In this document: piece after piece, positions 1-64,000 of the stretch
Layout: every line of letters begins with the position of its first letter
How positions within the stretch are numbered: the stretch's first letter is position 1
NCBI RefSeq assembly: GCF_041916975.1
Contig: NZ_JAYRYK010000001.1
Span: 1,006,270-1,070,269 of the forward strand
DNA: 64,000 bases
Source of the DNA: Sphingosinicella sp.
GTDB lineage: Bacteria > Pseudomonadota > Alphaproteobacteria > Sphingomonadales > Sphingomonadaceae
Direction: 5' to 3'
Position numbers and translations under genes: made by a program
Notes under the pieces: model-generated
Database searches by the model: none
Seen by the model: only the letters and a program-made list of their open reading frames with translations
Told to the model about the DNA's origin: nothing

Positions 1-119
1 TCGGCGTGCCGCTCTACGCGCTGATCCGGCTCGACGTTCCCACCTACAGCGCGGACAGGCTGCCGCAGGACCTTGCCGCGCTGCCCGCGGTGAAGCCGGG
101 ATCGAGGGCCGCCGCGTGA
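1..119 (+). CDS. 3' end of an unidentified CDS (5' part lies outside the window)
   Basis: Frame 3 is open from the window edge to TGA 117-119. The stop overlaps the pdxJ GTG start (GTGA coupling). The 38-aa tail [38 protein letters not shown] is not recognisable to me. Confidence 0.3.
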
Positions 120-865
120 GCAAACTGCGCCTTGGCGTGAACATCGATCACGTTGCCACGATCCGCAACGCGCGCGGCGGCGTGCATCCCGATCCCGTGA
201 AGGCGGCGCTGATCGCAGCGGCTGCGGGCGCGGACGGCATCACCGCGCACCTCCGCGAAGACCGGCGCCACATCAGCGACGACGACATCGCACGGCTTTC
301 AAACGAGATCGACCTGCCGCTCAACCTCGAAATGGCGGCGACCGAGGAGATGCTGGACATCGCGCTGCGCCATGCGCCGCACGCCGTGTGCATCGTGCCC
401 GAGCGGCGCGAGGAGCGCACGACCGAGGGCGGGCTCGACGTCGTCGGCAACCAGCCGAACCTGCGCACGTTCGTGGAGCGGCTTTCGGCGCGCGGTTGCC
501 GTGTCAGCCTGTTCATCGAAGCCGATCCCGAGCAGATCGAGGCTTCGGCGGCGATCGGTGCCGCCGTCGTCGAACTGCACACCGGCCGCTACGCGCTGAC
601 CGAAGGCATTTCGCGCGACGAGGAACTGGAGCGGCTGACCGCGGGCGCGGCGCTTGCGGCAAAACGCGGCCTCGAGGTTCATGCCGGGCACGGGCTTCGC
701 TTCGATAACGTGGCGGCGATCGCCGCGATTCCCGAGGTCGCCGAACTCAACATCGGGCATTTCCTTGTCGGTGAGGCCGTGTTCATCGGCCTCGATGCCG
801 CGATCCGCGAGATGCGGCGGCTGATGGACGAAGCGCGCGCCACGCCCACCGCCGCGGGAGCCTGA
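116..865 (+). CDS. pdxJ: Pyridoxine 5'-phosphate synthase
   Basis: 249 aa. [29 protein letters not shown] and HAGHGL are hallmark PdxJ motifs. GTG start. Confidence 0.95.
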
Positions 866-1275
866 TCCTGCCCCACGTCGTCGGCCTCGGCTCTGACCTC
901 TGCAACATCGAGCGTATCCAATCGAGCCTCGACCGGTTCGGCGCGCGCTTCATCAACCGCGTGTTCACCGAGATCGAGATCGCGCGGTCCGAACGCCGCG
1001 TGCTGACGCGCGCAGCCTCCTACGCCAAGCGCTTCGCGGCAAAAGAGGCCTGCTCGAAGGCGCTCGGAACCGGGTTCCGGCGCGGCGTGTTCATGCGGGA
1101 CATGGGCGTCATCAACCTCCCCTCCGGCCAGCCGACGCTGGCGCTGACCGGTGGCGCAGCACTGCGGCTCGCCGAGATCACGCCCGATGGCCACACGCTC
1201 GACATCCACCTGACACTGACCGACGACTACCCGTGGGCGCAGGCGATGGTGCTGATCACAGCGCGGCCGCTATGA
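862..1275 (+). CDS. acpS: Holo-[acyl-carrier-protein] synthase; start codon uncertain and non-canonical
   Basis: Conserved AcpS segments are present ([34 protein letters not shown]). The N-terminal box lies upstream of the first canonical start (GTG 961). After the in-frame TGA at 772-774, only CTG 862, ATC 865 or CTG 868 are available. Confidence 0.8.
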
Positions 1276-2093
1276 GCGGCAAGAAGCCCGGCATCGACTG
1301 GAAGAAGGAACTGCGTTACGCGGCGCTGCTCGGCGTCGCGGTGATGGGCATCTGGTCGTTCGTCGCCAAGCCCTTCTACATTCCATCGGAATCGATGGTG
1401 CCGACGTTGCTGGTGGGCGACCGGCTCGTCGTCACCAAATATCCCTACGGCTTTTCATACCTGTCGCCGTTCCTGCCCGTGCTGCCGAAGATGGAAGGAC
1501 GCGCGTTCGGCAAGATGCCGGAGCGGGGCGACATCGTCGTGGTGAAGTCACCGAGCGACCACAAGGACTGGATCAAGCGCGTGATCGGCCTTCCGGGCGA
1601 CACGGTGCAGATGCAGGGCGGCGTGCTCTACCTCAACAACACCGCCGTGCCGAAACGCCCCGCCGCGCCGACGATGATCCCGGAAACCGACAACATGCCC
1701 TGCGCGCGGCCGGAGTTCCGCGTGGTCGAGGCCAATGGGACACGCTTCTGTCGCTATCCGCGCTTCATCGAGACACTGCCCGGAACGCAGGGAACCGGGC
1801 GCAGCTATGCCGTGCTCGACCTTCTGTTCAGCTACGCCGACGACACGCCGCCGGTGCTCGTGCCGCAGGGCCACGTGTTCCTGATGGGCGACAACCGCGA
1901 CCGCTCCGCCGACAGCCGCTTCTCGCCTGAGGAAGGCGGGCTCGGCCTGCTGCCGATCGAGAACGTGATCGGCCGCGCCGAATTCACGACCTTCTCGCTC
2001 GACGGCAGCCAGCGCTTCTGGAACCCCGTGAGCTGGTTCACCGCACTGCGCGGGGAGCGGGCCTGGGTGTCGCTGCGGGACGGGGACGAGTAG
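1272..2093 (+). CDS. lepB: Signal peptidase I
   Basis: N-terminal TM anchor, SESMVPTL serine box, [15 protein letters not shown] lysine box and [14 protein letters not shown] 1272 overlaps the acpS stop (ATGA). Confidence 0.93.
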
Positions 2094-2105
2094 CGGCGGC
2101 GCAGG

Positions 2106-2172
2106 CCACCCTCACCAACTTCGCCTATGGCCTGCGGCCAAGGCTTCGTATCCTCTCCCATCAAGGGAGAGG
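2106..2172 (+). repeat. Structured repeat unit A (5' box ccaccctcacc, small GC hairpin, 21-nt hairpin cctctccc-atca-agggagagg)
   Basis: Read directly. The 11-nt box and the 21-nt palindromic hairpin are identical to unit C. The internal mini-hairpin is ggcc-tgc-ggcc. Confidence 0.8.
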
Positions 2173-2183
2173 TTGGTCTGTAT

Positions 2184-2244
2184 CCCCTCTCCCTTGATGG
2201 GAGAAGGAGGGGCCCGCCGCGAAGCGGTGGGAGGGTGAGGGTGG
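2184..2244 (-). repeat. Structured repeat unit B (inverted copy of units A and C)
   Basis: The reverse complement reads ccaccctcacc...ccgc-ttc-gcgg...ccttctcccatcaagggagagggg. It forms a large inverted repeat with unit A across an 11-nt spacer and ends 1 nt before the DUF559 GTG start. Confidence 0.75.
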
Positions 2245-2604
2245 GTGAAACGCTATCCAACGGCAGCAGCAATTCCGCGTGCACGACGATTGCGGCGCGA
2301 TGCGACCGTGTTCGAGCGGATACTTTGGGCCGCACTCCGGGAGCGGCTGCCGGGATTGAAGTTTCGCAGGCAGGTACCGTTCGGCCCCTACATCGCCGAT
2401 TTCGCAAGCCATCGGGCACGGCTGATTATCGAACTCGACGGCGACGGACACGCGTTCCAGATCGAAGCGGACGCCGAGCGGAGCCGGTTTCTGGAAAGCG
2501 AAGGTTATCGGGTGCTGCGGTTCTGGAACGCAGAGGTTTTGGATAATCTCGATGGGGTCATCGACACGATCAGCGCTGCTGCCACCCTCACCGACTGCGA
2601 CTAG
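2245..2604 (+). CDS. DUF559 (Vsr-like endonuclease fold) domain protein
   Basis: 119 aa. ARRLRRDATVFERILWAALR, KFRRQVPFGPYIADFASH, IIELDG and GYRVLRFWNAEV are typical of the DUF559 family. The GTG start is preceded by a purine-rich stretch supplied by repeat unit B. Confidence 0.85.
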   Translation: MKRYPTAAAIPRARRLRRDATVFERILWAALRERLPGLKFRRQVPFGPYIADFASHRARLIIELDGDGHAFQIEADAERSRFLESEGYRVLRFWNAEVLDNLDGVIDTISAAATLTDCD

Positions 2605-2650
2605 CCGGTTTCACCGGCAAGTCTCGTTTCCTCTCCCATCAAGGGAGAGG
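2582..2650 (+). repeat. Structured repeat unit C
   Basis: ccaccctcacc ... gccgg-tttca-ccggc ... cctctcccatcaagggagagg. Its 5' box encodes the last 7 codons and the stop of the DUF559 gene. Confidence 0.8.
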
Positions 2651-2652
2651 AT

Positions 2653-3144
2653 TTATTGCGGCGGCATACCCTGTTCGAGGGCTTCGCGCGGGGCGATTTC
2701 CAGGAGTTCGACGTCGAATTCCAGCGTCGCGTTCGGCGGGATGACGCCGCCTGCGCCTTCCGCGCCGTAGGCAAGCTGCGGCGGGATGCGGAAGCGGTAC
2801 TTGGAGCCCTTCGACATGAGCTGGATGCCTTCCTGCCAGCCGGGGATCACGGCGTTCACCGGAAAGGCTGCGGGCTGGCCGCGGTCGTAGCTCGAATCGA
2901 ACTTGGTGCCGTTGGCCAGACGGCCTTCATAGTGGACGAGCACCACGTCGTCAGCGGTCGGCTTCTGGCCGGCGGCCTCGCGGATCACCTCGTACATCAG
3001 GCCCGAAGCTGTCGTTTGCATATTGGCAGGCACCGCGAATTTCTGTGTTCCGGCCCATGCGAGCACGCCCATGCCGACGAGAAGAACCGCGATGAGCAGA
3101 ACCCAACGGCCAAGGCCGCTACCGCGCGTCGCAACAGTCGCCAT
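2653..3144 (-). CDS. FKBP-type peptidyl-prolyl cis-trans isomerase, membrane-anchored or secreted
   Basis: 163 aa. N-terminal hydrophobic anchor, then VLVHYEGRLANGTKFDSSYDRGQPAAFPVNAVIPGWQEGIQLM and GGVIPPNATLEFDVELLE (FKBP_C domain). Confidence 0.9.
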   Translation of the reverse strand: MATVATRGSGLGRWVLLIAVLLVGMGVLAWAGTQKFAVPANMQTTASGLMYEVIREAAGQKPTADDVVLVHYEGRLANGTKFDSSYDRGQPAAFPVNAVIPGWQEGIQLMSKGSKYRFRIPPQLAYGAEGAGGVIPPNATLEFDVELLEIAPREALEQGMPPQ

Positions 3145-3208
3145 CAGCGCACACTCCAGACCTGAAACCTGAACGAGATCCGGCCCTCATTTTGGACCGG
3201 AGACCGGC

Positions 3209-3415
3209 TTAACGAACGCCGTCGCGCTCGGCGCGCTTGCGCTCCAGCTTACGGGCGCGGCGGACGGCGGCAGCCTTCTCGCGGGCACGCTTCTCGGAGG
3301 GCTTCTCGTAGTGACGGCGCAGCTTCATCTCGCGGTAGACACCTTCACGCTGCAGCTTCTTCTTGAGCGCACGAAGGGCCTGATCGACGTTGTTGTCGCG
3401 AACGATGATTTGCAT
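3209..3415 (-). CDS. rpsU: 30S ribosomal protein S21
   Basis: 68 aa. [43 protein letters not shown] is canonical bS21. Confidence 0.97.
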
Positions 3416-3595
3416 TGCGGCCGTCTACTCCAATCCAGTTTTGCCGTTTGCCCGGCACAATAAAACGAGCCGCCAGAGGCAAGCCTTGGCGGAAAGAGCG
3501 CGCGATCTAGCAGATTCGGGCCAGTGCGGCAAGGGTCTGCGGGTAGCGCCCGAAGCAGGGCTGACGCCCCGGCACGGCTCGTGTATCACATCGCC

Positions 3596-4264
3596 ATGAC
3601 CGACACCATCGCGCCCGCTGACATGACGCTCGACGAGCTTCGCCCCGTGCTGGTGGAAGCTCTGCTGCCCAACGTGGCGTTCGACGGCTGGAGCGCGGCG
3701 GCGCTGGATGCCTCTGCCGCTGCGATCGGCATCCCGGCGGACCGGGCGCGGCTGGTGTTCCCGGGCGGCGCGACCGAGATGATCGATGCCTGGATCCTGA
3801 AAACGGACCACGACATGGCTGCGGAAATGGCGCGGCGCGGTGCGGCCGCGATGAAGATTCGCGACCGCATCACCACCGCGATCCGCATCCGCATCGATCA
3901 GGCGCGCCCGCACAAGGAGGCCGTGCGCCGTGCGTTCGCCGTGCTCGCACAGCCGCAGAACGCCGCGCTTTCGGCGCGTACGCTGTGGCGCAGCGCCGAT
4001 GCCATGTGGCGCGCCGCAGGCGACACGGCGACCGACTTCAACCATTATACCAAGCGCCTCTCACTCGGCGGCGTCTATGCCGCGACCCTGCTCTACTGGC
4101 TGCAGGACGAGAGTGAGGACGATGCGGACACGTTCGCGTTCCTCGGCCGCCGCATCGACACGATCATGCAGGTGGAAAAGGCCAAGATGCGCTTCCGCGA
4201 GCAGGCCGGAAACCGCCCTCGCCTCTCCCGTTTCCTGGGCCGCCTGCGCTATCCTGCCGCGTAG
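3596..4264 (+). CDS. COQ9-family protein ('rpsU-divergently transcribed protein')
   Basis: Divergent from rpsU, as is typical for this family in alphaproteobacteria. The helical ~220-aa protein ends ...TFAFLGRRIDTIMQVEKAK. I prefer ATG 3596 over the longer track ORF (3524). Confidence 0.7.
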   Translation: MTDTIAPADMTLDELRPVLVEALLPNVAFDGWSAAALDASAAAIGIPADRARLVFPGGATEMIDAWILKTDHDMAAEMARRGAAAMKIRDRITTAIRIRIDQARPHKEAVRRAFAVLAQPQNAALSARTLWRSADAMWRAAGDTATDFNHYTKRLSLGGVYAATLLYWLQDESEDDADTFAFLGRRIDTIMQVEKAKMRFREQAGNRPRLSRFLGRLRYPAA

Positions 4265-4290
4265 GGCACGCTCGCCCTAGTCAAGCCACA

Positions 4291-4320
4291 TTGAACATGA
4301 TAATCGCTCGCAACAATACG
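4291..4320 (+). promoter_or_regulatory. Candidate Fur box / promoter region upstream of feoA
   Basis: An AT-rich patch, ttgaacaTGATAATCGCTcgcaacaata, lies 12-40 nt upstream of feoA. TGATAATC matches the Fur-box half-site GATAATGATAATCATTATC; the rest of the box is degenerate. Confidence 0.3.
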
Positions 4321-4331
4321 AGCAGATCAGA

Positions 4332-4604
4332 GTGTTCATGCGGATCGAGGACCTCAAGACCGGGCAGACGGCCAGCGTCGTGAAGATCATGGAGACCGGC
4401 ACGCACGCCCCCGAAGCGCTGCGCCTGCGGGAAATGGGCTTCGACGAAGGCGTCGAGATCGAAGTGCTGCACCGCGGTCTGATCGGCGGCTGCCCCATTG
4501 CTCTGCGTGTCGGCAACAACGTCATCGCGCTGCGCAAGGCCGCGACGCGGTTGCTGGAGGTCAGCACAATACCCGCCGGCATACAGGCCGAGGCTGCCGA
4601 ATGA
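4332..4604 (+). CDS. feoA: Ferrous iron transport protein A
   Basis: 90 aa SH3-like FeoA (LKTGQTASVVKI..., LRLREMGFDEGVEIEV..., IALRVGNNVIALRK). The start is GTG 4332 or ATG 4338. The stop overlaps the feoB ATG (ATGA). Confidence 0.85.
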   Translation: MFMRIEDLKTGQTASVVKIMETGTHAPEALRLREMGFDEGVEIEVLHRGLIGGCPIALRVGNNVIALRKAATRLLEVSTIPAGIQAEAAE

Positions 4605-6454
4605 ATGCAGTGACCGCCGCGCCGATGGTGGCGCTGGTCGGCAATCCCAACGCCGGCAAGACATCGCTGTTCAACGCGCTGACCGGCGCGCGGCAGAAGG
4701 TGGGCAATTATCCGGGCGTTACGGTGGAGCGGAAGGTCGGCTCGATGCAGCTTCCCGACGGCTCGCACGTCGAGATCGTCGACCTGCCCGGCACCTACAG
4801 CCTCAGCCCCCATTCGCCCGACGAGCAGGTGACGCGCGACGTTCTGATGGGCGAGCACGGCATCGAGCGGGCGCCCAACGCGATCATCTGCGTGGTAGAT
4901 GCCACGAACCTGCGCAATCACCTGCGCTTCGTGCTCGAACTCGCGCGGCTCGGGCGGCCGATGGTCGTCGCGCTCAACATGATCGACCTTGCTGACCGCG
5001 ACGGCACGAAGATCGATACCGCAAGACTCTCCCAGCTTCTCGGCCTGCCGGTCGTGCCCACGGTCGCGGTCCGACGGCGCGGGCTTGCCGATCTGGGGCA
5101 GGAAACGCTTTCGATGCTGATGCGCGAGGCGGTTCCGCCCGGGCCGGGCGCGGATATCCGCGCGCTTCAGCACGAGGCGCAGCGCATCGCACAGGCGGTG
5201 ACGACACTGTCCGGCGGCGCGGGCGCCGCAACGCGGCGCATCGACAATGTCGCGCTCCATCCCGTGTTCGGACCCGTGATCCTGGCGGCGCTGCTGTTCA
5301 TCATGTTCCAGGCGGTGTTCGCGTGGGCCGAAGCGCCGATGGCGTGGATCGAAGAGGGCATCGCCGCGCTTCAGGGACTTGCGACCGGCATGCTTCCCGA
5401 AGGCTGGTTCCGATCGATGATCGTGGACGGCGTTCTCGCGGGCGTCGGCGGCGTCGTGGTGTTCCTGCCGCAGATCCTGATCCTCTTCGCGTTCATCCTC
5501 GTGCTCGAACAATCGGGCTACATGACGCGCGCGGCGTTCCTGATGGACCGGCTGATGGCGTATGTCGGCCTCAACGGGCGCGCGTTCATCCCCCTCCTCT
5601 CGTCCTTCGCCTGCGCGATTCCGGGGATCATGGCGACGCGCAGCATCGACGATCCCAAGGACCGGCTGACCACCATCCTGATCGCACCGCTGATGACGTG
5701 CTCGGCACGGCTTCCCGTCTACGCCGTGATGATCGCCGCGTTCATCCCGGATCGGCAGGTCGGTTTTGCAAACCTGCAGGGCCTCGTGCTGTTCGGTCTC
5801 TACGTATTCGGCATCGTCGGCGCGATGGTGGCAGCGCTTGTGCTGCGGCGGACGGTGACGCGGGGTACGGGCAGCGGCTTCATGATGGAAATGCCGAAAT
5901 ACCAGTGGCCCATCCTGCGCGACCTCATCATCGGCCTGTGGCAGCGCGGCGTCGTTTTCATGAAGCGCGCGGGCGGCATCATCCTTGCCTCGACAATCCT
6001 GCTGTGGGCGTTCGCGAGCTATCCGGTGCCGCCGGAAGGCTCGGACGAATCGCCGATCGAATATTCGATTGCGGGACGCATCGGCAGCGCGCTCGAAGTT
6101 GTGTTCTCGCCGATCGGCTTCAACCACGAGATCAGCATGACGATGCTGCCGACGCTCGCCGCTCGCGAGGTTTCCGTGGCGGCGCTCGGCACGATCTACA
6201 GCCTGCAGACCGACGACGAGGATGCATTGCAGGAAAGCCTCGTCGACCGCCTGCGTTCGGCGTGGCCGCTGCCGACCGCGCTCGCCTTCCTCGTGTGGGT
6301 GGTGTTCGCCCCGCAGTGCATCTCGACGCTCGCGGTCGTGAAGCGCGAGACGAACGGGTGGAAGTGGCCGCTGTTCATGTTTGCGTACCTGTTCGCACTT
6401 GCTTATGTCATGGCCGGGATCACTTACTGGATCAGCCGGGCACTCATCGGCTGA
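4601..6454 (+). CDS. feoB: Ferrous iron transporter B (GTPase plus permease)
   Basis: 617 aa. G1 motif GNPNAGKTSLFNALTG, DLPGTYSL, NMIDLA, then a polytopic membrane domain. Confidence 0.95.
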   Translation: MNAVTAAPMVALVGNPNAGKTSLFNALTGARQKVGNYPGVTVERKVGSMQLPDGSHVEIVDLPGTYSLSPHSPDEQVTRDVLMGEHGIERAPNAIICVVDATNLRNHLRFVLELARLGRPMVVALNMIDLADRDGTKIDTARLSQLLGLPVVPTVAVRRRGLADLGQETLSMLMREAVPPGPGADIRALQHEAQRIAQAVTTLSGGAGAATRRIDNVALHPVFGPVILAALLFIMFQAVFAWAEAPMAWIEEGIAALQGLATGMLPEGWFRSMIVDGVLAGVGGVVVFLPQILILFAFILVLEQSGYMTRAAFLMDRLMAYVGLNGRAFIPLLSSFACAIPGIMATRSIDDPKDRLTTILIAPLMTCSARLPVYAVMIAAFIPDRQVGFANLQGLVLFGLYVFGIVGAMVAALVLRRTVTRGTGSGFMMEMPKYQWPILRDLIIGLWQRGVVFMKRAGGIILASTILLWAFASYPVPPEGSDESPIEYSIAGRIGSALEVVFSPIGFNHEISMTMLPTLAAREVSVAALGTIYSLQTDDEDALQESLVDRLRSAWPLPTALAFLVWVVFAPQCISTLAVVKRETNGWKWPLFMFAYLFALAYVMAGITYWISRALIG

Positions 6455-6475
6455 TTCCCACGACAAGGGAAAAGC

Positions 6476-6985
6476 ATGGCGGGCAGCGTCAACAAGGTCA
6501 TTCTGATCGGCAATCTCGGCGCAGACCCGGAAACGCGTACGATGGGCAGCGGCGGCAAGGTCGTGAACATGCGCATCGCCACCTCCGAGAACTGGACGGA
6601 CAAAGCGAGCGGCGAACGCCGCGAGAAGACCGAGTGGCACACCGTCGTGATCTTCAACGAGAACCTCGCGCGGGTTGCCGAGCAGTATCTGCGCAAGGGC
6701 AGCAAGGTCTATGTCGAAGGCCAGCTCCAGACCCGCAAGTGGCAGGACCAGTCCGGACAGGATCGCTACACGACCGAGATCGTGTTGCAGCGCTTCCGCG
6801 GTGAACTGACGCTGCTCGACGGCCGCGGCGAAGGCGGTGGCGGCGGTGGCAACTATGGCGGCGGCGGATCCGGTGGTGGATCGGGGGGCGGCTTCGGTGG
6901 TGGAAGCGGCGGCGGTGGCGGCGGATCGCGCCAGGGCAGCCGGCCGAGCTTCGACGACGATCTCGACGACGACGTGCCGTTCTGA
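6476..6985 (+). CDS. ssb: Single-stranded DNA-binding protein
   Basis: 169 aa. OB fold ([23 protein letters not shown]), Gly-rich linker and acidic tip [10 protein letters not shown]. Confidence 0.97.
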
Positions 6986-7016
6986 TCGTCCGGCTGTCGG
7001 CACCGTTTACAGTTTG

Positions 7017-7044
7017 AAGGGGCGTCCGTTCGGACGCCCTTTTC
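7017..7044 (+). terminator. Rho-independent terminator of ssb
   Basis: Stem gggcgtcc / ggacgccc (7020-7027 / 7032-7039), 4-nt loop, then a TTTT run. Confidence 0.7.
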
Positions 7045-7174
7045 ATTAACTATCCAAGGGGTTGGCGGCGTTTAATGAAGCGGCGCACCACGCTTGCTGG
7101 CACGGCGTTTGCAAAGCAGAGGGCGTGGGCAACGGCTCTCGCCCACAACAGAGTTCCCAGTCTCTGATCTCAAG

Positions 7175-7206
7175 CAAGGCCGGGGAGCCAAAACTTCCCG
7201 GCCTTG
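7175..7206. terminator. 10-bp GC hairpin just downstream of the yceD-like stop
   Basis: caaggccggg-N12-cccggccttg. On the + strand a TTTTT run follows 6 nt later. On the - strand there is no U run. Function and strand are uncertain. Confidence 0.3.
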
Positions 7207-7216
7207 CACTCCTTTT

Positions 7217-7744
7217 TCAGCTGTTGCGCTTCAGCGCCGCGAATGGATTTGCCTGCGCCTTTTCCGCAGCCTCGCGCTCCGCCGCCTCCTCCTCGCTCAG
7301 CAGACGCCGCCGCGCGGCGGCAAGCACTTCGGCATCCGCATGCGGGTATGGATCGAGCGCGAGACCGAAGGTCTGCGCAGCAACCTCGCCGAGGTCTATG
7401 CTTCGCCCCTCGATGGGCAGCACGTCGCAGTCCCCTTCGTGAAGTTCGATCTCCTCGCCCTGCCCGAGGTCGTGGAGGAACAACAGCTCGACAGGCTCAT
7501 CGATCCGCGCCGGGACATCCTCGCCCGAAGTGACGCAGGCCTGCACGGCATCGCCCTCGACCCGGCCCGTCACACGCACGCCGCCGGGGGCGGGCGCCGC
7601 GGTCAGCGCCGCCTCCAGCCGATCCAGCGCGCGAAGATCGAACCGCGCGGCGAGCGCCGCACGCTCTTCCGCGTTTGCCGCAATCCGGCGTTCAACGCCC
7701 GCGCCGACCTCGTCGAGCGTGAGCAGCCTCACGAATTCGCTCAT
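7217..7744 (-). CDS. YceD/DUF177 family protein
   Basis: Acidic ~175-aa protein with ...DEPVELLF...EGDCDVLPIEG..IDLGEVAAQTFGLALDPYP. ATG 7744 overlaps the upstream stop (ATGA). Confidence 0.85.
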   Translation of the reverse strand: MSEFVRLLTLDEVGAGVERRIAANAEERAALAARFDLRALDRLEAALTAAPAPGGVRVTGRVEGDAVQACVTSGEDVPARIDEPVELLFLHDLGQGEEIELHEGDCDVLPIEGRSIDLGEVAAQTFGLALDPYPHADAEVLAAARRRLLSEEEAAEREAAEKAQANPFAALKRNS

Positions 7745-8256
7745 CCCAGAATCTCCGAAAGCGGCCGCGCGGTGCAGCGTGCCCATTCCTCGCGCACGCG
7801 CGCACCCAGCCAGTCCGGCGCGGCATCCTCACCGCGCAGCACGTTGCGGGCGAGCGCCGCGCTCAGCAAGGCGGGGTCGGCGTCTGGGCCAAGCGCCTCT
7901 CGATAGCTGCCGAGCCGGCCGCCGAGCGCCTGCATCGCGCGACCCATGTGCTTGCCGATCACCATGTCGCCGATGCCGATCTCGCGGAAGCTGCCGTCCA
8001 TGTCCGCCGCGAAGCGCTCGACGAGCAGGCTGGAAAGCGCCCGCGCACGCGCATCGTCCGCATCGCGTTCGAGCCGCACGAGCAGCAGCGACAGCGCCAG
8101 CACGACCATGTCGAAACGGCCGTCGATGCTGTCGGGCACGCCGCCCTCGACGTACCAGTCCGGCCGGCGCGCCACCGCGACGATCTCGTCATAGAGTTCC
8201 GCCGCGCGCACCTCTCCATCGGTCCCGGCATTTCGCCTTTGCAGCCATTTCAGCAT
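7741..8256 (-). CDS. Ubiquinol-cytochrome c chaperone (Cbp3-like) domain protein
   Basis: 171 aa. LYDEIVAVARRPDWY...DSIDGRFDMVVLALSLLLVRL...ERFAADMDGSFREIGIGDMVIGKHM matches the family as I know it. Confidence 0.8.
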   Translation of the reverse strand: MLKWLQRRNAGTDGEVRAAELYDEIVAVARRPDWYVEGGVPDSIDGRFDMVVLALSLLLVRLERDADDARARALSSLLVERFAADMDGSFREIGIGDMVIGKHMGRAMQALGGRLGSYREALGPDADPALLSAALARNVLRGEDAAPDWLGARVREEWARCTARPLSEILG

Positions 8257-8392
8257 GGTTCAGTCTCGTTTCATCCCGTATGCGCTAGCGAAAGAGGCGC
8301 GGCTCCAGCTTGCGGGGCCGCGGCAACATGCATATTGAGTGGCGAGGCCGCGAGGTCAATGCGCGAGGCCTCGGCCAAGGTCAGGAGTGTTC

Positions 8393-8851
8393 ATGTCGGT
8401 GAAACGGGTTGTCGGAACGCTTGCGATCGTTGTCGCACTCGGCGCGTGCACGCGGATCACCGACCGGCAGGGCTTCCTCGCCGATCAGGAGCTGATCGCC
8501 GCGATCTCGCCGGGCGTGGACAACCGCGCCTCGGTTGAAAAGACGCTGGGCCGCCCGACCTTCGTTTCCAAGTGGGACGAGAACAGCTGGTACTATCTCG
8601 CCCGCACGACGAGCCAGCTCGCCTTCCTGCCATCGAAGCCGACATCGCAGGACATGCTGAAGATCACCTTCGACAGCGCGGGCAACGTCACCGGCGTCAA
8701 CCGCGACCAGACGCTCGCCCAGATCGTTCAGGTGATGCCGTCCGGCGACAAGACGCCGGTCTATGGCCGCGACTCGGGCTTCTTCGAAGACATCTTCGGC
8801 AACATCGGCGCAGTCGGCGCCGTGGCTCCCGGCCCGAGCCGAGACCAGTAA
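8393..8851 (+). CDS. bamE: Outer-membrane assembly lipoprotein BamE (SmpA/OmlA)
   Basis: Lipobox LAIVVALGAC, GF..D...I..I.PG.D....V...LG.P. AGGAG lies 5 nt upstream of ATG 8393. Confidence 0.85.
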   Translation: MSVKRVVGTLAIVVALGACTRITDRQGFLADQELIAAISPGVDNRASVEKTLGRPTFVSKWDENSWYYLARTTSQLAFLPSKPTSQDMLKITFDSAGNVTGVNRDQTLAQIVQVMPSGDKTPVYGRDSGFFEDIFGNIGAVGAVAPGPSRDQ

Positions 8852-8873
8852 GCCGCTCTTCCCGTCCAAGGGT

Positions 8874-8913
8874 AAAAAGAACCCCGCCGGAGCGATCCGG
8901 CGGGGCTTTTTGT
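8874..8913. terminator. Bidirectional rho-independent terminator between convergent bamE and hppA
   Basis: aaaaaga-ccccgccgga-gcga-tccggcgggg-cttttt: a 10-bp GC stem flanked by an A run and a T run. Confidence 0.75.
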
Positions 8914-8931
8914 TCGCGCGGACGCGCGAGA

Positions 8932-11019
8932 TCAGTGCGCGGCGAGGCTCGCGAGGAGGAGCAGCGCCACGATGTTGGTGATCTTGATCATCGGGTTCAC
9001 CGCCGGGCCAGCCGTATCCTTGTACGGATCGCCCACGGTGTCGCCGGTAACCGCAGCCTTGTGGGCTTCGGAGCCTTTGCCGCCGTGATGACCGTCTTCG
9101 ATGTATTTCTTGGCATTGTCCCACGCGCCGCCGCCCGAGGTCATCGAGAGCGCCACGAAGAGACCCGACACGATCACACCGAGGAGCAGCGCACCGAGGG
9201 CAGCGAAGCCCTGCGCCTGGCCCGCGATGGCGGTGATGATGAAGTACACCGCGATCGGCGCCAGCACCGGCAGCAGCGAGGGGATGATCATCTCCTTGAT
9301 CGCCGCCTTGGTGACGAGGTCCACCGTGCGGGCATAATCCGGACGGCTGGTGCCCTCCATGATGCCCTTGTTGGTGGCGAACTGGTCGCGCACGTCCTTC
9401 ACCACGTCGCCCGCCGCGCGGCCGACGGCGGTCATGCCCATCGCACCGAACAGGTACGGGAGCAGCGCGCCGAGCAGCAGACCGACCACGACGTAGGGGT
9501 TCGAGAGGGCGAAATCGACCTGCACGTCCCCGAAGAAGGTATTGAGATCCGCCGTGTAGGCACCGAAGAGCACCAGCGCGGCGAGACCCGCCGAACCAAT
9601 GGCGTAGCCTTTGGTGACCGCCTTGGTGGTGTTGCCGACGGCATCGAGCGCGTCCGTGCGCTGGCGCACGTCCTTGTCGAGGCCCGCCATTTCGGCGATG
9701 CCGCCCGCGTTATCGGTCACCGGCCCGTAAGCGTCGAGCGCCACGACCATACCGGCGAGCGCCAGCATCGCCGTCGCCGCGAAGGCGATGCCGATGTAGC
9801 CGGCGAGCGCATAGCTGCCGAGCATACCCGCACAGATGACGAGCGTGGGCAGCGCGGTGGCTTCAAGGCTGATGGCGAGGCCCTGGATGACGTTGGTACC
9901 GTGGCCGGTTTCAGACGCCTTGGCGATGGACTGCACCGGACGATAGTTCGTGCCCGTGTAATACTCGGTAATCCAGACGATGAGGCCGGTAACGGCAAGG
10001 CCGATCAACATGCAGTAGAAGAGCGCCCGGCCGGTGAAGCCGCCGATCTCCGTATCCATGCCGCCGAGCGCCACGCCGGTGACGTACCAGAGCGCCGGGA
10101 TGGCGAGGATCGCGGAAACCGCGAAGCCCTTGTACATCGCGCCCATGATGTTCTGCGAACCGCCGAGGCGGACGAAGAACGTGCCGATGATCGAGGTGAT
10201 GATGCACACGCCGCCGATGATGAGCGGCAGGCCCATGAGGCCGTAGAGCGCATCGCCGGCCGCAGCACCGACGAGCAGCGCCGTCAGCACCATCGTGGCG
10301 CCGACGGTGACGACGTAGGTTTCGAAAAGGTCGGCAGCCATGCCGGCGCAGTCGCCGACGTTGTCACCAACGTTGTCCGCGATCACGGCGGGGTTGCGGG
10401 GGTCGTCCTCGGGGATGCCCGCCTCGACCTTGCCGACGAGATCGGCACCGACGTCGGCAGCCTTGGTGAAGATGCCGCCGCCGAGACGCGCGAAGATCGA
10501 GATCAGCGAGGCGCCGAACGCGAGCGCGACGAGCGCGTCGATCACGAGCCGGCTATCCGCTGCGTTCCCCGCGATGTTCACGAGGTAGTAGAAGAAGCCC
10601 GCGATCGCGAGAAGCGCGAGACCCGCCACGAGCAGACCCGTCACCGCACCGGCGCGGAATGCCATGGTGAGGCCCTGCTGGAGCCCCGCACGCGCAGCTT
10701 CCGCCGTACGCACATTGGCGCGAACGGAAATGTTCATGCCGATGAACCCGGTGAGGCCCGAAAGCACGGCGCCCAGCACGAAGCCGATGGCCGACGTGAC
10801 CCCCAGAAAATAGCCGACGAGCGCCGCAACGACGACACCGACGATGGCGATGGTACGATACTGGCGGCCGAGATAGGCGGCTGCACCTTCCTGAATAGCG
10901 CCCGCGATTTCCTGCATCTTGGCATTGCCCGGCGAGGCGCTTGTTACGCTCTTCGTGGTGACAATGCCGTAGAGCACGGCCGCGAGGCCGCACACTATGG
11001 CGACAACAACAACGTCCAT
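8932..11019 (-). CDS. hppA: Membrane-bound proton-translocating pyrophosphatase
   Basis: 695 aa polytopic protein with [33 protein letters not shown] and [15 protein letters not shown] motifs. Confidence 0.95.
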
Positions 11020-11141
11020 GAACGAACCCCTGCTGCTCGCCTTACCCGCCCTTGCCAGGCAGGCAGGCGCGTTTCCCCAAGTTTGACTTTATGTCGGGGC
11101 GGAGCATTGCAAATGGAATCGCAACAGGCAAGCCGCGGATT

Positions 11142-11576
11142 TCAGACAGGAACCGCCGTTAGAATGCGGACCTGCCGGACGTTTGACGCGCCGAGCGCGG
11201 AGCGTGCCGCAACGAGCAGCGCCGCACGCATCGCTTCGATGTCGAGCCGGTCGGCGTTTTCGGCAACGAGACTGGACTGCCACGCCGCTGTGTTCACCGC
11301 ATGGCGCACCTCCGGCACCCGGTCGCGAACCCAGGCGCGGCGGGTGCGCGGCACCTCCAGCGTGAACGCGACGACGACATAGCCTTGCGGGCCGGACGCA
11401 CCCATTATCGGCAGCGTCATGCGCTCTAGAGGGACATAGGCGATATCCGACGCCTCCGCCGTTTGCCGACGGACGTTTTCGCCGCCGAGCACGCTCGCGG
11501 TGACAAGCACGCCGAGCAGCGCGCCGGCGAAACCCACAAGCAGCGTGCGCCTTCCCTGCCGCGCTTCATGCCCCAT
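11142..11576 (-). CDS. Hypothetical membrane-anchored protein, FliL-like pattern
   Basis: One N-terminal TM (LLVGFAGALLGVLVTASVLG), then YVPLERMTLPI...YVVVAFTLEV...VPEVRHAV...., resembling the FliL family layout. The start (11576 or 11582) overlaps the thiL stop. Confidence 0.45.
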   Translation of the reverse strand: MGHEARQGRRTLLVGFAGALLGVLVTASVLGGENVRRQTAEASDIAYVPLERMTLPIMGASGPQGYVVVAFTLEVPRTRRAWVRDRVPEVRHAVNTAAWQSSLVAENADRLDIEAMRAALLVAARSALGASNVRQVRILTAVPV

Positions 11577-12522
11577 GTTCATACCCCAGACGCGGCACCG
11601 ACACGGGCGCACCGCCCTCGCCGATCACCGAAAACCCCTCGCCAGCCTCCACACGGCCGACGCGCGTGAGCCTAAGGCGCGTGGCTTCTGAAAGCGTTAA
11701 GAGCGCGGCGCGGCTTTCCGGCGGCGCGGCGATCAACAATTCGTAGTCGTCTCCCGCAGTCGCCGCGGCGAGCCTGCCCGTATCGCCCGGCGCGAGGCGC
11801 GCGGCGGCGGCTTCCGAGAGCGGGACATCGGCTAGCGCGATCTCGATACGCACGCCCGAGGCCTTCGCCATGCGCGAGGCATCGATGAGGAGGCCGTCCG
11901 ACACGTCCATCGCCGCGTGTGCGCCCGCGCCTGCAAGCCCCTGCCCCATCGCAAGACGCGGGACGGGCAAGCGGTAGCGGCGGAGTAGCGCCGGATCGGC
12001 GGGCGCTTCGCCGCGCGCGATGGCAAGGCCGAGTCCAGCGTCGCCGATCGTGCCCGTGACATAAAGATCGTCACCCGGCTTCGCGCCCATGCGCGACAGC
12101 GATTGTCCGCGCGGCACGTGGCCGATGGCTGTGCAGCCGAGAACGGCGGATGCGGCGCCGGTCGCCGTGTCGCCGCCGAAGAGGGCGGTGCCGTGTTCGG
12201 CGAGCACGCGGGCGAGGCCCGATGCAAAGCGTTCGAGCCACGCGTCATCCGGTCGCGCGAGGCCGAGACCGATAAGCACGCCTGCAGGCTCGGCGCCCTT
12301 GGCGGCGAGATCGGAGAGGTTCACGGCGACGAGCTTCCACGCGATGTCGGAAGGATCATCCGTGCCGAGATAGTGGACGCCCTCGGCGATCACGTCGTGG
12401 GTAAGCACGAGTTCGCGACCCATCGGCGGCGACCACACCGCCGCATCGTCGGCAAGGCCGCGTGCTGCGGGGTGCGTCGCGATCGGACGCAGCAGCCGTT
12501 CGATGATTTCGCCTTCGCGCAT
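11566..12522 (-). CDS. thiL: Thiamine-monophosphate kinase
   Basis: 318 aa. GEIIERL..., GLADDAAV, LVLTHDVIAEGVHY, AVNLSDLAAKGA, GGDT. Confidence 0.92.
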   Translation of the reverse strand: MREGEIIERLLRPIATHPAARGLADDAAVWSPPMGRELVLTHDVIAEGVHYLGTDDPSDIAWKLVAVNLSDLAAKGAEPAGVLIGLGLARPDDAWLERFASGLARVLAEHGTALFGGDTATGAASAVLGCTAIGHVPRGQSLSRMGAKPGDDLYVTGTIGDAGLGLAIARGEAPADPALLRRYRLPVPRLAMGQGLAGAGAHAAMDVSDGLLIDASRMAKASGVRIEIALADVPLSEAAAARLAPGDTGRLAAATAGDDYELLIAAPPESRAALLTLSEATRLRLTRVGRVEAGEGFSVIGEGGAPVSVPRLGYEHGA

Positions 12523-12545
12523 TCCGCCTTGGTAGCGCGGGCGCG

Positions 12546-13019
12546 CTATTCGCGCACGTCCTTCGCGATGCGATCGAGCAGGCCGTTCACGAAACCGGCT
12601 TCGCGTGCCTCGTAAAACGCCTTCGCGACATCGACATATTCGCTGATCGCGGCTGCGCGCGGCACGTCGAGACGGGCGACGAGTTCATAGACGCCGCATC
12701 GCAAAATCTGGCGCATCGGCCGGTCGAGCCGGTCGAGTGTCCAGCCTTCGGCGAGCGCGCCCGCGATGCGCTCGTCGATCTCCGCCTCTCGCGCGGCAAC
12801 GCCGGAGACGAGATCATCGAAGAAGTCCGCGTCGGCGGGAGCGAAGGCCGCATCCTCGATGGTGCGGCCGAGGCGGTGTTCATGGAATTCGCGCAGCAGC
12901 TTGGGGATCGTGTCGCCCGACATCTCGCGCTGATACAGCGCCTGAACGGCGGCGAGACGCGCCGTCGCGCGGGACGGTCTTTGCGGTTTCGTCTTGGGGG
13001 AGGAGGTCTTGGAGGACAT
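12546..13019 (-). CDS. nusB: Transcription antitermination factor NusB
   Basis: 157 aa. RLAAVQALYQ, ILRCGVYEL, EYVDVAKAF, FVNGLLDRIAK. Confidence 0.93.
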   Translation of the reverse strand: MSSKTSSPKTKPQRPSRATARLAAVQALYQREMSGDTIPKLLREFHEHRLGRTIEDAAFAPADADFFDDLVSGVAAREAEIDERIAGALAEGWTLDRLDRPMRQILRCGVYELVARLDVPRAAAISEYVDVAKAFYEAREAGFVNGLLDRIAKDVRE

Positions 13020-13069
13020 GGCGCGCTATGTAGAGCCGCAGCCTTCGAAACCCAAGCACCAAAGACGTG

Positions 13070-13489
13070 TCACCCAAAACGGCTCTTGAGTTCGAGGAGC
13101 GTGAGCGCCGCCTTCGCCGCCTCGCCGCCCTTGTCCTTCTGCTTCGGATCGGCGCGGACGAGTGCCTGCGCCTCGTTCTCGACGGTGAGGATGCCATTGC
13201 CCACGGCGAGACCATCCATCGTCAGCGCCATCAGGCCGCGCGCGCTTTCGCCCGCCACGATCTCGAAGTGATACGTCTCGCCGCGAATGACGACGCCGAT
13301 GCCGACGAACGCGTCATAGCGACCGGATTCGGCCGCGAGCGCGATGGCACCCGGGATTTCGAGCGCACCGGGAACGGTGATCGTTTCGTGGCTGTGGCCC
13401 GCATCCTCGATCGCGGCGCGCGTACCGGCGAGCAGCATGTCGTTGAGGTGCGCATAGAAACGGGCTTCGACGATGAGGACGCGTGCCAT
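13070..13489 (-). CDS. ribH: 6,7-dimethyl-8-ribityllumazine synthase
   Basis: [10 protein letters not shown]...VPGALEIP...[21 protein letters not shown] 13489 is preceded by GGAAAGG. Confidence 0.93.
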
Positions 13490-13508
13490 GGCCGGCCTTT
13501 CCGTAATC

Positions 13509-14780
<1,272 letters not shown>

Positions 14781-14793
14781 GGCGGAACTGCGT

Positions 14794-14811
14794 ATCACAT
14801 TAAAATGTGAT
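14794..14811. promoter_or_regulatory. AT-rich inverted repeat ATCACATT-AA-AATGTGAT between ribE and ribB
   Basis: Perfect 8-bp arms with a 2-bp spacer, 14 nt upstream of ATG 14780, in an otherwise GC-rich 60-nt spacer. Confidence 0.35.
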
Positions 14812-14840
14812 CGCAATACCCATTTGTCACAGGCCTGTGT

Positions 14841-15443
14841 TCAGGCGGCGACGTCACGCATTCGGCCGATGTAGCGGGCGAGCACATCAATCTCGATGTT
14901 CACCGCGTCCCCGGCGTCGGCACCGCCGAACGTGGTGTGCGCCGCGCTGTGCGGGATCAGATTGAACGAGAGGACAATGCCTTCCGCCGTGTCCTCCACC
15001 GTGTTCACGGTGAGCGAGACGCCGTCGAGCGCGACCGAACCCTTGGGCGCGATGAACGCGGCGACGCTCTTCGGAGCGGCGATGCGGAACGTTTGGCTGT
15101 CGCCGACTGCCGCAATCGATTCGACACGGCCGACGGCATCCACATGGCCGGTGACGATATGGCCGCCGAGTTCGTCGCCGACCTTCAGCGCGCGTTCCAG
15201 GTTGAGCCGTGCGCCCTGCTGCCAGCGCGATGCGGCGGTTTTCGAGAGGGTTTCGGCGGACACGTCAACGGCGAACCAATCTGCGCCCTTGTCCACCACG
15301 GTGAGGCAGACGCCCGAACAGGCAATGGAGGCACCCATGTCGACGCCCGCCATGTCGTAGCCGCAGGCGATGGTGAGCCGCGTGTCGCCGCGCGCTTCAA
15401 CGCGGGTGACGGTGCCGATGTCGGTGATGATGCCGGTGAACAT
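14841..15443 (-). CDS. ribE: Riboflavin synthase (alpha chain)
   Basis: MFTGIITDIGTV..., internal duplication (GASIACSGVCLTV / KGSVALDGVSLTV), GGHIVTGHVD. Confidence 0.93.
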   Translation of the reverse strand: MFTGIITDIGTVTRVEARGDTRLTIACGYDMAGVDMGASIACSGVCLTVVDKGADWFAVDVSAETLSKTAASRWQQGARLNLERALKVGDELGGHIVTGHVDAVGRVESIAAVGDSQTFRIAAPKSVAAFIAPKGSVALDGVSLTVNTVEDTAEGIVLSFNLIPHSAAHTTFGGADAGDAVNIEIDVLARYIGRMRDVAA

Positions 15444-15453
15444 GGCGCCCCCT

Positions 15454-16446
15454 CTAGCGCGTCCGCGCGTAGACTTCGAGTCGGTCGTTGCCGAACGTGC
15501 GCGTTTCGACGAGCCGCCAGCGGCCGTGCGCATCGGACAGGCGTTCGAGGCCGATGCGGCCCGCGCCGGGCGCACCGTCGCCGATCACGATGGGCGCGCG
15601 GTAGACGAGCATCCGGTCGACGAGATCGGCGGCAAGCAGCGTGCTCGCCGTTGCCGGGCCGCCCTCCACGAATACATCGTTCACCGCGAGGCCGCACAGA
15701 TCATCGACCGAGGCCAGCAGCAGCGGATCGCGCGCAGCGAGCTTCGCTGACGCCGGAATCGCATCGAGTGTCGCGCTGAGCACGGCGGGCCGCGGGCTGC
15801 GATCCTGAAGCCCCGGCAGGCGCACATCGAGCGAGGGATCATCGGCTTCGAGCGTGCCGCGCCCGACGAGGATCACGTCTGCAAGTGCGCGCTGGAGATG
15901 AACGTGGGCGCGCGCCTCGGGGCCTGTGATCCACTGGCTCTCGCCGCCGGGCATCGACACGCGGCCATCAATGGACATGGCGAGCTTGAGCGTGATGCAA
16001 GGCCGTCCGCGCTCCATGCGCGAGAAGAATCCCGCCATCGCAGCGCGCGCCATCGCTTCGCCAGTCCCGACCGTGACGGCGATACCCGCATCCCTGAGCC
16101 GGGCCGTGCCCTGCCCCGCCGTGCGCGGATCGGGATCGAGCACGGCGATGTGAACGGCGGAAACGCCATACGCGGCGATGAGATCAGCACAGGCCGGGCC
16201 GCGCGCGCTGACATGCGCGCAGGGTTCGAGACTGACGTAAAGCTCCGCGCCCCGCGCCGCTTCGCCCGCGATCTCCAGCGCGACCGCCTCGGCATGGGGG
16301 CGTCCGCCCGGCTGGGTCCAGCCGCGCGCAATCACCGTGCCATCCTTCACGATGAGGCAGCCGACATTGGGATTGGGCGCAGTGCGGCCGAGACCGCGGT
16401 GCGAGAGGCGAACGGCGGCCTCCATCAGCCGCGCCGCCTCGCTCAT
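15454..16446 (-). CDS. ribD: Bifunctional diaminohydroxyphosphoribosylaminopyrimidine deaminase / 5-amino-6-(5-phosphoribosylamino)uracil reductase
   Basis: Deaminase zinc motif HAEAVAL...SLEPCAH, followed by a reductase domain (ITLKLAMSIDG, GESQWITG, VFVEGG). Confidence 0.93.
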   Translation of the reverse strand: MSEAARLMEAAVRLSHRGLGRTAPNPNVGCLIVKDGTVIARGWTQPGGRPHAEAVALEIAGEAARGAELYVSLEPCAHVSARGPACADLIAAYGVSAVHIAVLDPDPRTAGQGTARLRDAGIAVTVGTGEAMARAAMAGFFSRMERGRPCITLKLAMSIDGRVSMPGGESQWITGPEARAHVHLQRALADVILVGRGTLEADDPSLDVRLPGLQDRSPRPAVLSATLDAIPASAKLAARDPLLLASVDDLCGLAVNDVFVEGGPATASTLLAADLVDRMLVYRAPIVIGDGAPGAGRIGLERLSDAHGRWRLVETRTFGNDRLEVYARTR

Positions 16447-16805
16447 TCGCTTGCCGGCTCTTTGGCGCTTGCCGGCTCTTTGGTTTCAGGCGGGGCTGCA
16501 GCCGCAGGTGCCGCTTTCTCCGCATTGATATCGAGCTGTGCGGCGATCGCGTCCGCCTGTTCCTGCATCAGCCGCTCTTCCTCTTCCTGCTCCGCGAGCG
16601 CATCGGCGCGCGAGCGGCCGTCCTCCCAGTTCTTGAAGTAGGCGATGATCGGATCGGGCGGCAGGTAGCCGAAGCGGTTCTCGATCAGGAACGTGAACAT
16701 GATGATGAAGGTCATCAGCACCGAAAGGCTGCCGATGACCCACTGCCGCCGTTCGACAGCGGCGATACGTGCGCGGATGCGTCCGAAAATGGTGGCGTTG
16801 CTCAT
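16443..16805 (-). CDS. Hypothetical single-pass membrane protein with an acidic coiled tail
   Basis: The stop overlaps the ribD ATG (ATGA). TM segment WVIGSLSVLMTFIIMFTFLI. The C-terminus has a KEPASAKEPASE tandem repeat. No family recognised. Confidence 0.5.
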   Translation of the reverse strand: MSNATIFGRIRARIAAVERRQWVIGSLSVLMTFIIMFTFLIENRFGYLPPDPIIAYFKNWEDGRSRADALAEQEEEERLMQEQADAIAAQLDINAEKAAPAAAAPPETKEPASAKEPASE

Positions 16806-16860
16806 GCGGGGCCACAGATAGGGTTTCGAACGCACCCGCGCCAGTGCCTGCGTTATGCCT

Positions 16861-17502
16861 TTACGGGTTCAGCACGAATGTCACCGTGATCTGGTGACGG
16901 CTCTGGACCGCGACACCATCGCGCGTGGCGGGCCGGAAGCGCCAAGCCGACAGCGCCTGCCGGACCGCCGCGCTATCGAGCCGCTCATAACCGCTCGATC
17001 GCATCACTTCGGCATCGGCGACGCGACCATCGGTGCCGACGAGCACGCTGACGACGACGCTCCCCGCCTCGCCCGCGCGGCGCGCGGCCGATGGATACGC
17101 GGGCTGGAAACGGTCCCGGTAGCGCGGATCGATGCTTGCCGCGACGAGCACCGGATCTGCGGCCTGCGTCTGCCCGGCCAGTCCGACAACATCCGGAACA
17201 CGCGGCAGAATGGGCGTTGGATCATCGCGCACGATCGGCGCCTGCGGCGCATCCACGACGAGGACCGGTTCGACGACGGTGATGTCCACGCTGTCTTTGA
17301 TTGCGGGCAACGGCGGCGTTTCAGGCTTTGCAGGCTCGACTTTCTCGATCCAGATCGGCGCCTCTGGGCGAATGATGTTCGGAACCTTGACGATACCCGT
17401 GGCGGTGAGCGCCACATAACCGAGGACGAGATGAACGGCTGCGGTGACGAGAATGCCGCTGCTGTCTCGCAGGGCTCGGCGGGTCGGGAACGCTGACTTC
17501 AT
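16861..17502 (-). CDS. TonB-family energy transducer
   Basis: N-terminal TM, Pro-rich spacer, C-terminal domain YPSAARRAGEAGSVVVSVLVGTDGRVADAEVMRSSGYERLDSAAVRQAL..WRFRPA. Confidence 0.8.
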   Translation of the reverse strand: MKSAFPTRRALRDSSGILVTAAVHLVLGYVALTATGIVKVPNIIRPEAPIWIEKVEPAKPETPPLPAIKDSVDITVVEPVLVVDAPQAPIVRDDPTPILPRVPDVVGLAGQTQAADPVLVAASIDPRYRDRFQPAYPSAARRAGEAGSVVVSVLVGTDGRVADAEVMRSSGYERLDSAAVRQALSAWRFRPATRDGVAVQSRHQITVTFVLNP

Positions 17503-17587
17503 CGAACGGCTCCATCCCAAGGGAGGGCGCCCCATGCGTTGCCGAACGGCAGCGCCGCTCCACCACCGGCAACATGCCGGCCAGCGT

Positions 17588-17600
17588 GTTATACTATAAC
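17588..17600. promoter_or_regulatory. AT-rich palindrome GTTATA-C-TATAAC upstream of the tonB-like gene
   Basis: Perfect 6-bp arms, 86-98 nt upstream of ATG 17502, in the gltX-tonB spacer. Confidence 0.2.
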
Positions 17601-17637
17601 AACCCCGCCTCTGCCGAGCAGATCATTCGCGCCGCGC

Positions 17638-18966
17638 TCAGTTGGTACGGGCGCGTAACCGTTCGAGGGCGCGGTCACGACCGATCAGGAGCAGCAGCCC
17701 CGCCATCTCGGGGCCGTGATCGCGGCCCGTGAGCGCGCGGCGGAGCGGCAGGAACAGATCTTTGCCCTTGCGGGCGGTCGCCGCCTTGAGCGCGCCGGTG
17801 AGCGCGGACCAGATACCGGGCTCCCACGGGAGCGATTCGAGCGTTTCGGCGGCAAGGGCGAGGTAGTCATCCTCACCAGCGAGCGGCTCCACCGGGCCTT
17901 CGATCACCTGCCACCAGTCGGCGGCATCTGCGACGGTTTCGAGATTGGGACGCAACACCGCCCACGCCGCGGCATCCATGCCCGGCGGCAGGCGATCTGC
18001 GACAGCATCGTAATCGAGCTGATGCAGGATGCGCGCGTTGAGCTGGCGCAGCTCCGCCTCGTCGAAACGCGCGGCGGAGCGGCCGAAGTGCGCGAAATCG
18101 AAATATTCGACGAGCGGATCGAGACTCGTGACCGGCTCGACGGAATCGGACGTGCCGAGGCGGGCGAGCAGCGCGGCGATGGCGACGGGTTCGATGCCCG
18201 CCTCCCGGAAATGCGCCATGCCTGCCGAGCCGAGACGCTTCGAGAGCGCACCCTCGGTGCCGGTGATCAGCGCCTCGTGCGCGAAAGCCGGCGGCTGTGC
18301 GCCGAGCGCTTCGAACATCTGAATCTGCACGCCCGAATTGGTGACGTGATCCTCGCCGCGGATGACGTGGGTGACGCCCATGTCGATATCGTCGATCACG
18401 GAAGGCAGCATGTAGAGATAGGAGCCGTCGGCGCGGCGCACGACGGGATCGCTGAGCGAGGCGGGATCGATGTGCGAGTCGCCGCGGATGAGATCCTGCC
18501 AATGGACGTGCGCGCCCGTATCGAGGCGGAAGCGCCAGTGCGGCCGTTCGCCTGTTGTGCGCTTCGCCGCGATCTCATCGGGTGTGAGATTCAGCGCAGC
18601 GCGATCGTAAACGGGCGGCAAGCCGCGCGAGAGCTGGATCTTGCGACGAACCTCAAGCTCCTCGGCGGTCTCAAAGCAGGGATAGATGCGCTCGGCCGCG
18701 ACGAGCGTTTCGAATTGTTCGTTGTAACGCGCGAGCCGGTCTGACTGGCGGTATTCGGCATCGGGCACGAGGCCGAGCCATGCGAGATCGGCGCGGATGG
18801 CGTCTGCATATTCAGCACGCGACCGCTCCGTATCCGTATCGTCGAGACGCAGGAGGAAACGCCCGCCGTGCTTCTTCGCGAACAGCCAGTTGTGGAGCGC
18901 GGTGCGGACGTTGCCGACATGGAGATAGCCCGTCGGAGACGGGGCGAAACGGGTGGTGAGGGTCAT
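17638..18966 (-). CDS. gltX: Glutamate--tRNA ligase (short form, 442 aa)
   Basis: MTLTTRFAPSPTGYLHVGNVRTAL (HIGH motif) and a GALSKRLGS KMSKS-like motif. ATG 18966 overlaps the nadE stop (ATGA). The 742-aa track ORF is an upstream read-through. Confidence 0.9.
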   Translation of the reverse strand: MTLTTRFAPSPTGYLHVGNVRTALHNWLFAKKHGGRFLLRLDDTDTERSRAEYADAIRADLAWLGLVPDAEYRQSDRLARYNEQFETLVAAERIYPCFETAEELEVRRKIQLSRGLPPVYDRAALNLTPDEIAAKRTTGERPHWRFRLDTGAHVHWQDLIRGDSHIDPASLSDPVVRRADGSYLYMLPSVIDDIDMGVTHVIRGEDHVTNSGVQIQMFEALGAQPPAFAHEALITGTEGALSKRLGSAGMAHFREAGIEPVAIAALLARLGTSDSVEPVTSLDPLVEYFDFAHFGRSAARFDEAELRQLNARILHQLDYDAVADRLPPGMDAAAWAVLRPNLETVADAADWWQVIEGPVEPLAGEDDYLALAAETLESLPWEPGIWSALTGALKAATARKGKDLFLPLRRALTGRDHGPEMAGLLLLIGRDRALERLRARTN

Positions 18967-20615
18967 GAGGTCCGGAAGGCGTTGGTGATCGGATAGCGGC
19001 GGTCTCGCCCAAAGTTGCGGACGCCGATCTTGACGCCGGGGGGCGACTGGCGGCGCTTGTATTCGGCGACGTAGAGCAGGCGCTCGATGCGGATGACGGT
19101 GTCGCGATCGAAGCCGCGCGCGACGATGTCGGCGACCGAAAGCTCCTCCTCGACGAGGCCGTGCAGGATCGGATCGAGGATTTCGTAAGGCGGCAGCGAA
19201 TCCTGATCCTTCTGGTTCTCGCGCAGCTCGGCCGTGGGCGGCTTGGTGATGACACGCTCCGGCATCACCGGGCCATTCGGTCCCAGCGCCAGTTTCGGGC
19301 GGTTCGCATTCCGCCACCGCGAGAGCGCGAACACCGTGGTCTTGTAGGCATCCTTCAGCACCGAATAGCCGCCCGCCATATCGCCGTAGATCGTGGCATA
19401 GCCCACCGACATCTCCGACTTGTTGCCGGTGGTGAGCAGCATGTGGCCGAACTTGTTGGAAAGCGCCATCAGCGTAACGCCCCGGATGCGCGACTGGATA
19501 TTTTCCTCTGTAATGTCGCGCGCCTTGCCTTCGAACACCGGCGCGAGCATCGCGTCGAACGCCTCCATGGCAGGCGTGATCGCGATGGTATCGAGGCGGC
19601 AACCGAGCATCCGCGCGCACTCCGCCGCATCTTCGAGACTGTCCTGCGACGTGAAGCGCGAGGGCATCATCACGCACCACACGCGGTCCGCACCGAGCGC
19701 ATCCACCGCTACCGCCGCCGAGAGCGCCGAATCGATACCGCCCGAAAGCCCGAGCACGACGCCCGGGAAGCGGTTGCGGTTCACATAATCGGCGAGGCCG
19801 ATCTGCATCGCGTGGTAGATGTCCTCCGGATACGGATCGAGGCGGTGTTTGTGCCCTTCCTCGCATACCCAGCCCTTCGCGGTGCGGAACCAGGTGGTGA
19901 GCGTGACGCGCTCTTCCCAGTCCGGGAACTGCACGGCGATGCGGCGGTCCGCGTTCATCACGAAGCTGGCGCCGTCGAACACGATCTCGTCCTGCCCGCC
20001 GACGCGGTTGAGGTACGCGAGCGGCAGGCCGGTTTCGGCGACGCGCATCGCGGCAAGCGAAAGCCGTTTATCGTCCTTGTCGAGCTCATAGGGACTGCCG
20101 TTCGGAACGAGCAGGATTTCCGCGCCCGTCTCGGCGAGGCATTCGCACACGTCCGGGAACCAGATGTCCTCGCAGATAGGCACGCCGAAGCGCACGCCGC
20201 GGAACGCCAGCGGCCCCGGCAGCGGGCCGGGCACGAACACGCGCTTCTCGTCGAACACGCCGTAGTTCGGCAGTTCGTGCTTGCGTGTCCACGCCGCGAT
20301 TTTGCCGCCGTCGAGCAGCGCCATCGCGTTATAGAGCTTGCCGTCTTCCAGAAGCACGCTGCCGACGAGCATCGCCGGGCCGCCGTCCGCCGTGGCTTCC
20401 GCCATGCGCTGCAATTCCGCTTCCGCTGCGCGCACCAGCGACGGCTTCAGCACGAGGTCTTCGGGCGGATAGCCGATGAGCGAAAGTTCGCAGGTGACGA
20501 TGAGGTCCGCTTCGGGCTGACGCGCCCGCGCGGCGAGCATCGCGTCGGCGTTGCCGCGAAGGTCGCCCATGGTCTGGTTGAGCTGCGCGAAAGCGATCTG
20601 AAGGCGTTCAGTCAT
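18963..20615 (-). CDS. nadE: Glutamine-dependent NAD+ synthetase
   Basis: N-terminal nitrilase-like domain (LQIAFAQLN..., CEL, ICEDIW) plus the synthetase P-loop GLSGGIDSAL. Confidence 0.93.
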   Translation of the reverse strand: MTERLQIAFAQLNQTMGDLRGNADAMLAARARQPEADLIVTCELSLIGYPPEDLVLKPSLVRAAEAELQRMAEATADGGPAMLVGSVLLEDGKLYNAMALLDGGKIAAWTRKHELPNYGVFDEKRVFVPGPLPGPLAFRGVRFGVPICEDIWFPDVCECLAETGAEILLVPNGSPYELDKDDKRLSLAAMRVAETGLPLAYLNRVGGQDEIVFDGASFVMNADRRIAVQFPDWEERVTLTTWFRTAKGWVCEEGHKHRLDPYPEDIYHAMQIGLADYVNRNRFPGVVLGLSGGIDSALSAAVAVDALGADRVWCVMMPSRFTSQDSLEDAAECARMLGCRLDTIAITPAMEAFDAMLAPVFEGKARDITEENIQSRIRGVTLMALSNKFGHMLLTTGNKSEMSVGYATIYGDMAGGYSVLKDAYKTTVFALSRWRNANRPKLALGPNGPVMPERVITKPPTAELRENQKDQDSLPPYEILDPILHGLVEEELSVADIVARGFDRDTVIRIERLLYVAEYKRRQSPPGVKIGVRNFGRDRRYPITNAFRTS

Positions 20616-20684
20616 GCGGCGTCTTCTAGGCTGTCGAAACGGCTTTGGCGATGCCTTCACGCCACCGCGCGAAGGGGGCTTTCG

Positions 20685-20710
20685 AACGCCGCGGCTTCCG
20701 TTTAGGTTCC
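20685..20710 (-). promoter_or_regulatory. EcfG-type promoter consensus (GGAAC-N17-CGTT) facing nadE
   Basis: The minus strand reads GGAAC ctaaacggaagccgcgg CGTT. The -10 element ends ~70 nt upstream of the nadE ATG, in the nadE/plsY divergent spacer. Confidence 0.3.
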
Positions 20711-20716
20711 GCGCCG

Positions 20717-21343
20717 ATGTTCACCGACACGCCCCTTCTGGCCAACCCTTGGACCTGGTTCGTCGTCGGCTATCTGCTGGGCGCGATTCCCTTCGGCCTC
20801 ATCGTCACGCGCCTCGCGGGGATGGGCGATATCCGCCGCATGGGATCGGGCAATATCGGCACGACCAACGTGCTGCGCACCGGCGGCAAGAGCCTCGCGG
20901 CGCTGACCCTGCTGCTCGATGCGGGCAAGGGCGCGCTTGCCGTTTGGCTCGGCCAAACCTTCGCATATGGCGGCGACATCCTTGGCGGCATGGGCGCGTT
21001 CATCGGCCATCTGTTTCCGGTGTGGCTGCTGTTCCGCGGCGGCAAGGGTGTCGCCACGATGCTCGGCATCGCGCTCGCCATCCATCCGCCCGCGGGGCTC
21101 GTCTTCGCGGCTGTCTGGCTGCTCGTCGCGGGTGTAACGCGCTACTCCTCGCTCGCCGGGCTGATGGCGGTAACGCTGACCCCGCTCGCGCCCGCGCTCG
21201 CCGGACGCTGGGATGCCGCGCTGCTGTTCGCGGGCATGGCCGTGCTGGTGATCGCGAAGCACGACGAGAACATCGCGAAGCTGCGCGCGGGCACCGAGAG
21301 CAAGATCGGCGGGCGCGGCGGCGCGCCCGATCCGAATGGCTGA
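20717..21343 (+). CDS. plsY: Glycerol-3-phosphate acyltransferase PlsY
   Basis: GYLLGAIPFGLIV..., GSGNIGTTNVLRTGGK, DAGKGALAV, FRGGKGVAT. Confidence 0.93.
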   Translation: MFTDTPLLANPWTWFVVGYLLGAIPFGLIVTRLAGMGDIRRMGSGNIGTTNVLRTGGKSLAALTLLLDAGKGALAVWLGQTFAYGGDILGGMGAFIGHLFPVWLLFRGGKGVATMLGIALAIHPPAGLVFAAVWLLVAGVTRYSSLAGLMAVTLTPLAPALAGRWDAALLFAGMAVLVIAKHDENIAKLRAGTESKIGGRGGAPDPNG

Positions 21344-22433
21344 CCGGCCGGGCAGCGACATCGAACGCATCGCAAAGCTGCGGCTGATTCGCAGCGAAAA
21401 CGTGGGGCCGGTGAGCTACCGGCACCTCACCGCGCGTTACGGAAGTGCATCGGCGGCGCTTGAAGTCCTTCCCGACCTCGCACGGCGTGGTGGCCGTCGT
21501 GACTTCCGGATTGCAAACCTCGCCGCCGTTCAGCGCGAAATGGAAGCCGTGGACGCGGCCGGGGCACGCTTCGTGTTCCTCGGAGAGGCCAATTATCCGC
21601 CGCTGCTCGCCGAGATCGAGGACGCACCGCCCGCGCTTGCCGTGCGCGGCGATATCAAGCACGCGCACCGCCGCACGATCGGCATCGTCGGTGCGCGCAA
21701 TGCGTCGGCCGCAGCGATCCGGTTCGCGCGCGGACTTGCCGCCGATCTTGCCGCCGCCGACATCGTCGTCGTCTCGGGGCTCGCACGCGGTATCGACGCC
21801 GCGGCGCACGCGGGTGCGCTTTCGGGCGGTACGATCGGCGTGATCGCGGGCGGCATCGACAACATCTACCCACCCGAGAACGCAGAGCTTTATGCCGCGC
21901 TTTACGAACGCGGCCTCGTGATCGCAGAGCAGCCCTTCGGCACCGAGCCGCAGGCGCGGCACTTCCCGCGCCGCAACCGTCTGATCTCGGGGCTTTCGGC
22001 GGGAATTGTCGTCGTTGAAGCCGCACCGCGCTCGGGCTCGCTCATCACGGCGCGCTTCGCGGGCGAACAAGGCCGCGAGGTGATGGCGGTGCCCGGCTTC
22101 CCGCTCGATCCGCGCGCACAGGGGTGCAACCAGCTGATCCGCGACGGTGCGACGCTCGTGCAATCCGCCGCCGACATCGCAGAGACGATTGCGCCTTTCG
22201 GGGCCACGCGACTCGCCGCAGGCGGCAGCCGCTTCTCGGCCCCGCCCCCCACAGACGCCGACGACAGCGCGCGCACCGCCGTGACTGCGTTGCTCAGCCT
22301 CACGCCCGTCGCCGTCGATGAACTCGTCCGCCTGTCGGGCGAACCGCCCGCCGTCGTGCAGACCGTGCTTCTCGAACTCGAACTCGCCGGGCGCCTCGTG
22401 CGCCATGCCGGCGCACGCGTGGCGCTCGCATGA
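21336..22433 (+). CDS. dprA: DNA-processing protein DprA (Smf)
   Basis: LRLIRSENVGPVSYRHL, VGARNAS, VVSGLARGIDAAAH, GTIGVIAGGID, SGSLITAR. Confidence 0.92.
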   Translation: MADRPGSDIERIAKLRLIRSENVGPVSYRHLTARYGSASAALEVLPDLARRGGRRDFRIANLAAVQREMEAVDAAGARFVFLGEANYPPLLAEIEDAPPALAVRGDIKHAHRRTIGIVGARNASAAAIRFARGLAADLAAADIVVVSGLARGIDAAAHAGALSGGTIGVIAGGIDNIYPPENAELYAALYERGLVIAEQPFGTEPQARHFPRRNRLISGLSAGIVVVEAAPRSGSLITARFAGEQGREVMAVPGFPLDPRAQGCNQLIRDGATLVQSAADIAETIAPFGATRLAAGGSRFSAPPPTDADDSARTAVTALLSLTPVAVDELVRLSGEPPAVVQTVLLELELAGRLVRHAGARVALA

Positions 22434-23140
22434 GCTCGCGGCAGAAGCGCGGCGCGGCGCTCGACCCGGAGCTGCTGCTCCGCGCCTATTCGATCGGCAT
22501 CTTCCCGATGGCGGAAAGCCGCGATGCCGAGGACGTGTTCTGGGTGGAACCGCGCGAGCGCGCGATCCTGCCACTCGAAGGCTTCCATCTCTCGCGCAGC
22601 CTCGCCAAGACACTGAAGCAGGAGCGTTTCGCGCACAGCGTCGATCGCGCCTTCAATGCCGTGATCGACGCCTGCGCCGAGCCTGCACCCGATCGTGCGG
22701 ACACATGGATCAACCGGCAGATCCGCGAAGCCTACACCTTCCTCCATCGCATCGGCCACGCGCACAGCGTCGAATGCTGGGAGGGAGACGCGCTCGTCGG
22801 CGGCCTTTACGGCGTCAGGATCGGCGGCGCGTTTTTCGGCGAAAGCATGTTCAGCCGCCGCACCGACGCTTCGAAAGCCGCGCTCGCGCATCTCGTCGCG
22901 CGGCTGCGCGTCGGCGGTTTTCGGCTGCTCGATTGCCAGTTCATGACCGGACACCTCGCCAGCCTCGGCGCGGTGGAGATCAACCGCGAAACCTATCTTC
23001 AGTTGCTGGGCGGTGCGACGGGCGTTTCGGATGCGGATTTCGGCGCGCTCGACGCGCTGCCAGACGACTTGCCGACCACGATCGTGCGCGGGCCGGTTTC
23101 CGGGAAGCGCATCGCGCAGCTTCTGACCCAGACGTCGTAG
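22430..23140 (+). CDS. aat: Leucyl/phenylalanyl-tRNA--protein transferase
   Basis: LLLRAYSIGIFPM, VFWVEPRERAILPLEGFH, SVECWEGDALVGGLYGVRIGGAFFGESMF, LDCQ. Start overlaps the dprA stop (ATGA). Confidence 0.92.
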   Translation: MSSRQKRGAALDPELLLRAYSIGIFPMAESRDAEDVFWVEPRERAILPLEGFHLSRSLAKTLKQERFAHSVDRAFNAVIDACAEPAPDRADTWINRQIREAYTFLHRIGHAHSVECWEGDALVGGLYGVRIGGAFFGESMFSRRTDASKAALAHLVARLRVGGFRLLDCQFMTGHLASLGAVEINRETYLQLLGGATGVSDADFGALDALPDDLPTTIVRGPVSGKRIAQLLTQTS

Positions 23141-23556
23141 CGTTCATTGTCGAAGCTGTTCAGCGACGGGCTTTCGGCGAAGAGCCAACCCGAAAACAGG
23201 CGCTTCATGCTGTTGTCGCGCGTGGGCCCGTCGATCTGAAGGAAGGCGCCGGTGTGCGGACGCTGCCACGGCGGCGATGCCTCGCAGGTGCGCGCCGCGA
23301 TGCGGAGCTTGCCGAAACGAACGGTCTCGCCCGGCTTCAAGGTGAGGTCGCGCGTCTCGCTGCTCACCTTGTCGAGCACGCCGATCACAAGCACGCGCTC
23401 TGCATTCGGTGTCGGAAGTTTCACCGGTGCGGCCTTGGGCGCCGAAGGAGCAGACGCTGGAGTCGGTGCAGGTTCGGTTGCAGGCGCGGGCTGCGCGGCA
23501 GCCGGCGCGGCGAGCAGCACCATGCCGAGCGCGGCGCGGGCCGCTGGACGGATCAC
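22999..23556 (-). CDS. DUF2155 domain protein (secreted)
   Basis: Signal peptide, then GVLDKVSSETRDLTLKPGETVRFGKLRIAARTCE...FSGWLFAESPSLNSFDNERYDVWVRSC. The GTG start overlaps the mlaD stop (GTGA). The low-complexity tail overlaps the aat 3' end. Confidence 0.75.
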   Translation of the reverse strand: MIRPAARAALGMVLLAAPAAAQPAPATEPAPTPASAPSAPKAAPVKLPTPNAERVLVIGVLDKVSSETRDLTLKPGETVRFGKLRIAARTCEASPPWQRPHTGAFLQIDGPTRDNSMKRLFSGWLFAESPSLNSFDNERYDVWVRSCAMRFPETGPRTIVVGKSSGSASSAPKSASETPVAPPSN

Positions 23557-24059
23557 GGCGCGGCGGGCTCCGCAGGTGCGGACTCACCGGCCTTGTCTTC
23601 GGACTTGCCGGTCTGGTTGATGAAGCCGCCGATCAGCGTCATCAGGTCGACCGAGCCCTGCGTGTCGAGAATCTCGTCGCCCTCGCGCATCATCTCGCTG
23701 TCGCCGCCCGGCGTCAGAGAAATGTAGCTGCCGCCGAGGATGCCTTCGGAGGTGATCGCGGCGCTGCTGTCGAGCGGCAGCTTGATTCGCTGGTCGATCG
23801 AAAGGCCGAGCCGCGCCTGGAACGTGTCCGGATCGAGCGACTGGTCGACGACCGAACCCACCTTGATGCCGGAGACGCGCACGTCCGTGCCCACCGCAAC
23901 GCCCGTGGCGTTCGGGAATAGCGCCGAGACGCGATAGCGATCCGCGCCGACATTGCCCGACGTGCGCTGATACGAGAACAGCACGAACACGACTGCGATA
24001 CCGACGACAAGCGCGCCGACGATCGCCTCGATCAGGTTCTGCCGGAACAGCGCGGTCAT
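23553..24059 (-). CDS. mlaD: MlaD-like (MCE domain) lipid-asymmetry protein
   Basis: TM anchor plus MCE domain (YRVSALFPNATGVAVGTDVRVSGIKVGSV...). ATG 24059 overlaps the upstream stop (ATGA). Confidence 0.8.
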   Translation of the reverse strand: MTALFRQNLIEAIVGALVVGIAVVFVLFSYQRTSGNVGADRYRVSALFPNATGVAVGTDVRVSGIKVGSVVDQSLDPDTFQARLGLSIDQRIKLPLDSSAAITSEGILGGSYISLTPGGDSEMMREGDEILDTQGSVDLMTLIGGFINQTGKSEDKAGESAPAEPAAP

Positions 24060-24448
24060 GCCTCTTCGGGGCTCCACGCCTCATAGTCGCCCGTCGCGCG
24101 GGCGCGCGGCGCCTCGCTGGCGAGCGTCCCCGGCCGGTGCCACGCGGCGACGGTCCCGGTGGGGTTCGCATGATGCGGCTTTTCCCACACCTTGCGGGGC
24201 AGCGTCGAGTCGCCCGGCAGCACGTCCGTGGATTTGTGCAGCCAGCCGTGCCACTCAGGCGGCACGCGGCTCGCCTCGTTGAGGCCGTTGTAGATCACCC
24301 AGCGGTGCTCCGCACGCTTGCCGGGCTTGCGGAAATAGCGGTTGCCCTCCGCATCCTGGCCGACCTCCTCGCCGTGGAAACGCGTCATGTAGCGCGTTCC
24401 CCACGTCGGGCCGTCCCACCAGGTGAAAATCGACTTGAACAGACCCAT
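24056..24448 (-). CDS. NADH:ubiquinone oxidoreductase subunit NDUFA12-family protein
   Basis: 130 aa. FTWWDG.TWGT...G..VG.D..GN.Y......RRWVIY......S.VPPEWH.WLH matches the NDUFA12 pattern. Confidence 0.85.
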   Translation of the reverse strand: MGLFKSIFTWWDGPTWGTRYMTRFHGEEVGQDAEGNRYFRKPGKRAEHRWVIYNGLNEASRVPPEWHGWLHKSTDVLPGDSTLPRKVWEKPHHANPTGTVAAWHRPGTLASEAPRARATGDYEAWSPEEA

Positions 24449-24485
24449 TGCCGGCTCCGCTGACTTCAGTTGGCGCCTTAGAGCC

Positions 24486-25019
24486 TTATTCCGCGCCGCC
24501 TTGCAAGTCCCGAAGGTCGTATTCGACGAGATCGCCGGGCGTCACGCCGATCCGCGCCGCCTCTCCGGCATTGAGTTCGAGCACGGCGGCGACAGGGCCG
24601 AGCGAGCTGCGCTGCGCTTCATTGAGCGGCGGAACGTCGGCGAGGATGCTTTCGATGCGTCCGTCAGCGAGGAGGAACACCATGTCGAGCGGGATATATG
24701 TGTTGCGCATCCAGAACGTCGCCGGGCGCGGCGCAGGGAACGGGAAGATCATGCCCGCATCCTTCGGCATCGTGCGGCGGTACATGAGGCCCTGCGCCTG
24801 CTCGTCCGACGTGCGCGCGACCTCAACCGTGTAGCCGTGCCGCTTGCCGCCCGACGTGACGATGGTGAGCGGAATCTTGCGAAGCGGCTGGACCGCGGGC
24901 TCTCCTGCGGCTTCAGCTGCAGGTTCCTGCGTGGCGGCGGAGGGCGTACTGCCGCAGCCCGATACGGCAGCCACGAGCAGGAGGGCCGCAAGAAACGGCC
25001 GATGACGAACGGAAATCAT
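24486..25019 (-). CDS. DUF192 domain lipoprotein
   Basis: Lipobox AAVSGC, then VEVARTSDEQAQGLMYR...GMIFPF......FWMRNTYIPLDMVF (DUF192 signature). Confidence 0.8.
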   Translation of the reverse strand: MISVRHRPFLAALLLVAAVSGCGSTPSAATQEPAAEAAGEPAVQPLRKIPLTIVTSGGKRHGYTVEVARTSDEQAQGLMYRRTMPKDAGMIFPFPAPRPATFWMRNTYIPLDMVFLLADGRIESILADVPPLNEAQRSSLGPVAAVLELNAGEAARIGVTPGDLVEYDLRDLQGGAE

Positions 25020-25029
25020 GAAAAGGGCT

Positions 25030-25605
25030 CTATGCCTCTCCAACCGTGATGGCAACGGCCAGCGGCCCCTTGTCGCCGTCCGCGATGCGCGCCATCACAT
25101 ATTGGCCCGGCGTGAGTTCGATGAGACCCGCGCGGCGCACGGTTTCCATGTGCACGAAGATGTCGTGCGAACCTTCGCCGCGCGTGAGAAAACCATAGCC
25201 TTTCAGGCGGTTGAACCACTTGACCTCAAGCCGCTCGTAATCGCCCGCATCGTCGATGAGCTGCATCGGATCGACGCGCGACGCGGCGCGCTGCACGACG
25301 AGTTCGGGATCGGGCCCGATCGCCGTCGTCAAATCCAGCTCAATGATGCGTCGCGCCTGCCGGCCCCGTTCCCGCGCAACCGCCATGCAGACGACTGTCG
25401 CGCCTTCAGGCAGCGTGCGGCGACCAACCTCGCGCAACGTGGAAAAGTGTACCAACACATCGCCGCTCCCATCACTGGGAACGATGAAGCCATATCCCCG
25501 TACCGCATCGAACCACTTTACTGTGCCCTCGACGCGGCATTCCTCGGCGACTTCGGCAAGGTCGGACACGTGCTCACCCTCTGGCAGCAACGCGTGCTCG
25601 GCCAT
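25030..25605 (-). CDS. Cold-shock protein with two cold-shock domains
   Basis: Two CSDs: [17 protein letters not shown]...DVLVHFS and [15 protein letters not shown]...DIFVHME. GGAGGGGG lies upstream of ATG 25605. Confidence 0.9.
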
Positions 25606-25669
25606 TACCCCCTCCGACGCACATTTAATTTTCCGAGAAAGAACGCTACCACAAAACCCCGTAATCACG

Positions 25670-25681
25670 AACTATATAGTT
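25670..25681. promoter_or_regulatory. Perfect 12-bp AT-rich palindrome AACTATATAGTT in the csp/coxG divergent spacer
   Basis: Read directly. Flanked by a 9-bp direct repeat TTAATTTTC (25625-25633 and 25680-25688). Confidence 0.3.
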
Positions 25682-25715
25682 AATTTTCAAAGCGACAAGA
25701 CAAAGGATTGCGCCG

Positions 25716-26300
25716 ATGGAACTGAACGGTGAGACCCTGATCGCGGCGCCGCGCGAACGGGTCTGGGCGGCGCTCAACAATCCCGACGTGCTCGCCGCCT
25801 GCATCGAGGGCGTGGAACGGCTTGAGCGCGCAGGGGAAAACCGCTTCGAAGGCACGATGAACGCCAAGGTCGGCCCGGTGCGCGCGAAGTTCACGGGCGC
25901 GGTAGAGCTGTCGGAAATCGATGCGCCGAACGCCTATGTGATCTCTGGTGAAGGCAAGGGCGGCGTCGCCGGTTTCGCGAAGGGCAAGGCCTCGGTGAGG
26001 CTAGAAGACGCGCCCGGCGGCACGCGACTCGCCTGGCAGGCGAGCTCCACCGTTGGCGGCAAGCTCGCGCAACTCGGGGCACGGCTGATTGAAGGCACTG
26101 CAAAGGCTTATGCGGAATCTTTCTTCGCCGCCTTCAAGGCACGGGTGGAAGGCGATGGCGCGGCAGAGCAAGAACCCGTGGTTCTTCCTGAAACCGATCT
26201 TTCCGAAGGCACTGATGAGACGCCCGGACTTTCCCCCGCCGTGTGGGGCGGCATCGTGATCGCGCTCGTCGCTGCGCTGGTGCTCTGGCTGGTGCTGTGA
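25716..26300 (+). CDS. CoxG-family SRPBCC protein with a C-terminal TM anchor
   Basis: RERVWAALNNPDVLAACIEG...VGPVRAKFTG...GKGG.AGFAKG...GGKLAQLG.RLI is the CoxG pattern. Confidence 0.8.
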   Translation: MELNGETLIAAPRERVWAALNNPDVLAACIEGVERLERAGENRFEGTMNAKVGPVRAKFTGAVELSEIDAPNAYVISGEGKGGVAGFAKGKASVRLEDAPGGTRLAWQASSTVGGKLAQLGARLIEGTAKAYAESFFAAFKARVEGDGAAEQEPVVLPETDLSEGTDETPGLSPAVWGGIVIALVAALVLWLVL

Positions 26301-27217
26301 ACGGAGACGACACCGCCGCGCTGATCGCCACGCTTCGCGGCTGGATTGCCGCCGGGCACAAGGCGGCGATCGCCACGGTGATCGAGACTTGGGGCTCCGC
26401 GCCGCGCCGCACGGGCGCGCATCTCCTGATTCGCGACGACGGGCTGTTCGAAGGCTCTGTGAGCGGCGGCTGCGTGGAGGGCGACGTGATCGCCGCGGCT
26501 GCGGACGTGATTGCGGTCAATGCACCGAAGCGCCTCGAATACGGCGTCGCCGATGCCCGCGCCTGGGAGGTCGGCCTTGCCTGCGGCGGCCGGATCGCGG
26601 TTCTGGTGCAGCCGGCGTCCGAAGCGGGCTTCGCGCCTGCCCTCGCCGAACGCCTCGGCAAGGCGCTCGCGGGCGGCGAGAGTGTGCGCGTCACCACCGA
26701 TGCGGACGGCGTTTCCCGCGAGGGTGAAGGCGAAGGTTTCTCGCGCCTTTATGAACCCGCGGGGCGGCTGATGATCGTCGGTGCGGTCCACATCGCGCAG
26801 GCACTCGTGCCGATGGCGGAACTGCTCGGTTACGTGCCGCTCGTCGTCGATCCGCGCGGCAGTTTCGCTGCGGCTGAACGCTTCTCGCACATCACCGTCG
26901 ATCCGCGCTGGCCCGACGAGGCGCTCGCCGACTGGAAGCCGGACGGCGCGAGCGCAGTCGTGGCGCTGACCCACGATTCCAAGCTCGACGACCCGGCGCT
27001 GATCGCGGCACTGAATTCGCCTGCTTTCTATATTGCCGCGCTGGGATCGCGGAAGAACCAGGCAATTCGCCGCGAACGCCTCGCCGCCGCCGGGTTCGAC
27101 GAGGCGGCGCTTGCCCGGGTCCAAGGCCCCGCCGGGCTTGCCATCGGCGCGGCGAACCCCGCCGAGATCGCGCTGTCGATCGCCGCACAGATGATCGCGG
27201 TACGGCGCGGCGCGTGA
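26297..27217 (+). CDS. XdhC/CoxI-family molybdoenzyme maturation protein
   Basis: AIATVIETWGSAPRRTGAHLLI...GSVSGGCVEG, second Rossmann-like half LMIVGAVHIAQAL...THD.KLDDPAL. The GTG start overlaps the coxG stop. Confidence 0.85.
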   Translation: MNGDDTAALIATLRGWIAAGHKAAIATVIETWGSAPRRTGAHLLIRDDGLFEGSVSGGCVEGDVIAAAADVIAVNAPKRLEYGVADARAWEVGLACGGRIAVLVQPASEAGFAPALAERLGKALAGGESVRVTTDADGVSREGEGEGFSRLYEPAGRLMIVGAVHIAQALVPMAELLGYVPLVVDPRGSFAAAERFSHITVDPRWPDEALADWKPDGASAVVALTHDSKLDDPALIAALNSPAFYIAALGSRKNQAIRRERLAAAGFDEAALARVQGPAGLAIGAANPAEIALSIAAQMIAVRRGA

Positions 27218-28791
27218 AGTTCGGCCCCGTCCCCCTCGATCGCGCAGAGGGCGCATACCTCGCCCACGCGGTCCAAACAGGCGCGCGGCGGATCGCCAAG
27301 GGTAAGCGCCTCGATGCGGCGGACATCGCCGATGCCCGCGCGGCGGGCCTTGCCGAAATCGTCGTGGCGGCGCTCGAAAGCGATGATCTGCACGAGGACG
27401 CCGCCGCCGCCCTGCTCGCGTCCGCCGCTGCGGGCCCCGGCCTCACCGCCCAGCCGCCCGCGCACGGCCGCGCCAACATCGTTGCTGACGCCCCCGGGCT
27501 GCTGCTCGTGGAAACCACGGCGATCGATACCGTAAACGCGCATGACGAAGCAGTGACGCTGGGAACGCTTGCTCCGTTCACCCCCGCCACGAAGGACGAG
27601 ATCGTCGCAACGGTGAAGATCATTCCCTTTGCCGTGCCGGAAACCCTCACCAGACGCGCGGCGGACAGCGCAAGAGGCGTGCTGCGGCTGGCACCGTTCG
27701 GCAGGCGCCGCGTCGCCTTCATCCAGACGACCCTGCCCGGCACATCCGCCAAGCTGCTTGCGAAGACCGCCGAGGTGACCGAGGCACGCTGCGCCGCGCT
27801 GGGTCTTGTCGCGTGGCGCGAGATGCGCTGCGCGCACACGGAAGAGGCCCTTATGGCCGTGCTCGCGGACGTCGCGGATGCCGACATCGTCCTCATCAGT
27901 GGCGCCTCTGCGATCAGCGACCGGCGCGACGTGATTCCCACCGCGATCGAACAGGCGGGCGGTGCGGTGCTGCGGCTCGGGATGCCGGTCGATCCCGGCA
28001 ATCTCCTGTGCCTCGCGCGCATCGGCACGCGGCCGGTAATCGGCCTTCCGGGCTGTGCGCGGAGCCCGCGACGCAATGGCTTCGACTGGGTTCTGGAACG
28101 GCTCTGGGCAGGTCTCGACGTGACCGGCGCGGATGTCGCCCGCATGGGTGCAGGCGGACTTCTCGCCGACGTCCCTCGCCCCGAACCGCGCCCGAAACCG
28201 GCAGCGGCCGGGCACGTCGGTGCCGTGGTGCTCGCGGCCGGGCGATCGGTGCGCATGGGCGCGAACAAGCTGCTCGCGGACCTCGGCGGCAAGCCGGTGC
28301 TCGCGCATGTGCTGGAAGCGGTGCGCGAAGCGGGGCTTCCCGCGATCGTCGTCACCGGCAACGCAGAAGCCGAGATCGCCGCGATGGCACGTGCCTTCGG
28401 CTTTCCGAGCGCCCATGCCGCGCGCTACGCAGACGGGCTCAGCCAGTCGGTCGCGGCGGGAATCGCCGCCGCGCACGATGACTGGTCGGCAGCGCTGGTG
28501 CTGCTCGGCGACATGCCGGGGATAAGCGCCGAGCATATCGCAAGCCTCGCCACCGCGGCGGACGCGAACCGCATCGCGGTGCCCGTGCACAACGGCAAGC
28601 GCGGGAACCCCGTCGCATGGGGCCGGCGCTATTTCGCGCGGCTGCGCGGTCTTGAGGGCGATGTCGGCGGCAAGGCCCTGCTCGCCGAATTCGCGGACGA
28701 CATCGTGGAGGTGCCGGTGGAAAGCGACGCGATCTTCATGGATGTGGATACGCCCGAAGCCCTTGCGGCAGTGCGGGCGCGCTACGCGTAA
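27214..28791 (+). CDS. Fusion of a MoeA/CinA-type molybdopterin-binding domain and a MocA/MobA-like nucleotidyltransferase
   Basis: The N-terminal ~340 aa have ISGASAISDRRDVIP...PGNLL..A.IG..PV.GLPGCARSP. The C-terminal ~190 aa have AVVLAAGRSVRMG.NKLLA, LGDMPG, NGKRGNPV. Confidence 0.8.
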   Translation: MKFGPVPLDRAEGAYLAHAVQTGARRIAKGKRLDAADIADARAAGLAEIVVAALESDDLHEDAAAALLASAAAGPGLTAQPPAHGRANIVADAPGLLLVETTAIDTVNAHDEAVTLGTLAPFTPATKDEIVATVKIIPFAVPETLTRRAADSARGVLRLAPFGRRRVAFIQTTLPGTSAKLLAKTAEVTEARCAALGLVAWREMRCAHTEEALMAVLADVADADIVLISGASAISDRRDVIPTAIEQAGGAVLRLGMPVDPGNLLCLARIGTRPVIGLPGCARSPRRNGFDWVLERLWAGLDVTGADVARMGAGGLLADVPRPEPRPKPAAAGHVGAVVLAAGRSVRMGANKLLADLGGKPVLAHVLEAVREAGLPAIVVTGNAEAEIAAMARAFGFPSAHAARYADGLSQSVAAGIAAAHDDWSAALVLLGDMPGISAEHIASLATAADANRIAVPVHNGKRGNPVAWGRRYFARLRGLEGDVGGKALLAEFADDIVEVPVESDAIFMDVDTPEALAAVRARYA

Positions 28792-29303
28792 TCGGGTTCC
28801 ACGTCCCGCATGTCGAGGATTTCAGCGGCTATGCGCGCATCATGCCCTGCGCGCAGCATCGCGGCGAACTGCTTCTGCCGCACCGCCCGGTCCGGCGCTT
28901 CCCGCGCGAACGGGCCGAAGCGCTTGCGGCGCGCATAGGCCATGGCCGCGCCGCGCGCGTCGATGGCATCTGTGATCTCGCCGCGCAAATCCTCGGCAAG
29001 GCCTGCGGCCCGCAGATCCTGCCCGATGCGCCGCGCGCCGAAGCCGCGCCGTTCGAGTCCTCGTGCCCTCGCTTCCCCGAACGTGCGGTCATCGACGTAG
29101 CGCAACGCCGCGAAATGCTGGACGATCGCTTCGATATCGGCTGCCCGCTCCCCGGCCCAGCCGCGTTCGCGCACCTTGCGCGAAAGATAGGCCGCGAGCC
29201 GGCCTTCCGAGGTCGCGAAACGCTCGACATAGCGCAGCGCAAGCGCACGAAGCGCTTCCTGATCGAGCGGTCGCGGCGGTTTTCGGCTTTTTTCGGTGCG
29301 CAC
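28782..29303 (-). CDS. recX: RecA regulator RecX
   Basis: Repeated three-helix pattern ALRYVERF..SEGRLAAYLSRK...VQHFAALRYVDDRTFGEARARGLERRGFG.RRIGQDLRAAG. The only in-frame start near the domain is GTG 29303. Confidence 0.8.
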   Translation of the reverse strand: MRTEKSRKPPRPLDQEALRALALRYVERFATSEGRLAAYLSRKVRERGWAGERAADIEAIVQHFAALRYVDDRTFGEARARGLERRGFGARRIGQDLRAAGLAEDLRGEITDAIDARGAAMAYARRKRFGPFAREAPDRAVRQKQFAAMLRAGHDARIAAEILDMRDVEPDYA

Positions 29304-29425
29304 GCCATGTTCCTGCCATAGTCGGACCCAATTTTGAACGTCACATTCCGGCAAAGGCTGACGCTGGCCTGTTTTGCAAGTGGCCAAGGAGTCGTGTATT
29401 TGGCGAGGTTTATGAGCGGCGGGAA

Positions 29426-31252
29426 ATGCCGCCGCCGCGCCGGGAAGAGCTGAGGAGGTTCGGGGACTTGCTGAATCGCACTTCGGATTCGAGCGCGCTT
29501 GCGCTGTCCGGCGCCGATGAAACGGCGCTGGCGCCAACGCCGACGCTCGACGATTTGCCGCGCCGTCTGGCGGATTTCAACACGCTTGGCGAAGCGCTGG
29601 ACTATGCGGCGCAGGGCAAGCGCGGCCTCAACTTCTTCGATGCGCGGGCACGCCTCGCGCGGGTTCTCACCTTCGCCGACCTCAAGGCCGATGCGACCGC
29701 GAACGCCTATCGGCTGATCGCCGCGGGTATCAAGCCGGGCGACCGCGTGGCGCTGATCGCCGAGACGAGCGCGGATTTCGTCAGCCTGTTCTTCGGCGCC
29801 ATATACGCTGGCGCCCTCCCCGTGCCGCTGCCGCTGCCGACCTCGTTCGGTGGACGCGAAGGCTATGTGGAGCAGATTCGCAGCCAGCTGATGTCGTGCG
29901 ACCCCGAGATCGCGCTTGCGCCTTCCGGCCTTGCCGCGATCGTTGCGGAAGCTGCGCACGGCCTGCGCTGCCGCACCGCGCACGACTGGCTCGATTTCAT
30001 GGCGCGCGACGCAAAGCCCGCCGCGCTGCCGTCCGCCCGCAAGAGCGACATCGCCTATCTCCAGTATTCGAGCGGCTCGACGCGCTTCCCGCACGGCGTG
30101 GAGATCACACATGAAGCGCTGCTCGCCAACCTCAACGGCCATGCCGTTGGCGTGAAACTGCAGCGCGACGACCGCGTCATTTCGTGGCTGCCTTATTATC
30201 ACGACATGGGCCTCGTCGGCTGCCTGATGGCGCCGATCGCGAACCAGGTTTCCGCCGACTACCTCGCCACCGAGGATTTCGCGCGCCGTCCGCTCTCGTG
30301 GCTCGCACTCATCACGCGCAACGAGGGCCACAGCCTCTCTTATTCGCCGACGTTCGGCTACGATATCTGCGCGCGGCGCGTTTCGAGCCAGACCGATGTT
30401 GCCGAGCGCTTCGACCTGTCGCGCTGGCGCGTGGCAGGCAACGGCGCCGACATGATCCGCCCGGACGTGATGAGCGCCTTCGTCGAGGCCTTCGCGCCTG
30501 CCGGCTTTTCTGGCGGGGCGTTCCTGCCGAGCTACGGGCTTGCCGAAGCGACGCTCGCCGTCACCATCTCGCCGCCGGGCACCGGCATCGTCACCGATCT
30601 CGTCGACGAACGCCTACTCTCGGGCGAGCGTGAAGACACGGGCACCGGCACGGGCCGGATGCGCGCGATTGTGAACTGCGGCGTTGCGCTGCCGGGCATG
30701 GAAATCGAAATCCGGGACGAATCGGGCCGCCGCCTCGGCGACCGCCAGATCGGCAAGGTGTTCGTGGCCGGCCCCAGCATCATGACCGGCTATTTCCGCG
30801 ACGAGATTTCGACCCGCGCCGCGCTTCAGGGCCAATGGCTCGATACCGGCGACATGGGCTACATGCTGGAGAGCGCGCTCTACATCGTCGGCCGCGCCAA
30901 GGACATGATCATCATCAACGGCAAGAACCACTGGCCGCAGGACATCGAGTGGGCGATCGAGCAGCTTCCAGGCTTCAAGGCGGGCGACATCGCCGCCTTC
31001 TCGATCACCACGGAGGGCGGCGAAGAGTCGCCCGCCGTGCTCGTCCAGTGCCGCACCAGCGATGCTGCCGAGAGGGCTGACCTCCGCGAGACGATCAAGG
31101 CCAAGGTACGCACCATCACGGGCATGAACTGCATCGTCGAACTGGTCCCGCCGCGCACGCTGCCGCGCACCAGCTCGGGCAAGCTCAGCCGCTCCAAGGC
31201 CCGGGCACTCTACCTCTCCGGCCAGATTCAACCGTTCGACATCGCGGCCTAG
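29426..31252 (+). CDS. Fatty acyl-AMP ligase / acyl-ACP synthetase-type adenylating enzyme
   Basis: DIAYLQYSSGSTRFPHGVEITHEALL (A3 motif), YGLAEATL, DTGDMGY, PRTSSGKLSRSKA (A10 motif). Lengths and motifs fit the FAAL type. Confidence 0.85.
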   Translation: MPPPRREELRRFGDLLNRTSDSSALALSGADETALAPTPTLDDLPRRLADFNTLGEALDYAAQGKRGLNFFDARARLARVLTFADLKADATANAYRLIAAGIKPGDRVALIAETSADFVSLFFGAIYAGALPVPLPLPTSFGGREGYVEQIRSQLMSCDPEIALAPSGLAAIVAEAAHGLRCRTAHDWLDFMARDAKPAALPSARKSDIAYLQYSSGSTRFPHGVEITHEALLANLNGHAVGVKLQRDDRVISWLPYYHDMGLVGCLMAPIANQVSADYLATEDFARRPLSWLALITRNEGHSLSYSPTFGYDICARRVSSQTDVAERFDLSRWRVAGNGADMIRPDVMSAFVEAFAPAGFSGGAFLPSYGLAEATLAVTISPPGTGIVTDLVDERLLSGEREDTGTGTGRMRAIVNCGVALPGMEIEIRDESGRRLGDRQIGKVFVAGPSIMTGYFRDEISTRAALQGQWLDTGDMGYMLESALYIVGRAKDMIIINGKNHWPQDIEWAIEQLPGFKAGDIAAFSITTEGGEESPAVLVQCRTSDAAERADLRETIKAKVRTITGMNCIVELVPPRTLPRTSSGKLSRSKARALYLSGQIQPFDIAA

Positions 31253-31265
31253 CCGCCTCCCGTCG

Positions 31266-32174
31266 ATGACCCGCATCGCGATCACCGGCGGAACCGGCTT
31301 CGTCGGCACGAAGCTGATCGACCTTGCACTTGAAAAGGGCCACGCGGTCCGTGCGCTCGCCCGCCGCACGCAGCCCGCGCGCGCCGGTCTCGAATGGATT
31401 GCGGGCGATCTTGCGAACGGCGATGCGCTTGCTCGCCTTACCGAAAACGCGGACGCCGTGATCCATGTCGCGGGCGTTATCAACGCCCGCACGCCGCTGG
31501 AGTTCGCTGCCGGAAACATCGAGGGCACGCGCGCGATGCTGGAGGCGAGCCATGACGTGCCGCGCTTCGTGCATGTCTCCTCGCTCGCGGCGCGCGAACC
31601 CGCGCTCTCGATCTACGGCAACACCAAGGCGGCAGCCGACGCGCTCGTCGAAACCGCGCGGCCGGACGCGGCGATCGTACGTCCCCCTGCCGTCTACGGC
31701 CCCGGCGATCGCGAGACGGCGAACGTCTACAAGCTCGTCGCGCGCGGCTGGGCGCTGCTGCCGGGTAGCGGACGCTTTTCGATCGTGGAGGTTTCAGACC
31801 TCGCGCGCGCGCTGTTGGCCCTTGCCGAAAACCCGGCGCCGAGCGGCATTTTCGAGATCGACGACGGAACGCCCGGCGGGCTCAGCCACCGCGAGATGGC
31901 CGCGTACATCGCCGCCGCGCTCGGCAAGACGCCGACCTACGTTCCTCTGCCGCCCGCTGCACTAAAGCTCGGCGCCGCGATCGATACGCTCGGCGCGAAG
32001 CTCGCCGGGCGCCTGCCCGCGCTCAGCTTCGACCGCGCGCGTTACCTCGCGCACCCGGACTGGGTGGCGGACAGCGCACCCCTGCGCGCGCTCGGCATCT
32101 GGGCGCCTGAAGTGCCCGCCGCCGAAGGCATCGCGCGCACGGCGGAATGGTACAGAAACGCGGGCTGGATTTAG
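31266..32174 (+). CDS. NAD(P)-binding SDR of the NDUFA9/epimerase type; candidate 3-keto-sphingoid/ceramide reductase (CerR-like)
   Basis: IAITGGTGFVGTKLI Rossmann motif, YGNTKAA catalytic YxxxK, 302 aa. Positioned between the acyl-AMP ligase and ACP-Spt. Confidence 0.7.
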   Translation: MTRIAITGGTGFVGTKLIDLALEKGHAVRALARRTQPARAGLEWIAGDLANGDALARLTENADAVIHVAGVINARTPLEFAAGNIEGTRAMLEASHDVPRFVHVSSLAAREPALSIYGNTKAAADALVETARPDAAIVRPPAVYGPGDRETANVYKLVARGWALLPGSGRFSIVEVSDLARALLALAENPAPSGIFEIDDGTPGGLSHREMAAYIAAALGKTPTYVPLPPAALKLGAAIDTLGAKLAGRLPALSFDRARYLAHPDWVADSAPLRALGIWAPEVPAAEGIARTAEWYRNAGWI

Positions 32175-32244
32175 GCCGCGCGCCTGCCTATCCCCTGCCA
32201 CAATCTGTTGGCATCGAACCGCAACGACATTTCAGGACACACGC

Positions 32245-32493
32245 ATGGCGCACACCCGCGACACCATCCTTCCGAAGCTGATGGAACTGATCGAGCCGCT
32301 GAACCGCAAGGCGATCACGCTGGCCGAGAATACGAGCTTTTCGAGTGACCTCGAGCTGGACTCGCTGACCGTGATGGATCTCGTCGCCAACATCGAGGAT
32401 GAGTACGACATCATCCTGCCGATGAACCTGCTCCCCGAGCTGGAAACGATCGGTCAGCTCGCCGACGCCGTCACCAAGATCGTGAACGGCTGA
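32245..32493 (+). CDS. Acyl carrier protein (dedicated, Spt-associated)
   Basis: 82 aa. The phosphopantetheine attachment motif is DLELDSLTVMDLV. Confidence 0.85.
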   Translation: MAHTRDTILPKLMELIEPLNRKAITLAENTSFSSDLELDSLTVMDLVANIEDEYDIILPMNLLPELETIGQLADAVTKIVNG

Positions 32494-32501
32494 GGCGGAC
32501 G

Positions 32502-33710
32502 ATGGGCGACCTTTTCGACAAATTCGATCCCGTCATCGCCGAGAAGGCGGCGCTGCTGGCGACGGGCGTGAACGACCCGTTCAACCTCGTGATGGAGAAG
32601 GTCCACTCGCCGACCGAAGCGACGGTGAACGGGCGCGAGACGATCCTCGTCGGCACATACAACTACATGGGCATGACCTTCGACCCCGACGTGATCGCGG
32701 CGGGCAAGGAGGCACTCGACCAATACGGTGCGGGGACGACCGGCAGCCGGGTGCTGAACGGAACATATCAGGGCCACCGCGAGGTCGAGGAGGCGCTGAA
32801 GGATTTCTACGGCACCAGCCACGCCATGGTGTTTTCAACGGGTTACCAGGCGAACCTCGGCCTGATGGCGACGATGGCGGCGCGCGGGGAATACATCATC
32901 CTCGATGCCGACAGCCACGCCTCGATCTATGACGGCTGCGCGATGGGCAACGCGGACATCGTGCGCTTCCGCCACAACAGCGTGGAAGACCTTGACAAGC
33001 GTCTCGGTCGGTTGCCGGCGGAGGCGGGCAAGCTTGTCGTTCTTGAAGGCGTCTATTCGATGCTGGGCGACATCGCGCCGCTGAAAGAGATGGTCGCGGT
33101 CGCCAAGAAACATGGCGCAATGGTCGTGGTCGATGAAGCGCACGGCATGGGCTTCTTCGGCCCGAACGGACGCGGCGTCTATGAGGCCGCAGGCGTCGAG
33201 GCGGACGTCGACTTCGTCGTCGGCACCTTCTCGAAATCGGTGGGCACGGTCGGCGGCTTCGTCGTCTCCAACCACCCGAAGTTCGAGGTGCTGCGCCTCG
33301 TCTGCCGGCCTTACGTGTTCACCGCCTCGCTGCCGCCGAGCGTCGTTGCCACGGCGGCGACCTCGATCCGCAAGCTGAAGCACGCGCACAACAAGCGCCA
33401 GCATCTGTGGGAAAACAGCCGCAAGCTGCATTCCGGCCTCAAGGCCAAAGGCTTCAAGATCGCGACCGAGACCGCGGAAAGCGCGATCATCGCGGTGCTG
33501 ATGCCGGGCCAGGAAGCGTGCGCCCGCATGTGGAGCGCGCTCATCGAGCTTGGCGTCTACGTCAACATGGCGCGCCCGCCCGCGACACCGGCCGGCATGT
33601 TCCTGCTGCGCTGCTCGCTTTGCGCCGAACACCGCGCGGAGCAGGTCGACATCATCATCGACCGTTTCGTGAAGGCCGCTGAAATCGCCGGGATTCCGCT
33701 CGAAGCCTGA
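32502..33710 (+). CDS. spt: Serine palmitoyltransferase (alpha-oxoamine synthase family)
   Basis: 402 aa. TILVGTYNYMGMTFDPDVIAAGKEAL, FSTGYQANLG, ILDADSHASIYDG, VVVDEAHGMGFFG and GTFSKSVG (PLP lysine) closely follow the Sphingomonas Spt sequence as I remember it. Confidence 0.93.
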   Translation: MGDLFDKFDPVIAEKAALLATGVNDPFNLVMEKVHSPTEATVNGRETILVGTYNYMGMTFDPDVIAAGKEALDQYGAGTTGSRVLNGTYQGHREVEEALKDFYGTSHAMVFSTGYQANLGLMATMAARGEYIILDADSHASIYDGCAMGNADIVRFRHNSVEDLDKRLGRLPAEAGKLVVLEGVYSMLGDIAPLKEMVAVAKKHGAMVVVDEAHGMGFFGPNGRGVYEAAGVEADVDFVVGTFSKSVGTVGGFVVSNHPKFEVLRLVCRPYVFTASLPPSVVATAATSIRKLKHAHNKRQHLWENSRKLHSGLKAKGFKIATETAESAIIAVLMPGQEACARMWSALIELGVYVNMARPPATPAGMFLLRCSLCAEHRAEQVDIIIDRFVKAAEIAGIPLEA

Positions 33711-33711
33711 G

Positions 33712-34629
33712 CTAGCGCACCGCGCCCTTGCGGATCAGCTTCGGCAGCAACACCAGCCCGGCAAGGATCGGGAAGCGCCGGTGCCACGGCTTCACGACGA
33801 TACCCGCGCCCGCGTGGCGGTTCACCTTCCACGCGATGTAATCGACGCCGCCCTTGAAGGTGAAACTCGCCTTCGCCAGCCGCAGCACGGAGAGCACCTT
33901 GCCCCGGCGGCGTAGCTTGGCCCAGACGCGCTCGCCCGCGTGGCGATCAGCGTCGGCGCGGAAATGGACGACACCGCCGCGCACTTCCGCCGCGAGATCG
34001 CTGTCCGCGATGGCGGGCGCTGTGAACGCAGTGTAGCGCGCGGGATCGGTTTCGAAGATCGACTGGCCGCGCCCCGCACGCTCCGACCTGAGTTCGGAAG
34101 CGTAGGTGAGTGCGAAAGCGCCGGTCCACAGCGCCTCGACACTGAGATCATCGTCGAGCATCGGCCGCGCGGTCTTGAGCAGCGTCGGCGCTGCCGTCGC
34201 GACCGCGCGGATCACGCGGGCGCGGGCCGCATCGCCGCGCACCCACACGAGCCGCGAGGGCTGCGCGAAGCGCGCCCACACCGAAACGTTGTCGCAATCG
34301 GGCGAGCAGGCGTGCGCGAAGTCTTCAACCGTCATCACCGCGAACTTGGCGCGCAGCCCTTCGTGCTCCGCATAATAGACATTCGGCGGGATCAGGCGGT
34401 TGGCCGTCGCCATCCAGCGGCGCGTGTAGGCGCGTTCGTAGGAATCGACGAGCAGATAGAAATCGAGCAGCGAATCGCCGAGATCTTCGCTTCTGAGGCA
34501 CGAGCCGTAGAACAGCACCGCCTGCGCGGCGCCGCCGCAGCGCCCGGCGATCGCTTTGGCGAAATCGGCGACTTCGGGAGCGGCGGGCGTTTCCAGCTCG
34601 GCCGCAACGAGCGGCACGAGCGCCGTCAT
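33712..34629 (-). CDS. Uncharacterised protein with a Tam41/Mmp37-like nucleotidyltransferase pattern
   Basis: 305 aa. VLFYGSCLR...SLLDFYLLVD...NVYYAEHEGLRAKFAVMTVEDF...WARFAQPSRLV resembles the YGSG...IDFI...KYGV...GRlqKP layout of mitochondrial CDP-DAG synthase Tam41. Start overlaps the kinase stop (ATGA). Confidence 0.5.
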   Translation of the reverse strand: MTALVPLVAAELETPAAPEVADFAKAIAGRCGGAAQAVLFYGSCLRSEDLGDSLLDFYLLVDSYERAYTRRWMATANRLIPPNVYYAEHEGLRAKFAVMTVEDFAHACSPDCDNVSVWARFAQPSRLVWVRGDAARARVIRAVATAAPTLLKTARPMLDDDLSVEALWTGAFALTYASELRSERAGRGQSIFETDPARYTAFTAPAIADSDLAAEVRGGVVHFRADADRHAGERVWAKLRRRGKVLSVLRLAKASFTFKGGVDYIAWKVNRHAGAGIVVKPWHRRFPILAGLVLLPKLIRKGAVR

Positions 34630-35597
34630 GCTGCGAGGCTGAGGAAGGACACCGGCGCGGTGGGCGTCAGCACGATCGAACGCCCCTCGCCCGCTTCGTA
34701 AAGCTCGCCATCAAGGATCACGCTGGCGCGCTTGCCCTCGATACGGATTTCGTCGCCGCGCCGGAGGTGTAGCCCACTGAAGCGCGCGCTGCCAAGCCGC
34801 CCGGCGAGCGCGGACACCAGCGCCTTCAGCACCGTCGTGCGACGCTGCTCGATTGCCATCAGCTTCAGGGGACCGGCGCGGTCGCTGAACGGCGTGGCGA
34901 AATTGAGCAGCAAACGCTCGAGCGTCGTGACCATCAGCACGAGGAAACTGCCTTCGACCGGCACGCCATCGCGCTGCAGCGAGACACGCATCGGGCTTGG
35001 CCGCACCGGATTCCATCGCGCACCCGCGCCGACGAGCACGCTCGCGATGACCACGATCGTGGCGATCAGGTGGCTGACCCAGTTCGGCAGGCCGAGCGGG
35101 TAGATCTTGTTGCGGCAGAACAGGATCGCCTCGGCAAGGCCCGCGCCGCCAAGGAACATGCCGAACACCGGGCGCGCCGCGATACCGTCGCTGAGCGCGA
35201 TGAGCTGCCGCGCGACGACATGCGGATCAACGCCCGTCTCGACGATCTTGAGGATGTTCCCCAGCGCCTCGACCGGATTGGCACCCGCGCCGAGATCGAG
35301 CGCGATGAGGTTGGTCTTGCCGTTCGGCAGCACCGCAAGCGGCGGAACCGCGCCCTTGAAGTGATGGCCGTTGTAGATTTCGGTGAGCGCCGCCTGCACG
35401 GTGCCGTCGCCGCCGTTAATGACGAGCACGGCAGGCTTCACGCGCGCGATCATGGCAAGCGCGTCGGGCACTTCGGAGATATCCCCCACTTCGTAGTGGA
35501 AGATGTTCGGATGCTGCGCCACGAACTCCCGAATGCGCGGCAACGCGGCCTTGTTGCCGGTCGAGCGCGGATTGGAAAGGAGTGCGACGCAGGCCAT
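34626..35597 (-). CDS. Diacylglycerol-kinase-fold lipid kinase; candidate ceramide/sphingoid-base kinase
   Basis: DAGK catalytic-domain signature LVINGGDGTVQAAL, NPRS.G....., ~320 aa like YegS/LCB kinases. Sits between the DUF2141 and Tam41-like genes. Confidence 0.75.
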   Translation of the reverse strand: MACVALLSNPRSTGNKAALPRIREFVAQHPNIFHYEVGDISEVPDALAMIARVKPAVLVINGGDGTVQAALTEIYNGHHFKGAVPPLAVLPNGKTNLIALDLGAGANPVEALGNILKIVETGVDPHVVARQLIALSDGIAARPVFGMFLGGAGLAEAILFCRNKIYPLGLPNWVSHLIATIVVIASVLVGAGARWNPVRPSPMRVSLQRDGVPVEGSFLVLMVTTLERLLLNFATPFSDRAGPLKLMAIEQRRTTVLKALVSALAGRLGSARFSGLHLRRGDEIRIEGKRASVILDGELYEAGEGRSIVLTPTAPVSFLSLAA

Positions 35598-35598
35598 G

Positions 35599-36147
35599 TC
35601 AGTCGCGCCTTGCCACAAGGGGCTTCACGGTGAGCAGCCCCTGCCTGTAGTTCAGGATCACATCGACAACCGTGACGCCATCGCGCGCGACGAACATCGC
35701 GTCTTCATAATCGGGCTTCGACAGGCCGAGCTTCGGATTGCCCGAAAAGCCGACGCCATCCTTCGAAACCGAGAGCTTGCCGTTCATGTCGCGATCGTGA
35801 AGCACGGCCATCGAGAACTCGCCGAAGCGCGGCAGCACCATGCAGATATTCATGTCGCCGGACGCTGTCGTCGGGATTTCGATGCGCTTCAGCTTCTTGC
35901 CGGAAGCGAGAAATTCGTCGGGATTGTCGCTGTAGAGCTGAACCCGGAGATTGCCGCCGCGGTCCTTGAAGCCATAAATGCGCACAAGCGCGGCCGGGCC
36001 GCGCGCACCGGGCGCGCAGGCAGCAGCTTCGGGGCCGATGATCGTCTGGGCGGCGGCGGGCGCTGAAAACGCGCCGAGAACCACCGTCGTCGCGATCAGC
36101 GAACGGACAAGCCCCCGGAAAGACGCATTGGAACGCTTCAGCACCAT
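35599..36147 (-). CDS. DUF2141 domain protein (secreted)
   Basis: Signal peptide ...GAFSAPAAAQ, then LRVQLY...F........V.AVLHDRDMNGKLS....G.....GFSGNP, typical of DUF2141. GAGGAGG lies upstream of ATG 36147. Confidence 0.7.
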   Translation of the reverse strand: MVLKRSNASFRGLVRSLIATTVVLGAFSAPAAAQTIIGPEAAACAPGARGPAALVRIYGFKDRGGNLRVQLYSDNPDEFLASGKKLKRIEIPTTASGDMNICMVLPRFGEFSMAVLHDRDMNGKLSVSKDGVGFSGNPKLGLSKPDYEDAMFVARDGVTVVDVILNYRQGLLTVKPLVARRD

Positions 36148-36264
36148 GAACCTCCTCGACCTTCCCCCTTCTCGAATCACCAAATAGTTGATGCATCGCT
36201 GCTCTCCCGTGGTATCGGGTCCGCTTGCGGCCAAAATTTGACCAAGGATCGACAAAACCAAGAG

Positions 36265-37488
36265 ATGCTGGCCCGGTTCGACAGGTACATGGCGCGGCTG
36301 ATCGCGGTGCCGCTGTTCGCGACACTGATGATCGCGGCCATGCTGCTATTGCTGGAGAAGATGCTGAAATTGTTCGACTTCGTGGTGAACGAAGGCGGGC
36401 CCGCATCGGTCGTCTGGCGTATGCTCGGCAACCTTATTCCGCAGTATCTTGGGCTTGGAATCCCCGTTGGCCTTCTTCTTGGCATATTGCTCGCTTTCCG
36501 GAATCTGGCGCTTTCGAGCGAACTCGATGCGCTGCGCGCCGTGGGAATCAGCTACATGCGGATGCTGCGCGTACCCTACATGTATGCGCTGCTGCTCGGT
36601 CTCCTGACGCTGCTCATCGTCGGTTTCATCCAACCGATCAGCCGCTATGCCTATGAAGGCCTGGAGTTCGAGCTGCGCTCTGGCGCGCTCGGCGCCACCA
36701 TCGATGTGGGCGAGTTCGTGCAGGTGGCGCGCAATACCACGCTCCGCGTCGAGGAAAGCCGCAATCATGGCCGCGACCTGCGCGGCATCTTCGTCAGCGG
36801 CCAGAGCGCCGACGGCAAGACCGTTTCCGTCACCGCCGCGCGGGGTACGTTCCTCGCCACCGATGACCCGGACGTGATCCTGCTGCGGCTCACCGACGGC
36901 ACGCTCGTGCACGACGCGCCCGGCTACAAGCAGCCGCGCGTGCTCACCTTCCGTATGCACGACCTGCCGATCGACCTGCCGCAAATCGAGCTGTTCCGCA
37001 TTCGCGGCGCCGAAGCCGACGACAACGAGCTGACGCTGCCCGAGCTCTACCGTGTCGGCTATCTCGGCCAGGGCACCACGACCGAGGAGAACCGGCACGC
37101 CGTGCGCGCGAACCTGCACCGGCGGCTGGTGCAGGTGTTCGCGGTGATGGTGATCCCGCTGCTCGCGGTGGCGCTCGCGGTGCCGCCGAAGCGATCAACC
37201 TCTGCGGTCGGCGTGTTCGCCGCGCTCACCATCCTCATCGTCTACAACGAGATTTCAGAGGCCGCCGAGCGATCCGGCGCGGCAGGGAAAGCCGATATCG
37301 TGCTCAGCCAGTGGGGCAGTTTCATCGCGTTCAGCCTGCTCTGCGCGTGGTTCTTCCATGTGCTCGCGAACGTACCGGGCGGCCAGCCGATCGCGATGAT
37401 CGAACGTGGCGCGGGCATCGTCACCAAGTGGATCGTCAGCCTGTGGCGCCTGATCCGCCGCCGCTTCGGAAAAGCGCAGACCGCATGA
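36265..37488 (+). CDS. lptF: LPS-export ABC permease LptF homologue
   Basis: MLARFDRYMARL..., LPQYLGLGIPVGLLLGILLAF..L..SSELDALRAVGIS, large periplasmic insert, C-terminal TM bundle. Confidence 0.85.
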   Translation: MLARFDRYMARLIAVPLFATLMIAAMLLLLEKMLKLFDFVVNEGGPASVVWRMLGNLIPQYLGLGIPVGLLLGILLAFRNLALSSELDALRAVGISYMRMLRVPYMYALLLGLLTLLIVGFIQPISRYAYEGLEFELRSGALGATIDVGEFVQVARNTTLRVEESRNHGRDLRGIFVSGQSADGKTVSVTAARGTFLATDDPDVILLRLTDGTLVHDAPGYKQPRVLTFRMHDLPIDLPQIELFRIRGAEADDNELTLPELYRVGYLGQGTTTEENRHAVRANLHRRLVQVFAVMVIPLLAVALAVPPKRSTSAVGVFAALTILIVYNEISEAAERSGAAGKADIVLSQWGSFIAFSLLCAWFFHVLANVPGGQPIAMIERGAGIVTKWIVSLWRLIRRRFGKAQTA

Positions 37489-38588
37489 GCAGCGCGCTCT
37501 CGCTCTGGCCCTCGCCGACCATCGCGACCTACACGGCGCGCCTGTTCATGATGCGCACGCTTGCGTTCGCGATCGGCCTCGTCGCCATATTGCAGACGCT
37601 CGACCTGCTCACCGAATCGAACAAGATCCTGGCCATCGACGGCAACGGCAACGCCGAGCTGCTGCGCTACGTGCAGCTTCGCATTCCGCAGCTGATCTCG
37701 CAGTTTCTGCCCTTTTCCGTGCTGCTCGGCGCGCTGGTGACGATGGCGACGCTGAGCCAGAACAGCGAAGTGACGATCTTCCGCGCCGCCGGGCTTTCCG
37801 CGCACCAGATCCTCTACCCGATGATGGCCGCGGCGCTCGGCGTTTCGCTGTTTCACTTCGCGTTCAACGAGATGGTGCTGGTGCGGACGAATGCCGAACT
37901 CATCGCGTGGGAGAAGGCCGAATACCGGCGCGATGCGGAAATCGACACGAATCCGCTCACCGACGTGTGGGTGCGCGAGGGGCGCGAGATCATCCATGCC
38001 GACAGCGTGACCGGAAACGGCGCGGCGACGGTGCTGCACGGCGTGCGCGTCGACCGCCGCGACGGCAGCCGCCTGCGCCAGATCATCAACGCGCAAAGCG
38101 GTCGCCCGGACGGCAACGCCTGGCTGCTGAACGACGTCCGCATCTTCACGGTGCGCACCGGCGCGCTCTCCCGCGTACCGGAAATCCGGCTCGGCACGGG
38201 TATCGAGCCCGACCGCTTCACGATGCGCGCGCCCGATCCGGACCGGACGAACATCGCCGATCTCTGGAAGCAGACACGGCTTCTGGAATCGGTGGGGCGC
38301 GGCACGGATTCGCTGCGCGTCGCGCTCTATCACAAGGTTTCGCTGCCGCTTTCGGCCGTGCTGATGCCGTTGCTCGGCGCGGTGACGGCGTTCGGCCTTG
38401 CCCGATCGGGCAAGCTCTTCGCGCGCGCCGTCGTCGGCATGGCGCTCGGCTTTGCGTATTTCGTCGCCGACAATTTCATGGTGGCGATGGGCGAGTTCGG
38501 CTCCGTACCGCCGTGGGCGGCGGGCTGGGCGCCGTTCCTTCTGTTCTTCCTCGTCGGCGAAGCCGTGTTGTTCAGGACTGAAGAATGA
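37485..38588 (+). CDS. lptG: LPS-export ABC permease LptG homologue
   Basis: Start overlaps the lptF stop (ATGA). IATYTARLFMMRTL..., RIPQLISQFLPFSVLLGALVTM..LSQNSEVTIFRAAGLS. Confidence 0.85.
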   Translation: MSSALSLWPSPTIATYTARLFMMRTLAFAIGLVAILQTLDLLTESNKILAIDGNGNAELLRYVQLRIPQLISQFLPFSVLLGALVTMATLSQNSEVTIFRAAGLSAHQILYPMMAAALGVSLFHFAFNEMVLVRTNAELIAWEKAEYRRDAEIDTNPLTDVWVREGREIIHADSVTGNGAATVLHGVRVDRRDGSRLRQIINAQSGRPDGNAWLLNDVRIFTVRTGALSRVPEIRLGTGIEPDRFTMRAPDPDRTNIADLWKQTRLLESVGRGTDSLRVALYHKVSLPLSAVLMPLLGAVTAFGLARSGKLFARAVVGMALGFAYFVADNFMVAMGEFGSVPPWAAGWAPFLLFFLVGEAVLFRTEE

Positions 38589-40123
38589 CAGGCGTCGATG
38601 CTTCGGGGCCAAAGGGAATCAGCAAAAAAACAGTCGTGAAAAGTGCGGGCGTCGTGGCAATGGCCCGGCTCGGCGCACTGATCGAAGCGGTTGCGCAGCC
38701 GGCGTACATATGGATGTTCGGCCTCGCCACTTACGGCATCTACATGGCGCTGTGGGCGGCAGTGAACATGGTGTCGAACATCGCGGACCTTGCGATGACC
38801 AGCGCAATGCAGCGCGCCATTCCACAGGCCCGAAGCGAAGAACGTGCGCACAGCGCCCTCAAGACCGCGCTCGTACTCGGCATGGTGCCGAGCATCGTCA
38901 TCGCGCTCATCGTCAGCCTCTTCACGGCACCCGTCGCCGCGATGTTCAACGCCGCTCCGAAGGACAGGGCATCGCTTGAACTGGCTGTCGCCATATTTGC
39001 CTGGGCACTGCCGCTGTGGACCTTCGTCGAACTTGCAACCTCGGCGTCACGGGCGCGCAAGGCCTTCGGACCGGAAGTCCGCCTCAGAATCTTCTGGGAG
39101 CAGATCGTTCGCCTGCTGATGGCAGGTGTCGCATGGCTTGCAGGGTGGATGACGATGGGCCTGATCGTGGCCCATCTCGCGTCGCTCGCCATCACCGCCG
39201 CGCTCGGCTGGCGGCTGCTTAGCCGCTACTATGACGTGCGCCTGCTGATCCGCGCCCCGTTCGACGCGGAGGTCCTGCGCGATCTCCTCGGCACCGGGAT
39301 CGGCATTCTGCCGGCCAATATCGCGGCGCGTGCCTTTTCGGACTTACCTCCGCTCGCCCTCAACATGATGCTGCCGGGTGCGGCGGGTGCCAGTGCGGCG
39401 GGTCTCTTCGGTATCGCACGGAAGATCGCGTCGATCCCGCTCATCGTGCGACACAGCCTGCACTACGTCATTCAGCCGCTGGCCGCCGAACAGGCGATGC
39501 ACGACAAGCAGCGGATCAACCCCGTCTACGGCTTCGCCTCGCGCCTTTCGATGATTCTGCTGCTGCCGATGTCTCTCCTTCTGGCGCTTCTGGCGGAGCC
39601 GATCCTGCTGCTTTTCCCGCGCGAGGCGGCTGCCGCAGCGCCTCTCGTGGTGGTGCTGACGCTTGCGCGCGGCATCAATTCGATTGCGGGGCCGGCAAAC
39701 GGTATCCTGCAAATGATCCGGCCCCGATACCTGCCTACGGCGAACGCTGCACTCGGCATTGCAGTGTGGGTTCTCGTCACGTGGCGGCTTCCCACCGACA
39801 ATGTCGCACTTGCCATGGCCTGGGGGGTGGCTTGCGGCGTCTTCGTGATGGAGTGGCTGGCGCTCGCCGAGCTTTGGCACACCGACCGCATCCATCCGTT
39901 CGGAACCCCGTTCGGGCGTGGTCTCGCGATCCTCGGGGGTGCTTCCCTGCTCATCTGGGCGGCGCTGGGCAGCCACAGGCCTTTCCCCTTGTGGCTCGAC
40001 ATCGCCTTGCCTATCGCTTCGGCAGTGCTTTTGGTCTGGCTAGGCCTCCGCTTCGCTCTCACGGCGCGGGAGCGGCAAAGCCTTGGCCCGATCGGGAAGC
40101 GACTGGGGTTATCGGGGGCCTAG
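38585..40123 (+). CDS. MOP-superfamily (Wzx/PST-type) polysaccharide/lipid-linked glycan flippase
   Basis: 512 aa with ~12-14 TM helices. N-terminal pattern AMARLGALIEAV.QP.Y..MFG...YG.Y. Start overlaps the lptG stop (ATGA). Confidence 0.7.
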   Translation: MTGVDASGPKGISKKTVVKSAGVVAMARLGALIEAVAQPAYIWMFGLATYGIYMALWAAVNMVSNIADLAMTSAMQRAIPQARSEERAHSALKTALVLGMVPSIVIALIVSLFTAPVAAMFNAAPKDRASLELAVAIFAWALPLWTFVELATSASRARKAFGPEVRLRIFWEQIVRLLMAGVAWLAGWMTMGLIVAHLASLAITAALGWRLLSRYYDVRLLIRAPFDAEVLRDLLGTGIGILPANIAARAFSDLPPLALNMMLPGAAGASAAGLFGIARKIASIPLIVRHSLHYVIQPLAAEQAMHDKQRINPVYGFASRLSMILLLPMSLLLALLAEPILLLFPREAAAAAPLVVVLTLARGINSIAGPANGILQMIRPRYLPTANAALGIAVWVLVTWRLPTDNVALAMAWGVACGVFVMEWLALAELWHTDRIHPFGTPFGRGLAILGGASLLIWAALGSHRPFPLWLDIALPIASAVLLVWLGLRFALTARERQSLGPIGKRLGLSGA

Positions 40124-40135
40124 ACAGAATATCGC

Positions 40136-41257
40136 ATGAGCCGCAAACGTGTCGCGTTCCTGTTCGTCGGCGGCGCCCATCAGGTGCTCCACAGCGCATC
40201 CGTCGCAGCGGAACTGGGGTGCAACCCGCGCTTCGACGTGACCTGCTTCGTTGCCCAAGCCGATGAACGAGAGATGCTGCAACAGGTCGCGCGGGCGTGG
40301 CCGGAGTCCAGTCTTACCATCGCCGATCTCTCCGTGCCTTTGTGGTCCTCGCTCATCGGACGGCTGTGGCCGAAGTTCCGCGCCCTGAAACTTCCGCGCC
40401 TGTTGGCGAACCGGAAGCGCTTTTCCACCTTCGACGCCCTCGTCCTCACCGAGCGGACCTCGACGATCCTGAAGATGCTGCCCGGCTGCCCTCCGCTGAT
40501 CCACATCCCGCACGGCGCCGGAGACCGGGCGCGCGGTTTCGAACCGAGGCTGCGGCGGTTCGACCTCGTAATCGTCTCCGGCGAAAAGGACGCGCACCGG
40601 ATGACGTCGGAAGGGCTTGTCGAGACGTCGCGTATAGCGGTTTCCGGGTCGACGAAGCTCGATGCGCTCGATCGGCTCAGCGTGGGTCGCCCCCGCCTGT
40701 TCGGCAATGACAGGCCCGTGGTGCTCTACAATCCCCATTTCGAAGCCGCCCTCAGCTCATGGCCGCGCTGGGGCAAGCAGATCATCGACGCCTTCGCGGC
40801 GCAATCGGATTTCAACCTGATTGTCGCGCCGCATATCCGCCTCTTCGAAGGCGCCTCTGCGGCCCAGCGTGAAGCCTTCGAGGCGTGTGCCGTACAGGAT
40901 CGTATCATCGTCGATGCCGGTTCGGTCCGCTCGTGCGACATGACTTACACCAACGCCGCCGACATCTACCTCGGCGATGTCAGCAGCCAGGTTTACGAGT
41001 TCCTCGCCCGTCCGCGACCTTGCGTGTTCCTCGACAGCACAGGGGCGGACTGGAAGGACAACCCGAACTATGCCTTCTGGCATTTCGGCGAGGTTATAAC
41101 GGACGTATCCGAGGTTCTGCCCGCCACCCACCGCGCACCTGCCGCGCATCCGGCCTTCCTCGAAACGCAGGAGGCGGCGGTCTCCGCCGCCGTCGGCGGA
41201 GAGTGGCGCGGCGCATCGCAAAGGGCGGCGGCAGCGATCGCGAACTTTCTCGGGTAA
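40136..41257 (+). CDS. TagB/TagF-like (CDP-glycerol glycerophosphotransferase family) transferase
   Basis: 373 aa. LIHIPHGAGDR...., VVLYNPHF, NLIVAPH and ADIYLGDVSSQVYEFL..PRPCVFL follow the HG / YaPTfR / kxHp / DySS..fDf layout of the family. Confidence 0.55.
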   Translation: MSRKRVAFLFVGGAHQVLHSASVAAELGCNPRFDVTCFVAQADEREMLQQVARAWPESSLTIADLSVPLWSSLIGRLWPKFRALKLPRLLANRKRFSTFDALVLTERTSTILKMLPGCPPLIHIPHGAGDRARGFEPRLRRFDLVIVSGEKDAHRMTSEGLVETSRIAVSGSTKLDALDRLSVGRPRLFGNDRPVVLYNPHFEAALSSWPRWGKQIIDAFAAQSDFNLIVAPHIRLFEGASAAQREAFEACAVQDRIIVDAGSVRSCDMTYTNAADIYLGDVSSQVYEFLARPRPCVFLDSTGADWKDNPNYAFWHFGEVITDVSEVLPATHRAPAAHPAFLETQEAAVSAAVGGEWRGASQRAAAAIANFLG

Positions 41258-41369
41258 GTCGGTCGCGGCGCGCTGGCAACGATCACAATACTGTCCTAAA
41301 TATGCCGCATTGCCGCGAAATAGAGGCATCCTGGATGCGGCTGGACCGCACGATTTGCAGGATCAGAAT

Positions 41370-42143
41370 ATGCAGCTTCTGAAGGGCTATCGGCTTGGGA
41401 TGTGGAGCAAGAGCCACAACCTGTCGAAGATGACGTTCCGCGAACTCGTCGTCGCCTATTTCCAGTATTACGCGATTCAGGCGTATCTGCTGCTGACGGT
41501 GGCATCGCTCTATGTGGCGTGGGCCCACCCGACGACGCTTCTGCGCGGCGCGGCGGCAGCGGCGATTGCCATCGCGGCCTATCCGCTGGCGTGGTTCCTG
41601 CTGCACCGCTACGTGCTCCACAGCCGCTGGATGTTCAAATCGCCGCTGACGGCGCGGACTTGGAAGCGCATCCACTACGATCACCACCAGGATCCGAACC
41701 ACCTCGAGGTGCTGTTCGGCGCGCTCTACACGACGCTGCCAACCATCGCGATCGTCACCATCCCCGTCGGTTACGCGATCGGCGGCATCGGCGGCGCGGC
41801 GTGGGGTTTCGGCGCGGGACTGCTCACCACCTGCTTCTATGAGTTCTGCCACTGCATCCAGCATCTCTCCTACAAGCCGCGCTCGCCGTGGCTCGTGGAA
41901 ATGAAGACGCGCCACATGGAACACCACTTCCATGATGAAGACGGCAACTTCGGCATCACCAACTTCGTGTGGGACAAGCTGTTCGGCACCTACTACCAGC
42001 GCGGCGAGCGCCCGGAGAAGAGCGAGACGGTGTTCAACCTCGGCTACACGACCGAGGCTGCCGAGAAATGGCCATGGGTCGCGAAAATGTCCGGCGGCGT
42101 CGCCGAAGGGCATCCGCGCCAGCGCATGAAAAAAGCGGCCTAA
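41370..42143 (+). CDS. Fatty-acid hydroxylase / sterol-desaturase-family di-iron membrane enzyme
   Basis: Histidine boxes HRYVLH, HYDHHQDPNH, HCIQH and HMEHHFH. AGGA lies 7 nt upstream of ATG 41370. An alternative TTG 41310 is possible. Confidence 0.8.
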   Translation: MQLLKGYRLGMWSKSHNLSKMTFRELVVAYFQYYAIQAYLLLTVASLYVAWAHPTTLLRGAAAAAIAIAAYPLAWFLLHRYVLHSRWMFKSPLTARTWKRIHYDHHQDPNHLEVLFGALYTTLPTIAIVTIPVGYAIGGIGGAAWGFGAGLLTTCFYEFCHCIQHLSYKPRSPWLVEMKTRHMEHHFHDEDGNFGITNFVWDKLFGTYYQRGERPEKSETVFNLGYTTEAAEKWPWVAKMSGGVAEGHPRQRMKKAA

Positions 42144-42151
42144 TTCTCGAC

Positions 42152-43297
42152 ATGGGGGGCAGCATCGACATCCGGCCGGTCGTGAGCACGGCCGACCGCA
42201 AGACGTTCATCGACCTGCTGTGGACACTCTACGCGAACGACCCCAACTGGGTGCCGCCGCTGAAATCAGAAGTTGCCGGGCTTATCGGCGGTGCAAAGAG
42301 CAATCCGTGGTTCGAGCACGCCGAAGCCGCGTTCTGGCTCGCCTACAAGGACGGTAAGCCGGTCGGGCGCATATCCGCGCAGGTCGACCAGCTCGTTCTC
42401 CAGCACATGGGCGCGGGCACCGGGCAATTCGGCATGTTCGAGTGCATCGACGATGCCGATGTCGCGAACGCGCTTCTGGACACGGCGGAAGCCTGGCTGA
42501 AAGCAAAGGGCATGACACGGTCGCTTGGACCGATCAGCCTGTCGATCTGGGACGAGCCCGGCCTCCTCGTCAGTGGCTTCGAACTGCCACCAACAGTGAT
42601 GATGGGGCACCACCTGCCCTATTACGAAGCGCTGATCGAAGGCCGCGGCTACGCCGGCGTGAAGGATCTGCACACCTACGAACTGCCGATCGCGACCGGC
42701 TTCCCGCCTGCGTTCAATCGGATCGTTGCAGCCGCCGAGAAATCCAGCCGCATCCGTATGCGCAATGTCGACAAGTCGCGTTTCGATGCCGAGGCCGCGC
42801 TGATTCTCGACATCCTGAACGATGCCTGGTCCGACAACTGGGGCTTCATCCCGCTTACCCCTTCGGAAGTGGCGTATGTCGGCAAGAAGCTGAAGCCGAT
42901 CGTCTTCGAAGACCTGATTCGCATCTGCGAGGTGGACGGCGAACCGGTGGCCTTCATGATCACGCTACCGGACGTCAACGAGATGACCGCCGATCTCGAC
43001 GGCAAGCTGCTACCGTTCGGCTGGGCGAAGCTGCTGTGGCGTCTGCGCGCGCCGAAGGTGCGCCGGATGCGCGTGCCGCTGATGGGCGTGCGCAAATCGA
43101 TGCAGGGCAGCCGCCTCGCCAGCTTCATGGCGCTGATGATGGTGGAGCACATCCGCCGCGCCGCCGTGAGCGTCTACGGCGCGACGCAGGGCGAACTGGG
43201 CTGGGTGCTGGACGACAACGGCCCGATGAAATCGATCGCCGAGATCATCGAATCGAAGATCACCAAGACGTACCGGGTCTACGAAAAGGCTCTCTAA
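42152..43297 (+). CDS. GNAT-like acyltransferase of the bacterial ceramide synthase (bCerS) type
   Basis: 381 aa. N-terminal IRPVVSTADRKTFIDLLWTLYANDPNWVPPL, central GFIPLTPSEV. This type of protein is often mis-annotated as dATP pyrophosphohydrolase in sphingolipid loci. Confidence 0.6.
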   Translation: MGGSIDIRPVVSTADRKTFIDLLWTLYANDPNWVPPLKSEVAGLIGGAKSNPWFEHAEAAFWLAYKDGKPVGRISAQVDQLVLQHMGAGTGQFGMFECIDDADVANALLDTAEAWLKAKGMTRSLGPISLSIWDEPGLLVSGFELPPTVMMGHHLPYYEALIEGRGYAGVKDLHTYELPIATGFPPAFNRIVAAAEKSSRIRMRNVDKSRFDAEAALILDILNDAWSDNWGFIPLTPSEVAYVGKKLKPIVFEDLIRICEVDGEPVAFMITLPDVNEMTADLDGKLLPFGWAKLLWRLRAPKVRRMRVPLMGVRKSMQGSRLASFMALMMVEHIRRAAVSVYGATQGELGWVLDDNGPMKSIAEIIESKITKTYRVYEKAL

Positions 43298-44064
43298 GCG
43301 ATCTCAATCCAGACCGGGGCGTGATCGGAAGCCTTCTCGGCGCCGCGCGCATCGCGGTCCACGGTCGCGTTCGACAGCCGGTCCGCGACGCGCGGGCAGA
43401 GCAGGAAGTGGTCGATCCTGAGCCCCGCGTTTCGCGGCCAGCAACCCGCCTGATAGTCCCAGAACGTATAGAGATGATCGTCCGCCGGATGCACGGCGCG
43501 CAGCGCCTCCGTCCAGCCCTGATGCACGATCCGGCGTAGCGCGGCGCGGGATTCCGGCTGCACGAGCGCGTCGTTCGCCATCACCTGCATACTGAACACG
43601 TCGCGGTCTTCTGGCGCCACATTGTAGTCCCCGGCAAGCACGGTGGGCGTTTCGGATGCAAGCAGAAACGCCGCGCGCGCTTCGAGCCGTTTCATCCACG
43701 CGAGCTTGTAATCGAACTTCGGCCCCGGCTGCGGATTGCCGTTCGGCAGATAGATGGACGCGATGCGAACACCGTTCACATCGGCTTCGAGGTAGCGCGC
43801 CTGCTCATCCGCTTCGTCACCGGGAAGCCCGCGCTGCACTTCCGTCGCCGGTTCGCGGCTGAGGATGGCGACACCGTTGAAGCTTTTCTGGCCGTGGACG
43901 AGGACGTGATAGCCGAGCGCCTCGATGTCCGCGGCCGGGAAGCGCTCGTCGACGCACTTCACCTCCTGCAGGCAGGCGACGTCCGGCTTTCGGCTTTCGA
44001 GCCATTCGAGAAGGCGCGGCAGGCGCGCGGCGATTCCGTTGACGTTGAAGGTGGCGATGCGCAT
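43294..44064 (-). CDS. xthA: Exodeoxyribonuclease III
   Basis: MRIATFNVNGI...PDVACLQE, GQKSFNGVAILS, GDYNV, SDHAPV. Confidence 0.95.
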   Translation of the reverse strand: MRIATFNVNGIAARLPRLLEWLESRKPDVACLQEVKCVDERFPAADIEALGYHVLVHGQKSFNGVAILSREPATEVQRGLPGDEADEQARYLEADVNGVRIASIYLPNGNPQPGPKFDYKLAWMKRLEARAAFLLASETPTVLAGDYNVAPEDRDVFSMQVMANDALVQPESRAALRRIVHQGWTEALRAVHPADDHLYTFWDYQAGCWPRNAGLRIDHFLLCPRVADRLSNATVDRDARGAEKASDHAPVWIEIA

Positions 44065-44095
44065 GGCGCAGGGCTAACGCGCTGCGGACGTGCGG

Positions 44096-44425
44096 TCAAA
44101 CCGAGAAGGACGTGCCGCAGCCGCAGCCCGACGCTGCGTTCGGGTTGCGCACCTGAAAGGACGCGCCGCCGAGGCTTTCGACGAAATCGACTTCCGAGCC
44201 TTCCAGAAGATCGAGGCTGACCGGATCGACAACGAGCTTCACGCCCGAAGTTTCGGTGGTGAGGTCATCCGCCGCGATCGCGGTTTCGAGGCCGAAGCGA
44301 TACTGGAACCCCGCGCAGCCGCCGCCTTCCACGGAAAGCCGCAGGATCGCGGGCACGCCGCCCTGCCGGGTGGCGATGGCGGCAACGCGCGCCGCGGCGG
44401 CTTCGGTGAGATGAAGTGCGCTCAT
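44096..44425 (-). CDS. erpA: Iron-sulfur cluster insertion protein (HesB/IscA/ErpA family)
   Basis: LRLSVEGGGCAGFQY and the C-terminal CGCGTSF cysteine motif. Confidence 0.9.
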   Translation of the reverse strand: MSALHLTEAAAARVAAIATRQGGVPAILRLSVEGGGCAGFQYRFGLETAIAADDLTTETSGVKLVVDPVSLDLLEGSEVDFVESLGGASFQVRNPNAASGCGCGTSFSV

Positions 44426-44488
44426 GCAGCAGAGATAGGGGTTTGCGGTGAGCGGTTCAATGACGCGCACCGCAGATGTCAGGAACGA

Positions 44489-45673
44489 TCAGTTTCCGGT
44501 CGGCTCCACAGGACCGCCGACCGCGATCGTACCGGCGCTCTGCTGCGCGGCGAGCACGCGGTCGCCGGCTTCGAGGAACGGCATCGGGTTCACCTGGCGG
44601 CCATCGATCAGCACCTCGTAGTGGAGGTGGCTGCCCGTGGAACGACCCGTGGAGCCCATGCCGCCAATCTGCTCGCCGCGGGCGATGCGATCGCCCTTCT
44701 TCACGTCGATGCGCGACATGTGGCCATAGCGCGTGACGATGCCGGCGCCGTGGTCGATCTCGACATATTTGCCGTAACCACCCGGATGATAGCGCGCGTC
44801 GACAACAACGCCGTCCGCCGCCGCATGGATCGGCTCGCCGACCGGGCCTGCGAGATCGACGCCCTTGTGCATCGCGGTGTCGCCCGTGAACGGGTCGTAA
44901 CGAACGCCGTAGCCCGAGGTGTAGGTGTAGGCCTTCACCGGCTTCAGCGAGGGAATCGCGCTCATGCCCTTTTCGAGCAGATCAAGCTTCTGCCAGCTGA
45001 CGAACAACGCCTTGAACTGCGGCTCGGCGCCCGCGAGCGGCGAATCCGCCTTCTCTTCAGGGCCTCCCATGCCGAACGTCGACTGTTTTAGAAAACGCGC
45101 AGGCTGAAGGCCGAGACGGCGAATGAGCGCGCTCGATTTCTCGAAGCGGGCCTCGGCAGCCGTGCGGGCGTGATCAGCAAGCGCAAGCTGTGCGCGGTCA
45201 AGCTCGGCGAGCGGCTTCAGGACCGCGGACGCACCCGCAGCGGCAGGCGCCGCAAGCGCGGGCATCAACGCCCCGAGCTGCGACGGGTCCGCTTTGCCGG
45301 AAACGAGCTGGGCAAGGAATTGCTGGCGCTGTTCGACGCGCGCCGTCGTCTTGGCGACACCCTGGCGCAGCGCGGCGAGTTCGGCGCGCATCGCGGTGAC
45401 TTCATTCTCCGCCGACGCTTCGACCGTGCTGCTGCCGATCATCGCGCTCGTCGCCACCGCCGTGTAGGTGAGCAGCGCGGCAAGGCCGGTGAGGCCGATG
45501 ACCTGCGCACGCGTCGTCAGGCGGTAGACCTGCATACCGACATCGCGCTTGTAATGAAGGAATTCGCGCTCGGGCAGCCGCTTTGCGACCTTGTCCCGGA
45601 GCCCGGATGCGACCGTGTTTATATCCAGCACCAAATAAGACCCCCGCACTGCGCAAACGCGATATTCGCGCAA
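44489..45673 (-). CDS. M23-family metallopeptidase with a coiled-coil N-domain
   Basis: HKGVDLAGPVGEPI.AA.DG.V, GGYGKYVEIDHG, TGRSTGSHLHYEV. The exact start is uncertain. Confidence 0.85.
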   Translation of the reverse strand: MREYRVCAVRGSYLVLDINTVASGLRDKVAKRLPEREFLHYKRDVGMQVYRLTTRAQVIGLTGLAALLTYTAVATSAMIGSSTVEASAENEVTAMRAELAALRQGVAKTTARVEQRQQFLAQLVSGKADPSQLGALMPALAAPAAAGASAVLKPLAELDRAQLALADHARTAAEARFEKSSALIRRLGLQPARFLKQSTFGMGGPEEKADSPLAGAEPQFKALFVSWQKLDLLEKGMSAIPSLKPVKAYTYTSGYGVRYDPFTGDTAMHKGVDLAGPVGEPIHAAADGVVVDARYHPGGYGKYVEIDHGAGIVTRYGHMSRIDVKKGDRIARGEQIGGMGSTGRSTGSHLHYEVLIDGRQVNPMPFLEAGDRVLAAQQSAGTIAVGGPVEPTGN

Positions 45674-45740
45674 TTGATTCGTCTAACTCGTGTTTTGGAC
45701 CCCATGCCCTCCGAGCCCGGAGCGTTAAGTGACAAGCGGC

Positions 45741-46538
45741 CTAAGCGCTTGCAAGTGAATCATAAAATGCCGGCGTCAGACCGGCCTCGATTCGCGCCGA
45801 GTCGTTGAAGGGGCGTTTCAACGCACCTTTGAATCGGGAACCTACAAGCGCCTGGAACGTTTGGGCCGGTTCGATTCGCAGCTCGTCGCACAGGTGACGG
45901 AACCAGCGATTCCCCACCGAAACATGAACAATTTCATCGTGGTAGATCAGGTTCAGAATGTCGGCACCAAGGTCGTCTCCCGCTGCACGCAGGCGGGATT
46001 CGGTCGCTGGCGTCACATCGAGCCCGCGCGCTTCGAGCACCTGCGGGACCACGGCGAGCCGAGCGAGCAGGTCGTCGGCGGTCGCCATCGCGGCCTCCCA
46101 CAGGCCGTCGTGGGCGGGGAGATCGCCATAGGCCGCACCGAGGTCGGAGAGCCGATCGGCGAGCAATCCGAAATGCCGCGCCTCATCGTCCGCCACCGCC
46201 ACCCAGTCGTCGGTGAAGGCGCGCGGCATCGCTCCGCCGAAGCGGCCCGCGGCGTCCCACGCGAGATCGATGGCGTTGAACTCGATGTGCGCGAGCGCGT
46301 GGAGCAGCGCGATCCGGCTGCGCTCAGACCCCGCCCGGCCCCGCTTCGGCATCCGCGAGGGCGGCAGCAGTTCGGGGCGCGGCGGACGCGCAGGGCGATC
46401 CGGCATCGGCACGTCGTAAACGGCGGCGAGTTCGCCCGCACGCCAGCGCGCCGCATGGTGCCGCGAGAGCCGGGCCTTTTCTGCCGGGTCGGCCGTCAGC
46501 AGAACGGCCGCGGCCGCCGCGCCAATCGTGTCAGCCAA
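45741..46538 (-). CDS. DUF455 ferritin-like (MiaE-like) protein
   Basis: LLHALAHIEFNAIDLAWDA...DDEARHF...VPQVLEARGLD...IYHDEIVHV. Confidence 0.75.
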   Translation of the reverse strand: MADTIGAAAAAVLLTADPAEKARLSRHHAARWRAGELAAVYDVPMPDRPARPPRPELLPPSRMPKRGRAGSERSRIALLHALAHIEFNAIDLAWDAAGRFGGAMPRAFTDDWVAVADDEARHFGLLADRLSDLGAAYGDLPAHDGLWEAAMATADDLLARLAVVPQVLEARGLDVTPATESRLRAAGDDLGADILNLIYHDEIVHVSVGNRWFRHLCDELRIEPAQTFQALVGSRFKGALKRPFNDSARIEAGLTPAFYDSLASA

Positions 46539-46995
46539 GCGTCTGCGCCGCCTTCAGCACGGCTTCGGCATGGCCGGGCACCTTCACGTTGTGCCAAACC
46601 TCGGCGATTTTGCCGTCGCGGCCGATGAGGAAGGTGGCGCGCTCGATGCCCATGTATTTGCGGCCGTAGAGCGTCTTTTCGACCCAGACGCCGTAAGCCT
46701 CGATGGTCTTCGCATCGGGATCCGAGCCGAGCTTCACGCCGAGCTCGTGCTTCGCGCGGAACTTCCCGTGCTTCGCGACCGTGTCCTTCGAAACGCCGAG
46801 CACGACGGTATCCGCCTTTGCGAACGCCGGGAGGAGCCCGGTGAAGTCAATGGCCTCTCGCGTACAGCCGGACGTGTCATCCTTGGGATAGAAATAGAGC
46901 ACGAGCTTCTTGCCCGCGAAATCCTTCAGAGAGAGCGGCCCCTCCTCGCTGTCGAGCGTGAAGGCGGGGGCTTTCGAACCGGGCTTCGTCATCAT
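46531..46995 (-). CDS. bcp: Peroxiredoxin Bcp (thiol peroxidase)
   Basis: APAFTL...LVLYFYPKDDTSGCTREA peroxidatic-Cys motif. Start overlaps the glnE stop. Confidence 0.92.
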   Translation of the reverse strand: MMTKPGSKAPAFTLDSEEGPLSLKDFAGKKLVLYFYPKDDTSGCTREAIDFTGLLPAFAKADTVVLGVSKDTVAKHGKFRAKHELGVKLGSDPDAKTIEAYGVWVEKTLYGRKYMGIERATFLIGRDGKIAEVWHNVKVPGHAEAVLKAAQTLG

Positions 46996-49769
46996 CGTGC
47001 CTTTCGTTTGACCGCGAACACCGCCTCCCAGGCGGCAAGGACGGCCCTTTTGGCCTCCTCCAGCGCGGCTTTCAATGCGTCGAAATCGGCCAGGCCTGTC
47101 GCCGCTGCCATCATCGCCTTTGCCGCAACCGGCTGTTTCGGCGGATCCTCGCCCTCGATCAGCCGGAGTACGACGAGAAGCCGCGTCATCAGATCGTGGG
47201 CGCCGAGCACATCTTCGGGCAGCGCCCCCGCCTTCACGAAATGCGCCGTCGCCGCGCCGAGATCGGGATCGAAGCCCTCGCGGCGCGAAAGCTGAAGGAA
47301 ATGCACCATGAATTCGAGATCGATGAGCCCGCCCGGGGCGTGCTTCACATCCCACAGGCCGCCGTCGCGGTGGGCCTTCACCATGTCGCCGCGCATCTCC
47401 AGCACCTCGGCCTTGAAGCGCTCGGGATCGCGGGGTTTCATCAGCGCGGCGGCGATGCCCGCCGAGACGGCCTCTCGGTCCTCCTCCACGCCGTAAACGA
47501 CGCGCGCGCGGGTGAGCGCCATGTGCTCCCAGCTCCAGGCTTCCTCAAGCTGGTAGCGCGCGAACGTGTCGATGTTGACCGCGAGCAGCCCCTGCTGGCC
47601 GGAGGGGCGGAGGCGCGTGTCCACCTCGAACAGCGGCCCCGCCGCCGTGCTGACGGTGAGCGCGCCCGTGAGGCGCTGGCCGAGCCGGTTGAACCATGTC
47701 GTCGCTGGCAGTGCCTTCGCGCCGTCCGACATCGCCTCGTGGTGGCCGCTGAACAGGAATACGAGATCGAGATCGGATTTTTCGGTGAGAATGGCGCCGC
47801 CGTAGCGGCCGAAGCCCAGCACCAGCAGGCGCCCGCCGGAGACGCGCCCGTGCGTTTCGGCGAACTCGGCCTGCACCGCGTCGGCGAGCACGGCGATCGC
47901 GGCGTCGGCAAGCTTGGCGTGATCGCGCCCAACGCGGATCGGGTCCGCGCCACCCTCGATGATCTGCACGCCGAGCTGGAAGCGGCGCTCCGCCACAAAG
48001 CGGCGCACCTCGTCGAGCTTCAGTTCGAGCGCGTCGTGGCGGCGCAGGCGCGCGCGCAGCATATCGGTGAGGTCTTCCGTACACGGCAGCGGCGCGAACG
48101 CCTCGTTCGACAACATGATGTCGACGATCTCCGGCCGCCGCGCGAGCTTGCCCGCGAGCACCGGGGCCAGTTCCAGCACGCGCGCGAGCAGAAGCGCGAC
48201 GCGGGGGTTTGCCTCGATGAGCGCGAAGAACTGGATCGACGAGGGCAGCGCGCCGAGGAAATCGTCGAAGCGCAGCAGCGCCTCGCGGCCCGTTCCCGCT
48301 TCCGCGAAGGCTTTGACGAGACCGGGGAGTGCGCTTTCAAGCTCGCGCTGGGCCGCATCGCTGCGCAGCGCGCGATAGCTGCGGTCGCGCCAGCGGGCGA
48401 TGAGGTCGGCAAGGTCGGCGTGCGGGCCGATCCCGGCTTTCTTGAGCGCGGCCTTGAGCTGCGCAGGCTGGCGCGGCAACCGGTCCACCTCCGCCTCGGC
48501 GATGAGCGCGTCGTAGATGCGGCCGACGGCGGTCGCGTGGCGCTTGATCTCGCGCTCCATCGCCGCCCAGTCGCGGTAGCCCGCAAGTGCCGCCAGATCC
48601 TTGCGTTCGGGCGCGCGCGTCGGGATCTGGTGCGTCTGCGCGTCTTCCAGCATCTGGAGGCGATGTTCCGCAGTACGCAGGGCACGGTAGGCGTTGGCGA
48701 GCGTTTCGGCCTCATCGGGCTTGATGCGCTCCGCCGCGACCAGCGCCGCGAGCGCGTCCAGCGTCGCGGGCTGGCGCAGCGTCCAATCGCGCCCGCCAAA
48801 GATCAGCTGGTGGATCTGCGCGAAGAACTCGACCTCGCGGATGCCCCCGCGCCCGCGCTTCAGGCAATAGCCGGGGCCGACCTCCTGCCGCTCGTCGTAA
48901 TGATCACGGATCATCAACGACATGTCCTGAATGTCGCGCACCGCCGTGTAGTCGAGCGAGCGGCGCCAGACGAACGGTTCGATTGCGGCGAGGAAATCGT
49001 CGCCCATCTTCACGTCGCCACCCACGGCGCGCGCGCGGATGAACGCCGCGCGCTCCCACGCCAGCGCTTCGGACTGGTAATAGGTCTCAGCCCCCCGGAT
49101 CGGCATGGCGATCGGCGTCACCTCGGAAGCCGGACGCAGACGGAGATCGACGCGAAACACGTAGCCACCCGAATCGCGCGTCTGCATCAGCTCGACCATG
49201 CGGCGGGCGATGCGGACGGCAGTATTGTCCGGGTCGTCACCCTCGCGCACGACGAGCCGATCGCGGTCGTAGAGCAGGATCAGGTCGACATCGCTCGAAT
49301 AGTTGAGCTCGCGGCTGCCGAGCTTGCCGAGCGCGATGGCGGTAAAGCCATCCGGCTCCGCGCCGGGAATGCGCTCGTCTACGGCGATGCGGATCGCGCG
49401 GTCGATGGCGCGGTCAGCAAGGTCCGAAAGCGCCGCTGTTACCTTTTCGAGCGGCCAGCGGCCGGAAATGTCGGCGAGCGCGATGGCAATAGCCGCGATC
49501 CGCTTCGCCTCGCGCATCGCGGCACCATCTGCATCCGGGGCGGCGAGCAGTGCCAGCGCCGTTTCCATCAGCGGTTCGGGGCCTTCCGCAAGGTAACGCA
49601 GGAGGACTTCGTCCTCGCGGCGCATCAGCGAGCGCAGGTACGGAGAGTGCGCCCATGCGCGGGCACAGGCGTCCACGTCCTCAGGCACATCCTCAGGCGT
49701 GCCGGTAACGCCGGCTTCGGCAAGGATACGTTGAAGTTCGGCCGGCAGCGCTGGCGTCGTCTCCGCCAA
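46992..49769 (-). CDS. glnE: Bifunctional glutamine synthetase adenylyltransferase / adenylyl-removing enzyme
   Basis: 925 aa with two NTase repeats (LGKLGSRELNYSSDVDLI and GFGRYGGAILTEKSDLDLVF). The start is TTG 49769 as given by the track. Confidence 0.95.
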   Translation of the reverse strand: MAETTPALPAELQRILAEAGVTGTPEDVPEDVDACARAWAHSPYLRSLMRREDEVLLRYLAEGPEPLMETALALLAAPDADGAAMREAKRIAAIAIALADISGRWPLEKVTAALSDLADRAIDRAIRIAVDERIPGAEPDGFTAIALGKLGSRELNYSSDVDLILLYDRDRLVVREGDDPDNTAVRIARRMVELMQTRDSGGYVFRVDLRLRPASEVTPIAMPIRGAETYYQSEALAWERAAFIRARAVGGDVKMGDDFLAAIEPFVWRRSLDYTAVRDIQDMSLMIRDHYDERQEVGPGYCLKRGRGGIREVEFFAQIHQLIFGGRDWTLRQPATLDALAALVAAERIKPDEAETLANAYRALRTAEHRLQMLEDAQTHQIPTRAPERKDLAALAGYRDWAAMEREIKRHATAVGRIYDALIAEAEVDRLPRQPAQLKAALKKAGIGPHADLADLIARWRDRSYRALRSDAAQRELESALPGLVKAFAEAGTGREALLRFDDFLGALPSSIQFFALIEANPRVALLLARVLELAPVLAGKLARRPEIVDIMLSNEAFAPLPCTEDLTDMLRARLRRHDALELKLDEVRRFVAERRFQLGVQIIEGGADPIRVGRDHAKLADAAIAVLADAVQAEFAETHGRVSGGRLLVLGFGRYGGAILTEKSDLDLVFLFSGHHEAMSDGAKALPATTWFNRLGQRLTGALTVSTAAGPLFEVDTRLRPSGQQGLLAVNIDTFARYQLEEAWSWEHMALTRARVVYGVEEDREAVSAGIAAALMKPRDPERFKAEVLEMRGDMVKAHRDGGLWDVKHAPGGLIDLEFMVHFLQLSRREGFDPDLGAATAHFVKAGALPEDVLGAHDLMTRLLVVLRLIEGEDPPKQPVAAKAMMAAATGLADFDALKAALEEAKRAVLAAWEAVFAVKRKAR

Positions 49770-49783
49770 GGAGAACCCTTTCG

Positions 49784-50530
49784 TTATTCGCGCGCCAGCT
49801 GATCCACCTGTCCCATGATCTCGTCAAGCGCGGTCGTGCCCGATGCGGTCGAACCGCGCCGCGAGGGCAGCTTCCCTTCCGCGATGACCAGCTCGAGCGC
49901 AGCGCGGCCTCGCGCGACGCGGCTCTTGATGGTGCCGACCGCACAATCGCATATGGTCGCCGCCTCCTCATAGGCAAAGCCGCCCGCGCCGACGAGGATC
50001 AGCGCCTCGCGCTGCGCCGACGGCAGTTCGAGGAGCGCGCGCTGCAGATCGGCAAGCTCGATCTGCTTGTCCTGCCCGGCAGGGGCGGAGAGCAGGCGAT
50101 CGGCGACGAGTTCGTCCCATTCCCCCTTGAAGCGCGAGCGCCGCATCTGGCTGAGGAAGAGGTTGCGAAGGATGATGAAGGTCCAAGCGCGAATGTTCGT
50201 CCCTGCCTGAAAGCGATCTCGTGCCGCCCACGCCTTCAGCAGCGTTTCCTGCACGAGGTCGTCCGCCATGTCGCGATTGCCCGAAAGCGAACGCCCAAAG
50301 GCGCGCAGCTGCGGGATGATCGCCGAAAGCTCGTCTTTGAACGCCTTGTCGGAAAGCTGGCCCTTCTTCGGCTCTTCGGGGCTCGATTCGAGCCTCGCGA
50401 GCAGGTCGAGAAACGCCTGCGGCAGGGGCTGCGTCGCCGCATCGGCATAGGCCGAGCGCAGGAAGCCCCCGATCACGTCCGGACTCACGGGACTGGTGCC
50501 GTCCTGACGGCCGATCCTTTGTTCGATCAT
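49784..50530 (-). CDS. ecfG: EcfG-type ECF sigma factor carrying an in-frame N-terminal NepR-like anti-sigma motif
   Basis: Residues ~61-248 have DELSAIIPQLRAFGRSLSGNRDMADDLVQETLLKAWAARDRFQAGTNIRAWTFIILRNLF and a region-4 HTH (ECF15/EcfG hallmarks). Residues 19-48, VIGGFLRSAYADAATQPLPQAFLDLLARLE, match the NepR core. No stop or usable start codon lies between them. GAGGGG lies upstream of ATG 50530. Confidence 0.8.
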   Translation of the reverse strand: MIEQRIGRQDGTSPVSPDVIGGFLRSAYADAATQPLPQAFLDLLARLESSPEEPKKGQLSDKAFKDELSAIIPQLRAFGRSLSGNRDMADDLVQETLLKAWAARDRFQAGTNIRAWTFIILRNLFLSQMRRSRFKGEWDELVADRLLSAPAGQDKQIELADLQRALLELPSAQREALILVGAGGFAYEEAATICDCAVGTIKSRVARGRAALELVIAEGKLPSRRGSTASGTTALDEIMGQVDQLARE

Positions 50531-50553
50531 AAATTTCCCCTCGGACTCTGGCT

Positions 50554-50694
50554 TCAGCGCGACCAGAAAAACAGCAGCGCCGCGAAGATCACAACGACCA
50601 TCGTGACCGAAAACAGCAGGATGTAGCGGACGATATGAGGGGTTTCCCCTGCCCTCGCCTGGTTCGTCCTCAGTGTTTCGTGGTCCTGTTCCAT
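50554..50694 (-). CDS. Small (46 aa) single-pass membrane protein, hypothetical
   Basis: ATG 50694 is preceded by AGGAG at ~9 nt. MEQDHETLRTNQARAGETPHIVRYILLFSVTMVVVIFAALLFFWSR. Sits between phyR and the sigma gene. Confidence 0.4.
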   Translation of the reverse strand: MEQDHETLRTNQARAGETPHIVRYILLFSVTMVVVIFAALLFFWSR

Positions 50695-50763
50695 GGCCGT
50701 TGGCTCCTGGTTGTGAAGGCTATGCCCCTGCCCGCCCACGCACAAGGCGGCGAAGGCGGACCG

Positions 50764-51558
50764 TCATCGCATCGCCGCGGTGCTGTTGAAGAAAAGCGCC
50801 TGCGCAATCGCCGCCGAGACGGTCGAACGCTGGAACGGCTTTGTGATGAGGAAGGTCGGCTCCGGACGCTCGCCGGTGAGCAAGCGTTCCGGAAAGGCCG
50901 TGATGAAGATCACGGGCACCGAGAAGCGGCCAAGGATATCCTTCACCGCATCGATGCCGGAGCTGTCGTCGGCAAGCTGGATGTCCGCGAGCACGAGCCC
51001 CGGCTCGGCGTCGATCGCCAGCGCCACCGCCTCATCGCGCGTTACCGCGATGCCGGTCACGTCGTGGCCGAGATCGCGCACGATGCTGTCGAGGTCCATG
51101 CCGATGATCGGCTCGTCCTCGATGATCAGTACCCGCGTGCGCGTCTGCCGACTGATTTCGTCCATCGCTTCCTTGACGAGGCCCGAGACACTGTCCGGGT
51201 CCAGATCGATGAGATAGCCGACGTCTTCGTGCGAAAATCCCTCCATCGCGGTCAGCAGCAGCGCCTGCCGTGACAGCGGCGTGATCGCCGCGAGACGTTC
51301 GTGGGCGGCGCGTTCGAAATCGGATGCCGCCGGTTCCTCCGAATCCACATCGATGTTCGAAGACGCCCAAATGGCGTGGAAGACGCGGTAGAGCGCCAGC
51401 CGTTCATCCACATCGCTCGGGAAATCCTGCGGCGCGCTAACGATCGCTTCCAGTGCCGCGCGCACATAGGTGTCTCCGTCACGCTGAGTTCCCGTCAGCG
51501 CCCGCGCATATCGGCGGAGCAACGGAAGATGCGGCGCGAGCTTCGCTGCCAATGTCAT
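50764..51558 (-). CDS. phyR: Anti-anti-sigma response regulator PhyR
   Basis: 264 aa. N-terminal sigma-like domain (LPLLRRYARALTG...) plus a C-terminal receiver (RVLIIEDEPII...VLADIQLAD...VIFITA). Confidence 0.93.
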   Translation of the reverse strand: MTLAAKLAPHLPLLRRYARALTGTQRDGDTYVRAALEAIVSAPQDFPSDVDERLALYRVFHAIWASSNIDVDSEEPAASDFERAAHERLAAITPLSRQALLLTAMEGFSHEDVGYLIDLDPDSVSGLVKEAMDEISRQTRTRVLIIEDEPIIGMDLDSIVRDLGHDVTGIAVTRDEAVALAIDAEPGLVLADIQLADDSSGIDAVKDILGRFSVPVIFITAFPERLLTGERPEPTFLITKPFQRSTVSAAIAQALFFNSTAAMR

Positions 51559-51633
51559 GTGTTCGTCTGCCTCCTCGAAACCCGGACCACCCCCGAATGG
51601 TGGCCGCCCCACGCGAAAGTGGCGGCAAGCATT

Positions 51634-51660
51634 GGAACGGTCGAGGCTTTCTTTTGTTTC
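51634..51660. promoter_or_regulatory. Overlapping face-to-face EcfG-like promoter elements in the phyR / kinase divergent spacer
   Basis: The + strand reads GGAAC-N16-TGTT (51634-51658). The - strand reads GAAAC-N16-CGTT (51660-51636). Each has one mismatch to GGAAC-N16/17-CGTT. Confidence 0.4.
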
Positions 51661-51687
51661 GCCCCATATCTAAGTTCGTTGAGGACA

Positions 51688-53361
51688 ATGGCTGAAAAAC
51701 CAGAAATCCACGGTTCGCGCCAAGATTCAGGCCAAAGTTCGGGCCAGAGTTCACGCGCGCGGCGCTCGCTGTCGTTTCAGCTTGCGGTCGCGCTTACGCT
51801 GGCTCTGCTGCCGATCGGCATTCTCGCCGCCGTGTTGGCTGCCGACGGCATCCGCAGCGCGCGCGAGGCTGAACTGGTGCGCGCCGAAAACCAGTTCCGC
51901 GCCACTGCCCGCGTCGTCGACGATCTGCTCAGCGTCGATTTCCTTGTCCTGCGTGCACTGCTTCGCAACGAGAGCGGCCTTCACGAGGGCCGAACGTGCA
52001 ACGCAGAGGCGGCAAACGCGCTCGACGATGCGGAAACCTTCGATGCGATCGTCTGGGCCGACGGTCTTGGCCGACCGATCTGCGAAAGCCGCGGCGGCAT
52101 CAAACCATCCGCTGCCGAGCTCACCCGCCTTGCAGCGGAGAGCGAGCGCGAACACCTGATCTGGCCGGGAGGCGATCACGTGTTCTTCGCGGTGCGCGAG
52201 GAACCGGAAACCGGAAAGCCCGGGCTTGTCGTTGCAACGGCATCGGTTTCGCGCCTGAAAGCGCGCCTGCGCGAGATCGCGGCGATGGAAGGCGCGGCCA
52301 CCGTATGGCTGGGCGACAAGCCCATCCTCGGCAATCCGCCGGATGACGCCGCGGCGCCCGGCGGACTCCTTACCGTGCGGCGCCTCGCGGAGTCCGGCGG
52401 GCGCGATCAGGTGGTCGCGGCGGGACCGCTTTCGATCGCGCCGTTCGCGCTCACCACGGTCGTTCCCGCAACCCGTCTTGCGGTTGCAGACGTGTTGGCG
52501 ATCGCAGCGCCTTCGCTGATGTGGATCGCCGCGCTGCTCATCGGCTGGATGGTCGTGCGGCGCTTCGTCGTGCGCCCGCTGCAAAACATGGCAAGCGGCG
52601 TACGCGCATATGGTGCGGGAGATAATCTTGTGCGCCTTTCCGGGCGCGCCGGGCGAACAGACGAGATGCAGGCCTTCGCCGAAACCTTCGACACGATGGC
52701 TCAGGACATGGCGGAGGCGCGGCATGAGGTGGATGCCGCGCTCAGCGAACAGCGCCGTCTGACGCGCGAAGTCCATCACCGCGTGAAGAATAACCTGCAG
52801 ATCATCGCCAGCCTGATCAGCATCCAGGCGCGCGAGGCAGACGGTGCCGATGTCGCGCGGGCTTATGCCAGCATCCAGATGCGCGTCGGCGCGCTGTCGA
52901 TCGTGCACCGCTGGCTCTATGAGGAAAGCGAAGCGCAGGGTGTCGATTTCACGGCGCTCACCCACGACCTCTGCGCCAGCCTCCAGCAGATCATTCCGAG
53001 CGCGAAGCTCGTTGAGCCCCGTATCAACACGCACCTCGAGCGCCTGCACATCAGCCAGGACGCCGCCGTGCCGCTCGCGTTCCTCATCACCGAGGTGATC
53101 GCGTTCGCCGCCCGTCTTGCCGCGGCGGAGGGCCGTGAAAAGATGGTGATCGACATTCATGTCCGCCGCACCGAAACCGGCGGCGAATTGCAAATCTGCT
53201 CGGATGCGTTCGGAGAGGACGATCCGCTGGCACCGACAGAGACACGTGCCGCCGCGCGCATCGTGAACGGCATGGTCCGCCAGCTCCGCGGGCACCTCAA
53301 CTTCGATGCCGACGTACCCTGCTATACCGTAGGCTTCCCCCTCAAACCGCGGGTGGGATAA
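51688..53361 (+). CDS. Membrane sensor histidine kinase, HisKA_2/HWE type (PhyK-like)
   Basis: Two TM segments flank a periplasmic domain, then a HAMP-like linker, the H-box LTREVHHRVKNNLQIIASLISIQ and an ATPase domain. GAGGA lies upstream of ATG 51688. Confidence 0.85.
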   Translation: MAEKPEIHGSRQDSGQSSGQSSRARRSLSFQLAVALTLALLPIGILAAVLAADGIRSAREAELVRAENQFRATARVVDDLLSVDFLVLRALLRNESGLHEGRTCNAEAANALDDAETFDAIVWADGLGRPICESRGGIKPSAAELTRLAAESEREHLIWPGGDHVFFAVREEPETGKPGLVVATASVSRLKARLREIAAMEGAATVWLGDKPILGNPPDDAAAPGGLLTVRRLAESGGRDQVVAAGPLSIAPFALTTVVPATRLAVADVLAIAAPSLMWIAALLIGWMVVRRFVVRPLQNMASGVRAYGAGDNLVRLSGRAGRTDEMQAFAETFDTMAQDMAEARHEVDAALSEQRRLTREVHHRVKNNLQIIASLISIQAREADGADVARAYASIQMRVGALSIVHRWLYEESEAQGVDFTALTHDLCASLQQIIPSAKLVEPRINTHLERLHISQDAAVPLAFLITEVIAFAARLAAAEGREKMVIDIHVRRTETGGELQICSDAFGEDDPLAPTETRAAARIVNGMVRQLRGHLNFDADVPCYTVGFPLKPRVG

Positions 53362-53377
53362 ATTTCTTTCAGGCGAT

Positions 53378-53402
53378 GGAACCATGCCGGTGATTCGCCG
53401 TT
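53378..53402 (+). promoter_or_regulatory. Perfect EcfG-type promoter GGAAC-N16-CGTT
   Basis: GGAAC (53378-53382), catgccggtgattcgc, CGTT (53399-53402). Located 17 nt after the kinase stop, in a non-coding spacer beside the general-stress locus. Confidence 0.6.
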
Positions 53403-53408
53403 TATGCG

Positions 53409-53500
53409 GCACGGACAGCGAACTTTGCCCCCCGCTCTCGCTGCCCCACCAGAGCCCGGTTGCCTGCTCCCCCCGCCGGCATCGGGCTCTTTTCTTTTTT
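53409..53500 (+). ncRNA. Candidate EcfG-dependent small RNA (~90 nt) with two C-rich hairpin loops
   Basis: Bounded by the perfect EcfG promoter and an intrinsic terminator. Hairpin 1 has stem cagcg/cgctg with loop aactttgCCCCCCgctct. Hairpin 2 is the terminator, with apical loop tgctCCCCCCgcc. No ORF with an RBS is present. Confidence 0.4.
53451..53500 (+). terminator. Rho-independent terminator
   Basis: Stem agagcccg(g)t / a(t)cgggctct (53451-53460 / 53481-53490) with an inner gcc/ggc extension, followed by tttctttttt. Confidence 0.6.
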
Positions 53501-53579
53501 GTGCTGCTCCCGGAACGGTCCGATGAAACCTATTGAGGCCACGACCGTTTTTCATGGGCAGTTTATCTGGAGAATGAAC

Positions 53580-53711
53580 ATGCGCACGAAAACGGGTACC
53601 AAACTCGCAGTCATCATGGCCTTGCTGGCCATCACCGCCTGCAACACGGTCGAAGGCGTCGGCAAGGACGTGCAATCGGCCGGTGAAACGGTCGAGGACG
53701 CGGCCAACTAA
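53580..53711 (+). CDS. Entericidin A/B-family small lipoprotein
   Basis: 43 aa. MRTKTGTKLAVIMALLAITACNTVEGVGKDVQSAGETVEDAAN: lipobox plus the GxGxD.....G motif. GGAGA lies 7 nt upstream of ATG 53580. Confidence 0.75.
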   Translation: MRTKTGTKLAVIMALLAITACNTVEGVGKDVQSAGETVEDAAN

Positions 53712-53738
53712 GGGTGAAAAATGGAGACGGGGACGCGG

Positions 53739-54515
53739 CTACTCGGCGGCGTCCCCAGCTTCCTCTGGCGGCGCAAGCCGTGCGGCGCGGCGATCGGTAA
53801 GAACGATGCCGATAATGCCCGCCTCGTAAAGAACCATGAGCGGGATCGCGAGCAGGAGCTGGGAGATGACGTCTGGCGGCGTCAGTACCGCGGCGACCAC
53901 GAAAGCTCCGACGATCGCATAACGGCGGAACGCGCGAAGCTGCGCGACGTTCACGATCCCTGCACGCGCCAGCAGCATCAGCAGCACCGGCAGCAGGAAG
54001 CAGAAGCCGAACGCGAAGATCAGCCCCATCACGAACGACAGGTAATCGTCCATCGCGGGCAGCGCCTGCTGAGGAATGCCCGCCTCCGTCGTCTGGAAGC
54101 CCAGCAGGAAGGTGAAGACCGTGGGCATCACCACGTAATAGGCTAGCGCCGCACCCATGGTGAAAAGGATCGGCGTGGCGATCAGGAAGGGCAGAAACGC
54201 CCGCTTCTCGGACCTGTAGAGCCCCGGCGCGATGAACAACCAGATCTGGTTCGCGATGATCGGAAACGCAATCAGGAACGCCGCGAACAGCGCCACCTTG
54301 ATCTCCACGAAAAACGCTTCGTAGAGCTTCGTGTAGATGAGCTGCGAGGCCTTTGCCTTCACCAGCGGCTGCACGAGGAAGGCGAAAATGTCGTCCGCGA
54401 AGGTGAAGCAGACGCCGAACGCAAGCATAAGCGCGATGACGCAGTAAAGCAGGCGCTGGCGCAGTTCGATCAGGTGATCGAGCAGCGGGGCCTTGCTGTC
54501 GTCGATGTCTCTCAT
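53739..54515 (-). CDS. tatC: Twin-arginine translocase subunit TatC
   Basis: PLLDHLIELRQRLL..., six TM helices, LTPPDVISQ. Confidence 0.95.
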   Translation of the reverse strand: MRDIDDSKAPLLDHLIELRQRLLYCVIALMLAFGVCFTFADDIFAFLVQPLVKAKASQLIYTKLYEAFFVEIKVALFAAFLIAFPIIANQIWLFIAPGLYRSEKRAFLPFLIATPILFTMGAALAYYVVMPTVFTFLLGFQTTEAGIPQQALPAMDDYLSFVMGLIFAFGFCFLLPVLLMLLARAGIVNVAQLRAFRRYAIVGAFVVAAVLTPPDVISQLLLAIPLMVLYEAGIIGIVLTDRRAARLAPPEEAGDAAE

Positions 54516-54823
54516 GCCTGCGGCTTGCCGGTATCGGGCGCCGGTTCAGCGGGTGGCGCTTCATCGCTGGCCGGCGGTTCCGGCGTCGCAGGGTGCGCCT
54601 TCATGATCGCGGCGTTCTGCGCTTCCCACTGCTTCTGCATTTCTTCCATCTCCGCCTCGCGGATCATGGCGTCGACACCGGTGCGAAAGTGCCGCGCGGT
54701 CGCGCGCGCCTTGCCGATCCAGTTGCCGACGGTGCGCAGCAGGCGCGGCAAATCCTTCGGCCCCACGACGAGGAGCGCGACGATCGCGATCAGCAGGAGT
54801 TCGGGCGCGCCGACGTCGAACAT
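54512..54823 (-). CDS. tatB: Twin-arginine translocase subunit TatB
   Basis: MFDVGAPELLLIAIVALLVVGPKDLP plus an amphipathic helix. Stop overlaps the tatC start. Confidence 0.9.
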   Translation of the reverse strand: MFDVGAPELLLIAIVALLVVGPKDLPRLLRTVGNWIGKARATARHFRTGVDAMIREAEMEEMQKQWEAQNAAIMKAHPATPEPPASDEAPPAEPAPDTGKPQA

Positions 54824-54846
54824 TTATCCGTCCGGATGGAGGACCG

Positions 54847-55074
54847 TCAGCTACGCGGCGTTTCCTGGGGCGTTTCGGTGCGGATCGTCTGATCGGCCTG
54901 AGACTGACCGATCTGGCGGGGCTGGGCGGGCGTTTCGTCCTCGGCGAGCCCCTTCTTGAAGCTCTTGATGCCCTTGGCGAGGTCTCCCATCACGTCCGAG
55001 ATTCGACCCTTGCCGAACAGCAGGATGACGACGATGCCGACGATCAGCCAATGCCAGATGCTGAAACCACCCAT
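54847..55074 (-). CDS. tatA: Twin-arginine translocase subunit TatA
   Basis: [42 protein letters not shown]. Confidence 0.92.
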
Positions 55075-55156
55075 GGTCCGTACTCCGTTTCCGCCGTCCG
55101 CGATATCGGCAGCGAGTCCGCCTCTGTCTAGTCCCACATTCGCAAAAATGCGAATC

Positions 55157-55795
55157 CTAGAGAGCCTCGTCGTCCATTTCTTCCTCGGCGTCGGTCTCGT
55201 CGACATCCGGGGTTTCGGGCGGCTTTTCGAACTGAAGCTGGTTCATCGCAGCGTCGATCGGTTCAAGGAGGCCCGCGGCCTTCAGCTCGGCGAGGCCCGG
55301 CAGATCGCGGCGCGTGGAGAGCCCGAAATGGACAAGGAAGCCCTGCGTCGTCGCATAGAGCAGCGGCCGCCCCGGCACCTCGCGGCGACCCGCCGGGCGC
55401 ACCCAGCCCGCCTCCATCAGCACGTCGATCGTGCCCTTCGAAATCGAAACGCCGCGGATTTCCTCGATCTGCGCGCGCGTCACGGGTTCATGGTAGGCGA
55501 TGATCGCCAGCGTTTCGAGCGCCGCGCGAGAGAGCTTGCGCGTCTGATCCTCGTCGCGCCGCAGGATATCGCCGAGGTCCGCCGCCGTCTGGAAATGCCA
55601 CTTGCCGCCGCGCTGCACGAGGTTGATGCCGCGCGGCGCATAGCTTTCCGCAAGCGCATCGAGCAGCGGCTGCACGGGCGTGCCTTCGGGCAGGAATTCG
55701 GCGATCTGCTCGCGCGTCAGCGGCTTGTCGGCAGCGAACAGCGTCGCCTCGATGATGCGCTGGAACCGGAGATCGTCGTCAATCGCGTCGCTCAT
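55157..55795 (-). CDS. scpB: Segregation and condensation protein B
   Basis: [14 protein letters not shown]..., [24 protein letters not shown], acidic tail. Confidence 0.9.
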
Positions 55796-56553
55796 TGGCG
55801 CTTTCTGAGAAAGAGGGGGGCGAAGCTGTCCGCCTGCGACAGCTCAGTCTTGCCGAGCCGCGTGAGTTCGAGCGCGGCAACGAAGCTGCTCGCCACGCTG
55901 GAGCGGCGGAAGTCGTCGTCGGTGATGCCGTCCGGCAGGAAGCTCGACAGCACGGTCCAGTCGAGCGCGGTGCCGAGCATCGATTCGAGGCGATCCAGCG
56001 CCTCTTCGAGCGAGAACACGGGGCGGCGGCGCACGGCATACTCGCGCGGCACCTGCCGGCCCTTTATTGCGCCGTAGGCCTTCAAGAGGTCGTAAAGTTC
56101 GCAGTCCCACGAGGCGTTCTTCACTACACGCACGCCCTCGGGCGCGCCGCGCATGAGAACGTCACGCCCGATCTGGTCGCGCGCCATCAGCCGCGCGCCC
56201 GCCTCGCGCATCGCATCGAGGCGTTGCAGGCGGAGTTGCAGGCGCAGCGCCAGTTCCTCGGCGCTCGGTTCTTCCTGTTCCTCCTTCGGCAGCAGGAGGC
56301 ACGACTTCAGGTAGGCGAGCCATGCCGCCATCACGAGATAGTCGGCGGCAAGCTCCAGCCGCAGCTTCTTCGCGTCGGCGATGAAGACGAGGTACTGTTC
56401 GACGAGTTCGAGGATCGAGATTCGTGCGAGGTCCACCTTCTGCGCGCGCGCGAGGTGCAGCAGCACGTCGAGCGGCCCTTCCCATCCCTCGATATCGAGG
56501 TTCAGGCGCTCACTTTCGTTGCCATTGAAGTCGATCGAAACGATCTCGGTCAT
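55792..56553 (-). CDS. scpA: Segregation and condensation protein A
   Basis: LDIEGWEGPLDVLLHLARAQKVDLARISILELVEQY. ATG 56553 overlaps the nagZ stop. The longer 468-aa track ORF is read-through. Confidence 0.9.
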   Translation of the reverse strand: MTEIVSIDFNGNESERLNLDIEGWEGPLDVLLHLARAQKVDLARISILELVEQYLVFIADAKKLRLELAADYLVMAAWLAYLKSCLLLPKEEQEEPSAEELALRLQLRLQRLDAMREAGARLMARDQIGRDVLMRGAPEGVRVVKNASWDCELYDLLKAYGAIKGRQVPREYAVRRRPVFSLEEALDRLESMLGTALDWTVLSSFLPDGITDDDFRRSSVASSFVAALELTRLGKTELSQADSFAPLFLRKRQ

Positions 56554-57557
56554 GCAGCGGAGACTAACAGCGCGTCCCGCCTCGCGACAAGCGCCGCGAC
56601 ATCGGTTTCGCCCTCGGCCTGCGCCCACGCCATCGCGCGTGCCAGCCGGTCGAGCGCCTGCGGCGCCATCGGCGGCGCGGTTTCGCAAAGTATGGCGTTC
56701 TCCGCGAAGTCGCCGCTGCAGTGGAGCGCGAGGTCGCAGCCCGCCGCGAGCACGCCCGCGAGCCGCTCCGGGAGCGTACCGCCAAGTGCGCTCATGCCGA
56801 GGTCGTCCGCCATCAGCAGCCCGTCGAAGCCGATCGTGCCGCGAATCGTCTGTTCGACGACGATCTTCGACTGCGAAGCACAGGCATCCGGATCGAGCGC
56901 CTGGTAGAGCACATGCGCGGTCATCGCCATCGGCGCGGATGCGAGCGCGCGGAACGGCGCGAAATCGGCTTCGAGTGCGGCGCGGTCGGCCGAGACCACA
57001 GGCAGTTCGAGGTGGCTGTCCGCCGCTGCGCGCCCGTGCCCCGGGATGTGTTTGACGACGCCGACGACACCGCCCGCGCGAAGCCCGCGCAGCGTCGCGT
57101 CGCCGAGCGAGGCGACTGCACCCGGTTCCAGCGCATAGGCGCGGTCGCCGATGATGTCGTGCGCGCCCGGCACCGGCACGTCGAGCACCGGCAGGCAATC
57201 GACGCTGATGCCGAGTTCGGCGAGCGTGAGGGCGATCGCCTTGGCATTCAGACGCGCGGCCTCGATGGCCGTGACCGGCGCTATGCCGAACACCTCGCCG
57301 AAACGCCGCGCGGGCGGAAACAGCGGCCAGTGTGGCGGCCCGAGCCGCGCGACGCGCCCGCCTTCCTGATCGATGAGGATCGGCAGATCATCGCGCCCCG
57401 AAAGCGCACGGAGGTCGGCCGTCAGCGCCCGCACCTGCTCAGGCGTGTCGATGTTGCGTGCAAACAGGATGTAGCCCGCCGGGTCCGCCGCCTTGAACAG
57501 CGCGCGTTCGTCGGCTGTGATCGTCAGGCCCGAAAGGCCGAGCAGCAGCGGCGTCAC
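56550..57557 (-). CDS. nagZ: Beta-N-acetylhexosaminidase (GH3)
   Basis: ILIDQEGGRVARL, VVKHIPGHG, GLLMADDLGM. GTG start. Confidence 0.92.
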   Translation of the reverse strand: MTPLLLGLSGLTITADERALFKAADPAGYILFARNIDTPEQVRALTADLRALSGRDDLPILIDQEGGRVARLGPPHWPLFPPARRFGEVFGIAPVTAIEAARLNAKAIALTLAELGISVDCLPVLDVPVPGAHDIIGDRAYALEPGAVASLGDATLRGLRAGGVVGVVKHIPGHGRAAADSHLELPVVSADRAALEADFAPFRALASAPMAMTAHVLYQALDPDACASQSKIVVEQTIRGTIGFDGLLMADDLGMSALGGTLPERLAGVLAAGCDLALHCSGDFAENAILCETAPPMAPQALDRLARAMAWAQAEGETDVAALVARRDALLVSAA

Positions 57558-57564
57558 GCGCGGC

Positions 57565-58485
57565 TCAGCGCACGATCACGCACTGTTCGCCCGCCGCCTG
57601 CACGGCCGCGCAGACACTGCCCGCCTGCGCTTCGGAGGCGATACCGCCCGCGCGCAGACGGTAAAGCGTCTTGCCGCCGCTTTCGACCGGCTGCACCGAC
57701 TTGCGAAGGCTGCCGAGCGCGCCGACGCGTCCCGACAGCTTCGACCAGACCTGATCGGCGCTCGCCGTGCTGTTGAACGCGCCGAGCTGCACGGTGACGC
57801 TGCCCGACGCCTTGGCAGGCTCGGGTTTCGCGGCCGTAACCTTCACCGGCGCAGGCTTGGCCGGCTCCGGCTTCGGCGCCTCCTTCTTCGGTGCGGGCTT
57901 CGGCGTCTCCACCTTCTGCACCGGCTTCGGCGCTTCCTTGACCGAGGCCTTGGCGATCGGCTTTTCCACCGGCTTCGGCAGGGCCTTCTCGGCCACCTTC
58001 GGCTGCACCTTCTCGGCAGGAAGCACCTTCTGCGCGGGCGGCGGTACCGTTACGCGCGCCGCCGTGCCGGGCTCAGGCACCGGCGCACTCTGCACGGGCG
58101 CTGCCGGAATGACAGGCACGGGCTCTTCGGGGATCACGTCGAGCGCGAGTTCCCCACCCGGGTCCTGCCCCTCGGCAACCGAGTGCGTCAGGCTGTCAGC
58201 ATCCACATCGAGCCCGCCGGGATCGTCGGGGCGGACCTTGTAGGCTCCCTCCGGCGCCTGAATGAGCGGCACTTCATCCACGGCGGCGATGTTGTCGGTC
58301 GTGCGTCCGCCGCCAATCCAGTCGGCAACAAACCAGAGCACGGCAACGAGCGCCACGATCGCGGCGCCCACGATGATCAGGCCGCGGTAAGGAAATCCGC
58401 CGCTTTCCTCTTCATCTTCGGGTTCTGCGGGTTCGAGCCACGGCAGCGCTTCGTCTTCCTCGTCGTCCCGGTAGCCGCGCGCCAT
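57565..58485 (-). CDS. SPOR-domain protein with a Pro/Lys/Ala-rich linker
   Basis: N-terminal TM, PKP/AKP low-complexity region, and a C-terminal SPOR domain VTVQLGAFNSTASADQVWSKL...LYRLRAGGI.SEAQAGSVCAAV. Confidence 0.8.
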   Translation of the reverse strand: MARGYRDDEEDEALPWLEPAEPEDEEESGGFPYRGLIIVGAAIVALVAVLWFVADWIGGGRTTDNIAAVDEVPLIQAPEGAYKVRPDDPGGLDVDADSLTHSVAEGQDPGGELALDVIPEEPVPVIPAAPVQSAPVPEPGTAARVTVPPPAQKVLPAEKVQPKVAEKALPKPVEKPIAKASVKEAPKPVQKVETPKPAPKKEAPKPEPAKPAPVKVTAAKPEPAKASGSVTVQLGAFNSTASADQVWSKLSGRVGALGSLRKSVQPVESGGKTLYRLRAGGIASEAQAGSVCAAVQAAGEQCVIVR

Positions 58486-58486
58486 C

Positions 58487-60244
58487 TCAGTGCATCTCCT
58501 CGACCGGCGTTACACCCATGACATGCAGGCCGTTCGCGATAACCTGCCCCAGCCCGCGCGCCAGCGCCAGCCTCGCGTTGGTGATGCCGGCATCGTCCGC
58601 GATCAGATAGCGCTTCGAAGGATCATCGTTGCCCCGGTTCCAGTTGGCGTGGAACGCAGCGGCGAGATCGCCGAGGTAGAAGGCGATGCGGTGCGGTTCG
58701 TGTGCGTTCGCCGCAGCCTCGACGATGCGCGGCCACTGCGCGGCAAACCGCACGAGATCGAGTTCGGTCTCATCGAGCCGGGCGAGATCAGCCGCAGACG
58801 GCACGCCGATGGTAAAGCCCGCCTCCGCCGCGCGCCGCGCCAGCGAATGGATGCGGGCGTGCGCGTACTGCACGTAGAAAACCGGATTGTCCTTCGATTG
58901 CTCGACAACCTTGGCGAAATCGAAGTCGAGCGGTGCATCGGCGCGGCGCGTCAGCATCATGAAGCGCACGACGTCCTTGCCCACTTCGCGCACCACGTCC
59001 GCCAGCGTGACGAACGAACCCGAGCGCTTCGACATCTTCACCGGCTCGCCAGCGCGGAACAGGCGCACCATCTGCACGAGCTTCACGTCGAACGGCTTGC
59101 CGTCGGTAAGCGCCGCGACCGCCGCCTGAATCCGCTTCACCGTACCCGCGTGATCGGCGCCCCAGATGTCGATGAGCTGGTCGGCGCGCTCGGCCTTGCG
59201 CTTGTGATACGCCATGTCTGCGCCGAAGTACGTCCACGAACCGTCCGACTTCTTCAGCGGCCGGTCCACATCGTCGCCGAATGCCGTCGAGCGGAACAGC
59301 GTCAGTTCCACGGGCTCCCAGTCATCGGGAAGCTCGCCCTTCGGCGGCTCCAGAACGCCTTCGTAGACATAGCCCTTGGCCCGCAGTTCAGCCTCTGCGC
59401 GGTCCGCTTCACCCGCCGCCTGCACCTCGGCTTCCGACGAGAACAGATCGTGGTGGATGCCGAGCAGTGCAAGGTCCGCCTTGATGAGCGCCAGCATGGC
59501 GTCGACGGCGCGGGTGCGGAACAGCGCCAGCCATTCCCCCTCAGGCTGGCCCACGTAAGCATCGCCGAATTCGGCCGCGAGCGCCGCGCCCGCCGGCTTC
59601 AGATAGTCGCCCGGATAGAGGCCTTCGGGGATCTCGCCGATATCCTCGCCCAGCGCCTCGCGGTAGCGCAGGTGCGCCGAGCGTGCGAGCACGTCCACCT
59701 GCCCGCCTGCATCGTTCACATAATATTCGCGCGTAACCTCGTGGCCCGCGAATTCGAGCAGCGCGGCGAGTGCGTCGCCGACCACCGCGCCCCGGCAGTG
59801 GCCCATGTGCATCGGCCCCGTGGGGTTCGCCGACACGTACTCGACGTTGACGTGAACGCCTTTGCCAAGCCCCGTGCGGCCATAGTCGCCGCCCGCAGCG
59901 AGGATGGCGTTCAACTCGCCGATCCAGACCGCGGGATCGAGGCGGATGTTGATGAAGCCCGGCCCTGCCACGTCCACCGATGCGACACCCGCCGCCTTGG
60001 CGAGCTCTCCAGCCAGCGGCTCGGCGATGGCGCGCGGGGCCTTGCCCGCGGGTTTCGCGAGCACCATCGCGGCGTTGGTGGCGAGGTCGCCGTGCGACGG
60101 ATCGCGCGGCGGCTCCAGCGCCACCGCCTTGCGGTCGAGCCCGGCCGGGATCGTCCCCGCCGCTTCCAGCGCATCGAGCGCGGCGTGGACCGCCGCCGTA
60201 TAGGTTTCAAAAACAGTGCTCACGACCAGGCCTGCTATCTGCAA
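58487..60244 (-). CDS. argS: Arginine--tRNA ligase
   Basis: [19 protein letters not shown] (HIGH motif), MSKRSG (KMSKS motif), C-terminal anticodon-binding domain ending ...VEEMH. The start is TTG 60244 or GTG 60223. Confidence 0.95.
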
Positions 60245-60433
60245 AGATGAGATTTGCCCGGGGCCTTACACCGCTTTCACCGCGCGCGCCAAGCATCCGT
60301 CGCCGTTTCCGGGCCGGAGCGCGCCGCAGGCGCCCGGCGCATTTCGAAATTCATCCGTAACGGTTTCTTATCGCCCTCAGCGCATGGTGGGCTGACAAGA
60401 GCCCACTTCCAAGAGTATGCGTGCGCCGTCCCT

Positions 60434-62095
60434 ATGTACCGCGTAATTGCCTTTGCATTTCTATTGCTTATCGCCGCCGCAGCGGGCGGTGCAGCGCGCG
60501 CGGATGCTCGCTTTTGCCATGCGGTAACGGACCTTTCGGTTGCGAGCCCGGACGCGTTCGAGTGTTCAGCGGAGCCCGCGGACTACCGGCAGCGTAGCCT
60601 GTGGCTGAAGATCGATGCGCCCGCCGATTCGCGGATCGTCTATGTTCATCAAACGCGCTTCGAGCGGCTGACGGCGGTTTTCCTGTACGCAGACGGCCGA
60701 AGCGCTTCCCAAACCGTGCGCCGCGGCAACTACGGAACACACTGGCGGATCGGCGGGCAGATCGCGTTCGAGCCGCCGATGCTCGCCGCGCCGGTCAAGA
60801 CCGTGCTTCTACGTTTCGACGGGCTTGCGAGCCACGAACTGCTCAGAATCCGTCTGCCCGACCCTGATGAAGCCAACGCGCAGGCGGCCGTGTTGCCGGT
60901 GGTCGTCGGCAGTGCGATCACGCTGCTCGCGCTCGGCGCGCTTTACACGCTTTCGGTCGGGGTGGCGCTGCGCCGCATATATCTGCTGTGGCATGGGCTC
61001 TGGGCGGTCACGATGGTCGCGTGGGGCCTGCTCTGGTCGCAGCTCGCGCTGATCGTGGCGCCGAGCCTCGCGGGGTGGTCGTCGCAGATCTGCACCTTCC
61101 TCGCCTGCCTTGCCGTTACGCTCGCCACCGTCAGCGGCGTGATGGCCCTGGGCAAGGACATGGGGCCGCGCGCGCTCCGCATCGGTACGCTCGCGCTGGG
61201 TCTCTTCATCATGCCTTTCGGCATTCTCGTTTCGCTGGAAACGGGGCCGGCGCTTGGCTGGCAGGTCGGCGTTCTCGGCGCCCTTACACTTTCAGTGCTC
61301 GCGCTTGTGACGCTCAGTCTCGTCAACGCCTGTCGTGCCGGAAACGCCGACGCGAAGGCGCTTGCCTGGGCTTGGGCGCTGCCGATGGCAACGCTCGCGC
61401 TGGTTCAGGTCGTCAATGTGAACGACTGGCTCTATGGCGGCGGCTCGCAGGTGGTGATGCTCGTCGCCGCGGCATTGCAGACCGTGTGGCTATCGATCGC
61501 CGTCACGCTGCGGATCGCGCACCTCCGCGAAGAGCGCGACAGGGCGCGCGCGGCCGAAGCGCGGATGAGCGAGCTTGCGAGCCGCGATGCACTCACGGGC
61601 CTGCTCAACCGGCGCGGTTTTGTGGACCGCGCCGAGTTCATGATCGAAGGCCGCGCCGCGCCGGGCGAGCACTTCGGCCTGCTTCTGATCGACGTCGACC
61701 ATTTCAAGCGCGTCAACGACAGCTATGGACACGAAGCCGGCGACGCCGTGCTGTGCCGGATCGCGCGCCGCCTCGAACGCTGGGAAGGGCCGCTGTGTGT
61801 CGCAGGACGCATCGGCGGCGAGGAATTCGTGCTCGGCGTCACTGGACTTACGCCCATCGGCATCCGCCAGTTCGCCGAAAGCGTGCGGCGCGGCATCGCC
61901 GATCTGCAGCACCCCGAGCTTCGCACTGGCCATGCCGTCACGGTCAGCATCGGGGTCGCATCGGCGGACCATGCGCTCAGCTTCCAGCGCCTCTACGGCT
62001 GGGCCGATGAGGAGCTCTACCGGGCTAAGGCGAACGGTCGGAACCGCGTGATCTTCCGGGGAAGCGACCGCAACGCGCAGGCGGTCGCGCTCTGA
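60434..62095 (+). CDS. Membrane diguanylate cyclase (extracytoplasmic sensor domain, 7 TM, GGDEF)
   Basis: Signal peptide, periplasmic domain, seven TM helices, then DALTGLLNRRGF...LLLIDVDHFKRVNDSYGH..GD..L...A......GRIGGEEF. Confidence 0.9.
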   Translation: MYRVIAFAFLLLIAAAAGGAARADARFCHAVTDLSVASPDAFECSAEPADYRQRSLWLKIDAPADSRIVYVHQTRFERLTAVFLYADGRSASQTVRRGNYGTHWRIGGQIAFEPPMLAAPVKTVLLRFDGLASHELLRIRLPDPDEANAQAAVLPVVVGSAITLLALGALYTLSVGVALRRIYLLWHGLWAVTMVAWGLLWSQLALIVAPSLAGWSSQICTFLACLAVTLATVSGVMALGKDMGPRALRIGTLALGLFIMPFGILVSLETGPALGWQVGVLGALTLSVLALVTLSLVNACRAGNADAKALAWAWALPMATLALVQVVNVNDWLYGGGSQVVMLVAAALQTVWLSIAVTLRIAHLREERDRARAAEARMSELASRDALTGLLNRRGFVDRAEFMIEGRAAPGEHFGLLLIDVDHFKRVNDSYGHEAGDAVLCRIARRLERWEGPLCVAGRIGGEEFVLGVTGLTPIGIRQFAESVRRGIADLQHPELRTGHAVTVSIGVASADHALSFQRLYGWADEELYRAKANGRNRVIFRGSDRNAQAVAL

Positions 62096-63256
62096 TCAGA
62101 TGATCGCGCCCGGCGGGAAGGCGATTTGTCCGCCCAGCGCCTCGAAGCTCTTCAGCGCATAGCGATCGGTCATGCCCGCGATGAAATCGGCGATGTGGCG
62201 CGCGCGCGCCGGTTCAGCTTCGGGCAGGCGCGCCAACCAATCTGCGGGCAGCTTCGAAGGGTCGTCGTGAAGCGTGTCGAACAGTTCGCCCGTCACCGCG
62301 GCGGCAGGCTCGCGCATCGCGAGATTGCGCGCGTGGAAATACATGTTCGCGTAGAGGAAACGCTTGAGGTCACGCTCGGCCGCCTGCATCGCCTCGGAGA
62401 AGCTCACAACCGGCGCACCGGCACCGCGGATGGCATCCACATCGTTGGGCGCAAGCGCAGCGAGACGCCGGGCGGTTTCGTCGATCAGGTCGTCGGCCAT
62501 GCGCCCGATCTGGAACCGCACGAGTTCTGCGGCGAGCCTGTCGTCCGGCGCACCGGGATGCCGGGCGCGCACTGCGTCCAGACATTCGGCGACGAGCGGC
62601 ACTGCCGCCGCGACCTCGCCGAGTGTGAACAGCCCCGCGCGGAGGCCGTCGTCGAGATCGTGATTGTCGTAGGCGATATCGTCCGCGAGCGCTGCAAGCT
62701 GCGCCTCCGGTCCAGCGTGCGTCCCAAGATCGAGATCGTGGAGCGCGTTATAGTCGCCGAGCGCCCAGCCGGGCGATGCGACCGGGCCGTTGTGCTTTGC
62801 GAGCCCCTCCAGCGTTTCCCACGACAGGTTGAGCCCGTCGAAATCGGCGTAGCGGACCTCGAGCGTGGTCAACATGCGGATCGTGTGCCCGTTGTGGTCA
62901 AACCCGCCCCACGGCGCCATGCGCGCCGCAAGCACATCCTCGCCGACATGGCCGAACGGCGGATGCCCAAGGTCGTGCGCAAGGCAGAGCGCTTCGGTCA
63001 GGTCTTCATTAAGCTGCAGCGTACGCGCGATGGCGCGGCCGATCTGCGCGACTTCCAGGCTGTGTGTCAGCCGCGTGCGGAAGTGGTCCCCGTCCGGCGA
63101 GACGAACACCTGCGTCTTGTGCTTGAGACGGCGGAAGGCGGTTGAATGGATGATACGGTCGCGGTCGCGCTGAAACGCATCGCGGCGCGTACTCGGGCTT
63201 TCGAAATGAAGCCGCCCCCGCGAGACGGCGGGGTTCGAGGCGTACGGCGCCAGCAT
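62096..63256 (-). CDS. dgt: dGTPase-like deoxyguanosinetriphosphate triphosphohydrolase (HD domain)
   Basis: FQRDRDRIIHSTAFRRLKHKTQVF, RTRLTHSLEVAQIGR, LAHDLGHPPFGH. Confidence 0.92.
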   Translation of the reverse strand: MLAPYASNPAVSRGRLHFESPSTRRDAFQRDRDRIIHSTAFRRLKHKTQVFVSPDGDHFRTRLTHSLEVAQIGRAIARTLQLNEDLTEALCLAHDLGHPPFGHVGEDVLAARMAPWGGFDHNGHTIRMLTTLEVRYADFDGLNLSWETLEGLAKHNGPVASPGWALGDYNALHDLDLGTHAGPEAQLAALADDIAYDNHDLDDGLRAGLFTLGEVAAAVPLVAECLDAVRARHPGAPDDRLAAELVRFQIGRMADDLIDETARRLAALAPNDVDAIRGAGAPVVSFSEAMQAAERDLKRFLYANMYFHARNLAMREPAAAVTGELFDTLHDDPSKLPADWLARLPEAEPARARHIADFIAGMTDRYALKSFEALGGQIAFPPGAII

Positions 63257-63996
63257 CAGAGCGGCGCGATGGCGGAGCCGGCCGGTGCGCGGTTGATATA
63301 GGACTCCACACCCGCAGCCTTCAGCCGCCGCGACACTTTCTGCGCGTCTTCGCCCGATCGGAACGGGCCGATCAGCAGGCGGTGCGTGCCGGCGACACTT
63401 TGCACGTAGGCGTTGTAGTTGCCGATCGCGCTCGCCTTGCGCTTGAAGCGTGCAAGGTCGCCCGAAACGAGCGCGCGGTCCGGGCTGCTCGAAAGCTGCA
63501 GCCACACATGCGCGGCCTTCAACTCCGCCGCCGAGAGTTTCGGCAGCCCGGCAGGCAGCGGTTCCGGCTTCGGCGCCGGTTTGGCTACAGCAGGCTTGGC
63601 AGGCGCCGGCTTTTCGAGTGCAGGCTCAGGCGCGCGGGCGGGCGGATTTTCGATCTGCGGACTTTCGGTCTGCGGACTTTCGCTCACGGGTGCCTCGGCT
63701 ACAGGCTCCGGCGGCGGTGATGCTGGGACCTGAGCGACGACCGGTGCCTGCGCAGGCCGTCCCGCATCAGGCAGGATGCCAAGGTGCACGGCAGCCGCCT
63801 TCGCGGCCGGAGTCGGCAGGTTGGCAATGCGTTCGAGCACGTCACCCGCCGCGGCCGCCGCCTGCGGACTGAGGTTGGCGGTCGCGATGCGCCGCGCGAG
63901 ATCGCGCCGTCCGCCCAGCGCATGGACCAGCACCAGCGTCCGCTCGAAGCTCGGCTGGCCGGACGCCTTTTCGGCCTCGGGCTGCAAAAGCTGCAT
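63256..63996 (-). CDS. SPOR-domain protein; the N-terminus may extend beyond the window
   Basis: C-terminal SPOR domain HVWLQLSSSPDRALVSGDLARFKRK......YVQSVAGTHRLLIGPFRSGEDAQKVSRRLKAAG. The stop overlaps the dgt ATG by 1 nt. The track ORF starts 4 nt from the window edge. Confidence 0.7.
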   Translation of the reverse strand: MQLLQPEAEKASGQPSFERTLVLVHALGGRRDLARRIATANLSPQAAAAAGDVLERIANLPTPAAKAAAVHLGILPDAGRPAQAPVVAQVPASPPPEPVAEAPVSESPQTESPQIENPPARAPEPALEKPAPAKPAVAKPAPKPEPLPAGLPKLSAAELKAAHVWLQLSSSPDRALVSGDLARFKRKASAIGNYNAYVQSVAGTHRLLIGPFRSGEDAQKVSRRLKAAGVESYINRAPAGSAIAPL

Positions 63997-64000
63997 CGCG

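Follow-up and report, generated by a model that had tools for sequence, protein, structure and literature searches.

A candidate ceramide head-group module in Sphingosinicella with a predicted Tam41-like nucleotidyltransferase-fold protein

The attachment of anionic head groups to ceramide by bacteria is a partly solved problem. In Caulobacter, anionic sphingolipids can replace LPS and are the target there of polymyxin and colistin. The kinase CpgB has demonstrated ceramide kinase activity in vitro, and the importance of its GGDG motif has been described (PMC10331486); this activity has been proven biochemically for the Caulobacter enzyme only. Deletion of cpgB leaves cells without ceramide-1-phosphate (C1P), ceramide phosphoglycerate (CPG), and CPG2, and deletion of cpgC retains C1P with loss of CPG (PMC9393093). 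Caulobacter genetics therefore show CpgC to be required for C1P to become CPG, the single step between the two, and the mechanism was still called "unidentified" by the Klein lab in 2025 and May 2026. Olea-Ozuna et al. (2024) reported a Tam41 domain (IPR015222) in CC_1161 and proposed a route from ceramide through C1P to an NDP-activated ceramide (PMC11324152). The original prediction for the locus described here had presented an activated-ceramide route as new; it had already been published as a hypothesis in that paper. Nor are the genes new: their orthologs cpgC and cpgB have already been published.

Gene content and conservation of the locus

In the window, the whole 64-kb stretch of Sphingosinicella DNA that was analyzed, three closely spaced genes on the minus strand run convergently toward spt. 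In order of transcription they encode a DUF2141 protein (35599-36147), a DAGK-fold kinase (34626-35597), and a 305-aa ORF (33712-34629). The features of the region are as follows.

29426..31252 (start approximate), plus strand: aasR-type fatty acyl-AMP/ACP ligase (NCBIfam NF006624, 854 bits; 46.5% identity to P. luteola aasR from window position 29519)
31266..32174, plus strand: cerR-type SDR reductase (PF01370, 8.6e-26; placed like CC_1164)
32245..32493, plus strand: acpR, specialized acyl carrier protein (PF00550, 2.6e-11; placed like Caulobacter CC_1163)
32502..33710, plus strand: spt, serine palmitoyltransferase, convergent on cpgC (NCBIfam SerpalmtaseAlphaP, 759 bits, cut-off 670)
33712..34629, minus strand: probable cpgC ortholog, Tam41-like nucleotidyltransferase-fold protein, 305 aa (P. 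luteola ortholog match, AlphaFold2/Foldseek, family profile)
34626..35597, minus strand: probable cpgB ortholog, DAGK-fold lipid (putative ceramide) kinase, 323 aa (PF00781, GGDGT, P. luteola match)
35599..36147, minus strand: secreted DUF2141 protein, 182 aa, first gene of the operon (PF09912, signal peptide, GAGGAGG)
36238..37488, plus strand: lptF2-like permease, divergent from the DUF2141 operon (PF03739, 2.9e-56)
37485..38588, plus strand: lptG2-like permease, ATGA overlap with lptF2 (PF03739, 3e-72; start inferred from translation)
38585..40123, plus strand: polysaccharide-flippase-like membrane protein, CC_1166 type (PF13440, 9e-12; PF01943, 7.5e-7)
40136..41257, plus strand: putative TagF-family (CDP-glycerol glycerophosphotransferase-like) protein, CC_1167 ortholog, 373 aa (homology to C. 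segnis P0499)
41310..42143, plus strand: fatty acid hydroxylase family protein (PF04116, 2.7e-20)
42152..43297, plus strand: bCerS-type ceramide synthase (46% identity to P. luteola cerS, the CC_1154 ortholog, E 7.7e-105)

The junction coordinates bear out the tight packing originally described, a 1-nt gap followed by an ATGA overlap. The DUF2141 stop (35599-35601) is followed by one base and then the kinase ATG at 35597, which reads MACVALL and was taken in place of the mechanical ORF start, a TTG at 35618 that is too long. At 34626-34629 the kinase reading frame ends and the 305-aa ORF begins within one ATGA, and the DUF2141 gene starts at ATG 36147 with a GAGGAGG ribosome-binding site ahead of it. 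Because of the translational coupling expected from these junctions, all three genes would be co-expressed. Also as described, the last gene ends 1 nt from spt with no terminator: base 33711 is all that lies between the spt stop TGA (33708-33710) and that of the 305-aa ORF, on the other strand, at 33712-33714, and a scan of 33400-36500 found no terminator-like and no sigma-70-like site. The sole inverted repeat at this junction is a 9-nt palindrome spanning both stops. The abutment is not conserved across loci. In S. xenopeptidilytica, the closest named relative (98% identical), a 263-aa ORF is inserted between spt and cpgC, and in other loci the gap runs from 8 to 5668 nt; the spt abutment is a strain-level indel.

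With INGGDGT in its sequence and a PF00781 (DAGK_cat) match at 6.5e-13, the kinase bears out the GGDGT signature read earlier. Its identification as a CpgB-type enzyme is supported by an alignment to P. luteola FOB45_16335 that covers 315 of its 323 aa (E 3.5e-25), at a low identity of 27.6%; literature orthologs of this kind are 25-30% identical to the characterized Caulobacter enzyme. The 305-aa ORF matches P. luteola FOB45_16340 (QEU29244.1, located in cluster P0224) over its full length, with 35.4% identity over 319 aa (E 2.6e-58). These two P. luteola proteins are the orthologs of CC_1160 and CC_1161, respectively (PMC11324152, Table S2F). Orthology to Caulobacter CpgC and CpgB was drawn through them, not by direct comparison with Caulobacter, because the genome scan gave 80 closest relatives that were nearly all from Sphingomonadales. 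On these sequence comparisons, the 305-aa ORF and the kinase are very probably orthologs of cpgC and cpgB.

Synteny was counted over the 80 closest-relative loci listed, nearly all from Sphingomonadales and phylogenetically non-independent. The kinase adjoins cpgC in 57 of 73 loci and spt lies within 10 kb of cpgC in 50 of 55, so the genes do co-occur with spt in other genomes. DUF2141 is directly upstream of cpgB in 49 of 55 Sphingomonadales loci, a position held by cpgA in other lineages, and lptF2 and lptG2 occur together in all 52 of 52 loci. In one family member, P0240, CpgB and CpgC are naturally fused in a single protein, whose gene immediately follows a cpgA-like CDP-OH_P_transf gene; the window kinase aligns full-length to the N-terminal half of P0240, and such a fusion argues for consecutive pathway steps. 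These data bear on whether the three genes are neighbors by chance and share no pathway. That the spt abutment is a strain-level indel speaks for chance, as do Sphingobium loci in which cpgC lies near spt without kinase or DUF2141. Against it stand the translational coupling, a gene order kept across Sphingomonadales, the kinase::CpgC fusion, and the published Caulobacter genetics. We regard chance as extremely improbable, and for the kinase-CpgC pair it is effectively refuted.

The operon is probably the Sphingosinicella cpg head-group module, within a locus that is complete for both the synthesis and the export of ceramide. A tblastn search with P. luteola proteins found none of cpgA, cpgD, CC_1153, or the HIT gene in the 64-kb window. 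A MobA-like NTP_transf_3 protein (27214-28791) was considered as CC_1153/CpgD and rejected; it adjoins XdhC and reads as a molybdenum-cofactor gene.

The first gene proved to encode a secreted DUF2141 protein, as predicted: PF09912 matches at 1.1e-18 (67.7 bits, gathering cut-off 24.4), the signal peptide ends AAA-Q, and 120 of 120 homologs listed carry PF09912. The AlphaFold2 model is a beta-sandwich (pLDDT 85.8). A role as an LptC2 substitute was dropped because Foldseek against the PDB gave generic beta-sandwich matches only (E>=0.011) and no LptA/LptC-like match. The only contextual literature lead concerns paralogs adjoining crtG. As a periplasmic beta-sandwich protein, DUF2141 might handle the finished lipid beside the LptF2/LptG2 exporter, a low-confidence guess. 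Equally doubtful is the idea that in Sphingomonadales, where DUF2141 takes the operon slot of cpgA, the pathway may finish with another head group or call for a handling step in the periplasm. We flag DUF2141 as a conserved Sphingomonadales operon member without discussion in the literature.

Likeness of the 305-aa protein to Tam41

All the motifs quoted for the last gene are present in its translation, and the original prediction had read them as the Tam41/Mmp37 layout. By itself, the 305-aa ORF has no match to Pfam (including PF09139) or NCBIfam even at E<=10, so the proposed PF09139 check was negative. The likeness appears with a structure model or a diverse family profile, not from the single sequence. 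The AlphaFold2 model (pLDDT 86.1, pTM 0.85) returned SpTam41 (6ig2/6ig4) as all of its top four PDB matches in Foldseek (E 1.9e-7 to 1.4e-6; probability 1.0; TM 0.50-0.54 over 268-284 columns; identity ~13%), and in the predicted model the NTase domain precedes a helical/winged-helix one, the arrangement known from the SpTam41 structure.

Profiles gave a consistent picture. A narrow one of 24 sequences (55-79% identity) had no match to PDB sequences at E<=10, and a diverse one of 126 sequences (A4) matched SpTam41 6ig2_A at E 3.3e-5 (26.4 bits). Positions 90-225 of this profile align with Tam41 137-272 and bring the KY(A/G)V, RFxxP, and Y..(E/D)(L/I)R...E motifs into register; the N-terminal YGS...D segment aligns weakly. 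PF09139 is matched by 25 of the 126 family members at E<=1; P0173 scores best, and with 34.3 bits it is the one that clears the 24-bit gathering cut-off. Searched on its own, P0173 matches SpTam41 6ig2 at 3.7e-6 and Firmicutes Tam41 7ecd at 0.015.

Seven residues are invariant across the 126 sequences (G42, D56, K95, R120, E179, R181, and E183), and they fall in the aligned Tam41 motifs, partly as identities and partly as conservative changes. In the hG[GS]...D region (LLDFY), D56 alone is both acidic and invariant; Tam41 keeps one of the three canonical NTase carboxylates (PMC11646218). The putative catalytic roles of these residues come from alignment and secondary sources. The C-terminal region, loosely a third of the protein (residues 229-305, 77 residues), has a net charge of +17, and the membrane helix at the C terminus of Tam41 is likewise basic (PMC7018664). 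Predicted fold and family profile make the product of the last gene a distant homolog of Tam41/Mmp37; the layout originally proposed thus stands at the level of structure and profile and fails at that of single-sequence Pfam.

The 305-aa protein could in principle be a second, Tam41-type CDP-diacylglycerol synthase that works on phosphatidate outside the sphingolipid pathway. UniRef names some members of the CpgC family "Phosphatidate cytidylyltransferase" and "Matrix Mmp37," Tam41 of a Firmicutes bacterium makes CDP-DAG, and Caulobacter CpgB also phosphorylates DAG in vitro. This is hard to square with the proximity of spt and the adjacent ceramide kinase counted above, the specific loss of CPG with C1P retained in the Caulobacter cpgC deletion, PA levels that are unaltered in the cpgB deletion, and the distance of the CpgC family from true Tam41 (13% identity, most members under the Pfam threshold). 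We judge it very improbable.

A proposed activated ceramide and competing explanations

In the scheme we favor, the CpgC ortholog would act next after the kinase, on C1P. Its most likely reaction, because it is a remote Tam41 homolog, would be CTP + C1P -> CDP-ceramide + PPi, modeled on the conversion of phosphatidate to CDP-diacylglycerol. The enzyme would work on the cytoplasmic side of the inner membrane, to which its basic C-terminal region would anchor it, and a transferase would then exchange CMP for the head-group alcohol. By analogy with Tam41, we give this CDP-ceramide chemistry about an even chance. The fuller reading, that CpgC makes CDP-ceramide and that this compound is the activated donor used universally for the head groups of bacterial phosphosphingolipids, has a probability of roughly 0.45; the part of it that gives DUF2141 a role in Sphingomonadales is much less likely. 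If it is true, CDP-ceramide would be a liponucleotide never before observed in any organism; the term "CDP-ceramide" occurs in none of some 8 million searchable papers. We know of no enzyme that consumes CDP-ceramide and of no CpgC with a demonstrated nucleotide or lipid substrate. CpgA, of the CDP-alcohol phosphotransferase family, is the obvious candidate consumer and is dispensable for CPG in Caulobacter.

CpgC may instead use its NTase fold for other chemistry, nucleotidylating glycerate or phosphoglycerate, or joining C1P to an activated glycerate, with no CDP-ceramide formed. Zik et al. drew CpgC as "adds glycerate to ceramide phosphate," soluble CDP-glycerate from CpgD already provides a precedent in the pathway for head-group activation, and CDP-ceramide is without an identified consumer. 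Yet the closest structural and sequence relative of CpgC, Tam41, works on a lipid phosphate, and the basic C-terminal region and lipid-kinase fusion of CpgC suit a membrane lipid passed on by CpgB. The cpgD deletion still makes CPG, and CDP-glycerate is therefore dispensable for the first addition; direct addition of glycerate to C1P is energetically unfavorable according to Olea-Ozuna et al. On balance, we consider such chemistry unlikely.

The original prediction had also paired CDP-ceramide with the TagF-like enzyme 4 kb away, which would pass ceramide-phosphate to an acceptor alcohol. TagF enzymes take CDP-activated donors, and the 373-aa ORF was placed in the PF04464/TagF family, with 52% identity to its Caulobacter segnis homolog P0499, a conservation above that of CpgC or CpgB. 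CC_1167 mutants have a cofitness of 0.57 with spt and 0.54 with cpgA, and Z. mobilis accumulates ceramide-phosphoglycerol. The window protein itself, however, matches PF04464 at only 10.1 bits (E 0.37), below the gathering cut-off of 22.1, and about 20 of its 120 closest homologs have a precomputed PF04464 match; by sequence it would be a divergent member of that family at best. [quoted passage not shown] The pairing is weak, and we regard it as improbable.

With CpgC as the maker of CDP-ceramide still the preferred reading, the locus opens no new question; it adds computational support to the published NDP-ceramide hypothesis, in the form of Tam41 fold and profile homology with invariant residues, the kinase::CpgC fusion, and a basic, putatively membrane-binding tail.

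Comparison with described systems

Caulobacter crescentus CpgC (CC_1161 / CCNA_01219) is, like the window ORF, encoded last in its operon after the ceramide kinase and converging on spt, and its reported Tam41/Mmp37 signature (IPR015222) recurs in the window family; ~35-39% identity is expected between the lineages. The window operon opens with DUF2141 and its Caulobacter counterpart with cpgA, and Caulobacter cpgA, cpgD, CC_1153, and the HIT gene have no counterpart within the window. Caulobacter CpgB (CC_1160 / CCNA_01218) shares with the window kinase DAGK_cat, the GGDG ATP motif, and a place directly upstream of cpgC. The window kinase has one strongly hydrophobic segment (residues 174-192), whereas Caulobacter CpgB was purified as a soluble protein.

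CpgD (CC_1152), a CTP:phosphoglycerate cytidylyltransferase absent from the window by tblastn, offers CTP-dependent activation in the same pathway, as presumed for CpgC. It differs in its unrelated IMPCT/GlmU-like NTP_transferase fold and its soluble substrate, and it is needed only for the second phosphoglycerate.

Tam41/TAMM41 (PF09139), the mitochondrial and Firmicutes CDP-diacylglycerol synthase, stands at 13% identity to the 305-aa protein, which falls under every Pfam threshold. The two have in common a predicted NTase plus helical two-domain fold, the YGS...D, KY(G/A)V, RFxxP, and Y..(D/E)(I/L)R...E motifs, a single acidic NTase-motif residue, and a basic C-terminal region that binds membranes in Tam41. 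Tam41 belongs to glycerophospholipid synthesis and acts on phosphatidate, whereas the 305-aa protein lies in a sphingolipid context and its presumed acceptor is ceramide-1-phosphate.

Operon layout and orthology to cpg genes

The three minus-strand genes that converge on spt form the tight operon of the original prediction, in a Sphingosinicella window of ~66% G+C.

Features of the operon and its junction with spt
32502–33710, plus strand: spt
33712–34629, minus strand: 305-aa ORF, cpgC ortholog
34626–35597, minus strand: DAGK-fold kinase, cpgB ortholog
35599–36147, minus strand: DUF2141 gene, first of the operon

One base separates the end of spt (33710) from the reverse-strand stop of the 305-aa ORF, and the start of this ORF shares an ATGA with the stop of the kinase gene that precedes it. 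The kinase start, an ATG at 35597, lies one base past the stop of the DUF2141 gene. The latter has GAGGAGG as its ribosome-binding site, and its product carries a signal peptide. Within 33400–36500, nothing resembling a terminator or promoter consensus was found. The kinase carries an INGGDGT motif and matches DAGK_cat (6.5e-13), and assignment of the first gene to the DUF2141 family was confirmed by a match at 1e-18. The abutment with spt is not kept: the cpgC–spt gap is a variable insertion site, spanning 8 to 5668 nt across related loci. The best relative of the 305-aa ORF (98% identity) is from S. xenopeptidilytica, where a 263-aa ORF lies between cpgC and spt (locus L001:10961–11752). The window is without this ORF, and the cpgC and spt stop codons are therefore 1 nt apart (33710–33712).

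The Caulobacter gene order from spt is cpgC (CC_1161), cpgB (CC_1160, ceramide kinase), and cpgA (CC_1159). Orthology to these genes was drawn through the tables of Olea-Ozuna et al. 2024 (PMC11324152), which give QEU29244.1 as the P. luteola ortholog of CC_1161. This protein was recovered within a profile-search cluster (as P0288), and its contig carries the published cluster aasR-HIT-cerS-CC_1153-cpgD-lptF2-lptG2-cpgA-cpgB-cpgC. In tblastn searches with the P. luteola proteins, full-length matches to the window were obtained for cpgC (35% identity, E 2.6e-58) and cpgB (27.6%, E 3.5e-25), further matches for aasR, cerS, and lptG2, and no match in the 64 kb for cpgA, cpgD, CC_1153, or the HIT protein. 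The window genes thereby add new members to families already known. For S. wittichii and Z. mobilis, the published tables run cpgC, cpgB, one unlisted locus tag (Swit_3904 / ZMO1392), then lptF2 (PMC11324152); judged by position, the unlisted tag is probably the DUF2141 gene.

The DUF2141 protein was modeled by AlphaFold2 as a beta-sandwich (pLDDT 85.8), and the model had no significant PDB neighbors. Invariant residues include H117-D118-R119, D130-G131, F134-S135, K144-P145, and C102, with C44 nearly invariant, and the signature HDR(D/N)...DG.GFS.N...KP is sharply conserved; C44 and C102 are a probable disulfide pair. In Sphingomonadales, DUF2141 paralogs adjoin crtG, the gene for a carotenoid hydroxylase; this is the sole contextual lead in the literature and a second tie of the family to membrane-lipid genes. 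A part in periplasmic lipid handling is our low-confidence guess.

Relationship of the 305-aa protein to Tam41

The 305-aa protein had been proposed to be Tam41-like. Searched as a single sequence, it gave no Pfam or NCBIfam match, PF09139 (Tam41_Mmp37) included, even at E ≤ 10, and a narrow 24-sequence profile had no match among PDB sequences. Remote homology to Tam41 nonetheless has the support of three independent lines: the fold, a profile of the diverse family, and family-wide Pfam matches. The four best PDB matches of the AlphaFold2-predicted structure (pLDDT 86, pTM 0.85) were all SpTam41 (6ig2, 6ig4; E 1.9e-7 to 1.4e-6, probability 1.0), with TM 0.50–0.54 over 268–284 columns; generic nucleotidyltransferases ranked after these, at E ≥ 1.5e-3. 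A profile of 126 family representatives, 33–53% identical to the window ORF, matched SpTam41 at E 3.3e-5.

Aligned motifs of the CpgC family and SpTam41
raKYAVlS in the CpgC family, IIKYGVTS in SpTam41
ylWARFaQPv in the CpgC family, YLAGRFQKPV in SpTam41
Third motif: tYraELR..aE in the CpgC family, SYLGDIRMSFAAE in SpTam41
Weak motif: YGSc...lDlY in the CpgC family, YGSG...IDFI in SpTam41

F240A, the difference between the two deposited Tam41 chains (A/F in the chain sequences), falls within the third motif. PF09139 was the Pfam family touched most often, by 25 of the 126 members at E ≤ 1, one of them above its gathering cut-off. Searched by itself, the family protein P0173 matched SpTam41 at 3.7e-6 and the Firmicutes Tam41 7ecd at 0.015. 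Family-invariant residues are G42, D56, P82, K95, R120, Q123, E179, R181, E183, Y264, and K268, and the NTase motif of the CpgC family holds only one acidic residue, a property also reported for Tam41 (PMC11646218). Residues 229–305 carry a net charge of +17, against −7 for the remainder, and resemble the basic C-terminal membrane anchor of Tam41 (PMC7018664); no transmembrane helix was found in the 305-aa protein. Given the fold, profile, and family Pfam matches, together with these residues and the basic tail, we count it as a divergent Tam41-superfamily relative that falls outside PF09139 by the Pfam threshold.

Proposed role of CpgC and its coupling to the kinase

CpgB phosphorylates ceramide in vitro (PMC10331486). 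Deletion of cpgB removes ceramide-1-phosphate (C1P), ceramide phosphoglycerate (CPG), and CPG2, which bears a second phosphoglycerate, while deletion of cpgC keeps C1P and loses CPG (PMC9393093). Loss of cpgA or cpgD removes CPG2 alone, and CDP-glycerate is the product of CpgD. The simplest reading, which we infer by analogy because of the Tam41 relationship, is that CpgC would transfer CMP from CTP onto the C1P phosphate to form CDP-ceramide, and that a separate transferase would then swap CMP for the head-group alcohol. Against this reading, CpgA is dispensable for CPG, and cpgA and cpgD are absent from the window. We know of no consumer of CDP-ceramide.

The TagF-like protein (40136–41257), suggested earlier as the partner enzyme, is a CC_1167 ortholog, with 52% identity to the counterpart from Caulobacter segnis. 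The CC_1167 family is missing from beta- and gamma-proteobacterial cpg clusters, and the TagF-like protein is therefore not the general partner; CC_1167 has itself been classed as probably unrelated to phosphosphingolipid synthesis (Olea-Ozuna et al. 2024, PMC11324152). At 52%, the TagF-like protein is far more conserved than CpgC (~35–39%) or CpgB (~25–28%).

Synteny was sampled in the 80 most similar genomic loci, nearly all from Sphingomonadales and not independent. Among these, a same-strand kinase lies immediately upstream of cpgC in 57/73, DUF2141 precedes the kinase in 49/55, lptF2/lptG2 come next in 52/52, and spt is ≤10 kb away in 50/55. In Sphingobium, cpgC and spt are ~2.1 kb apart and flank a histidine kinase gene (L025:9977–14323 and ~15 other Sphingobium-type loci); no cpgB kinase, DUF2141, or lptF2/lptG2 was found within 10 kb of cpgC at these loci, so the cpgB–cpgC pairing is broken in this genus. 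In a metagenomic protein of 662 aa (P0240), a CpgB-type kinase and a CpgC-type protein are naturally fused: the N-terminal half can be aligned over the full length of the window kinase (27% identity, E 1e-26), and residues 355–660 are CpgC-like. Such a fusion speaks for consecutive action of the kinase and CpgC on one lipid. The gene just before that of P0240 encodes a 412-aa CDP-alcohol phosphotransferase (cpgA-like; both genes in L081:3135–6378).

The surrounding locus and comparison with known systems

The operon sits within a complete bacterial sphingolipid locus that agrees with the Caulobacter CC_1168–CC_1152 region (Olea-Ozuna et al. 2024, PMC11324152). On the plus strand, aasR, cerR, and acpR lie upstream of spt, and lptF2, lptG2, and genes for a flippase-like protein, a TagF-family protein, a fatty-acid hydroxylase, and bCerS are divergent from the DUF2141 gene.

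Revised start positions in the locus
ATG 37485, plus strand: most likely lptG2 start, sharing ATGA (37485–37488) with the stop of lptF2; mechanical ORF start too long
ATG 42152, plus strand: most likely bCerS start, just past the hydroxylase stop; mechanical ORF start too long
Near 29426–29519, plus strand: probable aasR start; ORF listed from 29063 too long

The fatty-acid hydroxylase family gene (41310–42143) lies between the TagF-like gene and bCerS, and the ceramide acyl chain may be its substrate. In Caulobacter, ceramide acyl-chain hydroxylation is reported to depend on CC_0202, an unlinked gene of the DesA family. Elsewhere, a general-stress-response regulatory pair (49784–51612) consists of a protein with both NepR and sigma-70 r2/r4 domains (EcfG-like) adjoining a PhyR-type response regulator. 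At 26243–28791, an XdhC-family gene is followed by one whose 525-aa product combines a MoCF_biosynth domain with a MobA-like NTP_transf_3 domain (the molybdenum-cofactor cytidylyltransferase type). By tblastn, this product did not resemble CC_1153 or CpgD of P. luteola, and it was therefore placed outside the cpg pathway.

Olea-Ozuna et al. 2024 (PMC11324152) had already annotated CC_1161 as Tam41-like and proposed that C1P is converted to an NDP-activated ceramide. The view that such an intermediate is undescribed agrees with the literature searched, in which the exact term "CDP-ceramide" was not found. To this known system we add a DUF2141 gene conserved in Sphingomonadales and not discussed in the literature, the set of invariant residues, the natural fusion of kinase and CpgC, the basic tail at the CpgC C terminus, and support for the Tam41 relationship at the fold and profile levels.

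Follow-up and report, generated by a model that had tools for sequence, protein, structure and literature searches.

In the alphaproteobacterial partner switch, the anti-sigma factor NepR is a separate small protein that is titrated by phosphorylated PhyR, the response regulator that sequesters it. The closest described relatives of the protein reported here are the six EcfG paralogues of Methylobacterium extorquens, all of which carry a NepR-like N-terminal extension of about 55 residues (Francez-Charlot et al. 2016, PMC4814048), read in the Methylobacteriaceae as an ancient nepR-ecfG fusion (PMC4814048). In two-hybrid and in vitro assays, free NepR of M. extorquens bound EcfG1 and EcfG5 only after removal of the extension, yet the full-length extended EcfG remains under regulation and recovers NepR in pull-downs in vivo (PMC4814048). 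The role of the extension was given as "currently not known", a question dating from 2009/2016, and the extension was stated to be absent outside the Methylobacteriaceae (PMC4814048). A tethered NepR-EcfG, which the preliminary description of the present locus took to be undescribed, is therefore already published for M. extorquens and the Methylobacteriaceae (PMC4814048).

Among sphingomonads, the reference locus is that of Sphingomonas melonis Fr1, with phyT (#1443), nepR (#1444), phyR (#1445), #1446, ecfG (#1447) and nepR2 (#1448), where #1446 encodes an EcfG-dependent hypothetical protein (PMC6599016). Leu32 and Tyr36 of S. melonis NepR are required for its activity and Arg33 is dispensable (PMC6599016). 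The role of PhyT in this organism has been described, and the stress response kills the cells when over-activated (PMC5898713). Cis-acting extensions are also known from other ECF sigma factors, at the C-terminus in the CorE-type and ECF41/42-type proteins and at the N-terminus in SigC/ECF36s4 and BldN/ECF121 (PMC7826278, PMC8999054).

We analysed a 64,000-nucleotide stretch of Sphingosinicella sp. DNA (hereafter the window), in which a gene on the minus strand (49784..50530) encodes NepR and EcfG together. Its reading frame starts at the ATG at 50530 and runs for 248 codons without interruption up to the stop codon, with a Shine-Dalgarno-like GAGGGG (50537..50542, minus strand) 6 nt before the ATG. 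Pfam assigned NepR, Sigma70_r2 and Sigma70_r4_2 to the product; PhyR_sigma2, a family that mimics EcfG, was also matched. The sigma core (49886..50350, minus strand) was delimited by Pfam, by its match to 5uxx_A and by its identity to unfused EcfG. It contains sigma2 (Sigma70_r2, residues 72-133) and sigma4 (Sigma70_r4_2, residues 161-212) and no sigma3, the two-domain composition of an ECF sigma factor. The best PDB sequence match of the sigma part is 5uxx_A (E 2.8e-43), the EcfG-type RpoE of Bartonella quintana co-crystallised with NepR. The core shares 73-77% identity with EcfG from unfused sphingomonad loci, and the C-terminal tail (49787..49885, minus strand) ends in a conserved helix (residues 234-247, from alignments and AF2) that unfused sphingomonad EcfG also has. 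NCBIfam subfamily models matched the sigma part with scores under their cut-offs; the ECF15/EcfG assignment rests on closest characterised relatives that are of EcfG type and on phyR at the same locus in an alphaproteobacterium. Between the Leu-Arg (LR) motif of NepR and region 2, the frame contains no ATG, GTG or TTG. The uninterrupted frame with its ribosome-binding site, the canonical EcfG sigma factor from about residue 61 to 248 and the lack of an in-frame start between NepR motif and region 2 had all been reported in the preliminary description, and re-examination bore them out.

The NepR-like module lies at 50384..50482 (minus strand, residues 17-49) and consists of two helices, placed by AF2 at residues 17-27 and 38-49. 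The NepR family PF18557 matched residues 20-49 with 31.3 bits, above its gathering score of 25.7 (E 1.6e-7), over profile positions 4-33 of 35, in agreement with the earlier placing of the NepR core at residues 19-48. Residues 28-55 of S. melonis NepR (2lfw_B) align to residues 20-47 of the fusion, so that Leu24, Arg25 and Tyr28 correspond to Leu32, Arg33 and Tyr36. Leu24, Arg25, Pro37 and Leu44 are invariant among 113 fused homologues, Gly21, Ala27, Ala29, Leu36, Phe40, Leu43 and Leu47 are at least 90% conserved in the homologue alignments, and the equivalent of S. melonis Tyr36 stays Tyr or Phe. The module forms the N-terminus of a 248-residue sigma factor and not a free-standing protein of some 60-90 residues, and is to be called a NepR domain rather than a NepR protein.

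Between the two parts lies a linker (50351..50383, minus strand, residues 50-60) whose length and composition vary among homologues. Its sequence, SSPEEPKKGQLS, was as first given; its length of 12 residues was not upheld, since unfused EcfG already aligns from Leu59 onwards, which leaves a true linker of about 10 residues. In alignments of 31 and 113 fused homologues, linkers ranged from 12 to about 35 residues, with variable composition. Codon comparison across 14 genomes gave amino-acid to synonymous difference ratios of 8.2 in the first 16 residues, 1.55 in the NepR segment, 3.1 in the linker and 0.35 in the sigma core. The value of 1.55, set against 8.2 and 3.1, indicates that the NepR segment is constrained relative to its flanks.

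A protein search retrieved more than 100 clusters of 240-263 residues (65-95% identity, query coverage at least 92%), many of them with a precomputed PF18557 match; NCBI names one of them [quoted passage not shown]. Fused and split versions of the locus were compared, as the preliminary description had proposed, by a scan of one genome per species, which yielded 80 loci, the closest in Sphingosinicella microcystinivorans DSM 19791 (95%). The match extends into the NepR part in the loci numbered L001-L014, from Sphingosinicella, Pacificimonas flava, Sphingoaurantiacus capsulatus and MAGs, which together with the window make up 15 fused genomes. Proteins of Polymorphobacter and Glacieibacterium were among the fused matches of the protein search, and all five named genera belong to the Sphingosinicellaceae. 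With author-built HMMs, no NepR module was detected in the ecfG ORF of the other 66 loci (Sphingomonas, Sphingobium, Allosphingosinicella and others, plus "Sphingosinicella" terrae and LHD-64), where the tblastn match begins at residue 48-59 in most cases and earlier in a few. Only three substitutions in the sigma core (Gln156, Leu162 and Ala172) are specific to the fused clade.

The architecture reaches beyond this family. When 1.84 billion cluster representatives were searched by HMMER with the fused profile, about 21 of the best 150 ECF15 clusters match from the NepR part onwards; the published restriction of the extension to the Methylobacteriaceae (PMC4814048) therefore does not hold. Pfam, run on 10 of these clusters, placed NepR above threshold in two (P0165, 42.3 bits; P0179, 33.5 bits) and below threshold in five, with no match in three. 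The NepR-extended clusters are scattered over several places of the sigma-domain tree, from which we conclude that the NepR-EcfG architecture is recurrent. The two distant fused contexts that were looked up (L081-L083) are orphan genes away from phyR, as in Methylobacterium.

The preliminary description had also proposed checking sequence support across the linker, and this check was favourable: over 49700-51750, no insertion or deletion was seen in four independent public assemblies, one of them identical and one metatranscriptomic. Within the linker they differ only by 50378 G>A, at the third position of the Pro51 codon and synonymous by frame reading. The metatranscriptome contig (50261-51662) links part of the fusion gene to the small ORF and phyR, which is compatible with their co-transcription, DNA carry-over also being possible. 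An ATG lies 16-32 codons 5' of the LR motif in 15/15 fused genomes; no internal start is conserved among them, and five have none at all. ORF 49784-50530 is thus a single polypeptide of a NepR module and an EcfG sigma factor, conserved and under selection, as the first reading of sigma and anti-sigma in one chain had it.

Locus maps were drawn with phmmer and HMMs. In the standard sphingomonad layout, a kinase gene and nepR occupy one strand, and phyR, a small membrane ORF and ecfG the other. This order of phyR, small ORF and ecfG was found in every fully mapped unfused locus, and nepR lay beside the kinase gene on the other strand in all unfused loci except two truncated ones; a second, NepR2-like ORF is often convergent, downstream of ecfG. 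The co-directional order of phyR, small membrane ORF and ecfG, previously thought unusual, is accordingly the sphingomonad norm, in the mapped loci as in S. melonis Fr1. In the window, phyR (50764..51558, minus strand, 264 residues) lies 230 bp upstream of the fusion gene on the same strand and encodes an anti-anti-sigma response regulator (NCBIfam NF006623, 367.7 bits against a cut-off of 240; Pfam PhyR_sigma2, PhyR_sigma-like and Response_reg). Between the two is the small membrane ORF (50554..50694, minus strand, 46 residues), which matches no Pfam family, is found at this position in 66/81 sphingomonad loci and is the positional equivalent of S. melonis #1446. By Pfam and the locus maps, the gene at 51688..53361 (plus strand) encodes a PhyT/PhyP-like membrane protein with HAMP and HisKA_2/HWE kinase-like domains, in which Pfam detected no HATPase_c domain. 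It is directly divergent from phyR at a distance of about 130 bp, where other sphingomonads have nepR. Two author-built HMMs detected no second NepR-like ORF in the 64-kb window (next best E = 5.3), which extends to the whole window the earlier remark that the locus has no separate nepR.

Promoters of the EcfG regulon are of the type GGAAC-N16/17-CGTT, with autoregulation, and motifs resembling them were read from the sequence around these genes. Two overlapping, divergent ones lie at 51634..51660: GGAAC-N16-TGTT on the plus strand, towards the kinase gene, and GAAAC-N16-CGTT on the minus strand, towards phyR. Both are putative promoters with one mismatch each, and the pair is kept in L001 and L002 though the spacers have changed. 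A perfect motif, GGAAC-N16-CGTT (53378..53402, plus strand), lies upstream of an ORF for an entericidin-family lipoprotein (about 53574-53711; PF08085, 38.9 bits). The pattern search gave 6 matches against 1.95 expected. With up to one mismatch allowed, the stretches of the window immediately 5' of the small ORF and of the fusion gene contain no EcfG-type promoter; L010, L011 and L014 have perfect ones upstream of the small ORF/fusion gene.

Neighbour-joining on the sigma domain united the fused genes in a single clade (70/100 bootstraps) within the unfused sphingomonad EcfG, an indication that the primary ecfG already in place was fused only once, in an ancestor of the Sphingosinicellaceae. 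The usual position of nepR, past phyR and on the opposite strand, rules out a simple loss of a stop codon between neighbours; a NepR-coding module of about 170 bp would instead have been inserted between the small ORF and ecfG. On the fused-NepR HMM, free NepRs from the fused clade have a slight advantage in score over most other sphingomonad NepRs. The NepR segment is too short for a choice between local duplication and import as the origin of the module.

Free nepR is kept beside the kinase gene in nine fused genomes (L003, L005-L011 and L013), so the fusion arose while free NepR was present; as most sister genomes have both the fused NepR and free nepR, the fusion was not a replacement of NepR. 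Free nepR is gone from the locus in the window, L001 and L002 (Sphingosinicella), in L004 and L012 (Pacificimonas) and in L014, the one MAG without it; in these loci, phyR and the kinase gene are immediate divergent neighbours. Pacificimonas retains a NepR2-like ORF downstream, and no NepR-like ORF was found within +/-6 kb in L001, L002 and L014. Only 12/100 bootstraps unite the two main nepR-less groups. This failure to cluster suggests repeated loss: free nepR would have disappeared from the locus later, in several descendants including the lineage of the window, on at least two separate occasions and probably on three.

The fusion protein serves a Sphingosinicella as its primary general-stress sigma factor, the one encoded with phyR. 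Our best inference for its regulation, to which we assign a probability of about 0.55, is inhibition in cis by the NepR module, relieved by phosphorylated PhyR (PhyR~P). [quoted passage not shown] Under stress, PhyR would be phosphorylated via the PhyT-like protein, and the sigma-like domain of PhyR~P would capture the tethered module, freeing the sigma domains to bind RNA polymerase. The genes for phyR, the small ORF and the fusion protein would probably form one autoregulated transcript. As phyR and the PhyT-like gene are both retained, and intact in the window, a tethered anti-sigma that answers to PhyR~P is the most economical reading. In addition, since S. melonis does not survive over-activation of its stress response (PMC5898713), lineages without free nepR should need another brake. 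The conservation of the NepR core, including the equivalents of Leu32/Arg33, beside a linker that is free to vary would also count in favour of the cis switch, as does the canonical EcfG promoter motif at the same locus. The binding of free NepR of M. extorquens only to EcfG1 and EcfG5 without their extensions fits a site that is occupied in cis. Several points count against it. Most fused genomes retain free nepR, and the main inhibitor may thus not be the module; PhyR~P has a harder task in dislodging an inhibitor that is part of the same chain as its target; each of the phyR-side promoter motifs has one mismatch; and, if the analogy holds, regulation of the full-length extended EcfG of M. 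extorquens and its pull-down of NepR would speak against a closed switch.

The retention of free nepR at the locus in 9/15 fused genomes bears on the strongest competing explanation, to which we give about half as much weight as to the cis switch: the extension would only tune the response, as may also be so in Methylobacterium, for instance by reducing the access of free NepR or by pre-docking PhyR~P, and the real anti-sigma factor would be a free NepR encoded elsewhere. The downstream NepR2-like ORF of Pacificimonas would suit this explanation, as would the unlinked or second NepR copies known in sphingomonads (PMC7083833, PMC6599016), among them the nepR paralogues of Sphingopyxis (PMC7083833), and the coexistence of free NepR and extended EcfGs in M. 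extorquens (PMC4814048). It accords less well with the lack of any NepR-like ORF in the 64-kb window and within +/-6 kb in L001, L002 and L014. The inferred repeated loss from the canonical nepR slot would, moreover, be easier to explain if the fused module suffices.

Structure prediction spoke neither for nor against docking in cis. A first AF2 run on 113 fused homologues gave pLDDT 73.7 and pTM 0.48, with the NepR helices at about 70; a second, on 133 sequences including distant fused clusters, gave pLDDT 84.5 and pTM 0.41, with these helices at 84-87. Local helices were confident in both runs and the domain arrangement in neither. Compared by Foldseek with NepR-bound 5uxx, the predicted sigma2/sigma4 arrangements gave TM 0.43-0.45 and rmsd 8-20 A, which is no match. 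That AF2 does not confidently dock the module on its own sigma domains, together with shortest linkers of only about 8-12 residues, would agree with an action in trans, in which the tethered NepR binds the sigma domains of another molecule, in head-to-tail dimers, or mainly titrates PhyR~P in the manner of NepR2, which in S. melonis binds PhyR and apparently not EcfG (PMC6599016). We regard this as improbable, because tethering favours intramolecular contacts and because a linker length that varies freely up to about 35 residues shows no sign of a fixed dimer geometry.

The linker, unconstrained and predicted to be disordered, could also be a site of proteolysis that cuts off the module, as in BldN or pro-sigma factors, to set free a NepR peptide and the mature sigma factor; cleaved N-terminal extensions are known in ECF121/BldN (PMC7826278). 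The homologue alignment contains no conserved cleavage motif in the linker, and the only forms reported for M. extorquens EcfG1 are the full-length protein and one 14 residues shorter, made from a second start codon and not by cleavage (PMC4814048), which makes processing more improbable still. Lastly, the notion that the fusion is an artefact of a lost stop, a frameshift or a mis-called start, the sigma factor really being made alone, finds some backing in the shorter products that certain annotation pipelines call from an internal Met in NepR helix 2 (P0118, P0120) but is effectively refuted by the indel-free assemblies, by a fused frame kept in 15 genomes and more than 100 clusters in spite of linker indels, by internal starts that are not conserved and in five genomes do not exist, and by the stronger constraint on the NepR segment than on its flanks.

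A further proposal goes beyond the cis switch itself and is, in our view, a tentative one with the odds against it: the fused module would be the only NepR in the Sphingosinicella cell, so that a three-protein switch has collapsed to two and PhyR~P opens a self-inhibited sigma factor. If so, PhyR~P may remain attached to the sigma factor on RNA polymerase, and the repeated loss of nepR that followed the fusion would mean that a tethered NepR is enough. Were the module the sole brake, a trans-acting anti-sigma factor would have been internalised while its anti-anti-sigma factor was kept, an arrangement relevant to the design of single-chain switchable sigma factors. Sphingosinicella, in which free nepR is missing from the locus, offers a natural background for a clean test of the tethered module. 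As regards annotation, gene calls P0118 and P0120 begin at an internal Met in NepR helix 2 and give shorter products; caution is needed, as calls that start inside the NepR module hide the fusion.

Compared with known systems, the fusion most resembles EcfG1-6 of M. extorquens AM1, in which an ECF15 sigma factor is likewise preceded by a NepR-like segment in one polypeptide; the extension of about 55 residues has its counterpart in residues 1-58 of the window protein, with their Pfam NepR match. The two cases differ in genomic setting. In Methylobacterium, the ecfG paralogues lie away from phyR and lack EcfG-type promoters, whereas in the window it is the primary, phyR-linked ecfG that is fused; Methylobacterium has a free NepR at its phyR locus, whereas free nepR is absent from the locus of the window. 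The host also belongs to a different group, the family Sphingosinicellaceae of the Sphingomonadales, and the published case to the Methylobacteriaceae. Given the 73-77% identity of its sigma core to unfused sphingomonad EcfG, the sphingomonad fusion is probably independent of that in Methylobacterium. With S. melonis Fr1, the window shares the skeleton of PhyT-like kinase, phyR, small membrane ORF and ecfG, the key residues of NepR and a neighbouring gene for a small secreted protein, the entericidin gene of the window paralleling the EcfG-dependent #1442; S. melonis has in addition a free 62-residue NepR beside phyT and NepR2 next to ecfG, both of which the window lacks. Other extended ECF sigma factors likewise have a regulatory element built into the sigma factor, instead of or besides a separate anti-sigma factor. 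Their extensions are not homologous to their own trans-acting anti-sigma factors, whereas that of the window is a recognisable copy of the cognate one, and a dedicated anti-anti-sigma factor, PhyR, is still encoded next door. A literature search found no paper on a sphingomonad NepR-EcfG fusion, and what seems to be new is that the phyR-linked primary EcfG is the fused one and that free nepR has been lost from the locus. Fusion to NepR characterises the primary EcfG encoded with phyR across an entire sphingomonad family, and its distribution is much wider than the Methylobacteriaceae.

Automatic start calls mask the NepR-EcfG fusion in some genomes, since the database entries for the fused orthologues of Pacificimonas sp. 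WHA3 and Polymorphobacter megasporae (protein clusters P0118 and P0120) start at an internal Met lying within NepR helix 2. These entries are 214-216 aa long versus the approximately 260 aa expected. Comparison of the sigma cores of fused and unfused sphingomonad EcfG proteins showed that only three positions were fixed differently: Q156, L162 and A172 of the fusion protein, placed around the start of sigma4, are replaced by H, M and P, respectively, in the unfused proteins. Separately, two MAG contigs (L005, 4897-6696, and L007, 4957-5797) each carry a phyR whose coding sequence is divided between two frames; this probably reflects frameshifts from assembly and not true pseudogenes.

The distant fused NepR-EcfG proteins (clusters P0165, P0190, P0208 and P0223) have in common a C-terminal motif, ...AKA.GRPLWIG. 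Their genes, in loci L081-L083, do not adjoin phyR; in L082 the fused gene is clustered with a PAS-HWE kinase.

Downstream of ecfG, many Sphingomonas loci contain a small, convergent NepR2-like ORF at about 6600-7000 (-). Small convergent ORFs of this type were also observed at this place in the two Pacificimonas loci (L004, 6774-6947 (-), and L012, 6760-7395 (-)); Pacificimonas is missing the canonical nepR. In the window, no NepR2-like ORF was present downstream of the fusion gene, and glnE, encoding glutamine synthetase adenylyltransferase (46992-49769, -), comes next. A further ORF (46531-47355, -), judged by eye, looks like a Bcp-type peroxiredoxin. Both glnE and this peroxiredoxin-like ORF are ordinary housekeeping neighbours.

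On the other side of the fusion gene, the 130-bp intergenic region separating phyR from the kinase-like gene carries two EcfG-promoter-like motifs that overlap back to back (51634-51660). The + strand has GGAAC-N16-TGTT and the - strand has GAAAC-N16-CGTT, an arrangement also kept in two other Sphingosinicella loci (L001 and L002). The kinase-like protein (51688-53361, +) has HAMP and HisKA_2/HWE domains, and Pfam detected no HATPase_c (ATPase) domain in it. Judged by where its gene sits at the phyR locus, this protein corresponds to the Sphingomonas melonis phosphotransferase PhyT/PhyP.

Between phyR and the fusion gene lies a 46-aa single-pass membrane ORF (50554-50694, -), with the pattern M..ARAG.TPH..RY followed by a TM helix, which matched no Pfam family and is kept at the same place in 66 of the 81 sphingomonad stress-response loci. 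By position, it equates to S. melonis #1446, a "hypothetical protein" whose expression is EcfG dependent. Just beyond the kinase gene, a perfect EcfG-type promoter motif, GGAAC-N16-CGTT (53378-53402, +), is located upstream of an ORF for an entericidin EcnA/B-family lipoprotein (about 53574-53711, +; PF08085, 38.9 bits). The same arrangement is found in S. melonis, where the corresponding gene, #1442, is annotated as a "small secreted protein" and belongs to the EcfG regulon.
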